Of a DNA stretch of 33,302 nucleotides, positions 1 through 33,302 are shown piece after piece. This stretch comes from an uncultured Gammaproteobacteria bacterium (GTDB lineage Bacteria > Patescibacteriota > Microgenomatia > Levybacterales > GWA1-39-11), in NCBI GenBank assembly GCA_964450885.1, contig CAYVFE010000002.1, positions 81,192 to 114,493 on the forward strand. The letters run 5' to 3'. Numbering within the stretch: position 1 is the first letter of the stretch; every line of letters starts with the position of its first letter. The notes under the pieces are model-generated. The model worked only from the letters and a program-made list of their open reading frames with translations, searched no databases and was not told the origin of the DNA. Position numbers and translations under genes: made by a program.

Positions 1-810
<810 letters not shown>

Positions 811-813
811 ATT

Positions 814-1356
814 ATGGAAAATCACGAAATAGAAAACACAAGAAGGTATATCAATATGGTAAATCCTGCTGACATACCTAACAAAGAAATAGATGAAGAC
901 TATGAGCATTTCATATACCCTGATACAATCATTGGAAGTATTGGTGTTGGGCATTTATTCCTGACCAGACCATTAGCAGAGGACCCTCATGCAAAAGGAA
1001 TTGGCCTAACTCTTGATACAGGCGAAGTCCTGGAAAAGAATGCTGCGTTTGGCGCTGGATACTATGACCTTAACTGTGAAATATCACATCCATCCGCACG
1101 TTTTTCTATGCCATTTACAATGGAGGTTGTAATTGACAGGATAGAAAACACTGCTTATGGAACGATGGAAAATGAGTCTAGGGATGAGGAGGAAGCCTCT
1201 GAAATATTAGGCAGCAAGATGGAGCATGACGAGACTAGACTGCTCAGACCACCAAGTTGGCATATCTCAACCGGTGAAAACGTAAACACGTTATTTGTAA
1301 AAAACGATTCCGCAGAGCTTTCAAAACTATTATTTCGTTTTGAAACTCAACAGTGA
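814..1356 (+). CDS. Hypothetical protein (180 aa, acidic)
   Basis: ORF exactly fills the gap between the gyrB stop (810) and the ppa RBS; no recognisable motif. Confidence 0.75.
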   Translation: MENHEIENTRRYINMVNPADIPNKEIDEDYEHFIYPDTIIGSIGVGHLFLTRPLAEDPHAKGIGLTLDTGEVLEKNAAFGAGYYDLNCEISHPSARFSMPFTMEVVIDRIENTAYGTMENESRDEEEASEILGSKMEHDETRLLRPPSWHISTGENVNTLFVKNDSAELSKLLFRFETQQ

Positions 1357-1374
1357 GGAGGTGACAACTAGATT

Positions 1375-1887
1375 ATGAAATTAACATACGGAGAAAAAGC
1401 GCCAGAACTCGTTAATGTACTTATCGAGGTACCGATGGATAGCAAGGTAAAATACGAATTTGACAAAGAGACGGAAATGATAACCGTGGACAGGTTTTTA
1501 TTCTTTGATAAGGGTTATCCTGCAAATTATGGATTTATCCCAAATACGCTTTCCGGGGATGGTGATCCCGTTGATGTCTTGGTGCTGTCACCAGAAGTAC
1601 TCGCCCCTGGAGTTGTCATCTGCGCAAAACCTATCGGGATGCTTGAGACCGAAGACGAGAGCGGAGAAGACGCAAAAATTGTTGCGGTCCCTACAGAAAA
1701 AGCAAATCCGGAATTTGGCAAATATAACGACATCTCAGAGTTACCAGAGGAGATTACAGAGAAAATCAAATACTTTTTCGAAAACTACAAGAAAAATGAA
1801 CCTGGGAAATGGGTGAAAGTGAAAGACTGGAAAGGACGCGATGTCGCTATTTCTGAGATCAAAAGCGGAATGGACAACGCAAAGTAG
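1375..1887 (+). CDS. ppa: Family I soluble inorganic pyrophosphatase
   Basis: KYEFDK, YPANYGFIPNTLSGDGDPVDVLVL, DESGEDAKIVAVP, FFENYK motifs; GAGGAGGT RBS about 12 nt upstream. Confidence 0.97.
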   Translation: MKLTYGEKAPELVNVLIEVPMDSKVKYEFDKETEMITVDRFLFFDKGYPANYGFIPNTLSGDGDPVDVLVLSPEVLAPGVVICAKPIGMLETEDESGEDAKIVAVPTEKANPEFGKYNDISELPEEITEKIKYFFENYKKNEPGKWVKVKDWKGRDVAISEIKSGMDNAK

Positions 1888-1959
1888 AATTTGGATACTG
1901 GTATTTAGCGTTTAGACTAGAGAAATACTTTCTAGACGCTATATATTAGGAGCCAAATT

Positions 1960-4599
1960 ATGAATGAAATAGGAAAATTAGAACAAGTAGAAATAGTAAA
2001 AGAGGCCAAAAAAGCATATCTCGACTATGCGATGAGCGTTATAGTCGCGCGTGCTCTTCCTGATATAAGAGACGGATTGAAACCGGTTCATCGAAGGATT
2101 CTTTATGCCATGTCTGATATGAACCTGACGCCTCAGGCGAAATTCTCCAAATCCGCAAAAATCGTCGGAGAAACGATGGGAAAATACCACCCCCATGGAG
2201 ATATGCCTATCTATGACGCGCTTGTGCGTCTCGCGCAGGATTTTTCGATGCGTTATACACTCGTAAACGGTCAGGGTAACTTCGGATCGGTAGACGGTGA
2301 TCCGCCCGCTGCCATGCGTTACACCGAGGCAAAGCTGCGACCTCTCGCGATGGAGATGCTTCAGGATCTTGATAAAGAAACTGTTGAATACATAGACAAT
2401 TTCGACGGAACGATGAAAGAGCCAGCATACTTGCCGGCAAAAATCCCGAATCTACTGCTTTCGGGATCAGAGGGAATTGCTGTAGGTATGGCTACAAAAA
2501 TCCCTCCACATAATTTGGGCGAGGTCGTAGACGCAGTTTTGTATACCATAGACAAGACCAAATTTGACGCTCAAATAGAACAGGATAAGACAACTCCCGA
2601 AAAAGCCGCCGAGGAAATGGCCGAGAAAGCCGAGGAACAAGAGACACCTTCACAAACGAAATTTACCGATGAGGAAGAGTTTTTGAGTAAAAAAGTAACA
2701 CTCAACTCGGAGGTAACTGTCGACGAGCTTCTTCAATTTATCCAAGGACCGGATTTCCCGACAGGCGGCGCGATTTATGATCAGACAGAGATCATCAACA
2801 CTTATCAGACAGGTAGAGGAAAAATCATCATAAGGGGTATCGCGAGTTTTGAGGATATAGGACAGGGCAAGAGTGCAATTATCATAACCGAACTGCCTTA
2901 TCAGGTGAATAAATCTGCTCTGGTCGCAAAAATTGCACACCTTGCAAAGGACAAGAAGATTGACGGGATAACAGACCTGCGCGACGAATCCGATAGGCAG
3001 GGAATGAGAGTTGTTATCGAGCTAAAGCGCGATCTGGCTCCTAAAAGGGTATTGAATAAACTTTATAAATATACCTCTCTTCAGACAAGCTTCCCTTCAA
3101 ATTTCGTTGCGCTCGTCGATGGAATTCCAAGGACTGTAAATCTAAAGACGATAATAGACGAGTATATAAAGCACAGATTCATTGTAGTTATCAGGCGCTC
3201 GGAATTCGAACTGCGGAATGCAAAAGCCAGACTTCACATACTGGATGGCTTGAAGATTGCAGTTGCCAATATAGATGAGGTTGTTGAAATCATCAAAAAG
3301 TCCAAAAATACCGACGAGGCTCGCGATAATTTGATGAAGCGCTTCCTACTAAGTGAAATCCAAACGAATGCGATACTTGATATGCAATTAAGACGACTTT
3401 CTGCGCTTGAGATTGAAAAACTCGAGCAGGAGTGGAAAGAAGTAAAAGCATTCATCGACTATCTCGAGGGTCTTTTGAAAGACCCTGCAAAGCTTATGGG
3501 TGTGGTCAAAGACGAACTGACCGAAATCAAGGAAAAATATGCTGACGCTCGAAAGACTAGGGTATTCAAGTCAAAGGTCGACGAGTTCTCCGATGAAGAC
3601 CTTATCCAAAACGAATCAACAGTCATAACCCTCACCAAAACAGGATATATAAAACGCCAATCTATGACGGGATTTAAGACTCAAGCGAGAGGCGGAAAAG
3701 GTGTCCGCGGCATGACGACCAAAGAAGAAGACACTATAGATCAGATACTTTTTGCCGAGACTCACGACTTCATATACTTTTTTACAAATAAGGGCAAGGT
3801 GTACCAAACGAGAGTATTTGAGATCCCGGAAAGCAGCAGGACCGCAAAGGGACAGGCCATAGTTAACCTGATAGATATAAGCGCAAATGACAGCATACAA
3901 TCGGTCCTGGTACGAAAGGGAAATGAATCAGAGAAAAAGAACCTTTTTATGGTAACGAAAAAGGGAGTGGTCAAAAAAACCAGCTTCGAACAATTCTCGA
4001 ATATAAGAAAGAATGGAATAATCGCAATTTCGCTGTCAGATGACGATAGACTCATCTGGGTAAAAATGACCAGCGGCAACGACGACATACTCCTTGTCAC
4101 CAAAAATGGAAAGGTGATCTGCTTTAGCGAAGAACAGGTGAGACCAACTGGAAGATCAAGTATGGGAGTTAGAGGAATCAAAATCTCCGGCGATGATGAA
4201 GTAATAGGCATGGATATAGTCAGCAATGCCGATAAAGAGGCAGAAATTATAATAATCGCAGAAAACGGGCTTGGTAAAAAGACCAAAGTTTCCGCTATCC
4301 GCAATCAGAATAGGGGAGGCCAGGGAGTAAAAATCGCTAACATTACAGCAAAGACCGGAAAGATTATTTATGCGGCCGTACTAGACAAAGAGCTCGACTC
4401 TGTAATCATAACTTCGGAGAAGGGCCAGGTCGTCAAGATTCCGGTAAAAACCATACCCACGCTTTCAAGAAACACTCAGGGAGTTATCCTAATGCGCTTT
4501 TCAAAAGGAGACGACAGGGTAGCTTCTGCTACTACGACAGGCAAAAGTGAAGATGAATCTGATCCAAAACTTGATACTCCAGAAGCAAAAGCTGCTTAA
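1960..4599 (+). CDS. gyrA: DNA gyrase subunit A
   Basis: [40 protein letters not shown] (catalytic Tyr), GyrA-box QARGGKG and C-terminal beta-pinwheel repeats. Confidence 0.99.
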
Positions 4600-4659
4600 T
4601 AGAAAATCTGAAGATTCTATTCCCTTACATTTCAAGCTCAAACAAACTATAATATAGCC

Positions 4660-5493
4660 ATGGAAATAAATGGCAAAAAACTTCAAGAGGATTTAGTCAG
4701 GAAGCTCAGCAGTGAAGTAAAAAGGCTTAAGGAAAAGGGTATTGATCCTTGCATTGCAATCGTCACTCTAGGCCCCGAAAAAAGCTGGGAAGCTTATGTC
4801 AAACAAAAGCTAAAGCTCGCTGAAAAACTCCACATCAAAGCAAGATTCATCAACTTAAGGCCTAAAACGACGGAGGAAGTTATCGAAATTGTCGAGAGTT
4901 TGAATAGAGATGAATCAGTGCACGGACTTATAGTTCAGAGACCTTTTCCGAATGAGATTGATACAGAAAGAGTTATTCAAAGTGTATCAAAAGATAAAGA
5001 TATCGATGGGTTTAGAAAGGATTCACAATTCGGTGTTCCAGCCTGGCTTGCTGTAAGATATATTCTCAGTCATATCGCCTCACTGCTAAATTTTTCCGAC
5101 CTACGATCCTTCCTGTCAGATAAGGCTATTCTCGTAATTGGAAAGGGTGGAACAGCAGGTCAGCCGACCATAGAGGGCCTCAAAGATCTAGGTTTTGAAC
5201 CGCAGGTAATAGATAGTAAAACTGTAGACAAGAAGCAGTTAATACGCGAAGCGGACATAATAATTTCTGCAGTCGGAAAGAAAAAAATAATTTCTGCAGA
5301 AAGTATAAAAGAGAAAAGTATCCTTATAGGAGTAGGGATCCATGGAGAAGATGGAAAGCTATTTGGTGACTTTGATGTAGAAGACATACAAAAGAAAGTG
5401 GCATTTTTTACTCCTACGCCGGGTGGGGTAGGACCGGTCAACCTGGCTTTTCTTTTTATGAATCTATTACAGGCTGTTAAAAATTCAGAATAG
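4660..5493 (+). CDS. folD: Bifunctional methylenetetrahydrofolate dehydrogenase/cyclohydrolase
   Basis: YVKQK (YxxxK), VHGLIVQRP, KDIDG, GDFD, TPTPGGVGP motifs. Confidence 0.92.
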   Translation: MEINGKKLQEDLVRKLSSEVKRLKEKGIDPCIAIVTLGPEKSWEAYVKQKLKLAEKLHIKARFINLRPKTTEEVIEIVESLNRDESVHGLIVQRPFPNEIDTERVIQSVSKDKDIDGFRKDSQFGVPAWLAVRYILSHIASLLNFSDLRSFLSDKAILVIGKGGTAGQPTIEGLKDLGFEPQVIDSKTVDKKQLIREADIIISAVGKKKIISAESIKEKSILIGVGIHGEDGKLFGDFDVEDIQKKVAFFTPTPGGVGPVNLAFLFMNLLQAVKNSE

Positions 5494-5496
5494 AGT

Positions 5497-6462
5497 ATGA
5501 AACGATTTGATCTAAAAGAGGAACTTAAAAGTCGCATAAAAAAAAGCGGGGGATTTACTAATTCGCACGCTCATATAGATCGTGCCTATACAGTAAATAA
5601 GGATAATTTCAAACTAATAAATGCTCCTCTGGAGCAAAAGTGGAACCTAAATGACGAATACAAAAAGAGTGTTACCGTCGTTAACCTATATGACAGGATG
5701 GCACGCGCAATAGAGATCATGCTCGACCAGAACGTCACCGCTCTGGGAACATTCATAGATGTCGATCCTCAGATAAAAGATAAATCGATAATGGCAGCCG
5801 AAAAAATCCGTAAAAAATATTCCAGACAGATCGAGATTAAATTCATAAATCAATGCCACAAAGGAGTTCTGGAAAGAGAGGCAAGTAAATGGTTTGCCTA
5901 TGGGGCGGATTTCGTCGATATCATAGGTGGACTTCCCAGAGCCGATATAGGCCGCGAAAAAGAGCACGTGCAGACACTTTTGCATACGGGGAAAAAGCTC
6001 AACAAGATGGTACACGTCCATGTAGACCAGCTAAACTCAGCTAAAGAAAAGGAGACCGAGCTTTTGGCAAAGCTGACGATAAAAAACAATATGCAGGGTA
6101 GAGTAGTCGCAATACACGGAATATCGATCGCAGCACATAAGAAAACTTATAGAAAAAAACTGTACTCGCTTATGAGGGAGGCAAAGCTTATGGCCATAGC
6201 TTGTCCGACGGCATGGATAGATAGCAGAAGAAGCGAGGAAATATCCCCTATCCATAATGCTCTAACTCCTGTCGATGAGATGATTGATGAAAAACTTACC
6301 GTAGCACTTGGGACAGATAATATAGCTGATATCTACAAACCTTTTTCTGATGGAGATATGTGGATAGAGCTTAGACTACTACTTGAGGGGTGCAGGATTT
6401 CGGATCTCGATAAATTGGTGAAGATAGCCAGTAAAAATGGGCGCAAGGTCCTGGGGCTATAG
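5497..6462 (+). CDS. Cytosine deaminase-like metal-dependent amidohydrolase
   Basis: HAHID metal motif, HVHVD, IHG and LGTDN in the order seen in CodA-type amidohydrolases; starts 3 nt after the folD stop. Substrate unknown. Confidence 0.85.
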   Translation: MKRFDLKEELKSRIKKSGGFTNSHAHIDRAYTVNKDNFKLINAPLEQKWNLNDEYKKSVTVVNLYDRMARAIEIMLDQNVTALGTFIDVDPQIKDKSIMAAEKIRKKYSRQIEIKFINQCHKGVLEREASKWFAYGADFVDIIGGLPRADIGREKEHVQTLLHTGKKLNKMVHVHVDQLNSAKEKETELLAKLTIKNNMQGRVVAIHGISIAAHKKTYRKKLYSLMREAKLMAIACPTAWIDSRRSEEISPIHNALTPVDEMIDEKLTVALGTDNIADIYKPFSDGDMWIELRLLLEGCRISDLDKLVKIASKNGRKVLGL

Positions 6463-6472
6463 TGGGCTATAG

Positions 6473-7288
6473 TCAAACGACTTCTTCTTCGAGGATTGCT
6501 GTTAGGCAGTGTGCGCCGCCGCCAGCCTTCATGAACTCCCTCAGATCGACTTCTATCGATCTATATCCAAGCGACTCCACTTTATCTTTAAAAGTAGGGA
6601 TGCCGCTTTGCATCACCACATGGTGATCGGTTGTTATGGAATTGGCAGCAAAATTCTCGACCTCAAAATCTTCAAAAGGGATAAGAAGCGGGATGTTAGC
6701 TTTCAATGCTTCCAGGGATTTTTTTGTAAAGGCTCTTGGATAGTAAAAAGCAATTCTGTCATTTAATGGGAAAAGTGCAGTATCTAGGTGAAAAAACCTC
6801 GGATCCTTTAGCGAGATAGGCACGACTTCTATCCCCAAAAATTTTTCGATAAATTTGCATGCGCGAATATTTGTCCTGAATCCTACACCTATAAAAATTT
6901 TATTATTGATAAACAAACTCTCACCGCTACCTTCAAATGTGATATCTTCCGGAAGAAAGAAAAATGTAAAATTTTTGTCTTCGAACCATTTTTTGTAAAA
7001 ATCGCGCTCTTTTTGTCTCTCCGGATATTTGAAATTACTGACAACGATCGAGTTATTGTAAAAAATGCCTTGATCTGTCGCAAAAACCATATCAGGAACA
7101 CCTTTAACTTGATCGATTATCTCGACCTCTATCGAGAGCCTTTTATAAACTTTTACAAGCTGGTTCCATTGAGAAAGTGCTTTTTGGCCATCAGCGGATC
7201 CTTTGACCATCCAAGGATTTATACTATAGTCGACGGAGAAGTATTTGGGCCGGCACATCAATACTTTTCTAACGATCTTTGTCTTCAT
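6473..7288 (-). CDS. Guanidino-group-modifying (amidinotransferase/DDAH/ArgZ-like) hydrolase
   Basis: VLMCRPKYFSVDYSINPWM, PDMVF, FEGSGE, FHLDT and GGGAHCLT give the Glu-His-Cys triad of the pentein fold; 4-bp ATGA overlap with the argG stop. Confidence 0.9.
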   Translation of the reverse strand: MKTKIVRKVLMCRPKYFSVDYSINPWMVKGSADGQKALSQWNQLVKVYKRLSIEVEIIDQVKGVPDMVFATDQGIFYNNSIVVSNFKYPERQKERDFYKKWFEDKNFTFFFLPEDITFEGSGESLFINNKIFIGVGFRTNIRACKFIEKFLGIEVVPISLKDPRFFHLDTALFPLNDRIAFYYPRAFTKKSLEALKANIPLLIPFEDFEVENFAANSITTDHHVVMQSGIPTFKDKVESLGYRSIEVDLREFMKAGGGAHCLTAILEEEVV

Positions 7289-8913
7289 TTACGATAGCCA
7301 AAATCGTCATAAAGCTTGTCGACGAATTGCTTTGCGACTCCCATAGTGGTTATGAGATGGGTGTTCGTCTTGATAGCAAAATCGCGGATGATATTTCTGT
7401 CTGTCTTTTCTTTTTCGTCTTCATCTTTCTTATTTTCGATACTGATTATAAAATCGAAGCGCTTTGAATCTAGCAAGTCCAGTAGGTTTGGTTTTTTGTG
7501 AGGTTGTGAGATCTTCTGAACCAGAATAGAAGGTATGCCATTTGATATCAGGAATTTGTGAGTCTTATACGTAGAGTAGAGCTTAAAACCGAGAGAATTC
7601 AACTTTTTAGCATATGACAGGAATTTTACTTTATTTGCTCTTTTTCCGATAGAAAGCAAAGCGGTTCTCTCGCTTCGCTGTGCAAGCCTCATCTGAAGAG
7701 TGTAGAGCTCTATAAATCCTGCCGAAGCATTCTGGTTAAAGGCATCTGACGACATGAACGTTGCCAGCTTTTCCTCAAAAATAGTATTTGGTGTCTGGAC
7801 TGCAACAGCCTCTGCCATACCTTTAAATAATCTTACCTTAACTGTACCCGTAACTTTCTGATTGATCTTATCGATAAAGGCATTTAGATCATCCATCAAA
7901 GGTTCGAGCCAAAAAGCACCATAGCAAAGATATGCCCATTTGGTGTCTACCTCTGATTTGAATTCGTTTTCCTGACGGGTACTAACATATTTCTCCAGGT
8001 TCTTATGGGCAGTTATTATTATCTCAGCAGCTGGTGCTTCATATATTCCGCGGACCTTTAATCCCACAACCCTGTCTTCTATGTGATGCGCTATTCCTAT
8101 TCCATGCTTTGCGCCTATTCTATTTAAAGTATCTATGATTTTTGCCAGCTTCATCGACTTCCCATTTACGCTTACAGGAATTCCTTTAACAAACTCAACC
8201 TCAACTATCTCAGCCTTATTCGGAGCTTTTTCGGGGAGAGTACAAACAAGCAGTATATTCTCGAGGGGTGGGACGAGAGCGGGATCCTCAACTTCGCCGC
8301 CTTCGGCCGTTACACCCCACATATTGTCATCATAAGAATAAAGTTTTTTTGCACTTTGTCTTACTTCGATTCCATGCTTTTTTGCATACTTAAGTTCTTC
8401 ATCGCGTCCCATCGCCCATTCGCGCACAGGTGCGATTATCTTTATGTCAGGATTTAGCGCAAGAGCAGTACCTTCGATCCTAACCTGATCATTTCCCTTA
8501 CCTGTACATCCATGAGCGATCGTGTCTGCGCCTTCTTCCATAGCGACACGAACTGCGATTTTTGCCAGAAGCGGACGGCCCAAAGGAGTGGACAAAAAAT
8601 ACCTTCCCTGATAAGAACCATTTGCCTTAATTCCTTTTGCGATATATTCCTCCGCGAATTCATCTTTCGCATCGACGACGACTGCTTTTATGGCTCCGAG
8701 CTTTAAAGCCTTTTTCTTTATTTGTTCGAGGTCATCGGTCTGCTGACCTATGTCTATCGTGAGTGCAATTATCTCTGCATCATATTCTTCTTTTATCCAC
8801 TTAAGCATTACTGATGTGTCCAATCCACCGGAGTAGAGAAGGACGACTTTCTTGATCTCGCCTTTCTTCCCTTCGTAGGAGGCTACTTTTACATATTTTC
8901 CGTTTTTTGCCAT
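7285..8913 (-). CDS. argG: Argininosuccinate synthase with C-terminal MGS-like (CarB-type) domain
   Basis: KVVLLYSGGLDTS, HGCTGKGNDQVR, YSYDDNMWG, GRG-equivalent GLKVRGIYEAP, FNQNASAGFI; extra ~127 aa from residue 416 resembles the MGS-like domain. Confidence 0.95.
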   Translation of the reverse strand: MAKNGKYVKVASYEGKKGEIKKVVLLYSGGLDTSVMLKWIKEEYDAEIIALTIDIGQQTDDLEQIKKKALKLGAIKAVVVDAKDEFAEEYIAKGIKANGSYQGRYFLSTPLGRPLLAKIAVRVAMEEGADTIAHGCTGKGNDQVRIEGTALALNPDIKIIAPVREWAMGRDEELKYAKKHGIEVRQSAKKLYSYDDNMWGVTAEGGEVEDPALVPPLENILLVCTLPEKAPNKAEIVEVEFVKGIPVSVNGKSMKLAKIIDTLNRIGAKHGIGIAHHIEDRVVGLKVRGIYEAPAAEIIITAHKNLEKYVSTRQENEFKSEVDTKWAYLCYGAFWLEPLMDDLNAFIDKINQKVTGTVKVRLFKGMAEAVAVQTPNTIFEEKLATFMSSDAFNQNASAGFIELYTLQMRLAQRSERTALLSIGKRANKVKFLSYAKKLNSLGFKLYSTYKTHKFLISNGIPSILVQKISQPHKKPNLLDLLDSKRFDFIISIENKKDEDEKEKTDRNIIRDFAIKTNTHLITTMGVAKQFVDKLYDDFGYRK

Positions 8914-9063
8914 ATGTAATTAAAAACTTATATTATGAAGACAAAAAATATACTAATATTCTTGCCTTTAACCATACAATAGTTAATTTCGTATATTTTG
9001 TCAATATACAAAATCATACTTTTGACAAAACTTTTAAAAACATATAAAGTAGTTTTTGTAGGA

Positions 9064-9852
9064 ATGTTCAAGAAAGATAAAAGAATCCGCATTCTTTCTT
9101 TTGCCCCGAGAAGAACTAAAAGGTCAAATTTTTTCAAATTAAGCCTTTTTGCTTTTGCATATCTCTCGCTTATCGGAAGTCTGTGCGCTCTATATATGCT
9201 TACGATCCCTGAGGGGAATGCCCAACTGGAAAAAAGGACGCTGGGTGAAAAGACGGAAAATGTAAAAAGGGCAAATATCGGGTACCTGGAGATTTCTCCT
9301 TCGCCTACACTGGTAGCTTCGGTAACACCTACTCAAGCTCCAGAACCAACACCTGTTCCACCCACAGCTACGCCAACTACTCAGGCTCAAATCGACAATA
9401 GCACGCAATATACTGCCGAGAAAATCGGAGAAAACACTTTCAGGGTGACAGGGGTAACGCTTGATAACAGCATGGCAAGCACCTCAGATATATTAGATGC
9501 CCTTAATTCGTATAGGCAGGGAAGAGGAGTTGGGACTCTTGCATGGGACAGTAACCTTGCGACCTTCGCACAGGATAGAGCCAACTTTTTTAGCTCAAAT
9601 AGTACACTGGACAACCACACGGGGTTCAAAAGCTTTATGGATAACAATGGGTTTGAGATATCCGGATTCAATGGTCTAGGAGAAAATTCAGCGCATCTTG
9701 CGGGCCCCATGAATGGCGACAGAATCATCAAGGAGATTTTTGGCGCCGATGCACCGCATGACAACAACCAGCTTGATTCTTCCTGGACTCATGCAGGCGT
9801 CGGGGTAAATGGTAACTACATCAACATCAACTTCGGAAGAAACAAAAGATAG
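9064..9852 (+). CDS. Membrane-anchored CAP (SCP/Tpx-1) domain protein
   Basis: Basic N-terminus plus one TM helix, Pro/Thr linker (PTQAPEPTPVPPTATPT), then LNSYRQGRG..LAWDSNL..AQDRA, GENSA, H..N.LD..W...GVG. Start moved from 8998 to the more plausible ATG at 9064. Confidence 0.85.
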   Translation: MFKKDKRIRILSFAPRRTKRSNFFKLSLFAFAYLSLIGSLCALYMLTIPEGNAQLEKRTLGEKTENVKRANIGYLEISPSPTLVASVTPTQAPEPTPVPPTATPTTQAQIDNSTQYTAEKIGENTFRVTGVTLDNSMASTSDILDALNSYRQGRGVGTLAWDSNLATFAQDRANFFSSNSTLDNHTGFKSFMDNNGFEISGFNGLGENSAHLAGPMNGDRIIKEIFGADAPHDNNQLDSSWTHAGVGVNGNYININFGRNKR

Positions 9853-9865
9853 GCAAACCTTAGGC

Positions 9866-10798
9866 TTATCTCTTATTTCCCTGATGGAATTTCTTATGGA
9901 CTTGTTTGAGCTGAGGATTTGTTATATGCGTATATATCTGTGTCGTACTTATATTCTTGTGCCCCAACATCTCCTGAACAGAGCGTAAATCGGCGCCATT
10001 TGATAGTAGATCCGTCGCAAACGAGTGACGCAGTGTGTGTGGCGTAGCTTTTACAGGAATCTTGGATTTTTTAACATACTTTTCGACGATCCGCTCTATC
10101 GATCGGGGAGTAAGTCGCATTTTTTCTCCATTGTTAAGACTATCTTTACCTTTTGCATAGCGAATATAAACAGGTGCGTAGTCGTCTTCGCGACGTTCGA
10201 AGTATTTAGTGAGCCAGAAAGCCGCACTATCAGAAAGAAAAACTATGCGTGCCCGGCCGCCCTTCCCTATCACTCCAAATTCACGGCTTTTAAAATTAAT
10301 CATATCGCGATTTAACCTGGAAAGCTCACTTACGCGCAGCCCTGTCGAGAACAAAAGTTCCAGTATCGCACGGTCTCTGAGTCCCTTTTCTGTTGATATG
10401 TCTATGGAATTTACGAGCTCTCTGAGGTGATCCTTTTCCAAAAACTTCAAAGACTTGCTTTCTCCTTTAGGAAGATCAATTTTCTCAGGTGCAAGTGTAT
10501 CGATATCGTTTCGCACGAGATATCTCAAAAATGAACGAAGGGCGATAATATGATAGCTCTGAGTGACTCGTTTTAGTGTCATATTATTCTGGTCGGTAAG
10601 ATCAGAAAGATACTTCCTGTATTTGCGTACAATGTCTAGATTGAGGCTATTTAGCTTCAAATTTGGATGAAATTCGGCGGCCCAGTCTGAAAAACGGCTT
10701 AGATAGAACCTGTAATTGCGTATTGTAAGCTTGCTGGAATTTTTTTCGATCTCGAGATACTCGAGATATTGTTCTATATATTTATTTAGTTCTTCCAT
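9866..10798 (-). CDS. XerC/XerD-like tyrosine recombinase
   Basis: N-terminal SAM-like domain (TIRNYRFYL); catalytic R-K-H-R-H-Y set: RDRAILELLFSTGLRVSEL, GKGGRAR, TPHTLRHSFAT, MLGHKNISTTQIYTH. Confidence 0.96.
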   Translation of the reverse strand: MEELNKYIEQYLEYLEIEKNSSKLTIRNYRFYLSRFSDWAAEFHPNLKLNSLNLDIVRKYRKYLSDLTDQNNMTLKRVTQSYHIIALRSFLRYLVRNDIDTLAPEKIDLPKGESKSLKFLEKDHLRELVNSIDISTEKGLRDRAILELLFSTGLRVSELSRLNRDMINFKSREFGVIGKGGRARIVFLSDSAAFWLTKYFERREDDYAPVYIRYAKGKDSLNNGEKMRLTPRSIERIVEKYVKKSKIPVKATPHTLRHSFATDLLSNGADLRSVQEMLGHKNISTTQIYTHITNPQLKQVHKKFHQGNKR

Positions 10799-10808
10799 AG
10801 AGCAGAGT

Positions 10809-10831
10809 AGTATTATTGTGCGACATAATTA
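10809..10831. repeat. 23-bp exact direct repeat (copy 1; spacer plus right arm of the palindromic site)
   Basis: AGTATTATTGTGCGACATAATTA is identical at 10809-10831 and 11503-11525. Confidence 0.95.
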
Positions 10832-10860
10832 GTATGCACATCTTTGTACCAAAATGTCAA
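10831..10860 (-). promoter_or_regulatory. Putative sigma70 promoter of the xer gene
   Basis: Minus strand TTGACA (10860-10855), 18 nt, CATACT (10836-10831), about 32 nt upstream of the ATG. Confidence 0.6.
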
Positions 10861-10949
10861 CGGCGTGCAGAAATAAGCCTAAGTGGTTTTTGCGATTAAC
10901 AGCAGTTAAGTTGTAAAAGGCACAAAACATATATAGGAAAACCTTCTAG

Positions 10950-10963
10950 ATTGTGCGACATAA
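10950..10963. repeat. Isolated half-site (14 bp)
   Basis: ATTGTGCGACATAA matches the arm in the other two copies. Confidence 0.85.
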
Positions 10964-10988
10964 ATATTCACGGTGATATAATTACTTT

Positions 10989-11201
10989 ATGAGTCCTGAA
11001 TTACATCCTGTCGTTATGATCAAATCCGCTTGGAAATACCTTTCAAATCGCGATCAAAAACTTATGAGGTTCTATAATTCCAATTTCGTCAACAGTCCCA
11101 TAAGTGATTCGCAGATAGATACCGATTTGCTTATTAAAGACGACGCCGTAACACAAGATATTGAAAGAAATACCCAAAATCCTGATAACACATCCCAGTA
11201 A
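10989..11201 (+). CDS. Possible small hypothetical protein (70 aa)
   Basis: ORF only; no RBS or motif; lies between the repeat copies. Confidence 0.3.
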   Translation: MSPELHPVVMIKSAWKYLSNRDQKLMRFYNSNFVNSPISDSQIDTDLLIKDDAVTQDIERNTQNPDNTSQ

Positions 11202-11490
11202 TATTTGAGCTCATATACAACGCACGAGGATGCGATTTAAGGCCCCTGAAATAATTTAAAGCACTACATACACCTATTAAATAAAGTCTTATATTCCCCA
11301 AAACTTAAACTACGTTCATTTGAATTCATATTTATCCTATAGTAGGGTAGTGTCCTTATAATTACATCCTTTGAACAAAGAGAATATTGCAAGCGATCAA
11401 CTAGCGGAAAGGTAAAGCTAAATCAATAAACATTAAAAAGGAAATTTTGCGTATTTGAGTAAATATAGCCACACTCTCGGCATGTCAGGT

Positions 11491-11522
11491 TTATGTCGTA
11501 AAAGTATTATTGTGCGACATAA
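11491..11522. other. Candidate tyrosine-recombinase crossover (dif-like) site, 13-6-13
   Basis: TTATGTCGTAAAA-GTATTA-TTGTGCGACATAA; arms are 11/13 inverted-identical with a 6-bp spacer, 0.7 kb from the xer gene. Confidence 0.65.
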
Positions 11523-12196
11523 TTATATACCACCCCCCCCAGCCTAGGGCAGGACGAATATATGTCATCTTCCACCTCTTGGTTATATTGCAAGAAAAAT
11601 TAAAAACTTTAGATGGCTTATTTGATCTCAATTAGCACTTCTCTCGTAAAAGAGTCAGGACTCTTAAATGCGGTATTTAGTGCTATTTAGCTTATGAATA
11701 CGGTAAAAACGTCAATTTTAGCCTCAAAACGAGGCTTATTTATCAACGTCCTTACGCTCTTTTGGAGCGGTTTAGAGCCTAAAATCAACAAAAACAATAG
11801 TTTTAGCTTCAAATGTTCGAGATTTGTTCGCTTTTTTTTCATTTTCAGGTCTATACTTGGAACTACAAGCAAGGCTATATCACCCTTAATCCAAGGTAGT
11901 GCTTAACTTTAATTATCTTAAGAAACCATTTGCATTCTACCAGATAAACCATATCAGCCTCTACCGTTAGAGGGCGAGATATCCGTGAAAAGACAGTACT
12001 TAACCTCGTGAAACTATAAGTCCCTTTTTACCTAGACGATCTGACTTAAATGACTTAAAATAATTATTATAGGATATAATTATAGGATGTTAAAATGCAT
12101 GTATCAAACTATATCATTTGAATCTAATTATTGCACTCTTCTACTCCGTCTTCCTGCCATCAAAAAATTATAATGAGAATAAAATTAGATTAAAAG

Positions 12197-12997
12197 CTAA
12201 ACTCCCCATTGGGAAAAAACTACAAGGAATAAAACAGAAATGAACCCGACCCATATATATTCCCAAAGGATACCTTTAAAGAGCCTGCGCTCAAGCCAGG
12301 CATGAACCAGCCCCGAGTAGGTATAAAATATTCCTGTTAAAAAAAGCGCATATACAGCTGCATTTACAGGCCAAAGGATCATTACGATAGCAAGCTGCAT
12401 GAGCGAGAAAGAGATTACAAATGACGAAATAAAGATTTCTTTAGCCTGTGATTTATTAAGACTGTATGACCAAAGGCTCTCAAAGTTCATGAATAAAGAC
12501 ACCAGGAAAACAATAACCGGAGGCATAAAGTAAAGCTGCCTTAATGAAAAAGCAAAGTTAAATAAGAAAAACAGAACCAAAAGCGTCAAGATGAATGACA
12601 CGATCCTCGCGCTCCTAAGCAGATTTATCGTCCTGATTCCTGAGACCGCAAAAATATTTTGCGTGAGAAACAATGAATAAAGCCCAAAGGCATATAAAGA
12701 CGTAATTATTATCTGAGAAATCAATCTATCAGGCACCAAAGAGTAGAAAAAAGGAAATGAAAGTGAAAAGAAAAACGGCAGGACAAGAATCGGATAAAAG
12801 AAAGTCCCCTTCACGTCTTTCCTAAGTATAAAAAACAACAGAAGATCGGTAAGAACTGCAAGAATCAAAGTCCCGACAAAAAGTCTTAGATCGGTGAGGA
12901 ATTGAAGGAAGAAAAAAAGCAATGAGAGAACCATCACCGACAGGACCAGTCTTTGTCTTTTATTTAGGCTCAGTAATTGCTGAAGTTTCTTTATCAC
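12197..12997 (-). CDS. Polytopic membrane protein of unknown function (CPR-type)
   Basis: About 8 hydrophobic segments; GTG start 2 nt after the yebC stop. Confidence 0.85.
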   Translation of the reverse strand: MIKKLQQLLSLNKRQRLVLSVMVLSLLFFFLQFLTDLRLFVGTLILAVLTDLLLFFILRKDVKGTFFYPILVLPFFFSLSFPFFYSLVPDRLISQIIITSLYAFGLYSLFLTQNIFAVSGIRTINLLRSARIVSFILTLLVLFFLFNFAFSLRQLYFMPPVIVFLVSLFMNFESLWSYSLNKSQAKEIFISSFVISFSLMQLAIVMILWPVNAAVYALFLTGIFYTYSGLVHAWLERRLFKGILWEYIWVGFISVLFLVVFSQWGV

Positions 12998-12999
12998 CT

Positions 13000-13725
13000 T
13001 TAAACTGAAAATTCAAAATTGGTATAAACCTTCTGTACATCGTCAAGATCCTCAAATTTTTCTATCAATCCCTCTATCCTACCCTGATTTTCGGGACTTG
13101 AAATAAAAGTTTTTGGTTTGTAAATGATTTCTGCTTCCTCAACTACCATTCCGCTTTGTTCCAATGCACTTTTTACCTGCATAAGACTTGTGGGCTGAGT
13201 ATAAAAATAGGCCAAATCAGCCTCATTTTCTACGTCAACTGCTCCACTTTCAAGCGCAATGTCCAAAAGCTCTTCCGGTGTTTTTCCTGCTGATTTTGCT
13301 ATGACTTCACCCACCCTGTCAAACTGATAACTGACTGCACCCTGCGCCCCCATCGATCCTCCATTTTTCTCGAAAATATTCTTAACTTCGGCTACGGTTC
13401 TTTGTTTCTTATCCGTTACCGCCTCAACAATTAATGCAACCCCTCCAGGTCCGAACCCCTCATATGTGACTTCCTCAAGGATACTGTCTCCGCTACCCCC
13501 AGCACCCCTTAGAATTGCTCTATCAATACTGTCTTTAGGCATATTGGCAGCCTTTGCCTTATCTACAGCAAGTCTCAGACGCGGATTACTGTCTGGATCT
13601 GACGTACCACCCTGCTTCACGGCGATCGATATCGTACCTGCGATCTTGGTGAATAACTGACCACGTTTCGCATCAGTTGCTCCTTTTGCTCTCTTGATTG
13701 TTGCCCATTTACTATGTCCCGACAT
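13000..13725 (-). CDS. yebC: YebC/PmpR family protein
   Basis: Canonical start MSGHSKWATIK (ATG at 13725, not 13863), NPRLRLAVDKAKAANMPKD, YEGFGPGGVA, DLDDVQKVYTN. Confidence 0.95.
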   Translation of the reverse strand: MSGHSKWATIKRAKGATDAKRGQLFTKIAGTISIAVKQGGTSDPDSNPRLRLAVDKAKAANMPKDSIDRAILRGAGGSGDSILEEVTYEGFGPGGVALIVEAVTDKKQRTVAEVKNIFEKNGGSMGAQGAVSYQFDRVGEVIAKSAGKTPEELLDIALESGAVDVENEADLAYFYTQPTSLMQVKSALEQSGMVVEEAEIIYKPKTFISSPENQGRIEGLIEKFEDLDDVQKVYTNFEFSV

Positions 13726-13813
13726 ACTTTGATTATAAATCATAATTATAAGTTCAAAATACACCTGTTGCAAGTTTTTGCGATCACAATGCGATACCTT
13801 ATTTTTTGCACGA

Positions 13814-13842
13814 TTGACAAACCTTGTCTTATTTCCTAAAAT
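13814..13842 (+). promoter_or_regulatory. Putative sigma70 promoter of the TPR gene
   Basis: TTGACA, 17 nt, TAAAAT, 20 nt upstream of the ATG at 13863. Confidence 0.7.
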
Positions 13843-13862
13843 GATTGAATTAAATTCGCCCA

Positions 13863-14474
13863 ATGCTACCTCTAAAAGATCAGGCTATAAAATACGCTCT
13901 AGAAAATAATTGGAAAGAAGCAATCCAAATCAATCAACTAATCCTCGAAAATAACCCAAAAGATATAGACGCTCTAAATCGACTCGGATTCTCTTATCTC
14001 AAATGTCAAAAGTTTAAAGAGGCAAAAAAGATTTTCGAGAAGGTAATCTCATTTGATAAAACAAACCCTATTGCTCATAAGAATATCAAAAAAATCGAAG
14101 CGCTATCTGGAAATAAAATAAATGAGAGCAATAATATCCACAATATAGACGGACTCTTTATTCAGGAAACGGGGAAAACTAAATCTATTGAGCTGCGGAA
14201 TCTAGCTGATAAAAAAACCCTCCTACTCCTCGAAACAGCAGATGAAGTAAATTTGGTCATAAAAAGATCTAAGATTTTCGTCCAAAAACCTGATAAGACC
14301 TTCATCGGAATGCTGCCTGATGATATAGGAATGAGACTAATCAGCCTTATAAATGGTGGGAATGAATATAATGCATTTATAATGAACTCTGATGACAAGA
14401 AGGTAACGATATTTGTTAAAGAAGTCAAAAAAAGCAAGAAATTTGCAAATCAACCCTCATTCTCCCTAAGCTAA
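13863..14474 (+). CDS. Tetratricopeptide repeat protein
   Basis: N-terminal TPR pattern (WKEAIQINQLILENNPKDIDALNRLGFSY...AKKIFEKVISFDKTNPIA), followed by a beta-rich C-terminal domain. Confidence 0.85.
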   Translation: MLPLKDQAIKYALENNWKEAIQINQLILENNPKDIDALNRLGFSYLKCQKFKEAKKIFEKVISFDKTNPIAHKNIKKIEALSGNKINESNNIHNIDGLFIQETGKTKSIELRNLADKKTLLLLETADEVNLVIKRSKIFVQKPDKTFIGMLPDDIGMRLISLINGGNEYNAFIMNSDDKKVTIFVKEVKKSKKFANQPSFSLS

Positions 14475-14647
14475 TCTTTAAGTTCGAAAAGCACAACTTC
14501 TTCACCATGCTTTAGTTCACCATTTATTTTTTTAGAATGCATCTTCTCTGCTCTTTCTTCCTGCTTTCTCAAGGCCCTTTTTAAAGAATAAAGCGCCCAC
14601 AAGAAAGAAATAAGCAGCAGAAAAGGTATCAAGAAAAACATCAGCAT
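14471..14647 (-). CDS. Small single-pass membrane protein (58 aa; absent from the ORF track)
   Basis: My translation: MLMFFLIPFLLLISFLWALYSLKRALRKQEERAEKMHSKKINGELKHGEEVVLFELKD; starts 2 nt after the LytR_C gene stop and exactly fills the gap. Confidence 0.65.
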   Translation of the reverse strand: MLMFFLIPFLLLISFLWALYSLKRALRKQEERAEKMHSKKINGELKHGEEVVLFELKD

Positions 14648-14649
14648 AA

Positions 14650-15489
14650 TTAATCCAGACTATTTTCGAAATCGAGTTCGGACTCTTCACCTATTATAAG
14701 CGTGATATCGGCGATTTGATATTGCTGTGATTTCACGAGATCAAATTTAAAACTTTGCGCTATAAAACTGGCATCCTTTTCATATTCATCACCTGTATAG
14801 TAGATTACAGATTCCTTCATCTCCGGACGGGTCAAAACAGAAACAACATTGTACCCGGTCCTTGAGTACATCTCCCCTACTTTAGTCGCCAGACCATTTA
14901 TATTTGTCCCATTTATAACCTGCAAGCTCGTCTTCCTACTTATTAGGCTCGAGTCTCTAAATAACGCCCCATCCTCATCAGGCAAAAGAGCGTTTAAATC
15001 TTCTATAGAACCAAATGATTTCGTTATAGATTTCTCGGATTCTACTTTTCTACCCAAAACATAAAGCTTCATCCAATCGAAAAACGAGATATTTCTTATC
15101 CTAAGACTCCTATCGACTATCATATCCTGAATGTTTCCCAAGGAAAAAAAGTTTTTCGTAGGTGCCTTTGGTTCTTTGTCGTTAGGATAGGAAATTATCG
15201 CATGAATAGGAATTCCGAAATTTACACTCTGGAACATTATATTTTCTCTTGTTATATCGCCAGTTTTTTTGGTTACCAAAACAGACGACAGGCTTTCGTT
15301 ATTGTCATCCAGACCTATAACTCCGACATATTTTTCTGATAATACCAAAATATTATATGTGTTGTGTGTGAACGACCTGTCATAATAAGAGCCTACTGCC
15401 CTAAAAAAGATAGCAATAAGGATGATTACGATAACCCCTATCAAAAAAATCTTTACGTAGGAAAATGCACTTGTCTTTTCTTTAGTCAT
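14650..15489 (-). CDS. LytR C-terminal domain-containing membrane-anchored protein
   Basis: N-terminal TM helix; C-terminal SLQVINGTNINGLATKVGEMYSRTGYNV...SVIYY...ADITLIIGE pattern of LytR_C. Confidence 0.8.
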   Translation of the reverse strand: MTKEKTSAFSYVKIFLIGVIVIILIAIFFRAVGSYYDRSFTHNTYNILVLSEKYVGVIGLDDNNESLSSVLVTKKTGDITRENIMFQSVNFGIPIHAIISYPNDKEPKAPTKNFFSLGNIQDMIVDRSLRIRNISFFDWMKLYVLGRKVESEKSITKSFGSIEDLNALLPDEDGALFRDSSLISRKTSLQVINGTNINGLATKVGEMYSRTGYNVVSVLTRPEMKESVIYYTGDEYEKDASFIAQSFKFDLVKSQQYQIADITLIIGEESELDFENSLD

Positions 15490-15543
15490 ATAAAGGTCTG
15501 AAATTAAGTTTAGGCAAAAGGAATCATGAAATCAACAAAAAAA

Positions 15544-16299
15544 CTAGTCTTCCGCTTTTTCTAGAATCTTTAGGAACCCGGAAAGATCATCGGTCAATTT
15601 TGAAATTATATGCATTGTCTCGTGGCTCTCCGGATGCAAAAAGGTAATTTCTTTTGCGTGTAGAAAATGCCTTCCCAGTCTCTTTCTATCTCTACTCGAA
15701 ACTTTCCGTCCTGCATAAAGAGCATCCGAATAAATCGGAAAGCCTGCATATTGTAGATGAACTCTTATCTGATGAGTCCTCCCCGTCTTTGGAAATGCTT
15801 TTACCAAAGACAGCTTTGACTTCGGATCATCTGGATCTATATACAGTTTTTCCAACTTAAAATCTGTTACCGCGCTTCTCCCATCGGGAACTATTCCAAA
15901 GCGCATCCTATTCCAGGGAAGTCTTCCTACCGGAGCAGTAATATTTGCTCTCTCTGGAAACTGCCCATGCACAAGCGCAACGTATACTTTCTCAACTTCT
16001 CGTTCCTTGAATTGTTTTTGTAAACTGACAAAGACCTTTTCGTTCTTTGCGACCAGAAGAACTCCTGAGGTCTCCTTATCAAGCCTATGTACCATCCCGT
16101 CACGGAGAAAAAAATCTGAAGCATCGTCGGACTTGTCTTTTTTAATAGATAGGTTTTCCTTCACCCAATCCTGCAGTGTATACTCATGTCGGGAAGTGTC
16201 AGCGTTATTTACTATCATCCCATATGGCTTTATTACTGCTGCCATATCATCATCTTCATACGCGATTTGCACCTCTGAGCTTTTGTTAATATCAATCAT
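15544..16299 (-). CDS. RluA-family pseudouridine synthase
   Basis: KPYGMIV, VHRLDKETSGVLL (catalytic Asp), KTGRTHQIRVH, LHA motifs. Confidence 0.95.
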   Translation of the reverse strand: MIDINKSSEVQIAYEDDDMAAVIKPYGMIVNNADTSRHEYTLQDWVKENLSIKKDKSDDASDFFLRDGMVHRLDKETSGVLLVAKNEKVFVSLQKQFKEREVEKVYVALVHGQFPERANITAPVGRLPWNRMRFGIVPDGRSAVTDFKLEKLYIDPDDPKSKLSLVKAFPKTGRTHQIRVHLQYAGFPIYSDALYAGRKVSSRDRKRLGRHFLHAKEITFLHPESHETMHIISKLTDDLSGFLKILEKAED

Positions 16300-16955
16300 T
16301 TTTCGTGGAAAAAGTTAATTCGGATAAGCACAAGACAATAGGCAGAAATCGCGATATCGACTAAGGCAACTATCTGTATAGGAGAATACAACGCAATACC
16401 CTTCTCGCGCACAAAACTATATCCCAAATAAGAAATAGCTGAGAGAATAAGGATCGTGAAAGACACTATCCCGTCTTTTATTTTATATCCACTATGCATT
16501 TTTATAAGTATTGGAAACAGCAATAGGGACAAGACCAAATATCCTACAGCAATCCGAAAATCAAAACTACCTGATACGAGATGGTAGATTGCTACAAATA
16601 TCGTCAACGGATAAAAAGATATCATATATATATCCAGTATCCTAAATAAATTTTTTCTCTTTCGGTAAAGAAGGACTACCCCCAGCGCAACTGTGATAAA
16701 AAACCCTAAGAGTAAAAATCCATAGTACAAAATCACATGCAAAAAGCTTAGAGGGTCTAGGAAAAATTCGTACAGCCTCTCATCGATTAAATAAAATATC
16801 CTGGCCACAAGTAGTGCAAAGAAAGTGATTATAAAAGCCTTATCGAAAATCAGTCTTATAGAGATATTCTGTCTGATAAGCACAAAATCATGCCTGGATG
16901 CTACGAATAACACAAACGAACAGATGAATAAAAATAGTAGCAAAAGTAAAAACAT
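16296..16955 (-). CDS. Membrane protein, possibly Lgt (prolipoprotein diacylglyceryl transferase)-like
   Basis: Multiple TM helices; ARIFY and YGFL/LD positions loosely match Lgt GARxxY, GGL and D; short and divergent. Confidence 0.55.
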   Translation of the reverse strand: MFLLLLLFLFICSFVLFVASRHDFVLIRQNISIRLIFDKAFIITFFALLVARIFYLIDERLYEFFLDPLSFLHVILYYGFLLLGFFITVALGVVLLYRKRKNLFRILDIYMISFYPLTIFVAIYHLVSGSFDFRIAVGYLVLSLLLFPILIKMHSGYKIKDGIVSFTILILSAISYLGYSFVREKGIALYSPIQIVALVDIAISAYCLVLIRINFFHEK

Positions 16956-16956
16956 T

Positions 16957-18234
16957 TTAATTTTTCTTTAGGTTCAATCTTTTGATTCCGATAGAAAGGA
17001 TAAGTATGGCAATCGACGTAATTATCACCTCTGCCCCGAAAATATCAGCAAAAAGTCCTGTCACTATTATTGGCACAAGCACTAGAACTCCAGCTAGAGT
17101 AAAAATCAAGCCATATATCTTTGATCTATAATGATCCTCGATATTTGACTGAATTATAGTCTGGGATGGCACGAATATCAAAGCGTTTGCGATCCCTGCA
17201 AAAAAGGCAACTATCACAGTACCGACCACCGGAGGAATAATAGATTGGAATGGAACTAGCGCAAGGACAAAGAACACGAAGGACGACAGGAATATTCCAA
17301 GGTTCATCAAACTATTTCCGCTTCTATTTTTAAAATATGCGCCTATAAAAAGTGACATAAAAATCATTCCAAAGGCAGCGGGCGCAAAAACTATAAGCGA
17401 CATATCTTCCGCATCAATCCCCAGTCTGCTAACAGCAAAATCTGGAATTATTGTAGCCATTATGAGCGTTATTACTTGCGACAAGGCCAGGAACAAAACA
17501 GCAGACCCTATCTCGGTGCTTTTCTTTGCAAGACGGATCGAATAACTAAGTTCCTTTATTACTAAATCCAATATCTTTCTATAGTTTTTAAGCCCATTTT
17601 TATCAGTAAACCCTATCTTTACAGAAGGAGGTATATTTGGGATCAGATAGGCAAAAAACGTCGCTGACAAAAACAATGCTCCTATGAATAGGAATACATA
17701 AGAGTGTCCAAAAAACTTTATAAATGGGCCACCGAGGACGTACCCTATCAGTACTGACCCGAAAAGAAATACTCCGAATAAAGAATTTGCTGCAAGTAGA
17801 TAGTGTTTACTGACGACATGCGGGATTATTGGTGTTTCTGCCGGAACATAGAATTGCGTAGTTGAAGATATGATAAATGAAGCCAGGTATAGGTAAAATA
17901 ATGAGTCCCCGAAAAAGAAAAATCCGGCTACAAAAAGCGCTCTAATTATATTTCCGGCTATAAGGATTATGCGTTTATTTTTCGCATCACCTATGATGCC
18001 TCCCATAAAACTGAAGAGTGCTTGGGGAACAGTGATCGCGAGTATCAGAAACGAAACTGCAAGATTTGATGAAGTAAGCTGGAATGCCAAAAATATCAAG
18101 ACGATATTCATCATATTGAAGGCAACCTGTGAAAAAATTACAGAAAGAGAGAATATGAAAAATGCGGGATTTTTCAATACGTCTATCAACCTGGGACCAG
18201 GTGTATTGATTATTTGAGACGGATCTGCGGACAT
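16957..18234 (-). CDS. MFS transporter
   Basis: About 12 TM helices; GIIGDAKNKRII (motif A-like), second-repeat Q..I....RSKIYG. Confidence 0.9.
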   Translation of the reverse strand: MSADPSQIINTPGPRLIDVLKNPAFFIFSLSVIFSQVAFNMMNIVLIFLAFQLTSSNLAVSFLILAITVPQALFSFMGGIIGDAKNKRIILIAGNIIRALFVAGFFFFGDSLFYLYLASFIISSTTQFYVPAETPIIPHVVSKHYLLAANSLFGVFLFGSVLIGYVLGGPFIKFFGHSYVFLFIGALFLSATFFAYLIPNIPPSVKIGFTDKNGLKNYRKILDLVIKELSYSIRLAKKSTEIGSAVLFLALSQVITLIMATIIPDFAVSRLGIDAEDMSLIVFAPAAFGMIFMSLFIGAYFKNRSGNSLMNLGIFLSSFVFFVLALVPFQSIIPPVVGTVIVAFFAGIANALIFVPSQTIIQSNIEDHYRSKIYGLIFTLAGVLVLVPIIVTGLFADIFGAEVIITSIAILILSIGIKRLNLKKN

Positions 18235-18788
18235 TATGCTCTTTTAGTATAGCTTTTATCCCGCGTATCGACAACAATAGAATCGCCGATTTCTATAAAA
18301 AGAGGCACGCGAATATTCATTCCGTTCTCGAGGGTCGCATCCTTATATACATTGCTTGCAGAGTTTCCTTTGACACCCGGAGGAGTATCTGTAACCTTTA
18401 ATGTAACTTTTGGAGGCAGCATGATCCCCAAGGGATCGTTTTCATAGAATTGCAAGGTAGCCAAATCACCCTCCACCAGAAATTCGTGTCCGGGAATATT
18501 TGAAAGCGGAACATCTTTTTGCTCAAACGTCCGCGGGTCCATGAATGATGCGTTCTCAGAATCCTTATAGAGAAATTGCATCTCTTGATTTGTAAGCTGG
18601 ATACTGTCGACATTTGCGCCGTTTGTGTACCCTTTTTCTACAACTGATCCCGTCTTTAGATTTCGTACTTTTACTTTGATATTTGCGGATCCCCTACCCA
18701 TTTTTATGTGCTCATAGGAAATCACCTGGAGAAGTTCACTTCCCTCTCTGTAAGTTGTTCCTGATCGCAAATCTGTTACTGAAATCAT
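18234..18788 (-). CDS. efp: Elongation factor P
   Basis: DLRSG, KMGRG loop (Arg32), QFLY, DTPPGVKGNSA, LENG..I.VPLFI..GD.I.VDTR. Confidence 0.97.
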   Translation of the reverse strand: MISVTDLRSGTTYREGSELLQVISYEHIKMGRGSANIKVKVRNLKTGSVVEKGYTNGANVDSIQLTNQEMQFLYKDSENASFMDPRTFEQKDVPLSNIPGHEFLVEGDLATLQFYENDPLGIMLPPKVTLKVTDTPPGVKGNSASNVYKDATLENGMNIRVPLFIEIGDSIVVDTRDKSYTKRA

Positions 18789-18789
18789 A

Positions 18790-19752
18790 TTATTTTTTAG
18801 TGTTCCTTTTTACCCTGATAAGTCCTGAGCATGGAATTACCTCAACTCCTCTTTTTTCTATCTCGTCAAGGTATCTATTTGCACCGATGCTATCTGCTGC
18901 CATGTGACCACAATCTATTACATTTACGTGAAGTTTTTTTAGTTCCTGAACTGCCTCTTCCGGAACGTGCATCTCAACTACTGTCCCTACTCCTGCTTTT
19001 GCGAGTTCTATATATAGCTCTTTAGATGGATTCGTTCCTCCGGTAAAACTCACCACGACCTTTCCGGTTCTTGAGCTGGGGCTACCTGCCACTATGCTTG
19101 GCGCCGCCTTTCCTTTCAACGCCTCCATGAATTCTGGAATTTCGTTTATCGCATCCAGAAGCGCTCCCAGATTCTCGAACTTCTTTGCTTCGATATTCTT
19201 ATTCATGAAATCATTTCCCAGATTGTCCCATACGGTGTGAATTGCCATAAGTGGCATGTCCAAAAGCCTTGCGGTATCTACTGCCTGTGAATGATTCAGC
19301 GGACCTATCCCTCTCCTTACTCTGGATTTTCGTTCTTCAAAAAGAGAATGCGCAATATTTTCAGGGACACCGGCCTGAGCGTACATATCGACCTGGACAT
19401 CCATCACCTCATCAAGCGATGCGAGCGCGTTTCCTGTCGGATGGTGCGAGATCACGAGGTCAATCTTTTTGCCTTTATCAGAAAGTCTATCAGCAAGAAG
19501 CACCTCGGATCCATCTGCATCAATTCCAGCAAGCACCCTTTTTATCTCACGCTCAGGGTCTCCATACAAAACTCTCGTATCTGTATATGGATTCGTAAAG
19601 TTTTCGGTGTCGAAAATCTTCTTCTTTTTATCAGAAAGTTCTTTGTAGGATTTTTTGGCGTTGTTCAAGACTTTCTTAACCCCATCTTTACCTCTTGGAT
19701 CGGCACCTATGCCCATCTCGATCGCCAAATTGTACATGTCTTTCAACTTCAT
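18790..19752 (-). CDS. NIF3/NGG1-interacting-factor-like protein
   Basis: ENFTNPYTDTR, LAGID, ISHHP, HTVWDN, CGHMAADSIG motifs; start moved from 19797 to ATG 19752 (MKLKDMY). Confidence 0.8.
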   Translation of the reverse strand: MKLKDMYNLAIEMGIGADPRGKDGVKKVLNNAKKSYKELSDKKKKIFDTENFTNPYTDTRVLYGDPEREIKRVLAGIDADGSEVLLADRLSDKGKKIDLVISHHPTGNALASLDEVMDVQVDMYAQAGVPENIAHSLFEERKSRVRRGIGPLNHSQAVDTARLLDMPLMAIHTVWDNLGNDFMNKNIEAKKFENLGALLDAINEIPEFMEALKGKAAPSIVAGSPSSRTGKVVVSFTGGTNPSKELYIELAKAGVGTVVEMHVPEEAVQELKKLHVNVIDCGHMAADSIGANRYLDEIEKRGVEVIPCSGLIRVKRNTKK

Positions 19753-19819
19753 AATATTGTTTAAAACAAGTAAAAAGTATATAATAACTAGGCTCAAAAG
19801 TAAAGTCTTTTGGCAACTT

Positions 19820-19903
19820 GGGCGAGTGCTGGAATGGTATACAGGTTAGTCTCAAAAACTAATGGGAATTTTTCTCATGAGGGTTCGACTCCCTCCTCGC
19901 CCA
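19820..19903 (+). tRNA. tRNA-Leu(CAA)
   Basis: GGGCGAG/CTCGCCC-A acceptor, anticodon arm TTAGT-CT-CAA-AA-ACTAA, long variable arm, GAGGG-TTCGACT-CCCTC T arm; CCA not encoded. Confidence 0.96.
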
Positions 19904-20057
19904 CAAATTAAAAGTCACAGACTTTAGTCTGGGAGTTTTAATTATCGGAAGGATTCGAACGGCCGGACTGAGCGTTAGCGAAGGAGGCGGGGTCGCGAGT
20001 CCGAACGAAGTGAGGAACTTGTGACTCGACTCCCTCCTCGCCCACAAATTAAAAGTC
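19885..20057 (+). repeat. 32-bp direct repeat of the tRNA-Leu 3' end plus flank, enclosing a 109-bp structured insert
   Basis: TCGACTCCCTCCTCGCCCACAAATTAAAAGTC at 19885-19916 and 20026-20057. Confidence 0.93.
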
Positions 20058-20072
20058 GCAAGCCAATAAAAT

Positions 20073-21002
20073 CTATCTATAAAATCCTCTCACGTCTTCG
20101 GGTAAAAGTTCGGCAACTTTCCTCATCATAAAATCATTGACCGAGTTAAAGTCTGATATATCTATATCGTTACTAACAACATCCTCGATTTGAAAAACTT
20201 TTCCTATGTTTACGTAAGCAAGAGTTGATGGACGAAGCCCTATTTTTGATTTAACAAACTGAAACTTAGTCCTTACTGTCGGATCCGTTTTTCTGGGCTC
20301 AATTATCCTGTTTGCGTCAACAATGCCTGCGGGTAGAAATGCTATATTCCTTCCTGCCCTAACCGCTCCCCCGATTAGATCCGAAAACATCTTATTGTCT
20401 ACTTCCTGCAGCCCTTTCCTGCTGCCATCCTCACCTTTCATTCCACCCTCTGTGGTAGCTTCTGGAAAGAACATAAATCCTGCGTCACTTTGAAGAGTAT
20501 CCATTATCCTCTGCTGGCTTTGTCTAGTCTCTGATATCAACCTCCGTGCCGATTCAACATCTTTTTCACTGCGGTATTTCTTTAGGTCTTTAGACCTCGC
20601 AAGCGGGATGAAATGTACGTCCTCACTCTCCAGAACTGGTTTAAGCGAGTTAGTAAAATCAGCAAGACTTTTACCCTGGTCTCCTTGATCCAGCGAGTAA
20701 GCTGTCGCAACATACAAATCATCCGGTCTTATGGGAAGACGATTATAAATACCTCTAAATGCTGCGATATTAACGTGCTGGGTATGATTTGAATATATAA
20801 CGGGATAATCTCCCTCTAAAATTCTTTCAGAAAGAATGTTCAAAGAATCATATGGATCTCTAAATTCATGAAGTCGCTCTGCAAAATCAATTTGCTCTTT
20901 AGCTTTCTGTACTATTCCATCAAACACTATATTTTCATGTATATGCATTCCCCTCTCAGCAGTCATACGGTGTAATTTATAGGGAATTGTTGAAAAAGTC
21001 AA
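20073..21002 (-). CDS. Putative PlsC-like (lysophospholipid acyltransferase family) protein
   Basis: VIYSNHTQHVN (block I-like), MFFPEAT (block III-like), IAFLPAGI (block IV-like); start may be the ATG at 20966. Confidence 0.6.
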   Translation of the reverse strand: MTFSTIPYKLHRMTAERGMHIHENIVFDGIVQKAKEQIDFAERLHEFRDPYDSLNILSERILEGDYPVIYSNHTQHVNIAAFRGIYNRLPIRPDDLYVATAYSLDQGDQGKSLADFTNSLKPVLESEDVHFIPLARSKDLKKYRSEKDVESARRLISETRQSQQRIMDTLQSDAGFMFFPEATTEGGMKGEDGSRKGLQEVDNKMFSDLIGGAVRAGRNIAFLPAGIVDANRIIEPRKTDPTVRTKFQFVKSKIGLRPSTLAYVNIGKVFQIEDVVSNDIDISDFNSVNDFMMRKVAELLPEDVRGFYR

Positions 21003-21026
21003 AGAAAAGAATTACTATATTGCGTA

Positions 21027-21431
21027 ATGCTGGATTTTTTAAAGAAGATAAGCTACAAAAGATATGCGCTATATCTGATACGCTGGCAATTATCTACTCC
21101 ACTTCTAGCTCCTATCGTCGCATATTTTAAAGGGTCTACTTCTATCTTTGGCACAGCTGAGGACTGGTATGCTGCGACGATCGCAAATCTTATCGGGGCT
21201 CTTATTTTTTTCTGGGTTGATCAATACATCTTCACATCAAAAGCACTTGCTGCATCGTGGGAGGTTAGAGACAAGATCCGATGCGCAGACTGCGGAAGAT
21301 TGTGCCGCGGTTATAGGCTTGTCAAAAGCGATAACTATGACAAGACGCACGACAGATATCCAAAATTCAGATGTGAAGTGCACTCAAAGAGAAAAACAGC
21401 AAAGCTTCGAAAAAGCGGTATAAACGTTTAG
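21027..21431 (+). CDS. Hypothetical membrane protein with C-terminal Cys/His (Zn-binding-like) domain
   Basis: Hydrophobic N-half ending FFWVDQYIF, then CADCGRLC...CEVH. Confidence 0.8.
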   Translation: MLDFLKKISYKRYALYLIRWQLSTPLLAPIVAYFKGSTSIFGTAEDWYAATIANLIGALIFFWVDQYIFTSKALAASWEVRDKIRCADCGRLCRGYRLVKSDNYDKTHDRYPKFRCEVHSKRKTAKLRKSGINV

Positions 21432-21502
21432 TGGACCTGCGGGGAATTGAACCCCGACCACTGCAATGCGAATGCAGTATTGTACCGTTCAACCACAGGC
21501 CC
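21432..21502 (-). tRNA. tRNA-Ala(CGC)
   Basis: GGGCCTG/CAGGTCC-A acceptor with G3:U70 Ala identity pair, CTGCA-TT-CGC-AT-TGCAG anticodon arm, GTTCAAT T loop. Confidence 0.95.
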
Positions 21503-21519
21503 GCGGACCTAGATTGCGA

Positions 21520-22860
21520 CTAAGCAGGAGCTTCGCCAGCATCATTTCGTCTTCCCTCGATGTTATAAAATTTTATCTTGTCTCCCCGAAATAATAATTC
21601 CTTTTCTCCAACAGGACCATTTCTATGTTTTGCGATAAGCACATTTACGATCCTTTGAGATGTAAATTCCTCCTCAGGAGAGTAAAGAAACATCACGACA
21701 TCGGCATCCTGCTCTATCGCCCCAGATTCACGAAGATCTGCAAGCTGAGGTTTTCCTCCGCCCCGCTGCTCGACAGCACGGGAAAGTTGAGATACTCCAA
21801 TAACAGGAATCTTTAGTTCCCTTGCGATGTTTTTCAAGCTCTGAGAAATGTAGCTGACCTCTTGCACGCGGCTCTCAAACTTCCTACCAGGATTTACGAG
21901 TTGTAGATAGTCGACAATCAAAAGCCTTAATCCGTGCTCCGCGTGAAGACGTCTGGCTTTAGACCTCATATCAGCAACTGTAAGCCCCGGTGTATCATCA
22001 ATAAATATAGGAGCTTCTGCAAGAGATCCCATCGCGCGCGATAGTGCCTCATAATCACCGTCAGACATCTTTCCTGTCTTGAGTCTCCAAGCGTCTATCT
22101 CTGACTGACTCACGAGAAGTCTATCGACTAGCTCCTCTTTGCTCATCTCGAGAGAAAAAATCCCGACCGGATGCTTATTAACAGAGCCTACAAATTGCGA
22201 GATGTTGATCGTAAACGCGGTCTTTCCCTGACCAGGACGAGCTGCCAGAATTATGAGGTTTGAATTTTGGAGCCCTGAGAGGATGTTGTCTATATCGATA
22301 AATCCGGTCTCAAGCCCCCTGAGCCCTTCACCTGTTTTATGTAACTCGTCTAATCTATCAAAACTTTCGGCCAGAGTTTCTTTTAGCTGTATAAAGCCTT
22401 GGGAAATATGCTGTTGTGATACCTTAAATATCTCGGCTTCTGCCTCGTCCAGAATTTCTGATGCTTCCTTTTCCTCCTCAAATGCCTTATCAGTCATCCG
22501 TGATCCCATCTGGATCAGTGATCGTCTGATGTAAGCATCCTTGACTATCTGTGCATAGTGCTCACTATTTGCAGAAGTCGGAACAACATTCGTGAGCTCT
22601 GACAGATAAGATGCTCCACCGATGTCTTTTATGAGCTTTCTTTTCTTGAGACTATTCGTGAGAGTCAGAATATCTATAGGCTTTCTTTCATCATAAAGTA
22701 TAAGCATAGATTCATAGATAATCTTATGCTTTTCCTCATAAAAATACTCTGAGAACACAAGCTGTGAAAGAGATGTCATGATATCTTTGTCTATCAGGAT
22801 AGATCCGAGGATAGCCTGCTCCGCTTCATTATCATGTGGAGGAACCCTAACTACTGCCAT
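21520..22860 (-). CDS. dnaB: Replicative DNA helicase
   Basis: PPHDNEAEQAILGSIL, LAARPGQGKT (Walker A), LIVDYLQL, LSQLSR, DLRESGAIEQDAD, KHRNGP. Confidence 0.98.
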   Translation of the reverse strand: MAVVRVPPHDNEAEQAILGSILIDKDIMTSLSQLVFSEYFYEEKHKIIYESMLILYDERKPIDILTLTNSLKKRKLIKDIGGASYLSELTNVVPTSANSEHYAQIVKDAYIRRSLIQMGSRMTDKAFEEEKEASEILDEAEAEIFKVSQQHISQGFIQLKETLAESFDRLDELHKTGEGLRGLETGFIDIDNILSGLQNSNLIILAARPGQGKTAFTINISQFVGSVNKHPVGIFSLEMSKEELVDRLLVSQSEIDAWRLKTGKMSDGDYEALSRAMGSLAEAPIFIDDTPGLTVADMRSKARRLHAEHGLRLLIVDYLQLVNPGRKFESRVQEVSYISQSLKNIARELKIPVIGVSQLSRAVEQRGGGKPQLADLRESGAIEQDADVVMFLYSPEEEFTSQRIVNVLIAKHRNGPVGEKELLFRGDKIKFYNIEGRRNDAGEAPA

Positions 22861-22865
22861 ATCGT

Positions 22866-23348
22866 CTATTGGAGTATGTAAATATTTTTTTCTTCTGGAG
22901 TGATTTTTTTCAGATTCACATTCTTTATTTTTTCCGCCTCAATTTTTCCATCCAGAACATTTCCTTTATCGAGGTAAATCGTCGGATAAGAAATCTTATT
23001 TATCTTTGTGGGATCCAATTTTTCGTTTGTCTCGATTACTACAGCATCATACATTGCGTCCTCAGGAATATCTGAAATACCATCGCTGCCGGTAAAATAG
23101 ACTTCCCTGTCGTTGTATGAGATAACGAATGACAGAACGCCATTTTTCTTAATGCCTTTTATATATATGCCGGCAGATTCATACTCTCCTGGACCCTCGA
23201 TGATAAGTCTTTCATCATTCGTCTCGGATTCTCCTTGTGTGTCTGTATATATAACTATTCCACTATCAACTTCGCTTGCTGGGTTTATGAATACACCGGA
23301 ATTTCCTGCGCCTACCTTTACTCCATTTGAATGTTTTGAAATGTCCAT
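22866..23348 (-). CDS. Hypothetical protein, possibly a degenerate MBL-fold protein
   Basis: IIEGPGEYESAGIYIKG resembles short CPR beta-lactamase-fold proteins, but no HxHxDH motif; sits immediately upstream of dnaB. Confidence 0.65.
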   Translation of the reverse strand: MDISKHSNGVKVGAGNSGVFINPASEVDSGIVIYTDTQGESETNDERLIIEGPGEYESAGIYIKGIKKNGVLSFVISYNDREVYFTGSDGISDIPEDAMYDAVVIETNEKLDPTKINKISYPTIYLDKGNVLDGKIEAEKIKNVNLKKITPEEKNIYILQ

Positions 23349-23387
23349 CGTTAATTTAGTATTCTATCCTACCACAATAAAAATTTC

Positions 23388-23416
23388 TTGACAACATAAT
23401 TTTTTTAAACTAATAT
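23388..23416 (+). promoter_or_regulatory. Putative sigma70 promoter
   Basis: TTGACA, 17 nt, TAATAT, 10 nt upstream of the ATG at 23427. Confidence 0.55.
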
Positions 23417-23426
23417 AGGGTACTTC

Positions 23427-23849
23427 ATGAAGGAGAGGTTGATAATAATTGTGCTCGCAATAATCTCAGGACTGATCATAACGACAGTCGCTTTTTTCGT
23501 ATATCAAAACTTCATATCATCAACAGATTCTGCGACAGACAAAAGACCGGTTGTAGCTGATGAACCAGAACGCACTGACAACTTACTGCTGGAAGTCTCG
23601 CAACCTACAGACGGAAGCCTCACAGATAATAGAAGTATTTCGGTAAAAGGAACGACAAATCCGGAAAATGTAGTTATCGTCTCATCCAATCAGGAGGACA
23701 ACTCAGGAAAACCATCGGGTGACGGAAACTTCTCGATAACTATCGATATTGATGCAGGAGCAAATTTTTTGATAGTAAGAAGTATCGCGCCAGATGGAAG
23801 TGAAATAAGCAAAGAAATTGTTGTAACATATACTACGGAAGAATTCTAA
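23427..23849 (+). CDS. Membrane-anchored protein with Ig-like beta-sandwich domain
   Basis: N-terminal TM helix; LEVSQP.DG.....I.VKGTT....V.V.....F...I.I..GAN...V pattern. Confidence 0.8.
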   Translation: MKERLIIIVLAIISGLIITTVAFFVYQNFISSTDSATDKRPVVADEPERTDNLLLEVSQPTDGSLTDNRSISVKGTTNPENVVIVSSNQEDNSGKPSGDGNFSITIDIDAGANFLIVRSIAPDGSEISKEIVVTYTTEEF

Positions 23850-23850
23850 A

Positions 23851-24633
23851 ATGAAAAAGATTATTTTTATATTACTTACTATTGCCATAATCATCCTCCC
23901 GACTGCAGTAAGCGCACAGGAAGAAACCGAAGAACCTACTGCCGCACCGTCCACTAATCAAATTCCAGAAAGCGATGAAGAAATCGAAAGGGTTCAAAGA
24001 ATAAAAGACATCGTAGCCAGCAAAGTTGCAGAACTAAATCTGGTGGAGAAAAGAGGAATCATCGCGAGCGTTGTTGAAGTATCCAGTACTGAAATAAGAG
24101 GAATAGACAATAAAGGAAATGAGATAACTATAGATGTTGACGAGTTGACGAATTTCGATTTTGATGATGAGGACTTTGGGATCTCAGACCTGACGACTGG
24201 TGAAATCTACTCATTCATAGGACTTTACAATAAAGACAGCGAGACTCTTCTTGCAAGATTTATCGCTGAGGCCGATTCTATTCCTGACTACATCGGAGGG
24301 GCTATCACATCAATAAACGAAGACGATTTTCAAGTCGAAGTCGTAGATAAGAACGGAAAAACCACAATAATCGATATAGAAAGTTCTACCGACACGATGC
24401 TCGTTGATGAAAATGGTGCGCTTGAAGAATCCGGATTTTCGGGATTGTCAGTAAACCAGAGAATTATCGTGGTAGGTTTTGAAACAGATGACGAAATAGT
24501 GTCTGCTACAAGAGTCATCCACTTTGCCGATATCCCTCCTTCCTCAGAAGTCCTTGCCAACTTAAAAACAGAAACAACGACAGCAACAGGAAGTAGCAAT
24601 ACTGTCGAAATACTGGAAGTTGAAGAAGAATAA
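23851..24633 (+). CDS. Secreted acidic hypothetical protein with two repeated beta-rich units
   Basis: Signal peptide (..TAVSA|QEE); two similar units (GIIASV..S.T.I...D..G....I.VD..T / GAITSI..DDF.V...D..G.T..IDI..ST). Confidence 0.8.
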   Translation: MKKIIFILLTIAIIILPTAVSAQEETEEPTAAPSTNQIPESDEEIERVQRIKDIVASKVAELNLVEKRGIIASVVEVSSTEIRGIDNKGNEITIDVDELTNFDFDDEDFGISDLTTGEIYSFIGLYNKDSETLLARFIAEADSIPDYIGGAITSINEDDFQVEVVDKNGKTTIIDIESSTDTMLVDENGALEESGFSGLSVNQRIIVVGFETDDEIVSATRVIHFADIPPSSEVLANLKTETTTATGSSNTVEILEVEEE

Positions 24634-24634
24634 A

Positions 24635-26017
24635 TTATATCCGCTTTAAAACCCTACTTTTCTTTTCGCCGTCTTCTATAATGTATCCCATCTTCTCTAT
24701 CTTCATCCTAAATTGATCGGCCACCAGATACTTCTTTTGCTTCCGCATGGAGTCCCTCTCACGGCTCATCTCTTTTATATTCTCCGGTACGTCCATCACG
24801 ATTTTTGCATTCTCAAAAATACTCAGTCCGAGTATTTGATCCATCAGCTTTAGTGTTCCTATTTTTCTGCTTTCACTTTCTTTACTGCGAATAAGCTCCC
24901 ACATAACAGCTACTGCTTTTGGCATGTTAAGGTCAGACTCTACTGCTTCCATAAATTTTGCTTCGTATTTATTTGATACTTCGTTGCTATTTGGATTTTT
25001 TGCCACAAAATCAAGGAGCTTCATATAAGCGCTTCTTGCTGACTTAAGACTATCCCAGGTAAAGTTCATATAACTTCTATAGTGCGTTAGATATGTGAGG
25101 TATCTAAAATCCATTGGGCTAAATCCTCTTTCCTGTAGGTCTTTTAATATGTACACATTCTTTTTGGATCTGCTCATCTTCTCGTCGTCAACCAAAAGAT
25201 AGCTCGTGTGCATAAAATATTTCGAAAAAGTTTTCCCCGAAAAAGCTTCGCTTTGCGCTATCTCATCTTCGTGATGGGGGAAAATCAAATCTTCCCCTCC
25301 TAAATGGATATCAAAGCTTATCCCCAAATACTTCATCGACATAACTGAGCACTCTATGTGCCATCCAGGAACTCCCTTTCCCCAAGGACTATCCCAACTC
25401 ATCACCCTATCCTCTTGGGCCTTCCATAAAGCAAAGTCCGCACTGTCTTTTTTATCGGTTTCTTTAGATACGCGCACAGCTTCAAGTAGTGCGTCTGCCT
25501 TATCTAAAGTATTACCCGAAAGCTTTCCATATGAATCGAATTTTTTTACATCAAAATATACGTCGCCATTTGTCTCGTAAGCAAATCCTTTATCGATCAA
25601 AACCTCGATCACCTCAATCATTTCTTTTATATGCTCGGAGGCTTGGGGTAGCTCGCTTGACGGTTCTATATTTAGATTCTTTGCATCTTTGAGGAATTTT
25701 TCTGTATATCTTCCGGACAATTCCAGAGGAGTTATGCCTAAAGAGTTTGCCTCGTCAACGATTGGGTCTATAACCTTGTTCTTCTCATCGGAAAACCTAA
25801 AATGCCCAACATCAGTTATGTTCATGACACTTTTGACATCAAGATCCTTGTACCTAAGAAGGCGGACCAGAACATCAGTTGTCAGATAGGTCCGGAAATT
25901 TCCGATATGAACATCACGGTATACTGTAGGACCGCAAGTATAGATCCCTACCTTTCCAGTAGTTATCGTCTCAAAATCCTCCAAGTTTTTTGATAATGTG
26001 TTGTAAATTCTTACCAT
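24635..26017 (-). CDS. cysS: Cysteine--tRNA ligase
   Basis: CGPTVY, HIGN, DFALWK, SPWGKGVPGWHIECS, FPHHEDE, KMSRS. Confidence 0.98.
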   Translation of the reverse strand: MVRIYNTLSKNLEDFETITTGKVGIYTCGPTVYRDVHIGNFRTYLTTDVLVRLLRYKDLDVKSVMNITDVGHFRFSDEKNKVIDPIVDEANSLGITPLELSGRYTEKFLKDAKNLNIEPSSELPQASEHIKEMIEVIEVLIDKGFAYETNGDVYFDVKKFDSYGKLSGNTLDKADALLEAVRVSKETDKKDSADFALWKAQEDRVMSWDSPWGKGVPGWHIECSVMSMKYLGISFDIHLGGEDLIFPHHEDEIAQSEAFSGKTFSKYFMHTSYLLVDDEKMSRSKKNVYILKDLQERGFSPMDFRYLTYLTHYRSYMNFTWDSLKSARSAYMKLLDFVAKNPNSNEVSNKYEAKFMEAVESDLNMPKAVAVMWELIRSKESESRKIGTLKLMDQILGLSIFENAKIVMDVPENIKEMSRERDSMRKQKKYLVADQFRMKIEKMGYIIEDGEKKSRVLKRI

Positions 26018-26054
26018 GAGGCAATTTTAGCAGAATGAGGTTGAATTAGAAAGA

Positions 26055-27353
26055 CTAACGGCTAAGCTCCTGAACTGCTCTTATTATCTGATTATCCAGT
26101 TCCTTCTCCTCGAGATCTGCGCTTGCAGATGCATCGTATTCGACCAAGATATCTGGATCAAGTCCTTCTGTCGCATTTACCCAATTACCGTTTGGAGTGA
26201 GCCATTTGGCAACCGACACATGAACACTTGCACCATCCGCGACATCGACGGGCTGCTGAATCGTTCCTTTTCCAAATGACTTTTCTCCAAGCAGTGTAGC
26301 GCGGCCATTATCCCGTAGCGCACCTGCAAGTATTTCTGATGCTGAAGCACTGCCTTTATTCGTCAGAACTATCACAGGCAAGTCCAACATCACTCCAGTC
26401 CTCTCCACATTCAAAGGAACTCTTCTCCCGCGACCATCTTCCTGAATCACTACAGTCTTTCCGGACGGTATGAACTCGGACGCGATATATACGGCATCAT
26501 CCAAGATGCCTCCAGGATTTGATCTTACGTCAACTATGACACCACCGAAATTGTTTGACGAAGTAATCTGAGGCATCAATTTGTTCACCTTGTTCATCCA
26601 CTCATCATTCGTCTTCTCACCAAATTGTGAAAGCCTCAAGTATGCTATATCAACACAATTAGTACAGTCCACTACTTCCTGACACGAAGAACCATTGCAG
26701 CTAAATGACCTGAACCATGATGTGACACTCTCAAGCTCTATGACGTCCCTGACTATCTCGATATCTACAAGATCCTGCGCATCATCATGAAGCACAGTTA
26801 GAGTTACGGTCGTACCCCGCTCGCCACGTATATTTTCAACCGCCTTTGGCAAGTCCCACCCGGCAGTCGATTCACCGTCAACCTTTGCGATGATATCTCC
26901 ACTTCTTATTCCAGCTCTCTTTGCAGGCGATCCATCGAGAGGCGCAACAACTGTCACCTGATTATCTTCATTTAGGGAAAGCTCTGCTCCGATTCCTGAA
27001 AATTCTCCCGCCAGTTGAGTCTTGAATCCCTCGTTTTCTTTAGGTGGGAAAAATGACGTATATGGATCGTCGAGACTACTTAACATTCCTGAGATAGCGC
27101 CATAAAGCATCTTTGTAGCGTCTATTTTTGTCTTATCGTAATACTTTTCATTTACCTCAGAAAGTACAGTATAAAAAAGCCCCATATCGAGGCTTTGCGC
27201 GTTAGGGACGTCCTGATTTTTAATCTCGAGTATCGGACGGAAATTCTCCCAACGGGCATTTATCTGGAAGCGTCCAAATCCATACCCTACACCAATGGAA
27301 ATAAGGACTATCAAAACTACATGAAATAGGCGTAAATTCAGTCTTTTTTTCAT
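26055..27353 (-). CDS. S41 family C-terminal processing protease with PDZ domain
   Basis: LDDPYT, FSGIGAEL, PDZ (GSPAKRAGIRSGDII), VDVRSNPGG, SASASE (Ser), FGKG (Lys). Confidence 0.95.
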   Translation of the reverse strand: MKKRLNLRLFHVVLIVLISIGVGYGFGRFQINARWENFRPILEIKNQDVPNAQSLDMGLFYTVLSEVNEKYYDKTKIDATKMLYGAISGMLSSLDDPYTSFFPPKENEGFKTQLAGEFSGIGAELSLNEDNQVTVVAPLDGSPAKRAGIRSGDIIAKVDGESTAGWDLPKAVENIRGERGTTVTLTVLHDDAQDLVDIEIVRDVIELESVTSWFRSFSCNGSSCQEVVDCTNCVDIAYLRLSQFGEKTNDEWMNKVNKLMPQITSSNNFGGVIVDVRSNPGGILDDAVYIASEFIPSGKTVVIQEDGRGRRVPLNVERTGVMLDLPVIVLTNKGSASASEILAGALRDNGRATLLGEKSFGKGTIQQPVDVADGASVHVSVAKWLTPNGNWVNATEGLDPDILVEYDASASADLEEKELDNQIIRAVQELSR

Positions 27354-27442
27354 ATAATGAAACTACAGGAATAACGTTTAGGGGTTTAGTTTAACATGAA
27401 TCAAACTACCCGTGCAATCGAGAAATTATAACCAGGAGAAAA

Positions 27443-27691
27443 CTACTCAGGCTTTACAATAAAAGGGATAAATGCCAAAAATCTTGCTCTTTTTATCTCA
27501 GTCGACAGCCTACGCTGATTTTTTGCGCTAAGACCATTTCTGCTGCGAGGTAAAATCTTACCCCTCTCGCTCATAAAATTCATCAAAGTCTCGTACTCTA
27601 AAAAGTCTGGCTTTTTATTGTTCTTCTCGAACCAATCCTCCATGACCTCATGGACTACTTTTCTTTTTTTAATTATTTTTCTTTTTGCCAT
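27443..27691 (-). CDS. rpsR: 30S ribosomal protein S18
   Basis: FMSERGKILPR..GLSAKNQR....IKRARFLA. Confidence 0.96.
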   Translation of the reverse strand: MAKRKIIKKRKVVHEVMEDWFEKNNKKPDFLEYETLMNFMSERGKILPRSRNGLSAKNQRRLSTEIKRARFLAFIPFIVKPE

Positions 27692-27701
27692 ATTTTTTGT
27701 T

Positions 27702-28178
27702 TTAAAAAGGTATATCGTCTGGGTTTATCTCTTCGTTCGTGTCATTTTTGTCTTCTTTTTTTTCTTTCTTCTCGCTTTTGGGAGCTTCTTTTTCTGTTGG
27801 CTCTTCGGGTGTAAAGTCTTCTCCCGTTCCGCTCTCACCGTCTCTTTTTGAGTCTAAAATTATCATGTCATCGATCACAACCTCTGTCGTGGTCCTCTGT
27901 GCTCCATCCTGTCCAGTCCAGCTTTTTGTAGAAAGTCTTCCCTCAACGTAAACTTTTCGTCCTTTTGATAACAACTGCGAACAAAGTTCTCCCAATTTAT
28001 TCCAAGCTACTATCTTATGAAATTCCGCCTCTTCTTTTTTCTCTCCACTGTCCGTTGTCCAACCTCTATTTGTAGCAAGCCCGAATGAACAAACTGCTGT
28101 CCCTTGCGGGGTGTATCTTAACTCCGGATCACGTGTCAGATTTCCTATCAACTGTACTCTATTCAAGCTTCGTGCCAT
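27702..28178 (-). CDS. ssb: Single-stranded DNA-binding protein
   Basis: LNRVQLIGNLTRDPELRYT, KGRKVYVEGRL, acidic tail DDIPF. Confidence 0.98.
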   Translation of the reverse strand: MARSLNRVQLIGNLTRDPELRYTPQGTAVCSFGLATNRGWTTDSGEKKEEAEFHKIVAWNKLGELCSQLLSKGRKVYVEGRLSTKSWTGQDGAQRTTTEVVIDDMIILDSKRDGESGTGEDFTPEEPTEKEAPKSEKKEKKEDKNDTNEEINPDDIPF

Positions 28179-28192
28179 ATCGTTATTATAGT

Positions 28193-28468
28193 TTAATTCA
28201 TCCTCACCAGCAAATGACGTAAAATGTCGTCGTTAAGTTTCAATTTTGGCTCTAATTCTGATGCTACTTTTTCAGATTCAAATTCCCAAACTATATAGTT
28301 TCCTGACTGCTCACCTTTGATTTTGTAGGCAAATTTTTTCTCGCCTAGCTCATTGAGCTTGTCATTTTTTACCTCTCCTGCAAGCTTTTTTATGTCTGCG
28401 ACGATCTTTTCTGCTTCCTTTTTATCCAAAGCTCTTTTTAGTATAAGTACTAATCTATATTTTCTCAT
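28193..28468 (-). CDS. rpsF: 30S ribosomal protein S6
   Basis: MRKY start (ATG 28468), GEKKFAYKIK, DILRHLLVR; canonical rpsF-ssb-rpsR order. Confidence 0.93.
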   Translation of the reverse strand: MRKYRLVLILKRALDKKEAEKIVADIKKLAGEVKNDKLNELGEKKFAYKIKGEQSGNYIVWEFESEKVASELEPKLKLNDDILRHLLVRMN

Positions 28469-28594
28469 AAAACGTATAAGACGGATGAACTCCGTTACAA
28501 TCCACCAATAATACACAAAAAAGCTTCAAAATACAAGTGTAAATATTATCTTTGAAATCAACAATGTGTAGCGTCTACACCTTTGATAAATTGT

Positions 28595-28623
28595 TTGACA
28601 AAAAAAAGATTTAATAGTACACT
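28595..28623 (+). promoter_or_regulatory. Putative sigma70 promoter of the htrA-like gene
   Basis: TTGACA, 17 nt, TACACT, 27 nt upstream of the ATG. Confidence 0.7.
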
Positions 28624-28650
28624 TTAACCTTAACTTAGCCTCAATAAAAG

Positions 28651-29784
28651 ATGAAAAGACTTCTTATTCTCCTTGCGGTTTTGATAGGTATAGCATTCAT
28701 TTTCGAGATAGTGTCTCAAAATTTTCCATCTCTCTCCTCTATCTTCGATAACGCCAAACAGGATGTCACAAACGAACCTAAATTACTTTTGAGTGAGGAG
28801 ACTGCAGTCGTTGATGTTGTTGAAAAGGTCGGCCCTTCAGTCGTAACGATAGGCATCAAGAACGAATCTGAAGTGCAAGATGATACACTCGACCTATTTT
28901 TTCCAGAAGACGATGCCACTAAGACACCAGACGAACAGTACATAGGTTCGGGATTTGTGGTGCAGGATGATGGACTTATCGTCACCAACAAACATGTAGT
29001 TTCGGAAAGAGGGCTCGAATACGTGGTTATCGATGACAATGGCGATAGTTATGATGTAGAAAGTATTTACCGTGATCCTGCAAATGACATAGCAATTCTA
29101 CAGACATCTCAGTCTCCAAATGGCGGTTTCAAAAAAATTGAGCTCGGAGATTCCTCAAAGCTCAAAGTCGGACAATTCGTTATAGCGATAGGAACTGCAC
29201 TTGGTGAATTTCCAAGCACGGTAACAACGGGTGTTGTTTCGGGTCTCGGGCGGGGAATTACAGCAGGTAACCCGTTCCAGGGATTTGTCGAGGAACTTGA
29301 TAATGTGATCCAGACGGATGCCGCGATAAATCCTGGAAATTCGGGCGGTCCTCTCCTCAATTCCTCCGGGCAGGTGGTTGCAGTGAATACAGCTGTATCT
29401 GGTCAGGGAGAAAATATAGGATTTGCTATCCCTATAAATATAATCAAGGATTCTATAGATAATTTTAATAGCACCGGCCGTTTCTCACGCCCATATCTGG
29501 GCATTTCGTATACGGTAATAACTGAGAGAAGCGCTCTATTGAACGATGTCCCGCAGGGAGCATATGTGCAGGGAATCGCCCGCGGATCTGCGGCAGAGGA
29601 TTCGGGCCTGCAGATAGGCGACATAATTACACAGATAGACAATAATAAAATCACTGATGATCAGGAAAGCCTAGCGGTACTCATTTCTGGAAAAAGTATC
29701 GGAGACACGGTCAATATAACAGTATTTAGAGACGGGCAAACATTGACTTTAGATGCTACACTAAAGGAAGCACCAAATGAGTGA
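28651..29784 (+). CDS. HtrA/DegP-family serine protease with one PDZ domain
   Basis: TM anchor, GSGF, TNKHVV (His), DIAIL (Asp), QTDAAINPGNSGGPL (Ser), PDZ. Confidence 0.96.
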   Translation: MKRLLILLAVLIGIAFIFEIVSQNFPSLSSIFDNAKQDVTNEPKLLLSEETAVVDVVEKVGPSVVTIGIKNESEVQDDTLDLFFPEDDATKTPDEQYIGSGFVVQDDGLIVTNKHVVSERGLEYVVIDDNGDSYDVESIYRDPANDIAILQTSQSPNGGFKKIELGDSSKLKVGQFVIAIGTALGEFPSTVTTGVVSGLGRGITAGNPFQGFVEELDNVIQTDAAINPGNSGGPLLNSSGQVVAVNTAVSGQGENIGFAIPINIIKDSIDNFNSTGRFSRPYLGISYTVITERSALLNDVPQGAYVQGIARGSAAEDSGLQIGDIITQIDNNKITDDQESLAVLISGKSIGDTVNITVFRDGQTLTLDATLKEAPNE

Positions 29785-30202
29785 TAAAGTATCCTTCGTA
29801 CCGGAAAGCGTAATAGAGGCAGCAGACAATGCTGGTCAGTCACTTAAGAAAGAGCTCAAAAAAGGCCTCAAGGAAACCATCTCCCAGATATTTGGAGCAA
29901 ACTCCGTAGAGGTTAAAAAACAACAGGAACAATCAAAAAAGATTGCCGAAAAGGCGGAAAAATCTGGCCGCAGTATCGAAGAACAAGCAAAGATCGAATC
30001 TTTGCGGCGACAACTTCATGCACAGATAACAGCACCCCGTCCTAGCGCTCCCGAACAACCTAAAGCACAGGAGGAAGATCAGGTGGGAACGAACGAACAA
30101 ATGCAGTCTCTCGGTGACTCCCCCACTCAGGATCCAAATGCCCTACCTCCCCTCGCTCAGCCTTCCATGCGCCATGGCGAGCGTCTCAAAATCCGCGAAT
30201 AA
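29777..30202 (+). CDS. Hypothetical protein (coiled, Q/P-rich)
   Basis: ORF overlaps the htrA stop by 8 nt and has a GGAAG RBS-like sequence; no motif. Confidence 0.75.
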   Translation: MSDKVSFVPESVIEAADNAGQSLKKELKKGLKETISQIFGANSVEVKKQQEQSKKIAEKAEKSGRSIEEQAKIESLRRQLHAQITAPRPSAPEQPKAQEEDQVGTNEQMQSLGDSPTQDPNALPPLAQPSMRHGERLKIRE

Positions 30203-30240
30203 TTGGGAAAGACCCATTTTTTCTGATAAAATCAGAGCAT

Positions 30241-31419
30241 ATGAAAATAGAACCTAGAACTTTAAAGGGTTTTCGGGATTTTTTGCCAGATGAAGCGCGC
30301 AAGAGACAGTACGTGATAGATACTCTCAAGCGTGTATTTGAATCTTATGGCTTCGAACCTCTTGAGACTCCGGCGCTCGAGTATGCGCAAGTACTTACAG
30401 GAAAGTACGGTGACGAAGGAGATAAGCTTATGTACAGATTCAAAGACAATGGTGACCGCGATGTCGCGCTCCGCTATGACCAGACCGTGCCTCTTGCCAG
30501 GGTCGTTGCGCAATATAAAGACAAACTCCCCATGCCTTTCAAACGCTATCAGATCCAGAACGTCTGGCGAGCTGAGAATACCCAAAGGGGAAGATATCGA
30601 GAATTTTTGCAGTGCGACATAGACACTGTGGGCTCAAAAAGCATAAATGCAGATGTAGAAATCATAAATTGCATTTCAGATTGTCTAACTGAGTTGAAAT
30701 TCGAGAATTTTAAGATTCTTATAAATGACAGGGCTGTCTTCCAGAACCTTCCAAAAGAAGCTGTCATCACAATCGATAAATTAAAAAAGTTAGGTGAAGA
30801 AGCTGTCATAAAAGAGCTTACGGATAAAGGTGTCGATGAAAAAGTGCTATCTGATATAAAGAATGCAAAACCTACCCCAACGGTCAATTCCATTTTAGAA
30901 AAAAATGACAAAGTTATCTTCGAGCCTACACTAGCGCGAGGCCTCGAGTACTACACAGGACTTATCATCGAAGTCGAGGTAGAAGGCTATTTGGCAGGAT
31001 CGGTTGTTGGAGGAGGCAGATTTGATGAGCTAGTCGGAATATTTGCAGACCAGGCGATACCTGCAGTCGGCGCTGCATTCGGATTTGACCGTATAATTGA
31101 AGCGCTGAATGAACTAGGTCTTTTCCCTGACGATTTGGCGACAACAAAGGCTCTCGTACTCAACATCAATGGCTCTGAAATGATCGTTGATGAGACAGCT
31201 AAAAAATTACGGTCAAACGGTATAAATTCCGAGATTTATCTAGATTCGAATGTCGAAAAGGCAAAACAATTCGCTTACGCTGAGAAAAAGAACATACCCT
31301 ACACCATAGCAGTTGGTGAAAATAACACCTATACCCTGGGATGGAAAGATGAGGATGGAAAAATAAATAAAAGCGAATCATTAACTTTTGAGAATCTTCT
31401 TGAACAACTGCGCAAATAA
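30241..31419 (+). CDS. hisS: Histidine--tRNA ligase
   Basis: LKGFRDFLP, LRYDQTVPLAR, GRYREFLQCDID, RGLEYYTG, GGGRFD, FGFDR. Confidence 0.98.
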   Translation: MKIEPRTLKGFRDFLPDEARKRQYVIDTLKRVFESYGFEPLETPALEYAQVLTGKYGDEGDKLMYRFKDNGDRDVALRYDQTVPLARVVAQYKDKLPMPFKRYQIQNVWRAENTQRGRYREFLQCDIDTVGSKSINADVEIINCISDCLTELKFENFKILINDRAVFQNLPKEAVITIDKLKKLGEEAVIKELTDKGVDEKVLSDIKNAKPTPTVNSILEKNDKVIFEPTLARGLEYYTGLIIEVEVEGYLAGSVVGGGRFDELVGIFADQAIPAVGAAFGFDRIIEALNELGLFPDDLATTKALVLNINGSEMIVDETAKKLRSNGINSEIYLDSNVEKAKQFAYAEKKNIPYTIAVGENNTYTLGWKDEDGKINKSESLTFENLLEQLRK

Positions 31420-31434
31420 CCTCTATACTAAAGA

Positions 31435-32388
31435 GTGATTAAATTTCTGAGAGGACCACTTCATATTCCTGAAAAACGCGAGGCACTACTCGCTTTGACT
31501 CTTGCAGCAATGATCTGGGGGGCAAATGCACCCATAAGTAAATGGACACTTCAATTTATATCAGTAGAAACGCTCGCCTTCATCAGGTTCTATTTCGCAT
31601 TCATACTTTTTTATCTCATCTTCAGACCGAACCTTAAAGTAAAGAAAAAAGACATTCCGCTTATGTTCCTATGCGGATTCATCGGGATATCACTCCACAT
31701 CCCCTTTCTCTACATCGGCCTTACTTTAACTGGCGCTATAAATGCAGCAATCATCGCTTCATCTATTCCGATCCTGAGCTTATTTTTCTCGAGTTTTTTC
31801 TTGAAAGAAAAAATATCCAGAAAATTTGTCATCGGAGGAATGGTCGGGCTTTTCGGCGTAATATTCATAGTACTTGAGCCTATTTTTGAAGAAGGTCTCT
31901 CAAAAGACCTGCTGGGAAATGTATTCCTTCTAGGGTCAGCTATAACCTTTATCATCTACGAGGTGATCTCAAAAAAACTTACAAAAAGAAATTATCACGC
32001 AAAGACCATAACAACCTACTCTTATCTGATAGGACTTGTCACATTCCTTCCCTTTTACCTAATCGACATAACCCAAAACGGAATATATTTTATGAATTCC
32101 CAGGCACTAAGGGGAATATTTTTCATCCTGTTTTTTTCATCACTCGTCGCAATCCCTCTGTGGCAGTGGGGAATATCAAAGCTTGAGGTGAGCCGCGTAG
32201 GATTTTTCTTATACCTCGATCCTGTGGTCGCTTTTATTGTCGCCTTTTTCCTACTGGGAGAGATCATTTCGCATCCTATGATAATAGGTGCCATACTCAT
32301 CTTTGTTGGGCTATATGTAGCTGAAAATACCCTACACTTTCCCCATTTTCACCTCTATCATTCGCATATTAAAAAAATACGGGGGTAA
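31435..32388 (+). CDS. DMT/EamA family transporter
   Basis: GTG start; 10 TM helices in two repeats (IWGAN, AFIRF, GLTLTGAINAAII, FLKEKI, LDPVVA, LLGE). Confidence 0.92.
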   Translation: MIKFLRGPLHIPEKREALLALTLAAMIWGANAPISKWTLQFISVETLAFIRFYFAFILFYLIFRPNLKVKKKDIPLMFLCGFIGISLHIPFLYIGLTLTGAINAAIIASSIPILSLFFSSFFLKEKISRKFVIGGMVGLFGVIFIVLEPIFEEGLSKDLLGNVFLLGSAITFIIYEVISKKLTKRNYHAKTITTYSYLIGLVTFLPFYLIDITQNGIYFMNSQALRGIFFILFFSSLVAIPLWQWGISKLEVSRVGFFLYLDPVVAFIVAFFLLGEIISHPMIIGAILIFVGLYVAENTLHFPHFHLYHSHIKKIRG

Positions 32389-32391
32389 TCC

Positions 32392-32420
32392 TTGTTTTTC
32401 AAGCTATTTTTCGCTATAAT
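32392..32420 (+). promoter_or_regulatory. Putative sigma70 promoter of rpmE-prfA
   Basis: TTGTTT, 17 nt, TATAAT, only 7 nt before the ATG (possibly a near-leaderless transcript). Confidence 0.6.
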
Positions 32421-32427
32421 ATAGCTT

Positions 32428-32727
32428 ATGAAAGCAAATACTCATCCTACATATTTTGATGATGCAAAAATTATCTGTTCTTGTGGTAATTCTTTTACTG
32501 CGGGGGCAACTGTTGCGGAAATTCATGTCGAGCTCTGCAATAAGTGTCATCCATTCTATACTGGACAGCAAAAATTCGTAGATACTGCATCTAGGATCGA
32601 TAAGTTCCGTAAAAAGCTTGAGGTCGCAAAGTCAAAGCCTCAAAAATCAAAGAAGGAAGTTACGCGTGACGATTCTGACAATGGTCCTCAGACACTTCGC
32701 GAAATGCTGCAAGCACTTCGCAAATAA
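32428..32727 (+). CDS. rpmE: 50S ribosomal protein L31 (Zn-binding type) with basic C-terminal extension
   Basis: HPTY, CSCG, CNKCHPFYTGQQKFVDTASRIDKF. Confidence 0.97.
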   Translation: MKANTHPTYFDDAKIICSCGNSFTAGATVAEIHVELCNKCHPFYTGQQKFVDTASRIDKFRKKLEVAKSKPQKSKKEVTRDDSDNGPQTLREMLQALRK

Positions 32728-32748
32728 CCCACTTTCTAAAACTTTCTT

Positions 32749-33302
32749 ATGGAAGATTCATATTTGAAATCTCAGCTTGAGATAATCAATAACAAAATCC
32801 TTGAAGCCCAACTGCTTTTAAACGACTCCGAAATGAAAGATCTTGCACAGCAGGAAATCGATGAGCTAAACATGCAAAAACAACAACTCCAAAGCTCTGC
32901 TGACTCGATAACCGAATCAATAAATGCAAAAGGAACTAATTCACTTGATAATAGGAGCGCAATTCTCGAAGTAAAGGGAGCTGCGGGAGGAGACGAGGCG
33001 AAAAATTGGGCAAAGGAGCTTTTGCGCATGTATATACGCTTTGCTGAGGAAAATAGATATTCAATAGAACATATCGATGACAATTCGATTAAATTCACCC
33101 AAAAAGGCACTTTCGGGATGCTGAAATACGAGGCTGGAGTTCATCGAGTACAACGCGTTCCTGACACGGAAAAAAGAGGCCGGATCCATACGTCCACTGC
33201 GGTGATATCCGTACTTCCAGAGCTCGAGGACATAGATCTCCATATAAGCAGCGACGATATAGAATTTGAGGCTTTCCGTGCTGGAGGAAATGGAGGACAG
33301 AA
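32749..33302 (+). CDS. prfA: Peptide chain release factor 1 (3' truncated by window; absent from the ORF track)
   Basis: My translation: MEDSYLKSQ...AILEVKGAAGGDEA...LKYEAGVHRVQRVPDTEKRGRIHTSTA...FRAGGNGGQ; PxT (PDT) RF1 motif and GGQ; follows rpmE. Confidence 0.95.
   Translation, partial: MEDSYLKSQLEIINNKILEAQLLLNDSEMKDLAQQEIDELNMQKQQLQSSADSITESINAKGTNSLDNRSAILEVKGAAGGDEAKNWAKELLRMYIRFAEENRYSIEHIDDNSIKFTQKGTFGMLKYEAGVHRVQRVPDTEKRGRIHTSTAVISVLPELEDIDLHISSDDIEFEAFRAGGNGGQ

Follow-up and report, generated by a model that had tools for sequence, protein, structure and literature searches.

Few pathways in biology are considered as invariant as de novo pyrimidine synthesis, which proceeds through CPSase, ATCase, DHOase, DHODH, OPRT and OMPDC. 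Its entry enzyme in E. coli carries an allosteric domain at the C-terminus of the CPSase large subunit (CarB) that binds UMP/IMP as well as, at its interface, ornithine, and the allosteric domains contact each other in the CarB tetramer. The C-terminal MGS domain of human CPS1, which we take to be a site for N-acetylglutamate and not for a nucleotide, belongs to the same fold. Within the CarB pocket, K954 and T974 contribute to the phosphate and nucleotide site, as in the IMP complex 1CE8, and N1015 and T1017 are the ribose contacts. T977 and K993 of E. coli CPSase have been tied to UMP inhibition and binding, and roles of S948 and T1042 were described in the same work (PMC6245113).

In the window, the whole 33,302-nucleotide stretch of DNA analysed here, a domain of this CarB type is found on a different enzyme, argininosuccinate synthase (ArgG), and the gene encoding this protein (ArgG-MGS) lies next to two others that recur at related loci. 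The features relevant to the following analysis are listed in window coordinates:

5497..6462 (+): PRK06886-type amidohydrolase (AMH), 321 aa, resembling cytosine deaminase and AtzC
6473..7288 (-): guanidino-group-modifying enzyme (GME), 271 aa, resembling ArgZ/AgrE arginine dihydrolase and DDAH
7285..7288 (-): ATGA stop/start overlap of the fusion gene with the downstream ArgZ-like gene, read in the sequence
7285..8913 (-): ArgG-MGS fusion gene, 542 aa plus stop, a single ORF with Pfam and NCBIfam domain calls
7669..8913 (-): argininosuccinate synthase core, aa 1-415, comprising HUP ATP-pyrophosphatase domain, synthetase domain and C-terminal arm (NF001770, TIGR00032, phmmer)
7669..7785 (-): ArgG C-terminal arm and junction, aa 377-415, a low-confidence linker in the AF2 monomer model
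7288..7668 (-): CarB-type MGS-like (allosteric-type) domain, aa 416-542 (PF02142, CarB HMMs, AF2, Foldseek)
7348..7632 (-): predicted nucleotide-phosphate site of the tail (HMMER alignment to 1BXR; MAFFT alignment)
7630-7632, 7570-7572 and 7561-7563 (-): predicted site residues K428, T448 and T451, equivalent to K954, T974 and T977 (E. coli CarB numbering here and below)
7513-7515 and 7441-7443 (-): predicted site residues K467 and S491, equivalent to K993 and N1015
7399-7401 and 7348-7350 (-): predicted site residues D505 and T522, equivalent to D1025 and T1042

The initial annotation had marked the segment 7285-7668, which is exactly aa 416-542 plus the stop codon, as a 127-aa extension of an ArgG that ends near residue 415, and had aligned this extension by eye with the C-terminal MGS-like domain of CarB. 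Both observations hold: The NF001770 profile stops at aa 415 with the tail in frame, Pfam places Arginosuc_synth, Arginosuc_syn_C and MGS in one ORF, and PF02142, the CarB HMMs and Foldseek agree on the nature of the tail. The reading frame is continuous across the junction, without stop codon or frameshift, and the database protein P0011, encoded on a 186-kb contig, matches the window's protein at 100%. The fusion of ArgG with a CarB-type allosteric domain is confirmed as real, with a match far beyond chance.

The N-terminal part of the protein scores well above the thresholds for its family (519 bits against a cut-off of 334 for the ArgG equivalog NF001770, and 467.8 against 268.2 for TIGR00032), with PF00764 matched at aa 22-183 (227.6 bits) and PF20979 at aa 192-410 (228.6 bits). 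Thermus thermophilus ArgG (1J1Z) aligns by phmmer over aa 22-416 (E 5e-105), and the YSGGLDTS stretch at aa 27-34 falls on residues 7-14 of that protein, the SGGxDTS motif of ATP pyrophosphatases; SGGLDTS is conserved in 76-77 of 77 family members. Among the residues that we take to bind citrulline and aspartate in the T. thermophilus enzyme (Y84, T116, N120, D121, R124, S173, S182, E258 and Y270), the equivalents of Y84, N120, D121, R124, S173 and E258 are invariant in all 77 fusions, T116 is kept in 76 of them, and the positions of S182 and Y270 hold T or S and Y or F, respectively. Since these substrate residues are conserved, the core looks catalytically ordinary as judged from its sequence.

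The tail matches PF02142 both within the full-length protein (44.5 bits, gathering score 24.1; aa 431-522, 7348-7623) and on its own (47.3 bits, E 2.4e-12, model positions 2-94 of 94). Its other NCBIfam matches are only CarB C-termini (PRK05294 positions 939-1045, E 4e-12) and PurH, the latter weakly and over part of the tail; its sequence matches in the PDB are the CPS1 MGS domain 2YVQ (E 1e-7, or 4e-11 with a profile) and residues 944-1044 of E. coli CarB. Identity amounts to about 25-28% with E. coli CarB and 28-40% with the CarB C-termini encoded at the same loci, which makes an ancient acquisition of the 3' end of carB plausible. Structure prediction, which the initial annotation had proposed as a check on the tail, bears out the assignment: The AF2 model (pLDDT 86.9) is a five-stranded parallel alpha/beta fold that superposes on solved MGS-like members, and Foldseek ranks the allosteric domains of CPS1 and CarB best in the PDB (TM 0.70-0.80, E 3e-8 to 3e-6), above methylglyoxal synthases (TM 0.65-0.69). 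That the tail might instead be a catalytic member of this fold, a methylglyoxal synthase or IMP cyclohydrolase making the protein bifunctional, could appeal to the shared fold, these TM values and the PurH match (E 6e-4). We rejected this reading and give it next to no credence, because no MgsA model among the NCBIfam models matches the tail at E<=1, the PurH match covers tail residues 2-55 and thereby less than half of the domain, and CarB and CPS1 are clearly nearer in both sequence and structure. In the full-length AF2 monomer, pLDDT falls below 50 at residues 377-387, 398-400 and 405-413, and this model does not place the MGS domain on ArgG with confidence.

The residues of the predicted site are strongly conserved. 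Equivalents of K954, T974, T977, K993, D1025 and T1042 are invariant in 77 of 77 fusions, while the S948 position holds S, A or T. N1015 is matched by N in 73 of the 77 and by S in the window's protein, and the T1017 position is P in 69 of them and E in the window's protein, so that the ribose-contact motif reads SIEN in the window's own protein and deviates from the NIPT of the family. As for the ornithine site, its T1042 equivalent T522 is invariant, yet Pfam finds no CarB partner domain in the fusion. The tail keeps those residues of the CarB pocket that contact phosphate and nucleotide, and it most likely binds a nucleoside monophosphate of the UMP/IMP type. Of the two interpretations offered by the initial annotation, an allosterically regulated ArgG or a relic of an argG-carB deletion fusion, we favour the former because the UMP/IMP-binding residues of CarB are invariant across the family.

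The latter, in the sense of a recent accident, does not survive comparison with relatives. The in-frame fusion is present in 80 of 80 species-level loci examined, hence in no fewer than 80 patescibacterial genomes at species level, and more than 120 protein clusters share the architecture (residue conservation was counted over 77 proteins and gene context over 80 loci); the top 120 homologue clusters are all ArgG plus MGS, with 72-87% identity and lengths of 531-572 aa. Purifying selection acts on the tail about as strongly as on the core: Its dN/dS is about 0.01-0.06, similar to that of the core, and these values are rough since dS is saturated in most species pairs. One relative (L001/P0010) has a fusion that looks split, and another (L002) is frameshifted on a 2x long-read contig. 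Together with the unusual architecture itself, these two are what could be cited for an artefact or remnant, be it an assembly chimera, a two-gene read-through or a decaying deletion relic, a reading that we consider practically closed: The same architecture recurs in independent NCBI, JGI, ENA and Logan assemblies, the frame is continuous, the fold is predicted with confidence, and wide conservation with purifying selection speaks against decay. Public databases contain many such proteins, named simply "argininosuccinate synthase". The initial annotation knew of no description of this architecture, and we found no publication on an ArgG with an MGS-like domain.

The genomic neighbourhood of the fusion, the main point and one absent from the initial annotation, is that of pyrimidine synthesis. 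In the window, the fusion gene overlaps the ArgZ-like gene by ATGA, which suggests that the two are translationally coupled. The product of the latter, GME, matches Sll1336/ArgZ (PDB 6JV0, E 6e-58) and the NCBIfam models DDAH-Mtb (249 bits) and Arg_dihydro (229.5 bits), each below its cut-off. AMH exceeds the cut-off of NF005365 (447.5 bits against 340), has conserved HxH/H/H/D metal motifs, and resembles cytosine deaminase 4R7W (E 4e-16) and AtzC 2QT3 (E 2.5e-10) in the PDB. We rejected a plain dihydroorotase as its identity, given that no PyrC model matched, that it is CodA/AtzC-like and that it stands beside a true PyrC in 5 loci. None of pyrD, pyrE and pyrF lies within the 33-kb window, where Rfam finds two tRNAs only.

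Across the 80 loci, AMH occurs near the fusion in 64, the ArgZ-like enzyme in 31, PyrD in 52, PyrF in 40 and PyrE in 39. The usual order is ArgG-MGS, then the ArgZ-like enzyme and/or AMH, and then usually pyrD, pyrE and pyrF; AMH or the ArgZ-like enzyme directly follows the fusion in 64/80 (the ArgZ-like enzyme in 31/80), and at least one of pyrD, pyrE and pyrF is found in 58/80, or in 49 of the 54 loci where at least 5 kb lies downstream. In 49 loci, pyrD/E/F occur without carA, carB, pyrB or pyrC in 20 kb, and about 12/80 have canonical carAB/pyrB/pyrC next to the fusion. By contrast with these frequencies, argH is found in 4/80 (adjacent in L031 and L067, near in L083 and L028) and a true OTCase in only 2-3 loci (L083, L086 and L002; 2/80 in the locus count). 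Genes labelled "OTCace" near the fusion were considered as ornithine carbamoyltransferases of a catalytic ornithine cycle, and this was rejected because 7 of them are ATCase (PyrB) by NCBIfam and only 2-3 OTCase. At one chromosomal slot, the ArgG module and the pyrB-carAB module substitute for each other: Between ppa-gyrA-folD and CAP/xerC, the window, L049 and L066 encode ArgG-MGS, the ArgZ-like enzyme and AMH, the related L092-L096 encode pyrB-carA-carB(-pyrC-pyrD-pyrF-pyrE), and L067 has both modules. Two species (L049 and L066) encode an AMH-PyrD fusion, and the same MGS subtype occurs on CarB, on PyrC (P0141), on PyrD (P0149) and on AsnRS-like enzymes fused to PyrD, in each case within a cluster of pyrimidine genes; the fusions observed include PyrC-MGS, MGS-PyrD, AMH-PyrD and AsnRS-like-MGS-PyrD-PRTase. 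This setting hints at an undescribed way of feeding pyrimidine synthesis.

The account that we prefer, and hold to be somewhat more probable than its negation, is that a working argininosuccinate synthase permanently gained the C-terminal MGS-like domain of the CPSase large subunit, was co-opted for a pyrimidine module and has its activity controlled by a ligand of the UMP/IMP type. A nucleoside monophosphate would bind the MGS domain, and the signal would pass via the C-terminal arm of ArgG to tune its activity; the identity of this ligand and the direction of regulation we infer, as we do the flow of argininosuccinate to dihydroorotate. The module would run from ArgG-MGS over an optional ArgZ-like hydrolase and the CodA/AtzC-like amidohydrolase to PyrD, PyrE and PyrF. 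Regulation of ArgG by such a sensor makes sense because ArgG-MGS belongs to this gene module and, as its entry enzyme, would carry the same end-product sensor as CarB does in the canonical pathway. Against this account weigh the Pro at the T1017 position in the family and the deviating ribose-contact motif of the window's protein, the CPS1 domain as a close homologue with another kind of ligand, the monomer model in which the docking of the MGS domain on ArgG lacks confidence, the absence of pyrD, pyrE and pyrF from the window, and the loci with canonical carAB/pyrB/pyrC or argH. A gene neighbourhood, moreover, is association and not regulation.

How carbon would reach dihydroorotate is a further question, for which we tentatively propose, with slightly more doubt than belief, that ArgG-MGS and AMH (with the ArgZ-like enzyme where present) form a route to the pyrimidine ring without carbamoyl phosphate or ATCase, a non-orthologous replacement for CarAB-PyrB-PyrC. 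Citrulline, either imported or produced by the ArgZ-like enzyme from arginine, would be joined with aspartate by ArgG-MGS to give argininosuccinate. Hydrolysis of the guanidino carbon at the ornithine N-delta bond, perhaps through the known cyclic anhydride, would then release ornithine and form carbamoyl-aspartate or dihydroorotate for PyrD, PyrE and PyrF; the CarB-derived MGS domain would place UMP-type feedback on the entry step. Such a citrulline route to dihydroorotate is plausible. Our literature searches found no publication on a regulated ArgG-MGS or a citrulline-based dihydroorotate route, and nothing relevant on ArgG with an MGS-like domain, PRK06886, argininosuccinate-to-dihydroorotate conversion in Patescibacteria or alternative pyrimidine routes.

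Other explanations of the same context seem less probable to us. The fusion could be an ordinary arginine-biosynthetic ArgG that lies near pyrimidine genes because of shared carbamoyl phosphate, with the MGS domain balancing both pathways and AMH unrelated; the canonical core agrees with this, as do the argH genes and true OTCases of the loci named above and the common presence of canonical PyrB in related Patescibacteria among the matches listed, and where carAB/pyrB/pyrC (about 12/80 loci) or argH (4) accompany the fusion, ArgG may simply serve arginine synthesis. We nevertheless think it unlikely in general, given how rarely argH and OTCase occur compared to AMH and pyrD/E/F, the 49 loci that have pyrD/E/F but none of the canonical early genes in 20 kb, the AMH-PyrD fusions, the exchange of modules at one slot and the general lack of amino-acid biosynthesis in Patescibacteria. 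A less probable idea still is that the MGS domain is an assembly module and not a sensor, its MGS-MGS contacts tethering ArgG, PyrC, PyrD, the AsnRS-like enzyme and CarB for channelling. One MGS subtype on five enzymes of one pathway, in N-terminal, C-terminal or internal position, and its place right after the oligomerisation arm of ArgG would fit, but the strict invariance of the nucleotide-phosphate pocket residues is unexpected if the domain is nothing but a scaffold. It could also fill both roles at once. Lowest among these we rank, as improbable, a fumarate-supply cycle in which ArgG-MGS, ArgH and an arginine-to-citrulline hydrolase (the ArgZ-like enzyme or AMH) would convert aspartate to fumarate. 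In organisms that lack a TCA cycle, this would supply class 1A dihydroorotate dehydrogenase with the fumarate it uses as electron acceptor, and the MGS domain would halt the cycle at high UMP. The PyrD of L018 indeed scores as a class 1A "dihydroorotate oxidase" (326.6 bits against a cut-off of 301), L010 and L001 have fumarate-reductase-type flavoproteins among their pyrimidine genes or fused to them, and the ArgZ-like enzyme is homologous to that of the cyanobacterial ornithine-ammonia cycle. However, the required argH is as rare as stated, many PyrD homologues are divergent, some loci have PyrK, which marks the class 1B enzyme, and the cycle leaves both the replacement of pyrB-carAB-pyrC and the AMH-PyrD fusions unexplained.

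In a large and poorly understood bacterial radiation, a urea-cycle enzyme heads pyrimidine genes and bears the feedback sensor of CPSase, and carAB-pyrB-pyrC appears to have been lost from the fusion locus in many genomes. If the regulatory reading is true, ArgG-MGS would be a clean natural case of the transfer of an allosteric domain from one enzyme to another, and ArgG would be controlled in a novel way. Should the pathway reading prove true, arginine or citrulline would be the starting point of a new route to the pyrimidine ring, which would also explain how arginine-scavenging episymbionts make nucleotides, and metabolic reconstructions of Patescibacteria would change, as scoring by KEGG modules would count such genomes as lacking pyrimidine synthesis. 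Both readings are directly testable with recombinant proteins.

Compared to canonical type-1 ArgG (T. thermophilus 1J1Z, about 400 aa), the core aligns end to end and keeps the residues for ATP, citrulline and aspartate, while the fusion differs by 127 additional C-terminal residues that form a separate domain and by surroundings of pyrimidine instead of arg genes. The allosteric domain of E. coli CarB (residues 933-1073) is from the same Pfam family (PF02142) as the tail and its best HMM and structural match; both have a five-stranded alpha/beta fold, sit C-terminally on an ATP-using enzyme of pathway entry and share the equivalents of K954, T974, T977, K993, N1015 (in the family), D1025 and T1042. 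They differ in their carriers, an N-type ATP pyrophosphatase for the tail and an ATP-grasp synthetase for the CarB domain, in the replacement of T1017 by Pro in the fusion family, and in that the ornithine site of CarB is completed by residues of the carbamoyl-phosphate domain, to which the fusion has no counterpart. The closest solved sequence homologue and top structural match (TM 0.80) is the MGS domain of human CPS1 (2YVQ, 5DOU), whose N-acetylglutamate ligand implies that specificity can drift in this fold; a Trp at the K993 position in CPS1, where fusions and bacterial CarB have Lys (MAFFT alignment), makes a nucleotide-type ligand likelier than N-acetylglutamate for ArgG-MGS. The multi-enzyme fusions CAD and URA2 likewise join enzymes of one pathway with a regulatory element on the entry enzyme, yet their fusion partners are different, and to our knowledge ArgG has never been described in such an assembly. 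Finally, the cyanobacterial ornithine-ammonia cycle couples ArgG to an ArgZ-family enzyme as in the window, whereas the ArgZ-like enzyme of the window has neither an ornithine cyclodeaminase domain nor a cyanophycin context, and the partners of ArgG-MGS are an amidohydrolase and pyrD/E/F.

The argininosuccinate synthase gene of the window encodes a core (aa 1-415) followed by a tail (aa 416-542) that resembles the MGS-like domain (Pfam PF02142) of CarB, and it lies next to genes for a PRK06886-type amidohydrolase (AMH) and a guanidino-modifying enzyme.

Genes of the ArgG-MGS locus in the window
5497-6462, plus strand: AMH, 321 aa, NCBIfam PRK06886 at 447 bits
6473-7288, minus strand: ArgZ-like guanidino-modifying enzyme, 271 aa, arginine dihydrolase ArgZ nearest (E 6e-58)
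7285..8913, minus strand: ArgG-MGS fusion, 542-aa ORF

The initial annotation had described ArgG running in frame into a CarB-like MGS domain, with tail coordinates matching residues 416-542 exactly plus the stop, and Pfam, NCBIfam and the uninterrupted ORF agree with this description. Across the junction (...MRLAQRSERTALLSIGKR...) the frame is continuous with neither stop codon nor frameshift, and the 3' end of the gene overlaps the next one by ATGA. Pfam places ArgG domains at aa 22-183 and 192-410 (~228 bits each) and the MGS-like domain at aa 431-522 (44.5 bits in the full protein; 47.3 bits, E 2.4e-12, for the tail by itself; gathering score 24.1), while the NCBIfam ArgG equivalog (519 bits, cut-off 334) stops at residue 415. 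Within NCBIfam, the tail matched only CarB C-termini (~939-1045 of 1058, E ~4e-12) and, weakly and partially, PurH. Since the core aligns with T. thermophilus ArgG over its full extent (E 5e-105) and the residues that contact citrulline and aspartate are kept across the fusion family, it should, judging by its sequence, produce argininosuccinate.

Structure prediction upheld the likeness to CarB. For the tail, AlphaFold2 gave a confident model (pLDDT 86.9) in which strands and helices alternate as in the MGS fold; its best Foldseek matches in the PDB were the allosteric domains of CPS1 and E. coli CarB (TM 0.70-0.80, E 3e-8 to 3e-6), followed by methylglyoxal synthases (TM 0.65-0.69) and PurH. 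A PDB sequence search likewise ranked CPS1 first (2YVQ; E 1e-7, or 4e-11 with the family profile) and E. coli CarB next (residues 944-1044). The full-length model (pLDDT 81) consists of two confident bodies linked by a low-confidence ArgG C-terminal arm (residues 377-413).

ArgG and MGS occur together in all of the best 120 homologue clusters from NCBI, JGI, ENA and Logan (72-87% identity, 531-572 aa), of which the named ones are called only "argininosuccinate synthase" and come from Patescibacteria, Microgenomates or Roizmanbacteria. Searching with the tail only yielded further tails of greater divergence (52-61%), with ArgG sequence ahead of each one where fragment length permitted. The tail profile was also run against one genome per GTDB species, which gave 99 matching stretches; 80 were kept, and in every one of these 80 species loci ArgG and the tail share one reading frame. 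Nei-Gojobori dN/dS, where computable, ranged from 0.01 to 0.06 in the tail and from 0.02 to 0.05 in the core, values that are rough because dS is saturated. An assembly chimera or a decaying relic, both raised by the initial annotation, is thus excluded. Identity to the window protein among 77 full-length proteins is 70-82% in the core and 50-62% in the tail. At locus L001 (~4900-6654; P0010), ArgG appears as two ORFs of 312 aa and 217 aa, with the MGS tail on the latter, and may be split or a pseudogene; at L002 (708-2339), the fusion is fragmented by frameshifts on a 2x long-read contig.

By label, the hosts are Roizman-, Davies-, Levy- and Gottesmanbacteria, Saccharimonadia/Saccharibacteria and "Patescibacteria group". 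Labels outside Patescibacteria (uncultured Gammaproteobacteria, Chlamydiae, Limisphaerales and others) look unreliable because the fusions concerned are 76-99% identical to Patescibacteria-labelled ones. Titles of "uncultured Gammaproteobacteria", Chlamydiae, Limisphaerales, Sulfotelmatobacter and Acidiferrales are found at L009, L011, L013 and ~35 other loci as well as L044, L070, L074 and L083; neighbouring genes in loci titled outside Patescibacteria resemble candidate-phyla genes, and these titles are probably labelling or binning errors.

ORF calling covered all loci, with labels from BLAST and clustering, and representatives were searched against Pfam, NCBIfam and the PDB. AMH accompanies the fusion most consistently (64/80 loci), followed by PyrD (52), PyrF (40), PyrE (39) and the ArgZ-like enzyme (31); any of PyrD, PyrE or PyrF is present in 58 loci, any of CarA, CarB, PyrB or PyrC in 12, ArgH in 4 and OTCase in 2. 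Directly 3' of the fusion lies AMH in 33 loci and ArgZ-like in 31, and among the 54 loci whose downstream sequence extends for 5 kb or more, 49 carry pyrD, pyrE or pyrF. Typical operons read ArgG-MGS, AMH, PyrD, PyrE, PyrF (L018, L023) or ArgG-MGS, ArgZ-like, AMH, PyrD, PyrF, PyrE (L064), and in ~10 loci ArgG-MGS and AMH precede true PyrB (TIGR00670, 311-345 bits), PyrC, CarA and CarB. Uridine kinase, PRPP synthase and PurA are common nearby. Flavoproteins of the fumarate-reductase/succinate-dehydrogenase type were also seen, as a TfrA-like gene between ArgG-MGS and PyrC (L010 4304-5944) and fused to dihydroorotase within a pyrimidine cluster (L001 1-1918).

PRK06886 bears the title "hypothetical protein" in NCBIfam. 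The nearest matches of AMH are cytosine deaminase (E 4e-16) and AtzC (E 2.5e-10); its metal ligands are kept, and Gln mostly stands where CodA has its catalytic Glu217. In L049 (11298-13511) and L066 (11251-13398), AMH and PyrD form a single protein (Amidohydro_1 23-341, DHO_dh 464-700), and four loci (L015, L039, L051, L069) have an 8-oxoguanine-deaminase-like amidohydrolase in place of AMH. In these four, AMH and PyrD are replaced by a gene pair straight after ArgG-MGS (e.g., L051 10384-11754 and 11758-13023), followed by PyrE; the deaminase-like member scores 446 bits, under its cut-off, and the other (416-454 aa) has a near-threshold radical-SAM match (27.9 bits) as its sole hit. The ArgZ-like enzyme belongs to the arginine dihydrolase/DDAH family (ArgZ/AgrE), scores under both NCBIfam cut-offs (DDAH and arginine dihydrolase) and overlaps the fusion's stop codon by ATGA.

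One chromosomal slot, flanked by ppa-gyrA-folD at one end and by CAP and/or xerC at the opposite end (identity to the window: GyrA 60-63%, XerC 63-64%, CAP 49%), emerged from the gene contexts of two PyrB proteins of Levy-like type and from a tblastn search with the window's flanking genes.

Gene content of the slot in different genomes
Window: AMH, ArgZ-like, ArgG-MGS
L049 and L066: ArgG-MGS, ArgZ-like, AMH-PyrD, PyrF, PyrE
L095 and L096: PyrB, CarA, x, CarB
L092-L094: PyrB, CarA, CarB, PyrC, PyrD, PyrF, PyrE
L067: both modules and ArgH

Such contents would be expected where one module takes the place of another. Canonical-module genomes (L092 7835-9908, L094 154-2227) have genes for a PLP-dependent enzyme (PALP) and an arginase-family protein immediately upstream of pyrB, a further arginine-pyrimidine gene link at the slot. 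In the window, ~1.4 kb between xerC and a DUF5656 membrane protein gene (10800-12200) contain no ORF >70 aa, have a lower G+C of ~0.36 and gave no Rfam match.

An exhaustive profile search found the same MGS subtype on CarB, C-terminally on a short-type PyrC followed by PyrD (L089 6165-7640, P0141), N-terminally on PyrD (P0149), and in proteins (P0138, P0169, L005, L021) where it links a class II core of AsnRS/archaeal-AsnA-like type to PyrD, some of them with an added PRTase domain. These AsnRS-like cores (L005 10589-13090; L021 11380-12870; L028 5561-7054; L042; L047; L090 1744-5148, P0138) lack the anticodon domain, are fused to MGS and often also to PyrD and a PRTase-like domain, and lie inside pyrimidine operons; they could provide an ATP-dependent, beta-aspartyl-adenylate-forming ring-closure step. 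The ArgG tail shares 37-44% identity with the copies linked to AsnRS-like cores and 28-40% with same-locus CarB copies. A CBS-domain protein precedes several operons with PyrC-MGS or MGS-PyrD type fusions.

The predicted ligand pocket was mapped by HMMER alignment to E. coli CarB and MAFFT alignment with same-locus CarB.

Pocket positions (tail; full-length; E. coli CarB)
K13; K428; K954
T33; T448; T974
T36; T451; T977
K52; K467; K993
position 76; S491; N1015
D90; D505; D1025
T107; T522; T1042

In the IMP complex of CarB, K954 and T974 contact the phosphate. The equivalents of K954, T974, T977, K993, D1025 and T1042 are invariant (K, T, T, K, D, T) in 77 fusions, and the pocket residues are kept in every non-ArgG architecture (PyrC, PyrD, AsnRS-like, CarB). 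The N1015 equivalent is N in 73/77 fusions, and that of T1017 is Pro in the fusion family. The window protein is an outlier, with SIEN at 7435-7443 (aa 491-493) where 69-73 of 77 relatives have NIP(T/S); the CarB ribose contacts N1015 and T1017 fall in this segment of the alignment, and ligand binding by the window copy may be different or weaker. In E. coli CPSase, UMP inhibition and binding depend crucially on T977 and K993, S948F removes UMP/IMP sensitivity, and T1042 contacts ornithine (PMC6245113).

Taken together, the fusion is a selected, conserved ArgG with a CarB-type domain and an intact predicted nucleotide-phosphate pocket, set in pyrimidine gene modules. It is possible, though somewhat less likely than not, that the module supplies dihydroorotate independently of carbamoyl phosphate and ATCase. 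Argininosuccinate would come from ArgG, and AMH would then hydrolytically displace ornithine from the guanidino carbon. CodA and AtzC, to which AMH is related, remove exocyclic or N-alkyl amines hydrolytically from amidine- or guanidine-type ring carbons, and the swap for an 8-oxoguanine-deaminase-like enzyme in four loci points the same way. Furthermore, the cyclic anhydrides that argininosuccinate readily forms are measured routinely (PMC11016166), and citrulline could be provided from arginine by the ArgZ-like enzyme. A competing explanation is an ordinary arginine-pathway ArgG with cross-regulation, as suggested by argH adjoining the fusion in a few loci and by the coexistence of carAB-pyrB-pyrC with it in ~12; another is an aspartate-to-fumarate cycle supplying class 1A DHODH, with which the class 1A score of the L018 PyrD and the flavoproteins of L010 and L001 are consistent.

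Our literature search found no description of the ArgG-MGS architecture, of PRK06886 as a family or of a pyrimidine route via argininosuccinate, in line with the initial annotation, which did not know the fusion as a described architecture. ArgG-MGS is a known enzyme in a new form, and the argininosuccinate pathway, should it exist, would open pyrimidine synthesis in a new way. Most likely, with moderate confidence, the MGS domain is an allosteric sensor of a UMP/IMP-type ligand that would place the module's entry enzyme under end-product control, as in CarB; a role as a scaffold is a less likely rival. Human CPS1, whose ligand is N-acetylglutamate, differs in carrying Trp at the K993 position, where the fusions have Lys.

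Follow-up and report, generated by a model that had tools for sequence, protein, structure and literature searches.

The enzymes that most closely resemble the hydrolase discussed here belong to the pentein superfamily of guanidino-group-modifying enzymes. The nearest ones with solved structures are the arginine dihydrolases ArgZ and AgrE (Alr4995), in which a pentein domain is followed by a C-terminal ornithine cyclodeaminase-like part; Asn71 of ArgZ is reportedly essential for the second hydrolysis. Another member of the superfamily is the citrulline (ureido) hydrolase CtlX (NF046062, ~311 aa), which acts on the ureido group and in which the two guanidinium-binding positions are both Asn (DAVFPNNW, HTN). 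In Mycobacterium tuberculosis, Rv2323c is required for growth on arginine and for the release of arginine nitrogen (PMC4569260); its gene is associated with rocD and rocE rather than with argG, and its product is unsettled. On the side of pyrimidine biosynthesis, the closest precedent comes from Thermococcus kodakarensis, which has no carbamoyl-phosphate synthetase and in which an arginine synthetase pathway supplies carbamoyl phosphate for pyrimidines (PMC13260591). There, the carbamoyl group of pyrimidines derives from arginine or citrulline, via carbamoyl phosphate (ArcE, ArcB) and normal PyrB and PyrC, with neither ArgG nor argininosuccinate involved (PMC13260591). A preprint on Saccharimonadia reports enrichment of argG and argH together with near-complete nucleotide pathways and does not link the two, and our literature searches found no route from argininosuccinate to pyrimidines.

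The window analysed here (the whole stretch of 33,302 nucleotides, on a 186-kb contig) contains an argG gene and an ArgZ/Rv2323c-like hydrolase gene on the minus strand (Table 1). The translational overlap of the two genes described in the first-pass annotation is read directly from the sequence, the hydrolase ATG (7288-7286) running into the argG TGA (7287-7285). The pair is conserved, as a survey of its co-occurrence across genomes makes clear: argG lies directly upstream of the hydrolase gene, on the same strand, at 45 of 79 hydrolase loci, and some of the pair-bearing relatives also carry argH, OTC or even carAB and pyrB. Among 42 related loci, the spacing between the two genes has a median of ~5 bp and is mostly at most 20 bp, the exact ATGA overlap being found in the window only. 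The GC content of the module equals that of its flanks, and recent horizontal transfer was rejected on this ground. A search of sequencing runs recovered the region in DNA from landfill, bioreactor, soil and sludge and in none of the RNA runs.

Table 1. Features of the locus (window coordinates)
Feature	Position	Strand	Basis or remark
Inorganic pyrophosphatase gene (ppa)	1375..1887	plus	Pfam PF00719, 184 bits
folD	4660..5493	plus	4 bp upstream of AH; Pfam matches
Amidohydrolase AH gene, PRK06886 family, cytosine-deaminase/AtzC fold	5497..6462	plus	NF005365
HVHVDQLN motif of AH	6013..6036	plus	Alignment to 1k6w; translation confirmed
Guanidino-group-modifying (pentein) hydrolase gene, ArgZ/Rv2323c-like	6473..7288	minus	271 aa, single domain
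Likely catalytic Cys261 of the hydrolase	6506-6508	minus	Putative
Guanidinium-holding Asp169 of the hydrolase (partner of Asp72)	6782-6784	minus	Putative
Likely catalytic His167 of the hydrolase	6788-6790	minus	Putative
Asp72 codon (GAT) of the hydrolase, at the ArgZ Asn71 position	7073..7075	minus	Alignment
ATGA overlap, argG stop and hydrolase start	7285..7288	minus	Seen directly in the sequence
argG-MGS gene	7285..8913	minus	542 aa ORF
MGS-like allosteric domain of ArgG	7348..7623	minus	Pfam PF02142, 44.5 bits (cutoff 24.1)
Promoter-like site TTGACA-17-TATTGT, 5' of argG	8976..9004	minus	Weak; consensus scan only

A PDB search identifies ArgZ (Sll1336; 6jv0/6juy) as the best solved match of the hydrolase (E 6e-58, ~40% identity), and all the ArgZ motifs that the first-pass annotation had listed are present in the alignment. 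The pentein hydrolase signature is complete: a Cys near the C-terminus, a His within HxD, its acidic partner and a pair of guanidinium-holding acids all align with ArgZ. Besides the pentein fold, the window protein has in common with the N-domains of ArgZ and AgrE (6juy, 6jv0, 6lrf) the catalytic Cys, His and Glu and the residues that bind the amino-acid end of the substrate (D66, R91, R138); unlike these proteins, it has no C-terminal ornithine cyclodeaminase-like domain, and it reads GGGAHC where ArgZ has GGAAKC, and PDMVFATDQG where ArgZ has PDMVFTANAG. The latter difference places Asp72 in the column of ArgZ Asn71, the residue that is changed to Ser in 6juz. Asp72 is present in 120 of 120 homologues retrieved by a search that used no motif, and D66, D72, E119, H167, D169 and C261 are invariant in this set; the 79 genomic loci, collected by a pattern that demands Asp72, carry no weight on this point. 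In a single alignment, the guanidinium-holding pair is D/D in the window hydrolase and in an ADI-like protein, as against N/D in ArgZ and N/N in CtlX, to which the similarity of the hydrolase is only distant. The D/D pair fits a single hydrolysis of the guanidino group, so that the enzyme, unlike ArgZ, would be expected to stop at citrulline, and supplying ArgG with citrulline, the role assigned to it at the outset, appears to be its best-supported function.

Could the enzyme nevertheless be a full dihydrolase that converts arginine to ornithine, CO2 and two molecules of ammonia despite Asp72, and that forms, together with ArgG and with OTC and ArgH encoded elsewhere, a cycle of the ornithine-ammonia type? 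The identity of its closest solved relatives, ArgZ and AgrE, and the context of Rv2323c, which implies conversion of arginine to ornithine (PMC4569260), are compatible with this possibility, but the retention of both acidic guanidinium-binding residues and the scores far below the cutoffs of the arginine dihydrolase models (229.5 bits against 450 for NF052232; 229.4 bits against 1025 for NF052231) make it improbable. Furthermore, a ctlX gene adjoins the pair, next to argG-MGS, in 5 related loci, where it would be redundant if the hydrolase were a dihydrolase. A still more improbable proposition is that the protein functions as a genuine dimethylarginine dimethylaminohydrolase in the scavenging of methylarginines from a host. 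The broad Pfam model DDAH_eukar, the only one among the dimethylargininase models that the protein passes (57.8 against 23), and the 'dimethylargininase' names of NCBIfam point in this direction, but the protein falls below every equivalog cutoff of that name: 249 bits against 300 for the Mtb-type NF045659, its best-scoring named NCBIfam family and the one that includes Rv2323c, 67.7 against 450 for NF045658, and 66.1 against 340 for NF045660. Moreover, the likely hosts are bacterial, and free methylarginines are scarce in bacteria. Genetic evidence also ties the M. tuberculosis homologue to the use of arginine rather than methylarginine (PMC4569260).

The partner of the hydrolase is not an ordinary ArgG. 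The argininosuccinate synthase part (aa 1-415), with both the N and C domains of Pfam Arginosuc_synth, scores at the equivalog level (NF001770, 519 bits, cutoff 334; TIGR00032, 468 bits), is ~55% identical to the Thermus thermophilus enzyme (1j1z, E 6e-105), and keeps in alignment to that structure the SGGLDTS (ATP) and TGKGNDQVR (aspartate/citrulline) motifs. Given that the citrulline-binding motifs are intact, the use of urea in place of citrulline was rejected. The protein exceeds the normal size by ~130 aa because of a C-terminal MGS-like domain of the CarB type (aa 431-522), which among PDB entries aligns best with the human CPS1 allosteric domain (2yvq, E 1e-7) and which is closest to the C-termini of Patescibacteria CarB (30-36% identity). 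K428, T448, T451 and K467 of ArgG are the counterparts of K954, T974, T977 and K993 of Escherichia coli CarB, which are reported to bind the phosphate of IMP/UMP (Thoden et al. 1999), and each of them is retained by 64-67 of the 67 fusions. The domain thus qualifies as a CarB-type allosteric domain of ArgG that is predicted to bind phosphate. When a representative library was searched with the MGS domain, the fusions fell into a few clusters.

Convergent with the hydrolase gene, with 10 bp between the stop codons, lies the gene for an amidohydrolase, hereinafter AH, which belongs to the PRK06886 family (NF005365, 447.5 bits, cutoff 340), of which a database search returned more than 2000 sequences. 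The best PDB matches of AH are CodA (E 4e-14), a cytosine/creatinine deaminase, and AtzC (E 2.5e-10), the N-isopropylammelide isopropylaminohydrolase. Its structural model (pLDDT 91) resembles cytosine deaminases (Foldseek TMq 0.84-0.85) and AtzC (0.80-0.82), with which it has in common the TIM barrel and the metal ligands (HxH, His, Asp). In the alignment to 1k6w, His175 is a metal ligand, whereas Gln178, invariant in 27 homologues, replaces the catalytic Glu217 of cytosine deaminase; the N-terminal beta-sandwich of CodA and AtzC is missing as well. With the catalytic Glu of HxxE absent and a best score of 83.9 bits against a cutoff of 438, AH falls outside the cytosine deaminase models. Nor is there a dihydroorotase among its top 50 Foldseek matches or a dihydroorotase family match in the Pfam and NCBIfam scans. 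This lowers the likelihood that AH is a PyrC, but not that it makes dihydroorotate: the modelled fold matches that of amine-displacing deaminases, and CodA and AtzC put oxygen in the place of an amine at a ring carbon of the amidine or guanidine type, which is the chemistry that would be required of AH. The possibility that AH is an analogue of arginine deiminase was rejected given that no enzyme would be left between argininosuccinate and PyrD and that the deaminase Glu is missing. Like the loss of the catalytic Glu, the occurrence of AH-family genes outside the module weighs against the pyrimidine role proposed below: they lie beside argH in Bacteroidota-like contigs and beside an ADI-like gene and ctlX, and they stand by themselves in probable Gammaproteobacteria.

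Together with AH as the third member, the two overlapping genes make up a module that is conserved in Patescibacteria. Both locus samples were seeded on members of the module, so the following co-occurrence figures are biased: the genes for AH and the hydrolase are neighbours in 39 of 79 loci; for 37 of 43 ArgG-MGS fusions, AH is no more than 4 kb away (contig ends truncate several of the remaining 6); and PyrD-like proteins, PyrF and PyrE are almost confined to ArgG-MGS loci, which account for 30/31, 26/27 and 24/26 of their occurrences, respectively, with pyrD, pyrE and pyrF co-located with the module in ~30 related loci. Among the metagenome loci seeded on AH, 12 contain all five genes in a compact operon, in the order ArgG-MGS, AH, PyrD, PyrE, PyrF; one PyrD from these operons is of class 1A at the equivalog level, and the PyrD-like proteins keep the NLSCPN catalytic motif. 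Furthermore, AH is fused to the PyrD-like protein in L004 and L014, the two closest relatives. The hydrolase is present in only 4 of 27 ArgG-MGS loci of the AH-seeded sample and thus appears to be a dispensable member, an add-on feeder of the module. The basal position of stand-alone copies in the hydrolase tree and the presence of CtlX, a further consumer of citrulline, beside argG in 5 loci point the same way. The original description of the neighbourhood, correct as regards the pair, had overlooked the MGS domain, the AH partner and the pyrD/pyrE/pyrF operons of relatives.

A further indication of what the module may do comes from synteny, with the conserved flank gyrB-ppa-gyrA-folD as the anchor (in comparison of the window with loci L166 and L167, GyrB, pyrophosphatase and GyrA are 53-75% identical, and FolD 37-39%). 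Between this flank and xerC, L166 carries pyrB-carA-carB-pyrC-pyrD-pyrF-pyrE, L167 carries pyrB-carA-carB, and the window carries AH, the hydrolase and ArgG-MGS. In relatives this slot belongs to the genes with which pyrimidine synthesis begins (steps one to three), and its occupation by the trio points to a candidate new route from arginine or citrulline to the pyrimidine ring. All 12 loci in which a pyrophosphatase gene was observed have it close to the module; it could pull the pyrophosphate-releasing ArgG reaction, or its proximity may reflect conserved housekeeping synteny only. As first claimed, argH, argF and carAB are missing from the window; neither tblastn nor Pfam scans of 24 window ORFs, including all those of more than 260 aa, detected these genes, the carB core included, or pyrB or pyrC. 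There is also no pyrD, pyrE or pyrF in the window or at the L164 locus and no pyr gene in the 8.5 kb further downstream of the window, so for this genome the pyrimidine endpoint stays a proposal.

The module is not strictly a replacement, given that L005 and L015 carry it alongside pyrB, carAB and a short pyrC, and that in L147 AH lies beside carAB. Levyibacteriota-like genomes commonly encode canonical PyrB (the best 120 PyrB homologues are all at least 72% identical), and the only module locus recovered among these 120 was L005, the positive control. The adjacency of the module and the pyr genes could in part be left over from an arg/pyr cluster in which the two sets were combined, as L005 appears to be. 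This bears on the initial proposal that arginine or methylarginines are converted to citrulline and on to argininosuccinate, which would pass to ArgH elsewhere or be exported, with AH and the pyr neighbours retained by descent only. D72 and D169 favour a citrulline-forming hydrolase, ArgH and OTC are encoded in 5 and 3 module loci, respectively, and the window has no pyr genes, all of which is consistent with such salvage, as is L005. Nevertheless, we consider it quite unlikely because conversion of arginine to citrulline and back is an ATP-wasting loop and because neither the CarB-type domain of ArgG and the near-constant AH partner nor the AH-PyrD fusion, the five-gene operons and the in situ exchange with pyrB-carAB-pyrC would be explained. 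The more specific claim of a two-gene mini-pathway for argininosuccinate export or methylarginine salvage likewise finds no support in these observations.

The hypothesis that we prefer, and to which we assign a probability of roughly 45%, is that ArgG-MGS, the hydrolase and AH supply dihydroorotate to PyrD, PyrE and PyrF, bypassing carbamoyl phosphate and the enzymes aspartate carbamoyltransferase and dihydroorotase; carAB, pyrB and pyrC would have been displaced in situ in many Patescibacteria, with the CarB domain transplanted onto ArgG so that feedback regulation was preserved. What the genes encode, which residues they conserve, and how they are ordered, fused and placed in synteny are observations; the substrates and products of all steps are proposed from these as follows. 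The Asp72 hydrolase, tapping arginine, would deiminate it once only, to citrulline and ammonia; ArgG-MGS would join citrulline and aspartate at the expense of ATP, yielding argininosuccinate, with the CarB-derived domain conferring feedback regulation in response to a phosphorylated ligand, for instance UMP or IMP; and AH would hydrolytically displace ornithine from the guanidino carbon, in a reaction akin to those of creatinine deaminase or AtzC, with ring closure to dihydroorotate. Argininosuccinate would probably react as its six-membered cyclic anhydride. In net terms, arginine would donate its guanidino carbon as C2 of the pyrimidine ring and one of its nitrogens as N3. The cost, two phosphoanhydrides, would equal that of carbamoyl-phosphate synthetase, and the aspartate input and the family of the allosteric domain on the ATP-using enzyme are likewise the same as in the CarAB/PyrB/PyrC pathway, which occupies this very slot upstream of pyrD-pyrF-pyrE in L166. 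The enzymes themselves, an N-type ATP pyrophosphatase and a deaminase-fold amidohydrolase, are unrelated to the canonical ones, and citrulline or arginine would furnish the equivalent of the carbamoyl group, via argininosuccinate and with no carbamoyl phosphate.

The same genes could also act in a different order, with the hydrolase following ArgG: its Cys would attack the guanidino carbon of argininosuccinate and expel ornithine, water would free N-carbamoyl-aspartate, and AH would be an unusual dihydroorotase. Such a scheme accords with the conserved gene order ArgG, hydrolase, AH, with its tiny gaps or overlaps; expulsion of ornithine is established chemistry of the superfamily, as in amidinotransferases; and a plain dihydroorotase would be at home beside carAB (L147) or with pyrB (L005, L015). 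We nevertheless regard it as unlikely: the hydrolase is missing from most of the operons that combine ArgG-MGS and AH with pyrDEF, stand-alone copies are basal in the hydrolase tree, no active-site residue sets the ArgG-linked copies apart, as would be needed to accommodate the succinate moiety, and the fold of AH is that of a deaminase, not a dihydroorotase.

Pyrimidine synthesis is regarded as universal in its first three steps, so if the preferred scenario, in which arginine or citrulline donates the carbamoyl group and AH acts on argininosuccinate, is true, it would add a new piece of core metabolism. Patescibacteria are usually labelled nucleotide auxotrophs, and the scoring of 'incomplete' nucleotide pathways in their genomes would change. 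The same scenario would provide a reason for the retention of argG in amino-acid-auxotrophic episymbionts, a function for the large orphan PRK06886 family, and a natural case of an allosteric domain passing from the enzyme of a committed step to its functional replacement. For the pentein superfamily, the D/D, N/D, N/N series suggests a simple sequence rule that separates members of the deiminase, dihydrolase and ureidase types.

Direct reading of the plus strand at positions 7283-7292 gives ...cttCATTtac..., so that the ATG of the hydrolase gene (7288-7286) overlaps the TGA of argG (7287-7285) by four bases, as the first-pass annotation had it. The ArgZ motifs listed there are all present in the alignment of the hydrolase with ArgZ (Sll1336), which also places Asp72 opposite ArgZ Asn71, the residue changed to Ser in PDB 6juz. 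The reported lack of argH, argF and carAB in the window is borne out by tblastn and Pfam scans: the OTC, PyrB, CarA, PyrC, ArgH, PyrD, PyrE, PyrF, CtlX and arginase sequences of relatives had no tblastn match, and the Pfam scans, which covered 24 ORFs of the window and among them every one above 260 aa, yielded housekeeping genes only. The sole matching tblastn query was the C-terminus of CarB, and the match falls in the 3' part of argG.

The argG product exceeds the usual length by about 130 residues, and residues 431-522 form an MGS-like domain (Pfam PF02142). The best solved match of this domain is the human CPS1 allosteric domain (E 1e-7), and it shares 30-36% identity with the allosteric domain at the C-terminus of CarB from Patescibacteria. 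Residues K428, T448, T451 and K467, retained in 64-67 of 67 such fusions (hereafter ArgG-MGS), are the equivalents of E. coli CarB K954, T974, T977 and K993, which bind the nucleotide phosphate in the CarB-IMP structure. The ArgG core itself (519 bits vs cutoff 334; about 55% identical to Thermus ArgG) is orthodox: SGGLDTS, TGKGNDQVR and the motifs further downstream that bind citrulline are all intact. The CarB-type domain would fit an enzyme turned committed, feedback-regulated step; a literature search found no account of an ArgG-MGS fusion. An asparagine-synthetase-A/AsnRS-like ligase, found both fused to the same CarB-type domain and unfused (Table), may be another entry enzyme, one that activates aspartate and is controlled in the same way.

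Table. Features of the window and of related loci (L numbers); AH, PRK06886 amidohydrolase
Feature	Position	Strand	Remarks
argG-MGS	7285-8913	-	542 aa
Hydrolase gene	6473-7288	-	271 aa
Asp72 codon	7073-7075	-	GAT
AH gene	5497-6462	+	convergent with hydrolase gene, stops 10 bp apart; NCBIfam PRK06886, 447.5 bits vs 340
CAP/SCP-domain gene	8998-9852	+	product probably secreted, Pro/Thr-rich linker; divergent from argG; CAP-domain gene at equivalent position in L167
Low-GC tract	10799-12196		1.4 kb, GC about 0.35; between XerC-like recombinase and DUF5656 membrane protein genes; no ORF >70 aa, no Rfam or tRNA match
ORF	20073-21002	-	309 aa; no Pfam match
ORF	16296-16955	-	219 aa; no Pfam match
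CtlX gene	L002, L003, L006, L007, L023 (about 7200-8200)		citrulline utilisation hydrolase, 348 bits vs cutoff 334; beside and divergent from argG-MGS
Ligase-MGS fusion	L141:13194-14684	+	phosphate-site residues conserved; near AH, PyrE, ArgH and plain ArgG
Ligase-MGS fusion	L121:3295-4785; L091:2017-3504		as in L141
Unfused ligase	L008:12949-14037; L090:1648-2736		362 aa; between AH and PyrD-like in both
PLP-dependent enzyme and arginase-family genes	L166:7835-9908		immediately upstream of pyrB-carAB
Short PyrC	L005:18134-19186; L166:15441-16487		348-350 aa; 255 bits vs cutoff 279; without N-terminal part of usual model
AH next to argH-like gene	L080:8414-10960; also L085, L086, L089, L097, L103, L105, L129		L080, Sphingobacteriales MAG
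AH, ADI-like 304-aa pentein, CtlX-like hydrolase	L128 (9980-13420); also L120, L124, L130, L137, L148, L159		no argG

Scanning of species-representative genomes yielded 79 loci encoding an Asp72 hydrolase, nearly all in Patescibacteria (Levyibacteriota, Woesebacteria, Shapirobacteria, Saccharibacteria). Several MAGs titled 'Gammaproteobacteria' or 'Pseudomonadales' (L003, L004, L005, L009, L013, L015, L020, L023 and others) have Levyibacteriota or Saccharibacteria gene order and ArgG proteins 70-81% identical; these titles look like taxonomic mislabels. The pair recurs across genomes, with ArgG-MGS directly upstream of the hydrolase on the same strand in 45 of the 79 loci (gaps mostly <=20 bp), and AH adjoins the hydrolase in 39; Saccharibacteria have it downstream in the same orientation, the relatives of the window in convergent orientation. 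Almost all pyrimidine genes in this set fall within ArgG-MGS loci (PyrD-like, 30/31; PyrF, 26/27; PyrE, 24/26), the divergent PyrD-like proteins retaining the class-1 catalytic NLSCPN motif; PRPP synthetase, PurA, PurL, FolD and pyrophosphatase are further recurrent neighbours. In the closest relatives of the window, L004 and L014 (ArgG 80-81% identical), a single fusion protein of 715-737 aa combines AH with PyrD-like, within an ArgG-MGS, hydrolase, AH-PyrD, PyrF, PyrE operon with overlapping stops and starts. In the second sample, 80 metagenome loci seeded on AH (both samples being thus seeded on module members), the arrangement seen most often among the informative ones is a tight ArgG-MGS>AH>PyrD>PyrE>PyrF operon without the hydrolase, complete in 12 loci and partial in more. 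The ArgG of these operons is 78% identical to that of the window, the one PyrD checked, from L098, is a class-1A dihydroorotate oxidase at equivalog level, and in a Pacebacteria contig ArgG-MGS>AH>PyrD are separated by 2-3 bp. Because the hydrolase is present in only 4 of the 27 ArgG-MGS loci of this sample and the ArgG-linked hydrolases are derived in the tree described below, the core of the module is ArgG-MGS plus AH.

Two Patescibacteria contigs reached via close PyrB homologues, L166 and L167, share the flanks of the window (GyrB, pyrophosphatase and GyrA, 53-75% identity; FolD, 37-39%; XerC-like recombinase, 63%). In the interval from folD to the far flank, L166 carries genes for a PLP enzyme and arginase, then pyrB, carA, carB, pyrC, pyrD, pyrF and pyrE, and L167 carries pyrB, carA, carB, an MFS gene and a CAP-domain gene; the same slot holds AH, hydrolase, ArgG-MGS and the CAP-domain gene in the window, ArgG-MGS, hydrolase, AH-PyrD, pyrF and pyrE in L004 and L014, and both gene sets side by side in L005 and L015. 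This gene order points to non-orthologous displacement in place, with ArgG-MGS, with or without the hydrolase, and AH in the position of carAB, pyrB and pyrC upstream of the same pyrD/F/E. Neither the 33-kb window nor 8.5 kb more from another assembly contains pyrD, pyrE or pyrF which, by the L167 parallel, may reside elsewhere in the genome. Given the double sets of L005 and L015, and L147, where AH adjoins carAB, AH may also accept carbamoyl-aspartate, or their proximity may in part be inherited from an ancestral arg/pyr cluster. The PLP enzyme and arginase genes upstream of pyrB-carAB tie arginine metabolism to this slot in L166 as well. The short Patescibacteria PyrC may represent a reduced version of the enzyme or one without catalytic activity.

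AH belongs to an uncharacterised NCBIfam family, for which our literature search found no described function. It is a bare TIM barrel (model pLDDT 91) that aligns with cytosine deaminase and the alkylamine-releasing AtzC (TMq 0.80-0.85), with no dihydroorotase among the best 50 structure matches; the metal ligands are kept, and the position of the cytosine deaminase catalytic Glu217 is occupied by an invariant Gln178. Outside Patescibacteria, in Bacteroidota-like contigs, AH lies directly next to an argH-like gene, which fits argininosuccinate as its substrate, although such organisms have a normal pyrimidine pathway. AH also occurs alone or with an ADI-like gene and CtlX; the recurrent cluster of this kind might serve arginine/citrulline catabolism, or it might break down dihydroorotate/carbamoyl-aspartate. 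We know of no gene for ureidosuccinase.

Could these enzymes make a pyrimidine precursor? Dihydroorotate is built from aspartate and a carbamoyl unit. ArgG joins citrulline, through its ureido carbon, to the nitrogen of aspartate, converting ATP to AMP and PPi, at a cost of two phosphoanhydride bonds, equal to that of carbamoyl-phosphate synthetase; its product differs from dihydroorotate solely in ring closure and in ornithine replacing oxygen at the future C2. Since argininosuccinate spontaneously forms six-membered anhydrides, as known from the clinical chemistry of argininosuccinic aciduria, and AH has the fold of creatinine/cytosine deaminases and AtzC, which swap the exocyclic amine of such a cyclic acyl-guanidine for oxygen, we propose that AH would convert argininosuccinate to dihydroorotate and ornithine. 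ArgG-MGS would then form argininosuccinate from citrulline and aspartate as the feedback-regulated committed step, with the hydrolase feeding it citrulline from arginine. We assign a probability of roughly 0.45 to the module being a variant start of pyrimidine synthesis. No description of an argininosuccinate route to pyrimidines was found in the literature; the nearest concept is in Thermococcus, where arginine-derived carbamoyl phosphate serves pyrimidines but, unlike in the proposed route, carbamoyl phosphate, PyrB and PyrC are retained (PMC13260591).

The broad Pfam models DDAH_eukar and ADI match the hydrolase, and among solved structures it comes closest to two arginine dihydrolases of cyanobacteria, ArgZ (E 6e-58) and AgrE (Alr4995). 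It is a new subfamily inside a known superfamily and falls below the curated cutoffs of the arginine dihydrolase and all three dimethylargininase models; of the named families, it scores best against that of Rv2323c, which M. tuberculosis requires for growth on arginine (PMC4569260). Asp72 is a family trait: among the 120 homologues listed (43-56% identical), all have FA[TA]DQG and 119 have GGGxHC, where ArgZ has GGAAKC. Homologues number 289, vs >2000 for AH. In a neighbour-joining tree rooted on ArgZ, stand-alone copies are basal and ArgG-linked ones a derived group, the two being told apart by three positions only, all non-catalytic; the hydrolase is a later add-on to the module without sign of altered substrate.

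ArgZ handles the guanidino group first and the ureido group second. In one alignment, the guanidinium-holding pair of the window hydrolase is D72/D169 and an ADI-like protein likewise has D/D, while ArgZ has N/D and CtlX, a citrulline hydrolase at equivalog level, has N/N. This series favours a single action on the guanidino group, as the first-pass annotation had suggested. The earlier citrulline-centred model is supported in part: its feeder role stands, its proposed endpoint is not upheld. The main rival explanation, in which the hydrolase acts after ArgG, seems unlikely. Citrulline would be the metabolite common to the hydrolase, ArgG and CtlX and, where CtlX lies beside argG-MGS, probably the point at which the paths to ornithine and to argininosuccinate diverge. 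For this reason the hydrolase most likely converts arginine to citrulline, so that the module can begin with arginine, the amino acid in better supply.

Follow-up and report, generated by a model that had tools for sequence, protein, structure and literature searches.

A candidate chromosomal dif-type site upstream of an Xer-like recombinase gene in a Levybacteria-like (Microgenomates/CPR) genome

In E. coli dif, the ATAA and TTAT motifs abut the central region. XerC/XerD-dif, the system of E. coli and B. subtilis, uses two paralogous recombinases and clearly different arms. The locus considered here lies in a stretch of 33,302 nucleotides, the whole of which was analyzed (the window), and it shares with XerC/XerD-dif its proposed function, a 6-bp center, a terminus location, and converging G-rich words. 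It falls outside that group in that its arms are near-identical, differing at one base, and in that the adjacent protein scores too low against both NCBIfam equivalogs (XerC, 251.8 bits versus a cut-off of 335.15; XerD, 246.4 versus 329.6). The ATAA/TTAT motif is distal in the window site, and the initial annotation had for that reason called the site unlike E. coli dif. Distal it is, but the left arm of difH, AGTTATGAAAA, already combines TTATG at its outer end with an A-tract at its inner end (PMC5357621), and the window site shares this build.

XerS/difSL of streptococci and lactococci, like the window, combines one recombinase with a near-symmetric site upstream of its own gene. As at the window site, the arms of difSL have A/T tracts at their inner ends, TTTCCGAAAA / TTTTCTTGAAA (PMC5357621), and autoregulation of XerS via its site has been proposed (PMC1914069). 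The system is FtsK-guided, and KOPS-like words converge on the window site. However, XerS, at 356 aa, belongs to another branch, whereas the window protein has 310 aa and scores 128.6 bits against an XerS cut-off of 267. Similarly, difSL has 31 bp with an 11-bp center and abuts xerS, whereas the window site has a 6-bp center, begins 693 bp upstream of the start codon of xer, and is accompanied by half-sites at the promoter. Size, score, center length, and distance all place the locus outside XerS/difSL. Archaeal XerA/dif also has a single recombinase, of ~280 to 310 aa, and a palindromic site with a 6-bp center; the solved structures nearest to the window protein are XerA (4a8e, E = 2e-39), the closest by sequence, and XerD (1a0p). 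The archaeal system differs in its hosts and arm sequence, and the window protein stops just short of the XerA profile (NF040815, 209.4 versus 220 bits), so that we do not count it as an XerA. Archaeal XerA is reported to be FtsK independent (PMC5357621), whereas the window site is flanked by a converging KOPS-like word.

XerH/difH of Helicobacter and Campylobacter likewise has a single recombinase with a site near its gene. XerH proteins have 354 to 362 aa and are distant from the 310-aa window protein, with which the XerH structure (5jjv) aligns over residues 121 to 300 only, the catalytic domain, at an E value of about 3e-11 (2.7e-11); the window protein is not an XerH. In the Legionellales, XerL/dif is a lineage-specific single-recombinase system with a palindrome of ~30 bp in noncoding DNA at the terminus, among varied neighbors, all features that recur here (PMC9765430). 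It has another recombinase lineage and another site and was tested genetically, whereas the window system is known from sequence alone. TnpI/IRS of Tn4430 resembles the window in having a core inverted repeat with direct copies of the binding motif nearby (PMC2847244). The IRS, however, is a 116-bp site for transposon cointegrate resolution; in the window, half-sites lie hundreds of base pairs away (0.13 to 0.7 kb), no transposase is present, and the setting is chromosomal housekeeping, which sets the locus apart from TnpI/IRS. Among the simple tyrosine recombinases related to Xer, a 'Cand' subgroup brings together Xer-like proteins of candidate phyla (Smyshlyaev et al. 2021, PMC8138268), so that the lineage of the window protein is probably catalogued already; the passages of that survey that were searched describe no target site. 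The locus also shows a putative Xer of the XerC/D/A type together with what reads as a site of difSL/difH build, its arms having TTATG on the outside and A/T tracts toward the center.

We consider it likely that the palindrome of 30 to 32 bp at 11491 to 11522 serves this Levybacteria-like genome as its chromosomal dif-type site and that the Xer-like protein of 310 aa encoded next to it acts as the recombinase. The xer gene (9866 to 10798, minus strand) was assigned from the ORF list, Pfam, NCBIfam, and structure matches. It is intact, as the initial annotation had stated: the ORF list of the window gives 310 aa, both Pfam tyrosine-recombinase domains are present (PF02899, SAM-like core-binding, and PF00589, catalytic), and the R-K-H-R-H-Y set expected of the Xer group (R155, K179, H254, R257, H280, and Y289) is invariant in an alignment of 11 homologues. 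Homologues in Levybacteria-type assemblies are 73 to 93% identical. The description as a single recombinase holds for the 33-kb window, which contains one Xer gene; the same 33 kb contain no FtsK gene, a point against the dif reading. The surroundings are those of a housekeeping locus (gyrA, folD, argG, yebC, efp, dnaB, and aminoacyl-tRNA synthetases), the order yebC-DUF5656-site-xer-CAP...gyrA is kept across genera, and the window annotation contains no mobile-element genes around xer. A 70-aa ORF at 10989 to 11201 has no family match, and its only homologue among all loci is in an identical contig (L214).

The site itself, TTATGTCGTAAAA-GTATTA-TTGTGCGACATAA, is present 0.7 kb upstream of xer just as first annotated, with a 6-bp spacer between arms that are complementary at 11 of 13 positions, all except arm positions 9 and 11. 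Arm 2, of the AAAA type (TTATGTCGTAAAA), occupies 11491 to 11503; the central region GTATTA, 11504 to 11509; and arm 1 (TTGTGCGACATAA on the plus strand, of the CACAA type in minus strand reading), 11510 to 11522. In general, an inverted repeat alone is not rare in the window: two 13-6-13 repeats with at least 11 of 13 matches occur, versus 0.6 +/- 0.8 in Markov-1 simulations. We regard the site as nonrandom because of its conservation across genomes and because the 13-mer TTGTGCGACATAA is found in three exact copies, all on the plus strand, within 707 bp, where 0.01 such 13-mers would be expected. A motif search found no further copy among the ~35 genes of the window. Intergenic inverted arms of 12-6-12 also agree with the geometry of dif (~28 to 31 bp, with arms of ~11 bp and a center of 6 to 8, or 11, bp). 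The assignment as a candidate dif draws on the sequence, on identity among orthologues, on the 120-locus logo, on xer-anchored variants, and on the flip of GGGGAG described below.

Upstream of orthologues with 78 to 93% protein identity, 31 or 32 of the 32 site positions are identical, with diverged flanking DNA. The family form in more than 120 metagenomic loci is TATGTCGCACAA-N6-TTTT[G/A]CGACATA, with TATGTCGYAMAA-N6-TTKTRCGACATA as the general match pattern. In the logo, built from 120 of these metagenome loci, the central region varies and the one-base arm asymmetry is conserved, symmetric TTGTG arms occurring in just 3 loci. Anchoring on xer yields the core GTCGYACAA-TAATAC-TTTTRCGAC. The conserved unit is 12-6-12 (11492 to 11521 in the window), with core GTCGYACAA-N6-TTTTRCGAC and variable 13th bases; the 13-6-13 unit first proposed was correct in its inverted arms and 6-bp center and one base too long in each arm.

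Sites with an orthologous xer were found in Levybacteria-, Curtissbacteria-, Woesebacteria-, and Pacebacteria-type genomes, which is the conservation beside orthologues that the initial annotation had set as a check on its own proposal. Its second check, scatter of the full site in the manner of an operator, turned up none: each locus has a single copy, and two copies occur in none of the 11 contigs longer than 100 kb (104 to 545 kb). In OY970292.1, the site is at ~377,817 to 377,846 of 1,142,061 bp. The site is intergenic and its neighbor genes differ among loci, so that across related genomes it shows the conservation with variable flanks expected of dif. Counting against the dif reading, no GTCG-armed palindrome was found within 4 kb of the xer orthologues of Roizmanbacteria, Peregrinibacteria, Parcubacteria, and others. 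In all 45 xer-linked loci, the site lies upstream of xer in one orientation, at a distance of 46 to 3474 bp. The adjacency to xer that was first claimed is common but not general: about two-thirds of metagenomic sites have no xer in reach, although many of these are on short contigs or close to a contig end, and therefore linkage of site and gene is frequent, not obligate. Similar sites also adjoin XerS-like recombinases in human-gut contigs and Xer genes of ~33% identity. Given these XerS-like neighbors, the site class must be wider than CPR/Patescibacteria, and of the original idea of a CPR dif module, the dif reading is strongly supported while the restriction to Patescibacteria does not stand.

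Polar words around the site also argue for dif. All 11 copies of the KOPS-like GGGGAG in the window point toward it: those on the left are on the plus strand at 4313, 8233, and 10105 (range, 4313 to 10110), two of them within minus strand genes, and those on the right are on the minus strand at 12202, 14872, 15779, 20366, 21582, 30118, 30147, and 30526 (range, 12202 to 30531), three within plus strand genes. The flip thus falls between 10105 and 12202. Over 106 locus clusters, 333 copies point toward the site and 71 away, with no effect of gene strand; tallied by cluster, 73 are toward and 8 away (p = 3e-14). For AGGGGAG, the pooled counts are 206 and 15, with the flip in the site-adjacent bins and again no effect of gene strand, and for the E. 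coli KOPS, GGGNAGGG, they are 116 and 22 in the pooled site loci. Genes converge as well: of the coding base pairs, 68% to the left and 66% to the right are oriented toward the site. A point against is that in the window itself gene orientation changes at ~6.47 kb, which is 5 kb away from it. Pooled GC skew falls at the site and is higher on the left than on the right in 53 of 60 loci. After separation by gene strand, the residual skew is ~+0.058 on the left and ~+0.03 on the right, the latter still slightly positive within 6 kb; since it does not become negative over that distance, we do not rely on skew alone. Local signals, namely, the GGGGAG switch, the gene convergence, and the drop in skew, would place the site at a terminus.

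We imagine that two Xer protomers would bind the near-identical arms TATGTCGCACAA and TATGTCGYAAAA, that two such sites on one chromosome dimer would come together in synapsis, and that strand exchange over the 6-bp central region would turn the dimer into monomers. Arms with a single systematic base difference are consistent with the use of one recombinase protein; that C/A difference, together with the nonpalindromic center, could give the reaction its polarity. The convergence of (A)GGGGAG(T) from both sides suggests a role for an FtsK-type translocase, which would pair the sites and license the reaction. Xer binding and the points of cleavage, the resolution of dimers, a dependence on FtsK, and control of xer by its own product are what we infer here from the DNA.

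To our knowledge, nearly everything known of CPR/Patescibacteria comes from metagenome-assembled genomes, and hardly any work has addressed the biology of their chromosomes. In the open literature searched, we found no paper linking CPR with a dif site and none with the arm sequences of this one, the arm 12-mers matching only two unrelated eukaryotic papers. A 30-bp dif motif with the candidate polar word (A)GGGGAG(T) would provide a terminus marker for Microgenomates genomes, which would aid assembly curation, replichore mapping, and coverage-based estimates of growth. A 310-aa protein and a 30-bp site should also be amenable to a plasmid-resolution assay in a heterologous host.

In addition to the full site, arm 1 recurs at 10816 to 10828 and 10951 to 10963, half-sites that the initial annotation did not include. 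Half-site A (10809 to 10831, minus strand) joins the central region to an exact arm 1, AGTATTA-TTGTGCGACATAA-TTA; it has 23 nt in common with 11501 to 11523, lacks arm 2, and is 18 nt from the xer ATG. Half-site B (10950 to 10963, minus strand), ATTGTGCGACATAA, contains the third exact copy in the same orientation, and its counterparts in two relatives (L001 and L004) lie 520 to 560 bp from the full site. A consensus scan predicts a sigma-70-type xer promoter, TTGACA-18 nt-CATACT, at 10831 to 10860 on the minus strand (10 of 12 matches). Half-site A begins 2 nt downstream of the predicted -10 and so would cover the expected transcription start, which suggests autoregulation. Orthologues have a half-site at the xer promoter as well: in some relatives, with TTGACA-N18-CAYAAT, it is within the -10, and in others it touches the -35, GTCGCACAATRTT(A)TTGACA. 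The density of half-sites between site and xer is 1.16/kb, versus ~0.05/kb, and in lineages without an adjacent xer they are mostly missing at the site or lie at other promoters. A few further genes close to the site (6-phosphogluconolactonase-like and NUDIX-like) also have arm-1 copies in their promoters, and therefore the motif has some transcription-related use, which counts against the dif reading. Most likely, Xer monomers would occupy the half-sites at or upstream of the xer promoter, with feedback on the transcription of xer.

The half-sites might instead serve the crossover itself. Selectivity would then come from a self-contained complex, with Xer on the half-sites and perhaps other factors on a noncoding block, acting as a topological filter in place of FtsK, as do DR1-DR2 of TnpI at the Tn4430 internal resolution site. 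Levybacteria-type loci do combine the core repeat with two or three arm-1 copies as direct repeats, which share one orientation and lie without exception on the side of the recombinase gene, and have a conserved noncoding block of ~270 bp (11221 to 11479, minus strand) at a fixed distance from the site; the TnpI architecture is a precedent (PMC2847244). We nevertheless think this improbable: the half-sites are at least 0.13 to 0.7 kb from the core, versus 116 bp for the whole IRS, their position follows the xer promoter and not the core, they are mostly gone from the site or found at other promoters where xer is not adjacent, and the convergence of GGGGAG suits guidance by a translocase.

Given their overlap with promoter elements of xer in many lineages, and with the promoters of the 6-phosphogluconolactonase-like and NUDIX-like genes, one could also see palindrome and half-sites as operators only, through which Xer in the role of a repressor, or some other dimeric regulator, would control xer and neighboring genes with no recombination; a -10-like CACAAT inside arm 1 fits such a role. 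There is only a slim chance that this is the whole explanation. The full site is often without a nearby xer and its neighbors vary, it is single on long contigs and has no other copy among ~35 window genes, the asymmetry of its arms is conserved in an orientation-specific way, its position coincides exactly with a polarity switch of the replichore type, and phage genomes carry it beside packaging genes.

Those phage copies deserve mention in their own right. At least four distinct tailed-phage contigs carry perfect copies of the site, close to terS/terL, and another contig, inovirus-like, adjoins a site and an xer-like gene; no integrated phage copy with two junctions at the site was seen among the contigs. 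An element that exploits Xer (IMEX) carries a dif mimic, has no integrase of its own, and occurs integrated at dif with a site on either side. As far as we know, Xer-exploiting elements have so far been mainly filamentous phages and islands, and tailed phages, if they do exploit Xer, would widen that class. Such elements carry dif mimics (PMC5357621, PMC9765430), and the mobile element LME-1 has a copy of the XerL dif site (PMC9765430). We tentatively suggest that the CPR dif region could be an Xer-dependent dock for mobile DNA, at which these tailed phages and the inovirus-like element use host Xer to integrate or to resolve multimers; the promoter half-sites, like the variable DNA that separates dif from xer, might then be domesticated remains of insertions, with the xer-proximal arm 2 lost and the half-sites now serving Xer self-regulation. 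An origin of the half-sites as scars of an element with an 'arm 1-center-degenerate arm' att was rejected, since such integration would place the complete site nearer to xer than the hybrid, and the order observed is the opposite. The only insertion model that fits, a speculative one, is that the element brought a complete site and that the xer-proximal copy later lost arm 2. The dif motif would also help to find Xer-exploiting phages and other such elements in CPR hosts.

It is very unlikely, by comparison with dif, that Xer is the integrase of an integrated element whose att junctions are the repeats, with copies A and C bounding a 0.7-kb remnant. Copies A and C do share 23 nt in direct orientation, the DNA between site and xer is variable in relatives, and the site is present on phages; however, the core-gene synteny described above and the high conservation of the Xer protein, the absence of mobile-element genes, and a junction polarity that, reasoned from the site sequences, is the reverse of that expected all speak against it. 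Replication-fork traps have several copies in opposite orientations, whereas there is one copy here; this, the fixed orientation to xer in the 45 linked loci, the half-site at xer promoters, and a tyrosine-recombinase core geometry of 12-bp arms and a 6-bp center leave hardly any room for a terminus-specific protein other than Xer (fork trap or terminus organizer) as the binder, even though the site is where polarity and gene orientation converge.

The interval between site and xer differs among relatives, one of which (L001) has a Trans_reg_C gene there. In the window, the conserved block contains the motifs CGAGAGTGTGGC (11468 to 11479), CTACCCTACTATAGG (11336 to 11350), GGTGTATGTAGTGCT (11260 to 11274), and GGCCTTAAATCGCA (11231 to 11244), as well as a small hairpin (11221 to 11234). 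A likeness of GGCCTTAAATCGCA to a 13-mer beside the site of one phage (L096) was rejected as chance, being a 12-nt match with E = 2.4. The block contains no conserved ORF and, as a candidate known RNA, had no Rfam match at gathering thresholds or at E <= 5; its consensus fold is weak, with RNAalifold energies of -1.7 to -3.6 over both strands.

The initial annotation proposed that a single Xer-like recombinase acts on an adjacent dif-like palindrome, and we consider it likely that the site is a chromosomal dif and the adjacent gene its recombinase. The palindrome, TTATGTCGTAAAA-GTATTA-TTGTGCGACATAA, lies as described at 11491-11522, with 11/13 complementary positions in its arms and a 6-bp GTATTA center, about 0.7 kb upstream of xer (693 bp from the ATG). 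Taken alone, this inverted repeat is unremarkable, with two 13-6-13 repeats in the window and 0.6 expected. The second (19909-19940; at least 11/13 matches) lies 5 nt past a tRNA-Leu gene (19820-19904) and is probably a terminator. The original observation thus stands, and its dif interpretation is supported with amendments: there are extra half-sites, the class of site is wider, and xer is often not nearby.

Our strongest result is the switch in polarity of GGGGAG at the site, polar words having been found by an unbiased search for polarity relative to it. All 11 copies in the window aim at the site: three are on the plus strand (4313, 8233, and 10105) and eight on the minus strand, the first at 12202 and the last at 30526. 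The flip falls between 10105 and 12202, away from 6.47 kb, where gene orientation switches; five copies are antisense to their own gene. Pooled over 127 loci, AGGGGAG pointed toward the site 206 times versus 15 away (left 103:5, right 103:10), while the counts of GGGGAG by strand were +107/-17 in the kilobase to the left and +23/-62 in the kilobase to the right of the site. The bias was independent of gene strand (29:7 in left-flank minus-strand genes, 7:38 in right-flank plus-strand genes). When each of the 106 sequence clusters was reduced to a single representative, the GGGGAG ratio was 333:71, and 73 clusters pointed toward the site versus 8 away (p=3e-14). The KOPS word of E. coli, GGGNAGGG, is polar too at these loci (116:22). 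In E. coli, B. subtilis, and Lactococcus, the FtsK-guided dif zone is well established to be marked by G-rich polar words that converge on dif (PMC5357621). We infer, in falling order of strength, FtsK dependence, autoregulation, and phage exploitation.

We also considered that the full site might be an operator, for which scattering upstream of many unrelated genes had been named as the sign. There is one site per locus, in an intergenic position, and no second site was among the matches listed for any of 11 contigs of 104-545 kb. Elsewhere its neighbors vary: one side has DUF5656 or yebC, the other a peptidase-like gene among many more. The xer gene is within reach at only about one-third of metagenomic loci, many of the others being on short contigs or ending near the site. 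The convergence of polar words argues against this reading, as an operator has no reason to occupy such a position. Consistent with a dif site, 68% of coding bp on one flank and 66% on the other are oriented toward it. GC skew, when pooled, drops at the site from +0.09 to near 0, and in 53/60 loci the left side exceeds the right; after gene-strand correction the right-flank residual is lower, yet not negative, so that skew alone is weak evidence.

The recombinase gene is intact, as first noted: xer (9866-10798, minus strand) encodes a 310-aa protein in which a domain search finds SAM-like core-binding and tyrosine-recombinase catalytic domains, and R155, K179, H254, R257, H280, and Y289 do not vary in an 11-homologue alignment. 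Profile scores are roughly equal for XerC (251.8 bits), XerD (246.4), and archaeal XerA (209.4), with XerS far below; none of the curated cut-offs of XerC, XerD, and XerA is reached. By protein sequence, XerA/XerD are nearest, though every curated equivalog cut-off is missed, and among solved structures Pyrococcus XerA (4a8e) and E. coli XerD (1a0p) come closest. This Xer probably belongs to the "Cand" subgroup of Smyshlyaev et al. (PMC8138268). By analogy of function and logic, the pair would be a single-site module akin to XerS/difSL, XerH/difH, XerA/dif, and XerL/dif. Like the window site, difSL and difH have inner A/T tracts and difH has an outer TTATG; difSL, unlike it, lacks a 6-bp center. 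In the literature open to searching, we find no earlier description of this variant of Xer/dif systems. Genes with housekeeping roles surround xer (gyrA, folD, an amidohydrolase, an argG-MGS fusion, a CAP-domain protein, DUF5656, yebC, efp, dnaB, cysS, hisS, and two tRNAs), and no mobile-element signs were seen among the genes of the 33-kb window. The argininosuccinate synthase (7285-8913, minus strand) is a 542-aa fusion with an extra C-terminal MGS-like domain (residues 431-522).

Levybacteria-type assemblies are rich in Xer homologues of 73-93% identity. In seven loci with Xer 78-90% identical, the full site is 31-32/32 identical and lies 0.65-1.33 kb upstream of xer in the kept order yebC-(ruvC)-DUF5656-site-xer-CAP...gyrA, whereas the surrounding noncoding DNA diverges. 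A search of species-representative genomes anchored on xer found the core GTCGYACAA-TAATAC-TTTTRCGAC upstream of it in Levy-, Curtiss-, Woese-, and Pacebacteria-type genomes (Xer 52-74% identical), so the motif is kept next to orthologues; no core site was found within 4 kb of xer in Roizman-, Peregrini-, or Parcubacteria. At seven Roizmanbacteria-type loci (L036, L037, L039-L042, L057), which likewise have no full palindrome within 4 kb, another conserved motif, (A)TGTCGTTTAATAT, stands just before the xer start codon. Scanning metagenome contigs with a degenerate palindrome gave at least 120 instances, with the pattern TATGTCGCACAA-N6-TTTT[G/A]CGACATA, variable in the outermost base and 6-bp center. 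The arms are almost universally asymmetric, CACAA at the inner end of one and AAAA in the other (symmetric sites, 3/120 among the matches listed). Where both site and xer are present, the site is upstream with its CACAA arm distal in 45/45 dereplicated loci, at 46-3474 bp (median, 915). Microgenomates-type xer, synteny, and site also occur under foreign record titles ("uncultured Gammaproteobacteria," "Chloroflexia," "Dehalococcoidales," "Bathyarchaeota") at L013, L018, L020, L021, L023-L025, L029, and other loci; for such bins the taxonomy given in the records looks unreliable.

A feature overlooked in the initial annotation is the presence of two extra copies of the right arm. Three exact copies of TTGTGCGACATAA are on the plus strand (10816-10828, 10951-10963, and 11510-11522), with no other match at up to one mismatch in 33 kb; chance would give about 0.01 such triple 13-mers. 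Copy A (10809-10831) shares 23 nt, the central region plus arm 1, with the full site. The copy begins 2 nt downstream from the -10 hexamer in the predicted xer promoter (TTGACA-18-CATACT, 10860-10831), the sole good match for xer, and therefore covers the expected transcription start. Between site and xer, arm-1 copies occur in one orientation at 1.16/kb versus about 0.05/kb, a roughly 20-fold excess. In Woesebacteria-type loci the copy adjoins the -35, GTCGCACAATRTT(A)TTGACA; the copy of Levybacteria-type loci lies over the -10 (TTGACA-N18-CAYAAT) or, as in the window, over the start site. Four loci (L029, L030, L050, L064) have a half-site at the xer promoter despite no full site within 4 kb. 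The simplest reading of these arrangements is that Xer would autoregulate by binding its own promoter, as proposed earlier for XerS/difSL (PMC1914069). An accessory role like that of DR1-DR2 of TnpI (PMC2847244) is possible but less likely, given the half-site distances. A few other site-proximal genes have the arm-1 motif as the apparent -10 of leaderless transcripts. In L094 and L181 (~610 bp right of the site), ATGTCGCACAAT is so placed, 4-7 nt before a 6-phosphogluconolactonase/glucosamine-6-P-isomerase-like start codon; in L108 (~1240 bp right) a NUDIX-like gene follows it after ~50 nt. Relative L001, at 90% identity, has a 185-aa Trans_reg_C (OmpR-type winged-helix) gene (5252-5809; also in L002 and L003) flanked by two half-sites on the upstream side of xer; the corresponding DNA of the window is unrelated and contains a nonconserved 70-aa ORF (10989-11201), and what lies between site and xer is therefore variable.

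On the xer side, Levybacteria-type loci (L001-L008, L013, L015, L060, L092, L104, L125, L170, L172, L177, L180) carry a noncoding block at a fixed distance from the site (11221-11479, minus strand, in the window). Within it, CCTACTATAGG (~150 nt from the site) is invariant, and GGCCTTAAATCGCA is found at ~260 nt. The block has no Rfam match or conserved ORF, and its consensus fold is weak; it may be a transcript from the -10-like CACAAT of arm 1 or protein-binding accessory DNA.

The proposal of a distinct Xer/dif pair of Patescibacteria is supported as an interpretation, but sites of this class also occur outside CPR. Perfectly symmetric versions stand beside ~33%-identity Xer genes in low-GC fermentation contigs. 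In human-gut contigs L132, L144, and L149, TATGTCGCAAAA-TATTAA-TTTTACGACATA directly adjoins an XerS-like recombinase of ~350 aa, which scores 204.9 bits against XerS (cut-off, 267) and whose sole named relative among the matches listed is an Acetitomaculum ruminis protein (43% identity). It therefore seems that another branch of Xer, outside CPR, uses sites of a similar class.

The pattern also occurs in six viral contigs. Tailed-phage DNA (L208/L209, L096=L210, L103, and L197, with terminase small and large subunit, portal, and major head protein genes) carries a perfect or near-perfect copy in a noncoding stretch adjoining the terminase subunit genes (L208 3468-3497, L103 8813-8842, L096/L210 449-478, L197 1773-1802); in L208 and L103 the copy has phage genes to either side. 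Xer is exploited through a carried dif mimic by filamentous phages, islands, and LME-1 (PMC5357621, PMC9765430). No integrated phage copy with two junctions was seen; the tailed phages may use the site for integration or only to resolve their own multimers. The 8.4-kb viral contig L212, inovirus-like with a weak Zot-type ATPase match, has a gene set that stops beside a symmetric site, TATGTCGCAAAA-TAGTTA-TTTTGCGACATA (6829-6858), and an xer-like gene of the ~33%-identity group, a layout that would be expected of a filamentous prophage at dif.
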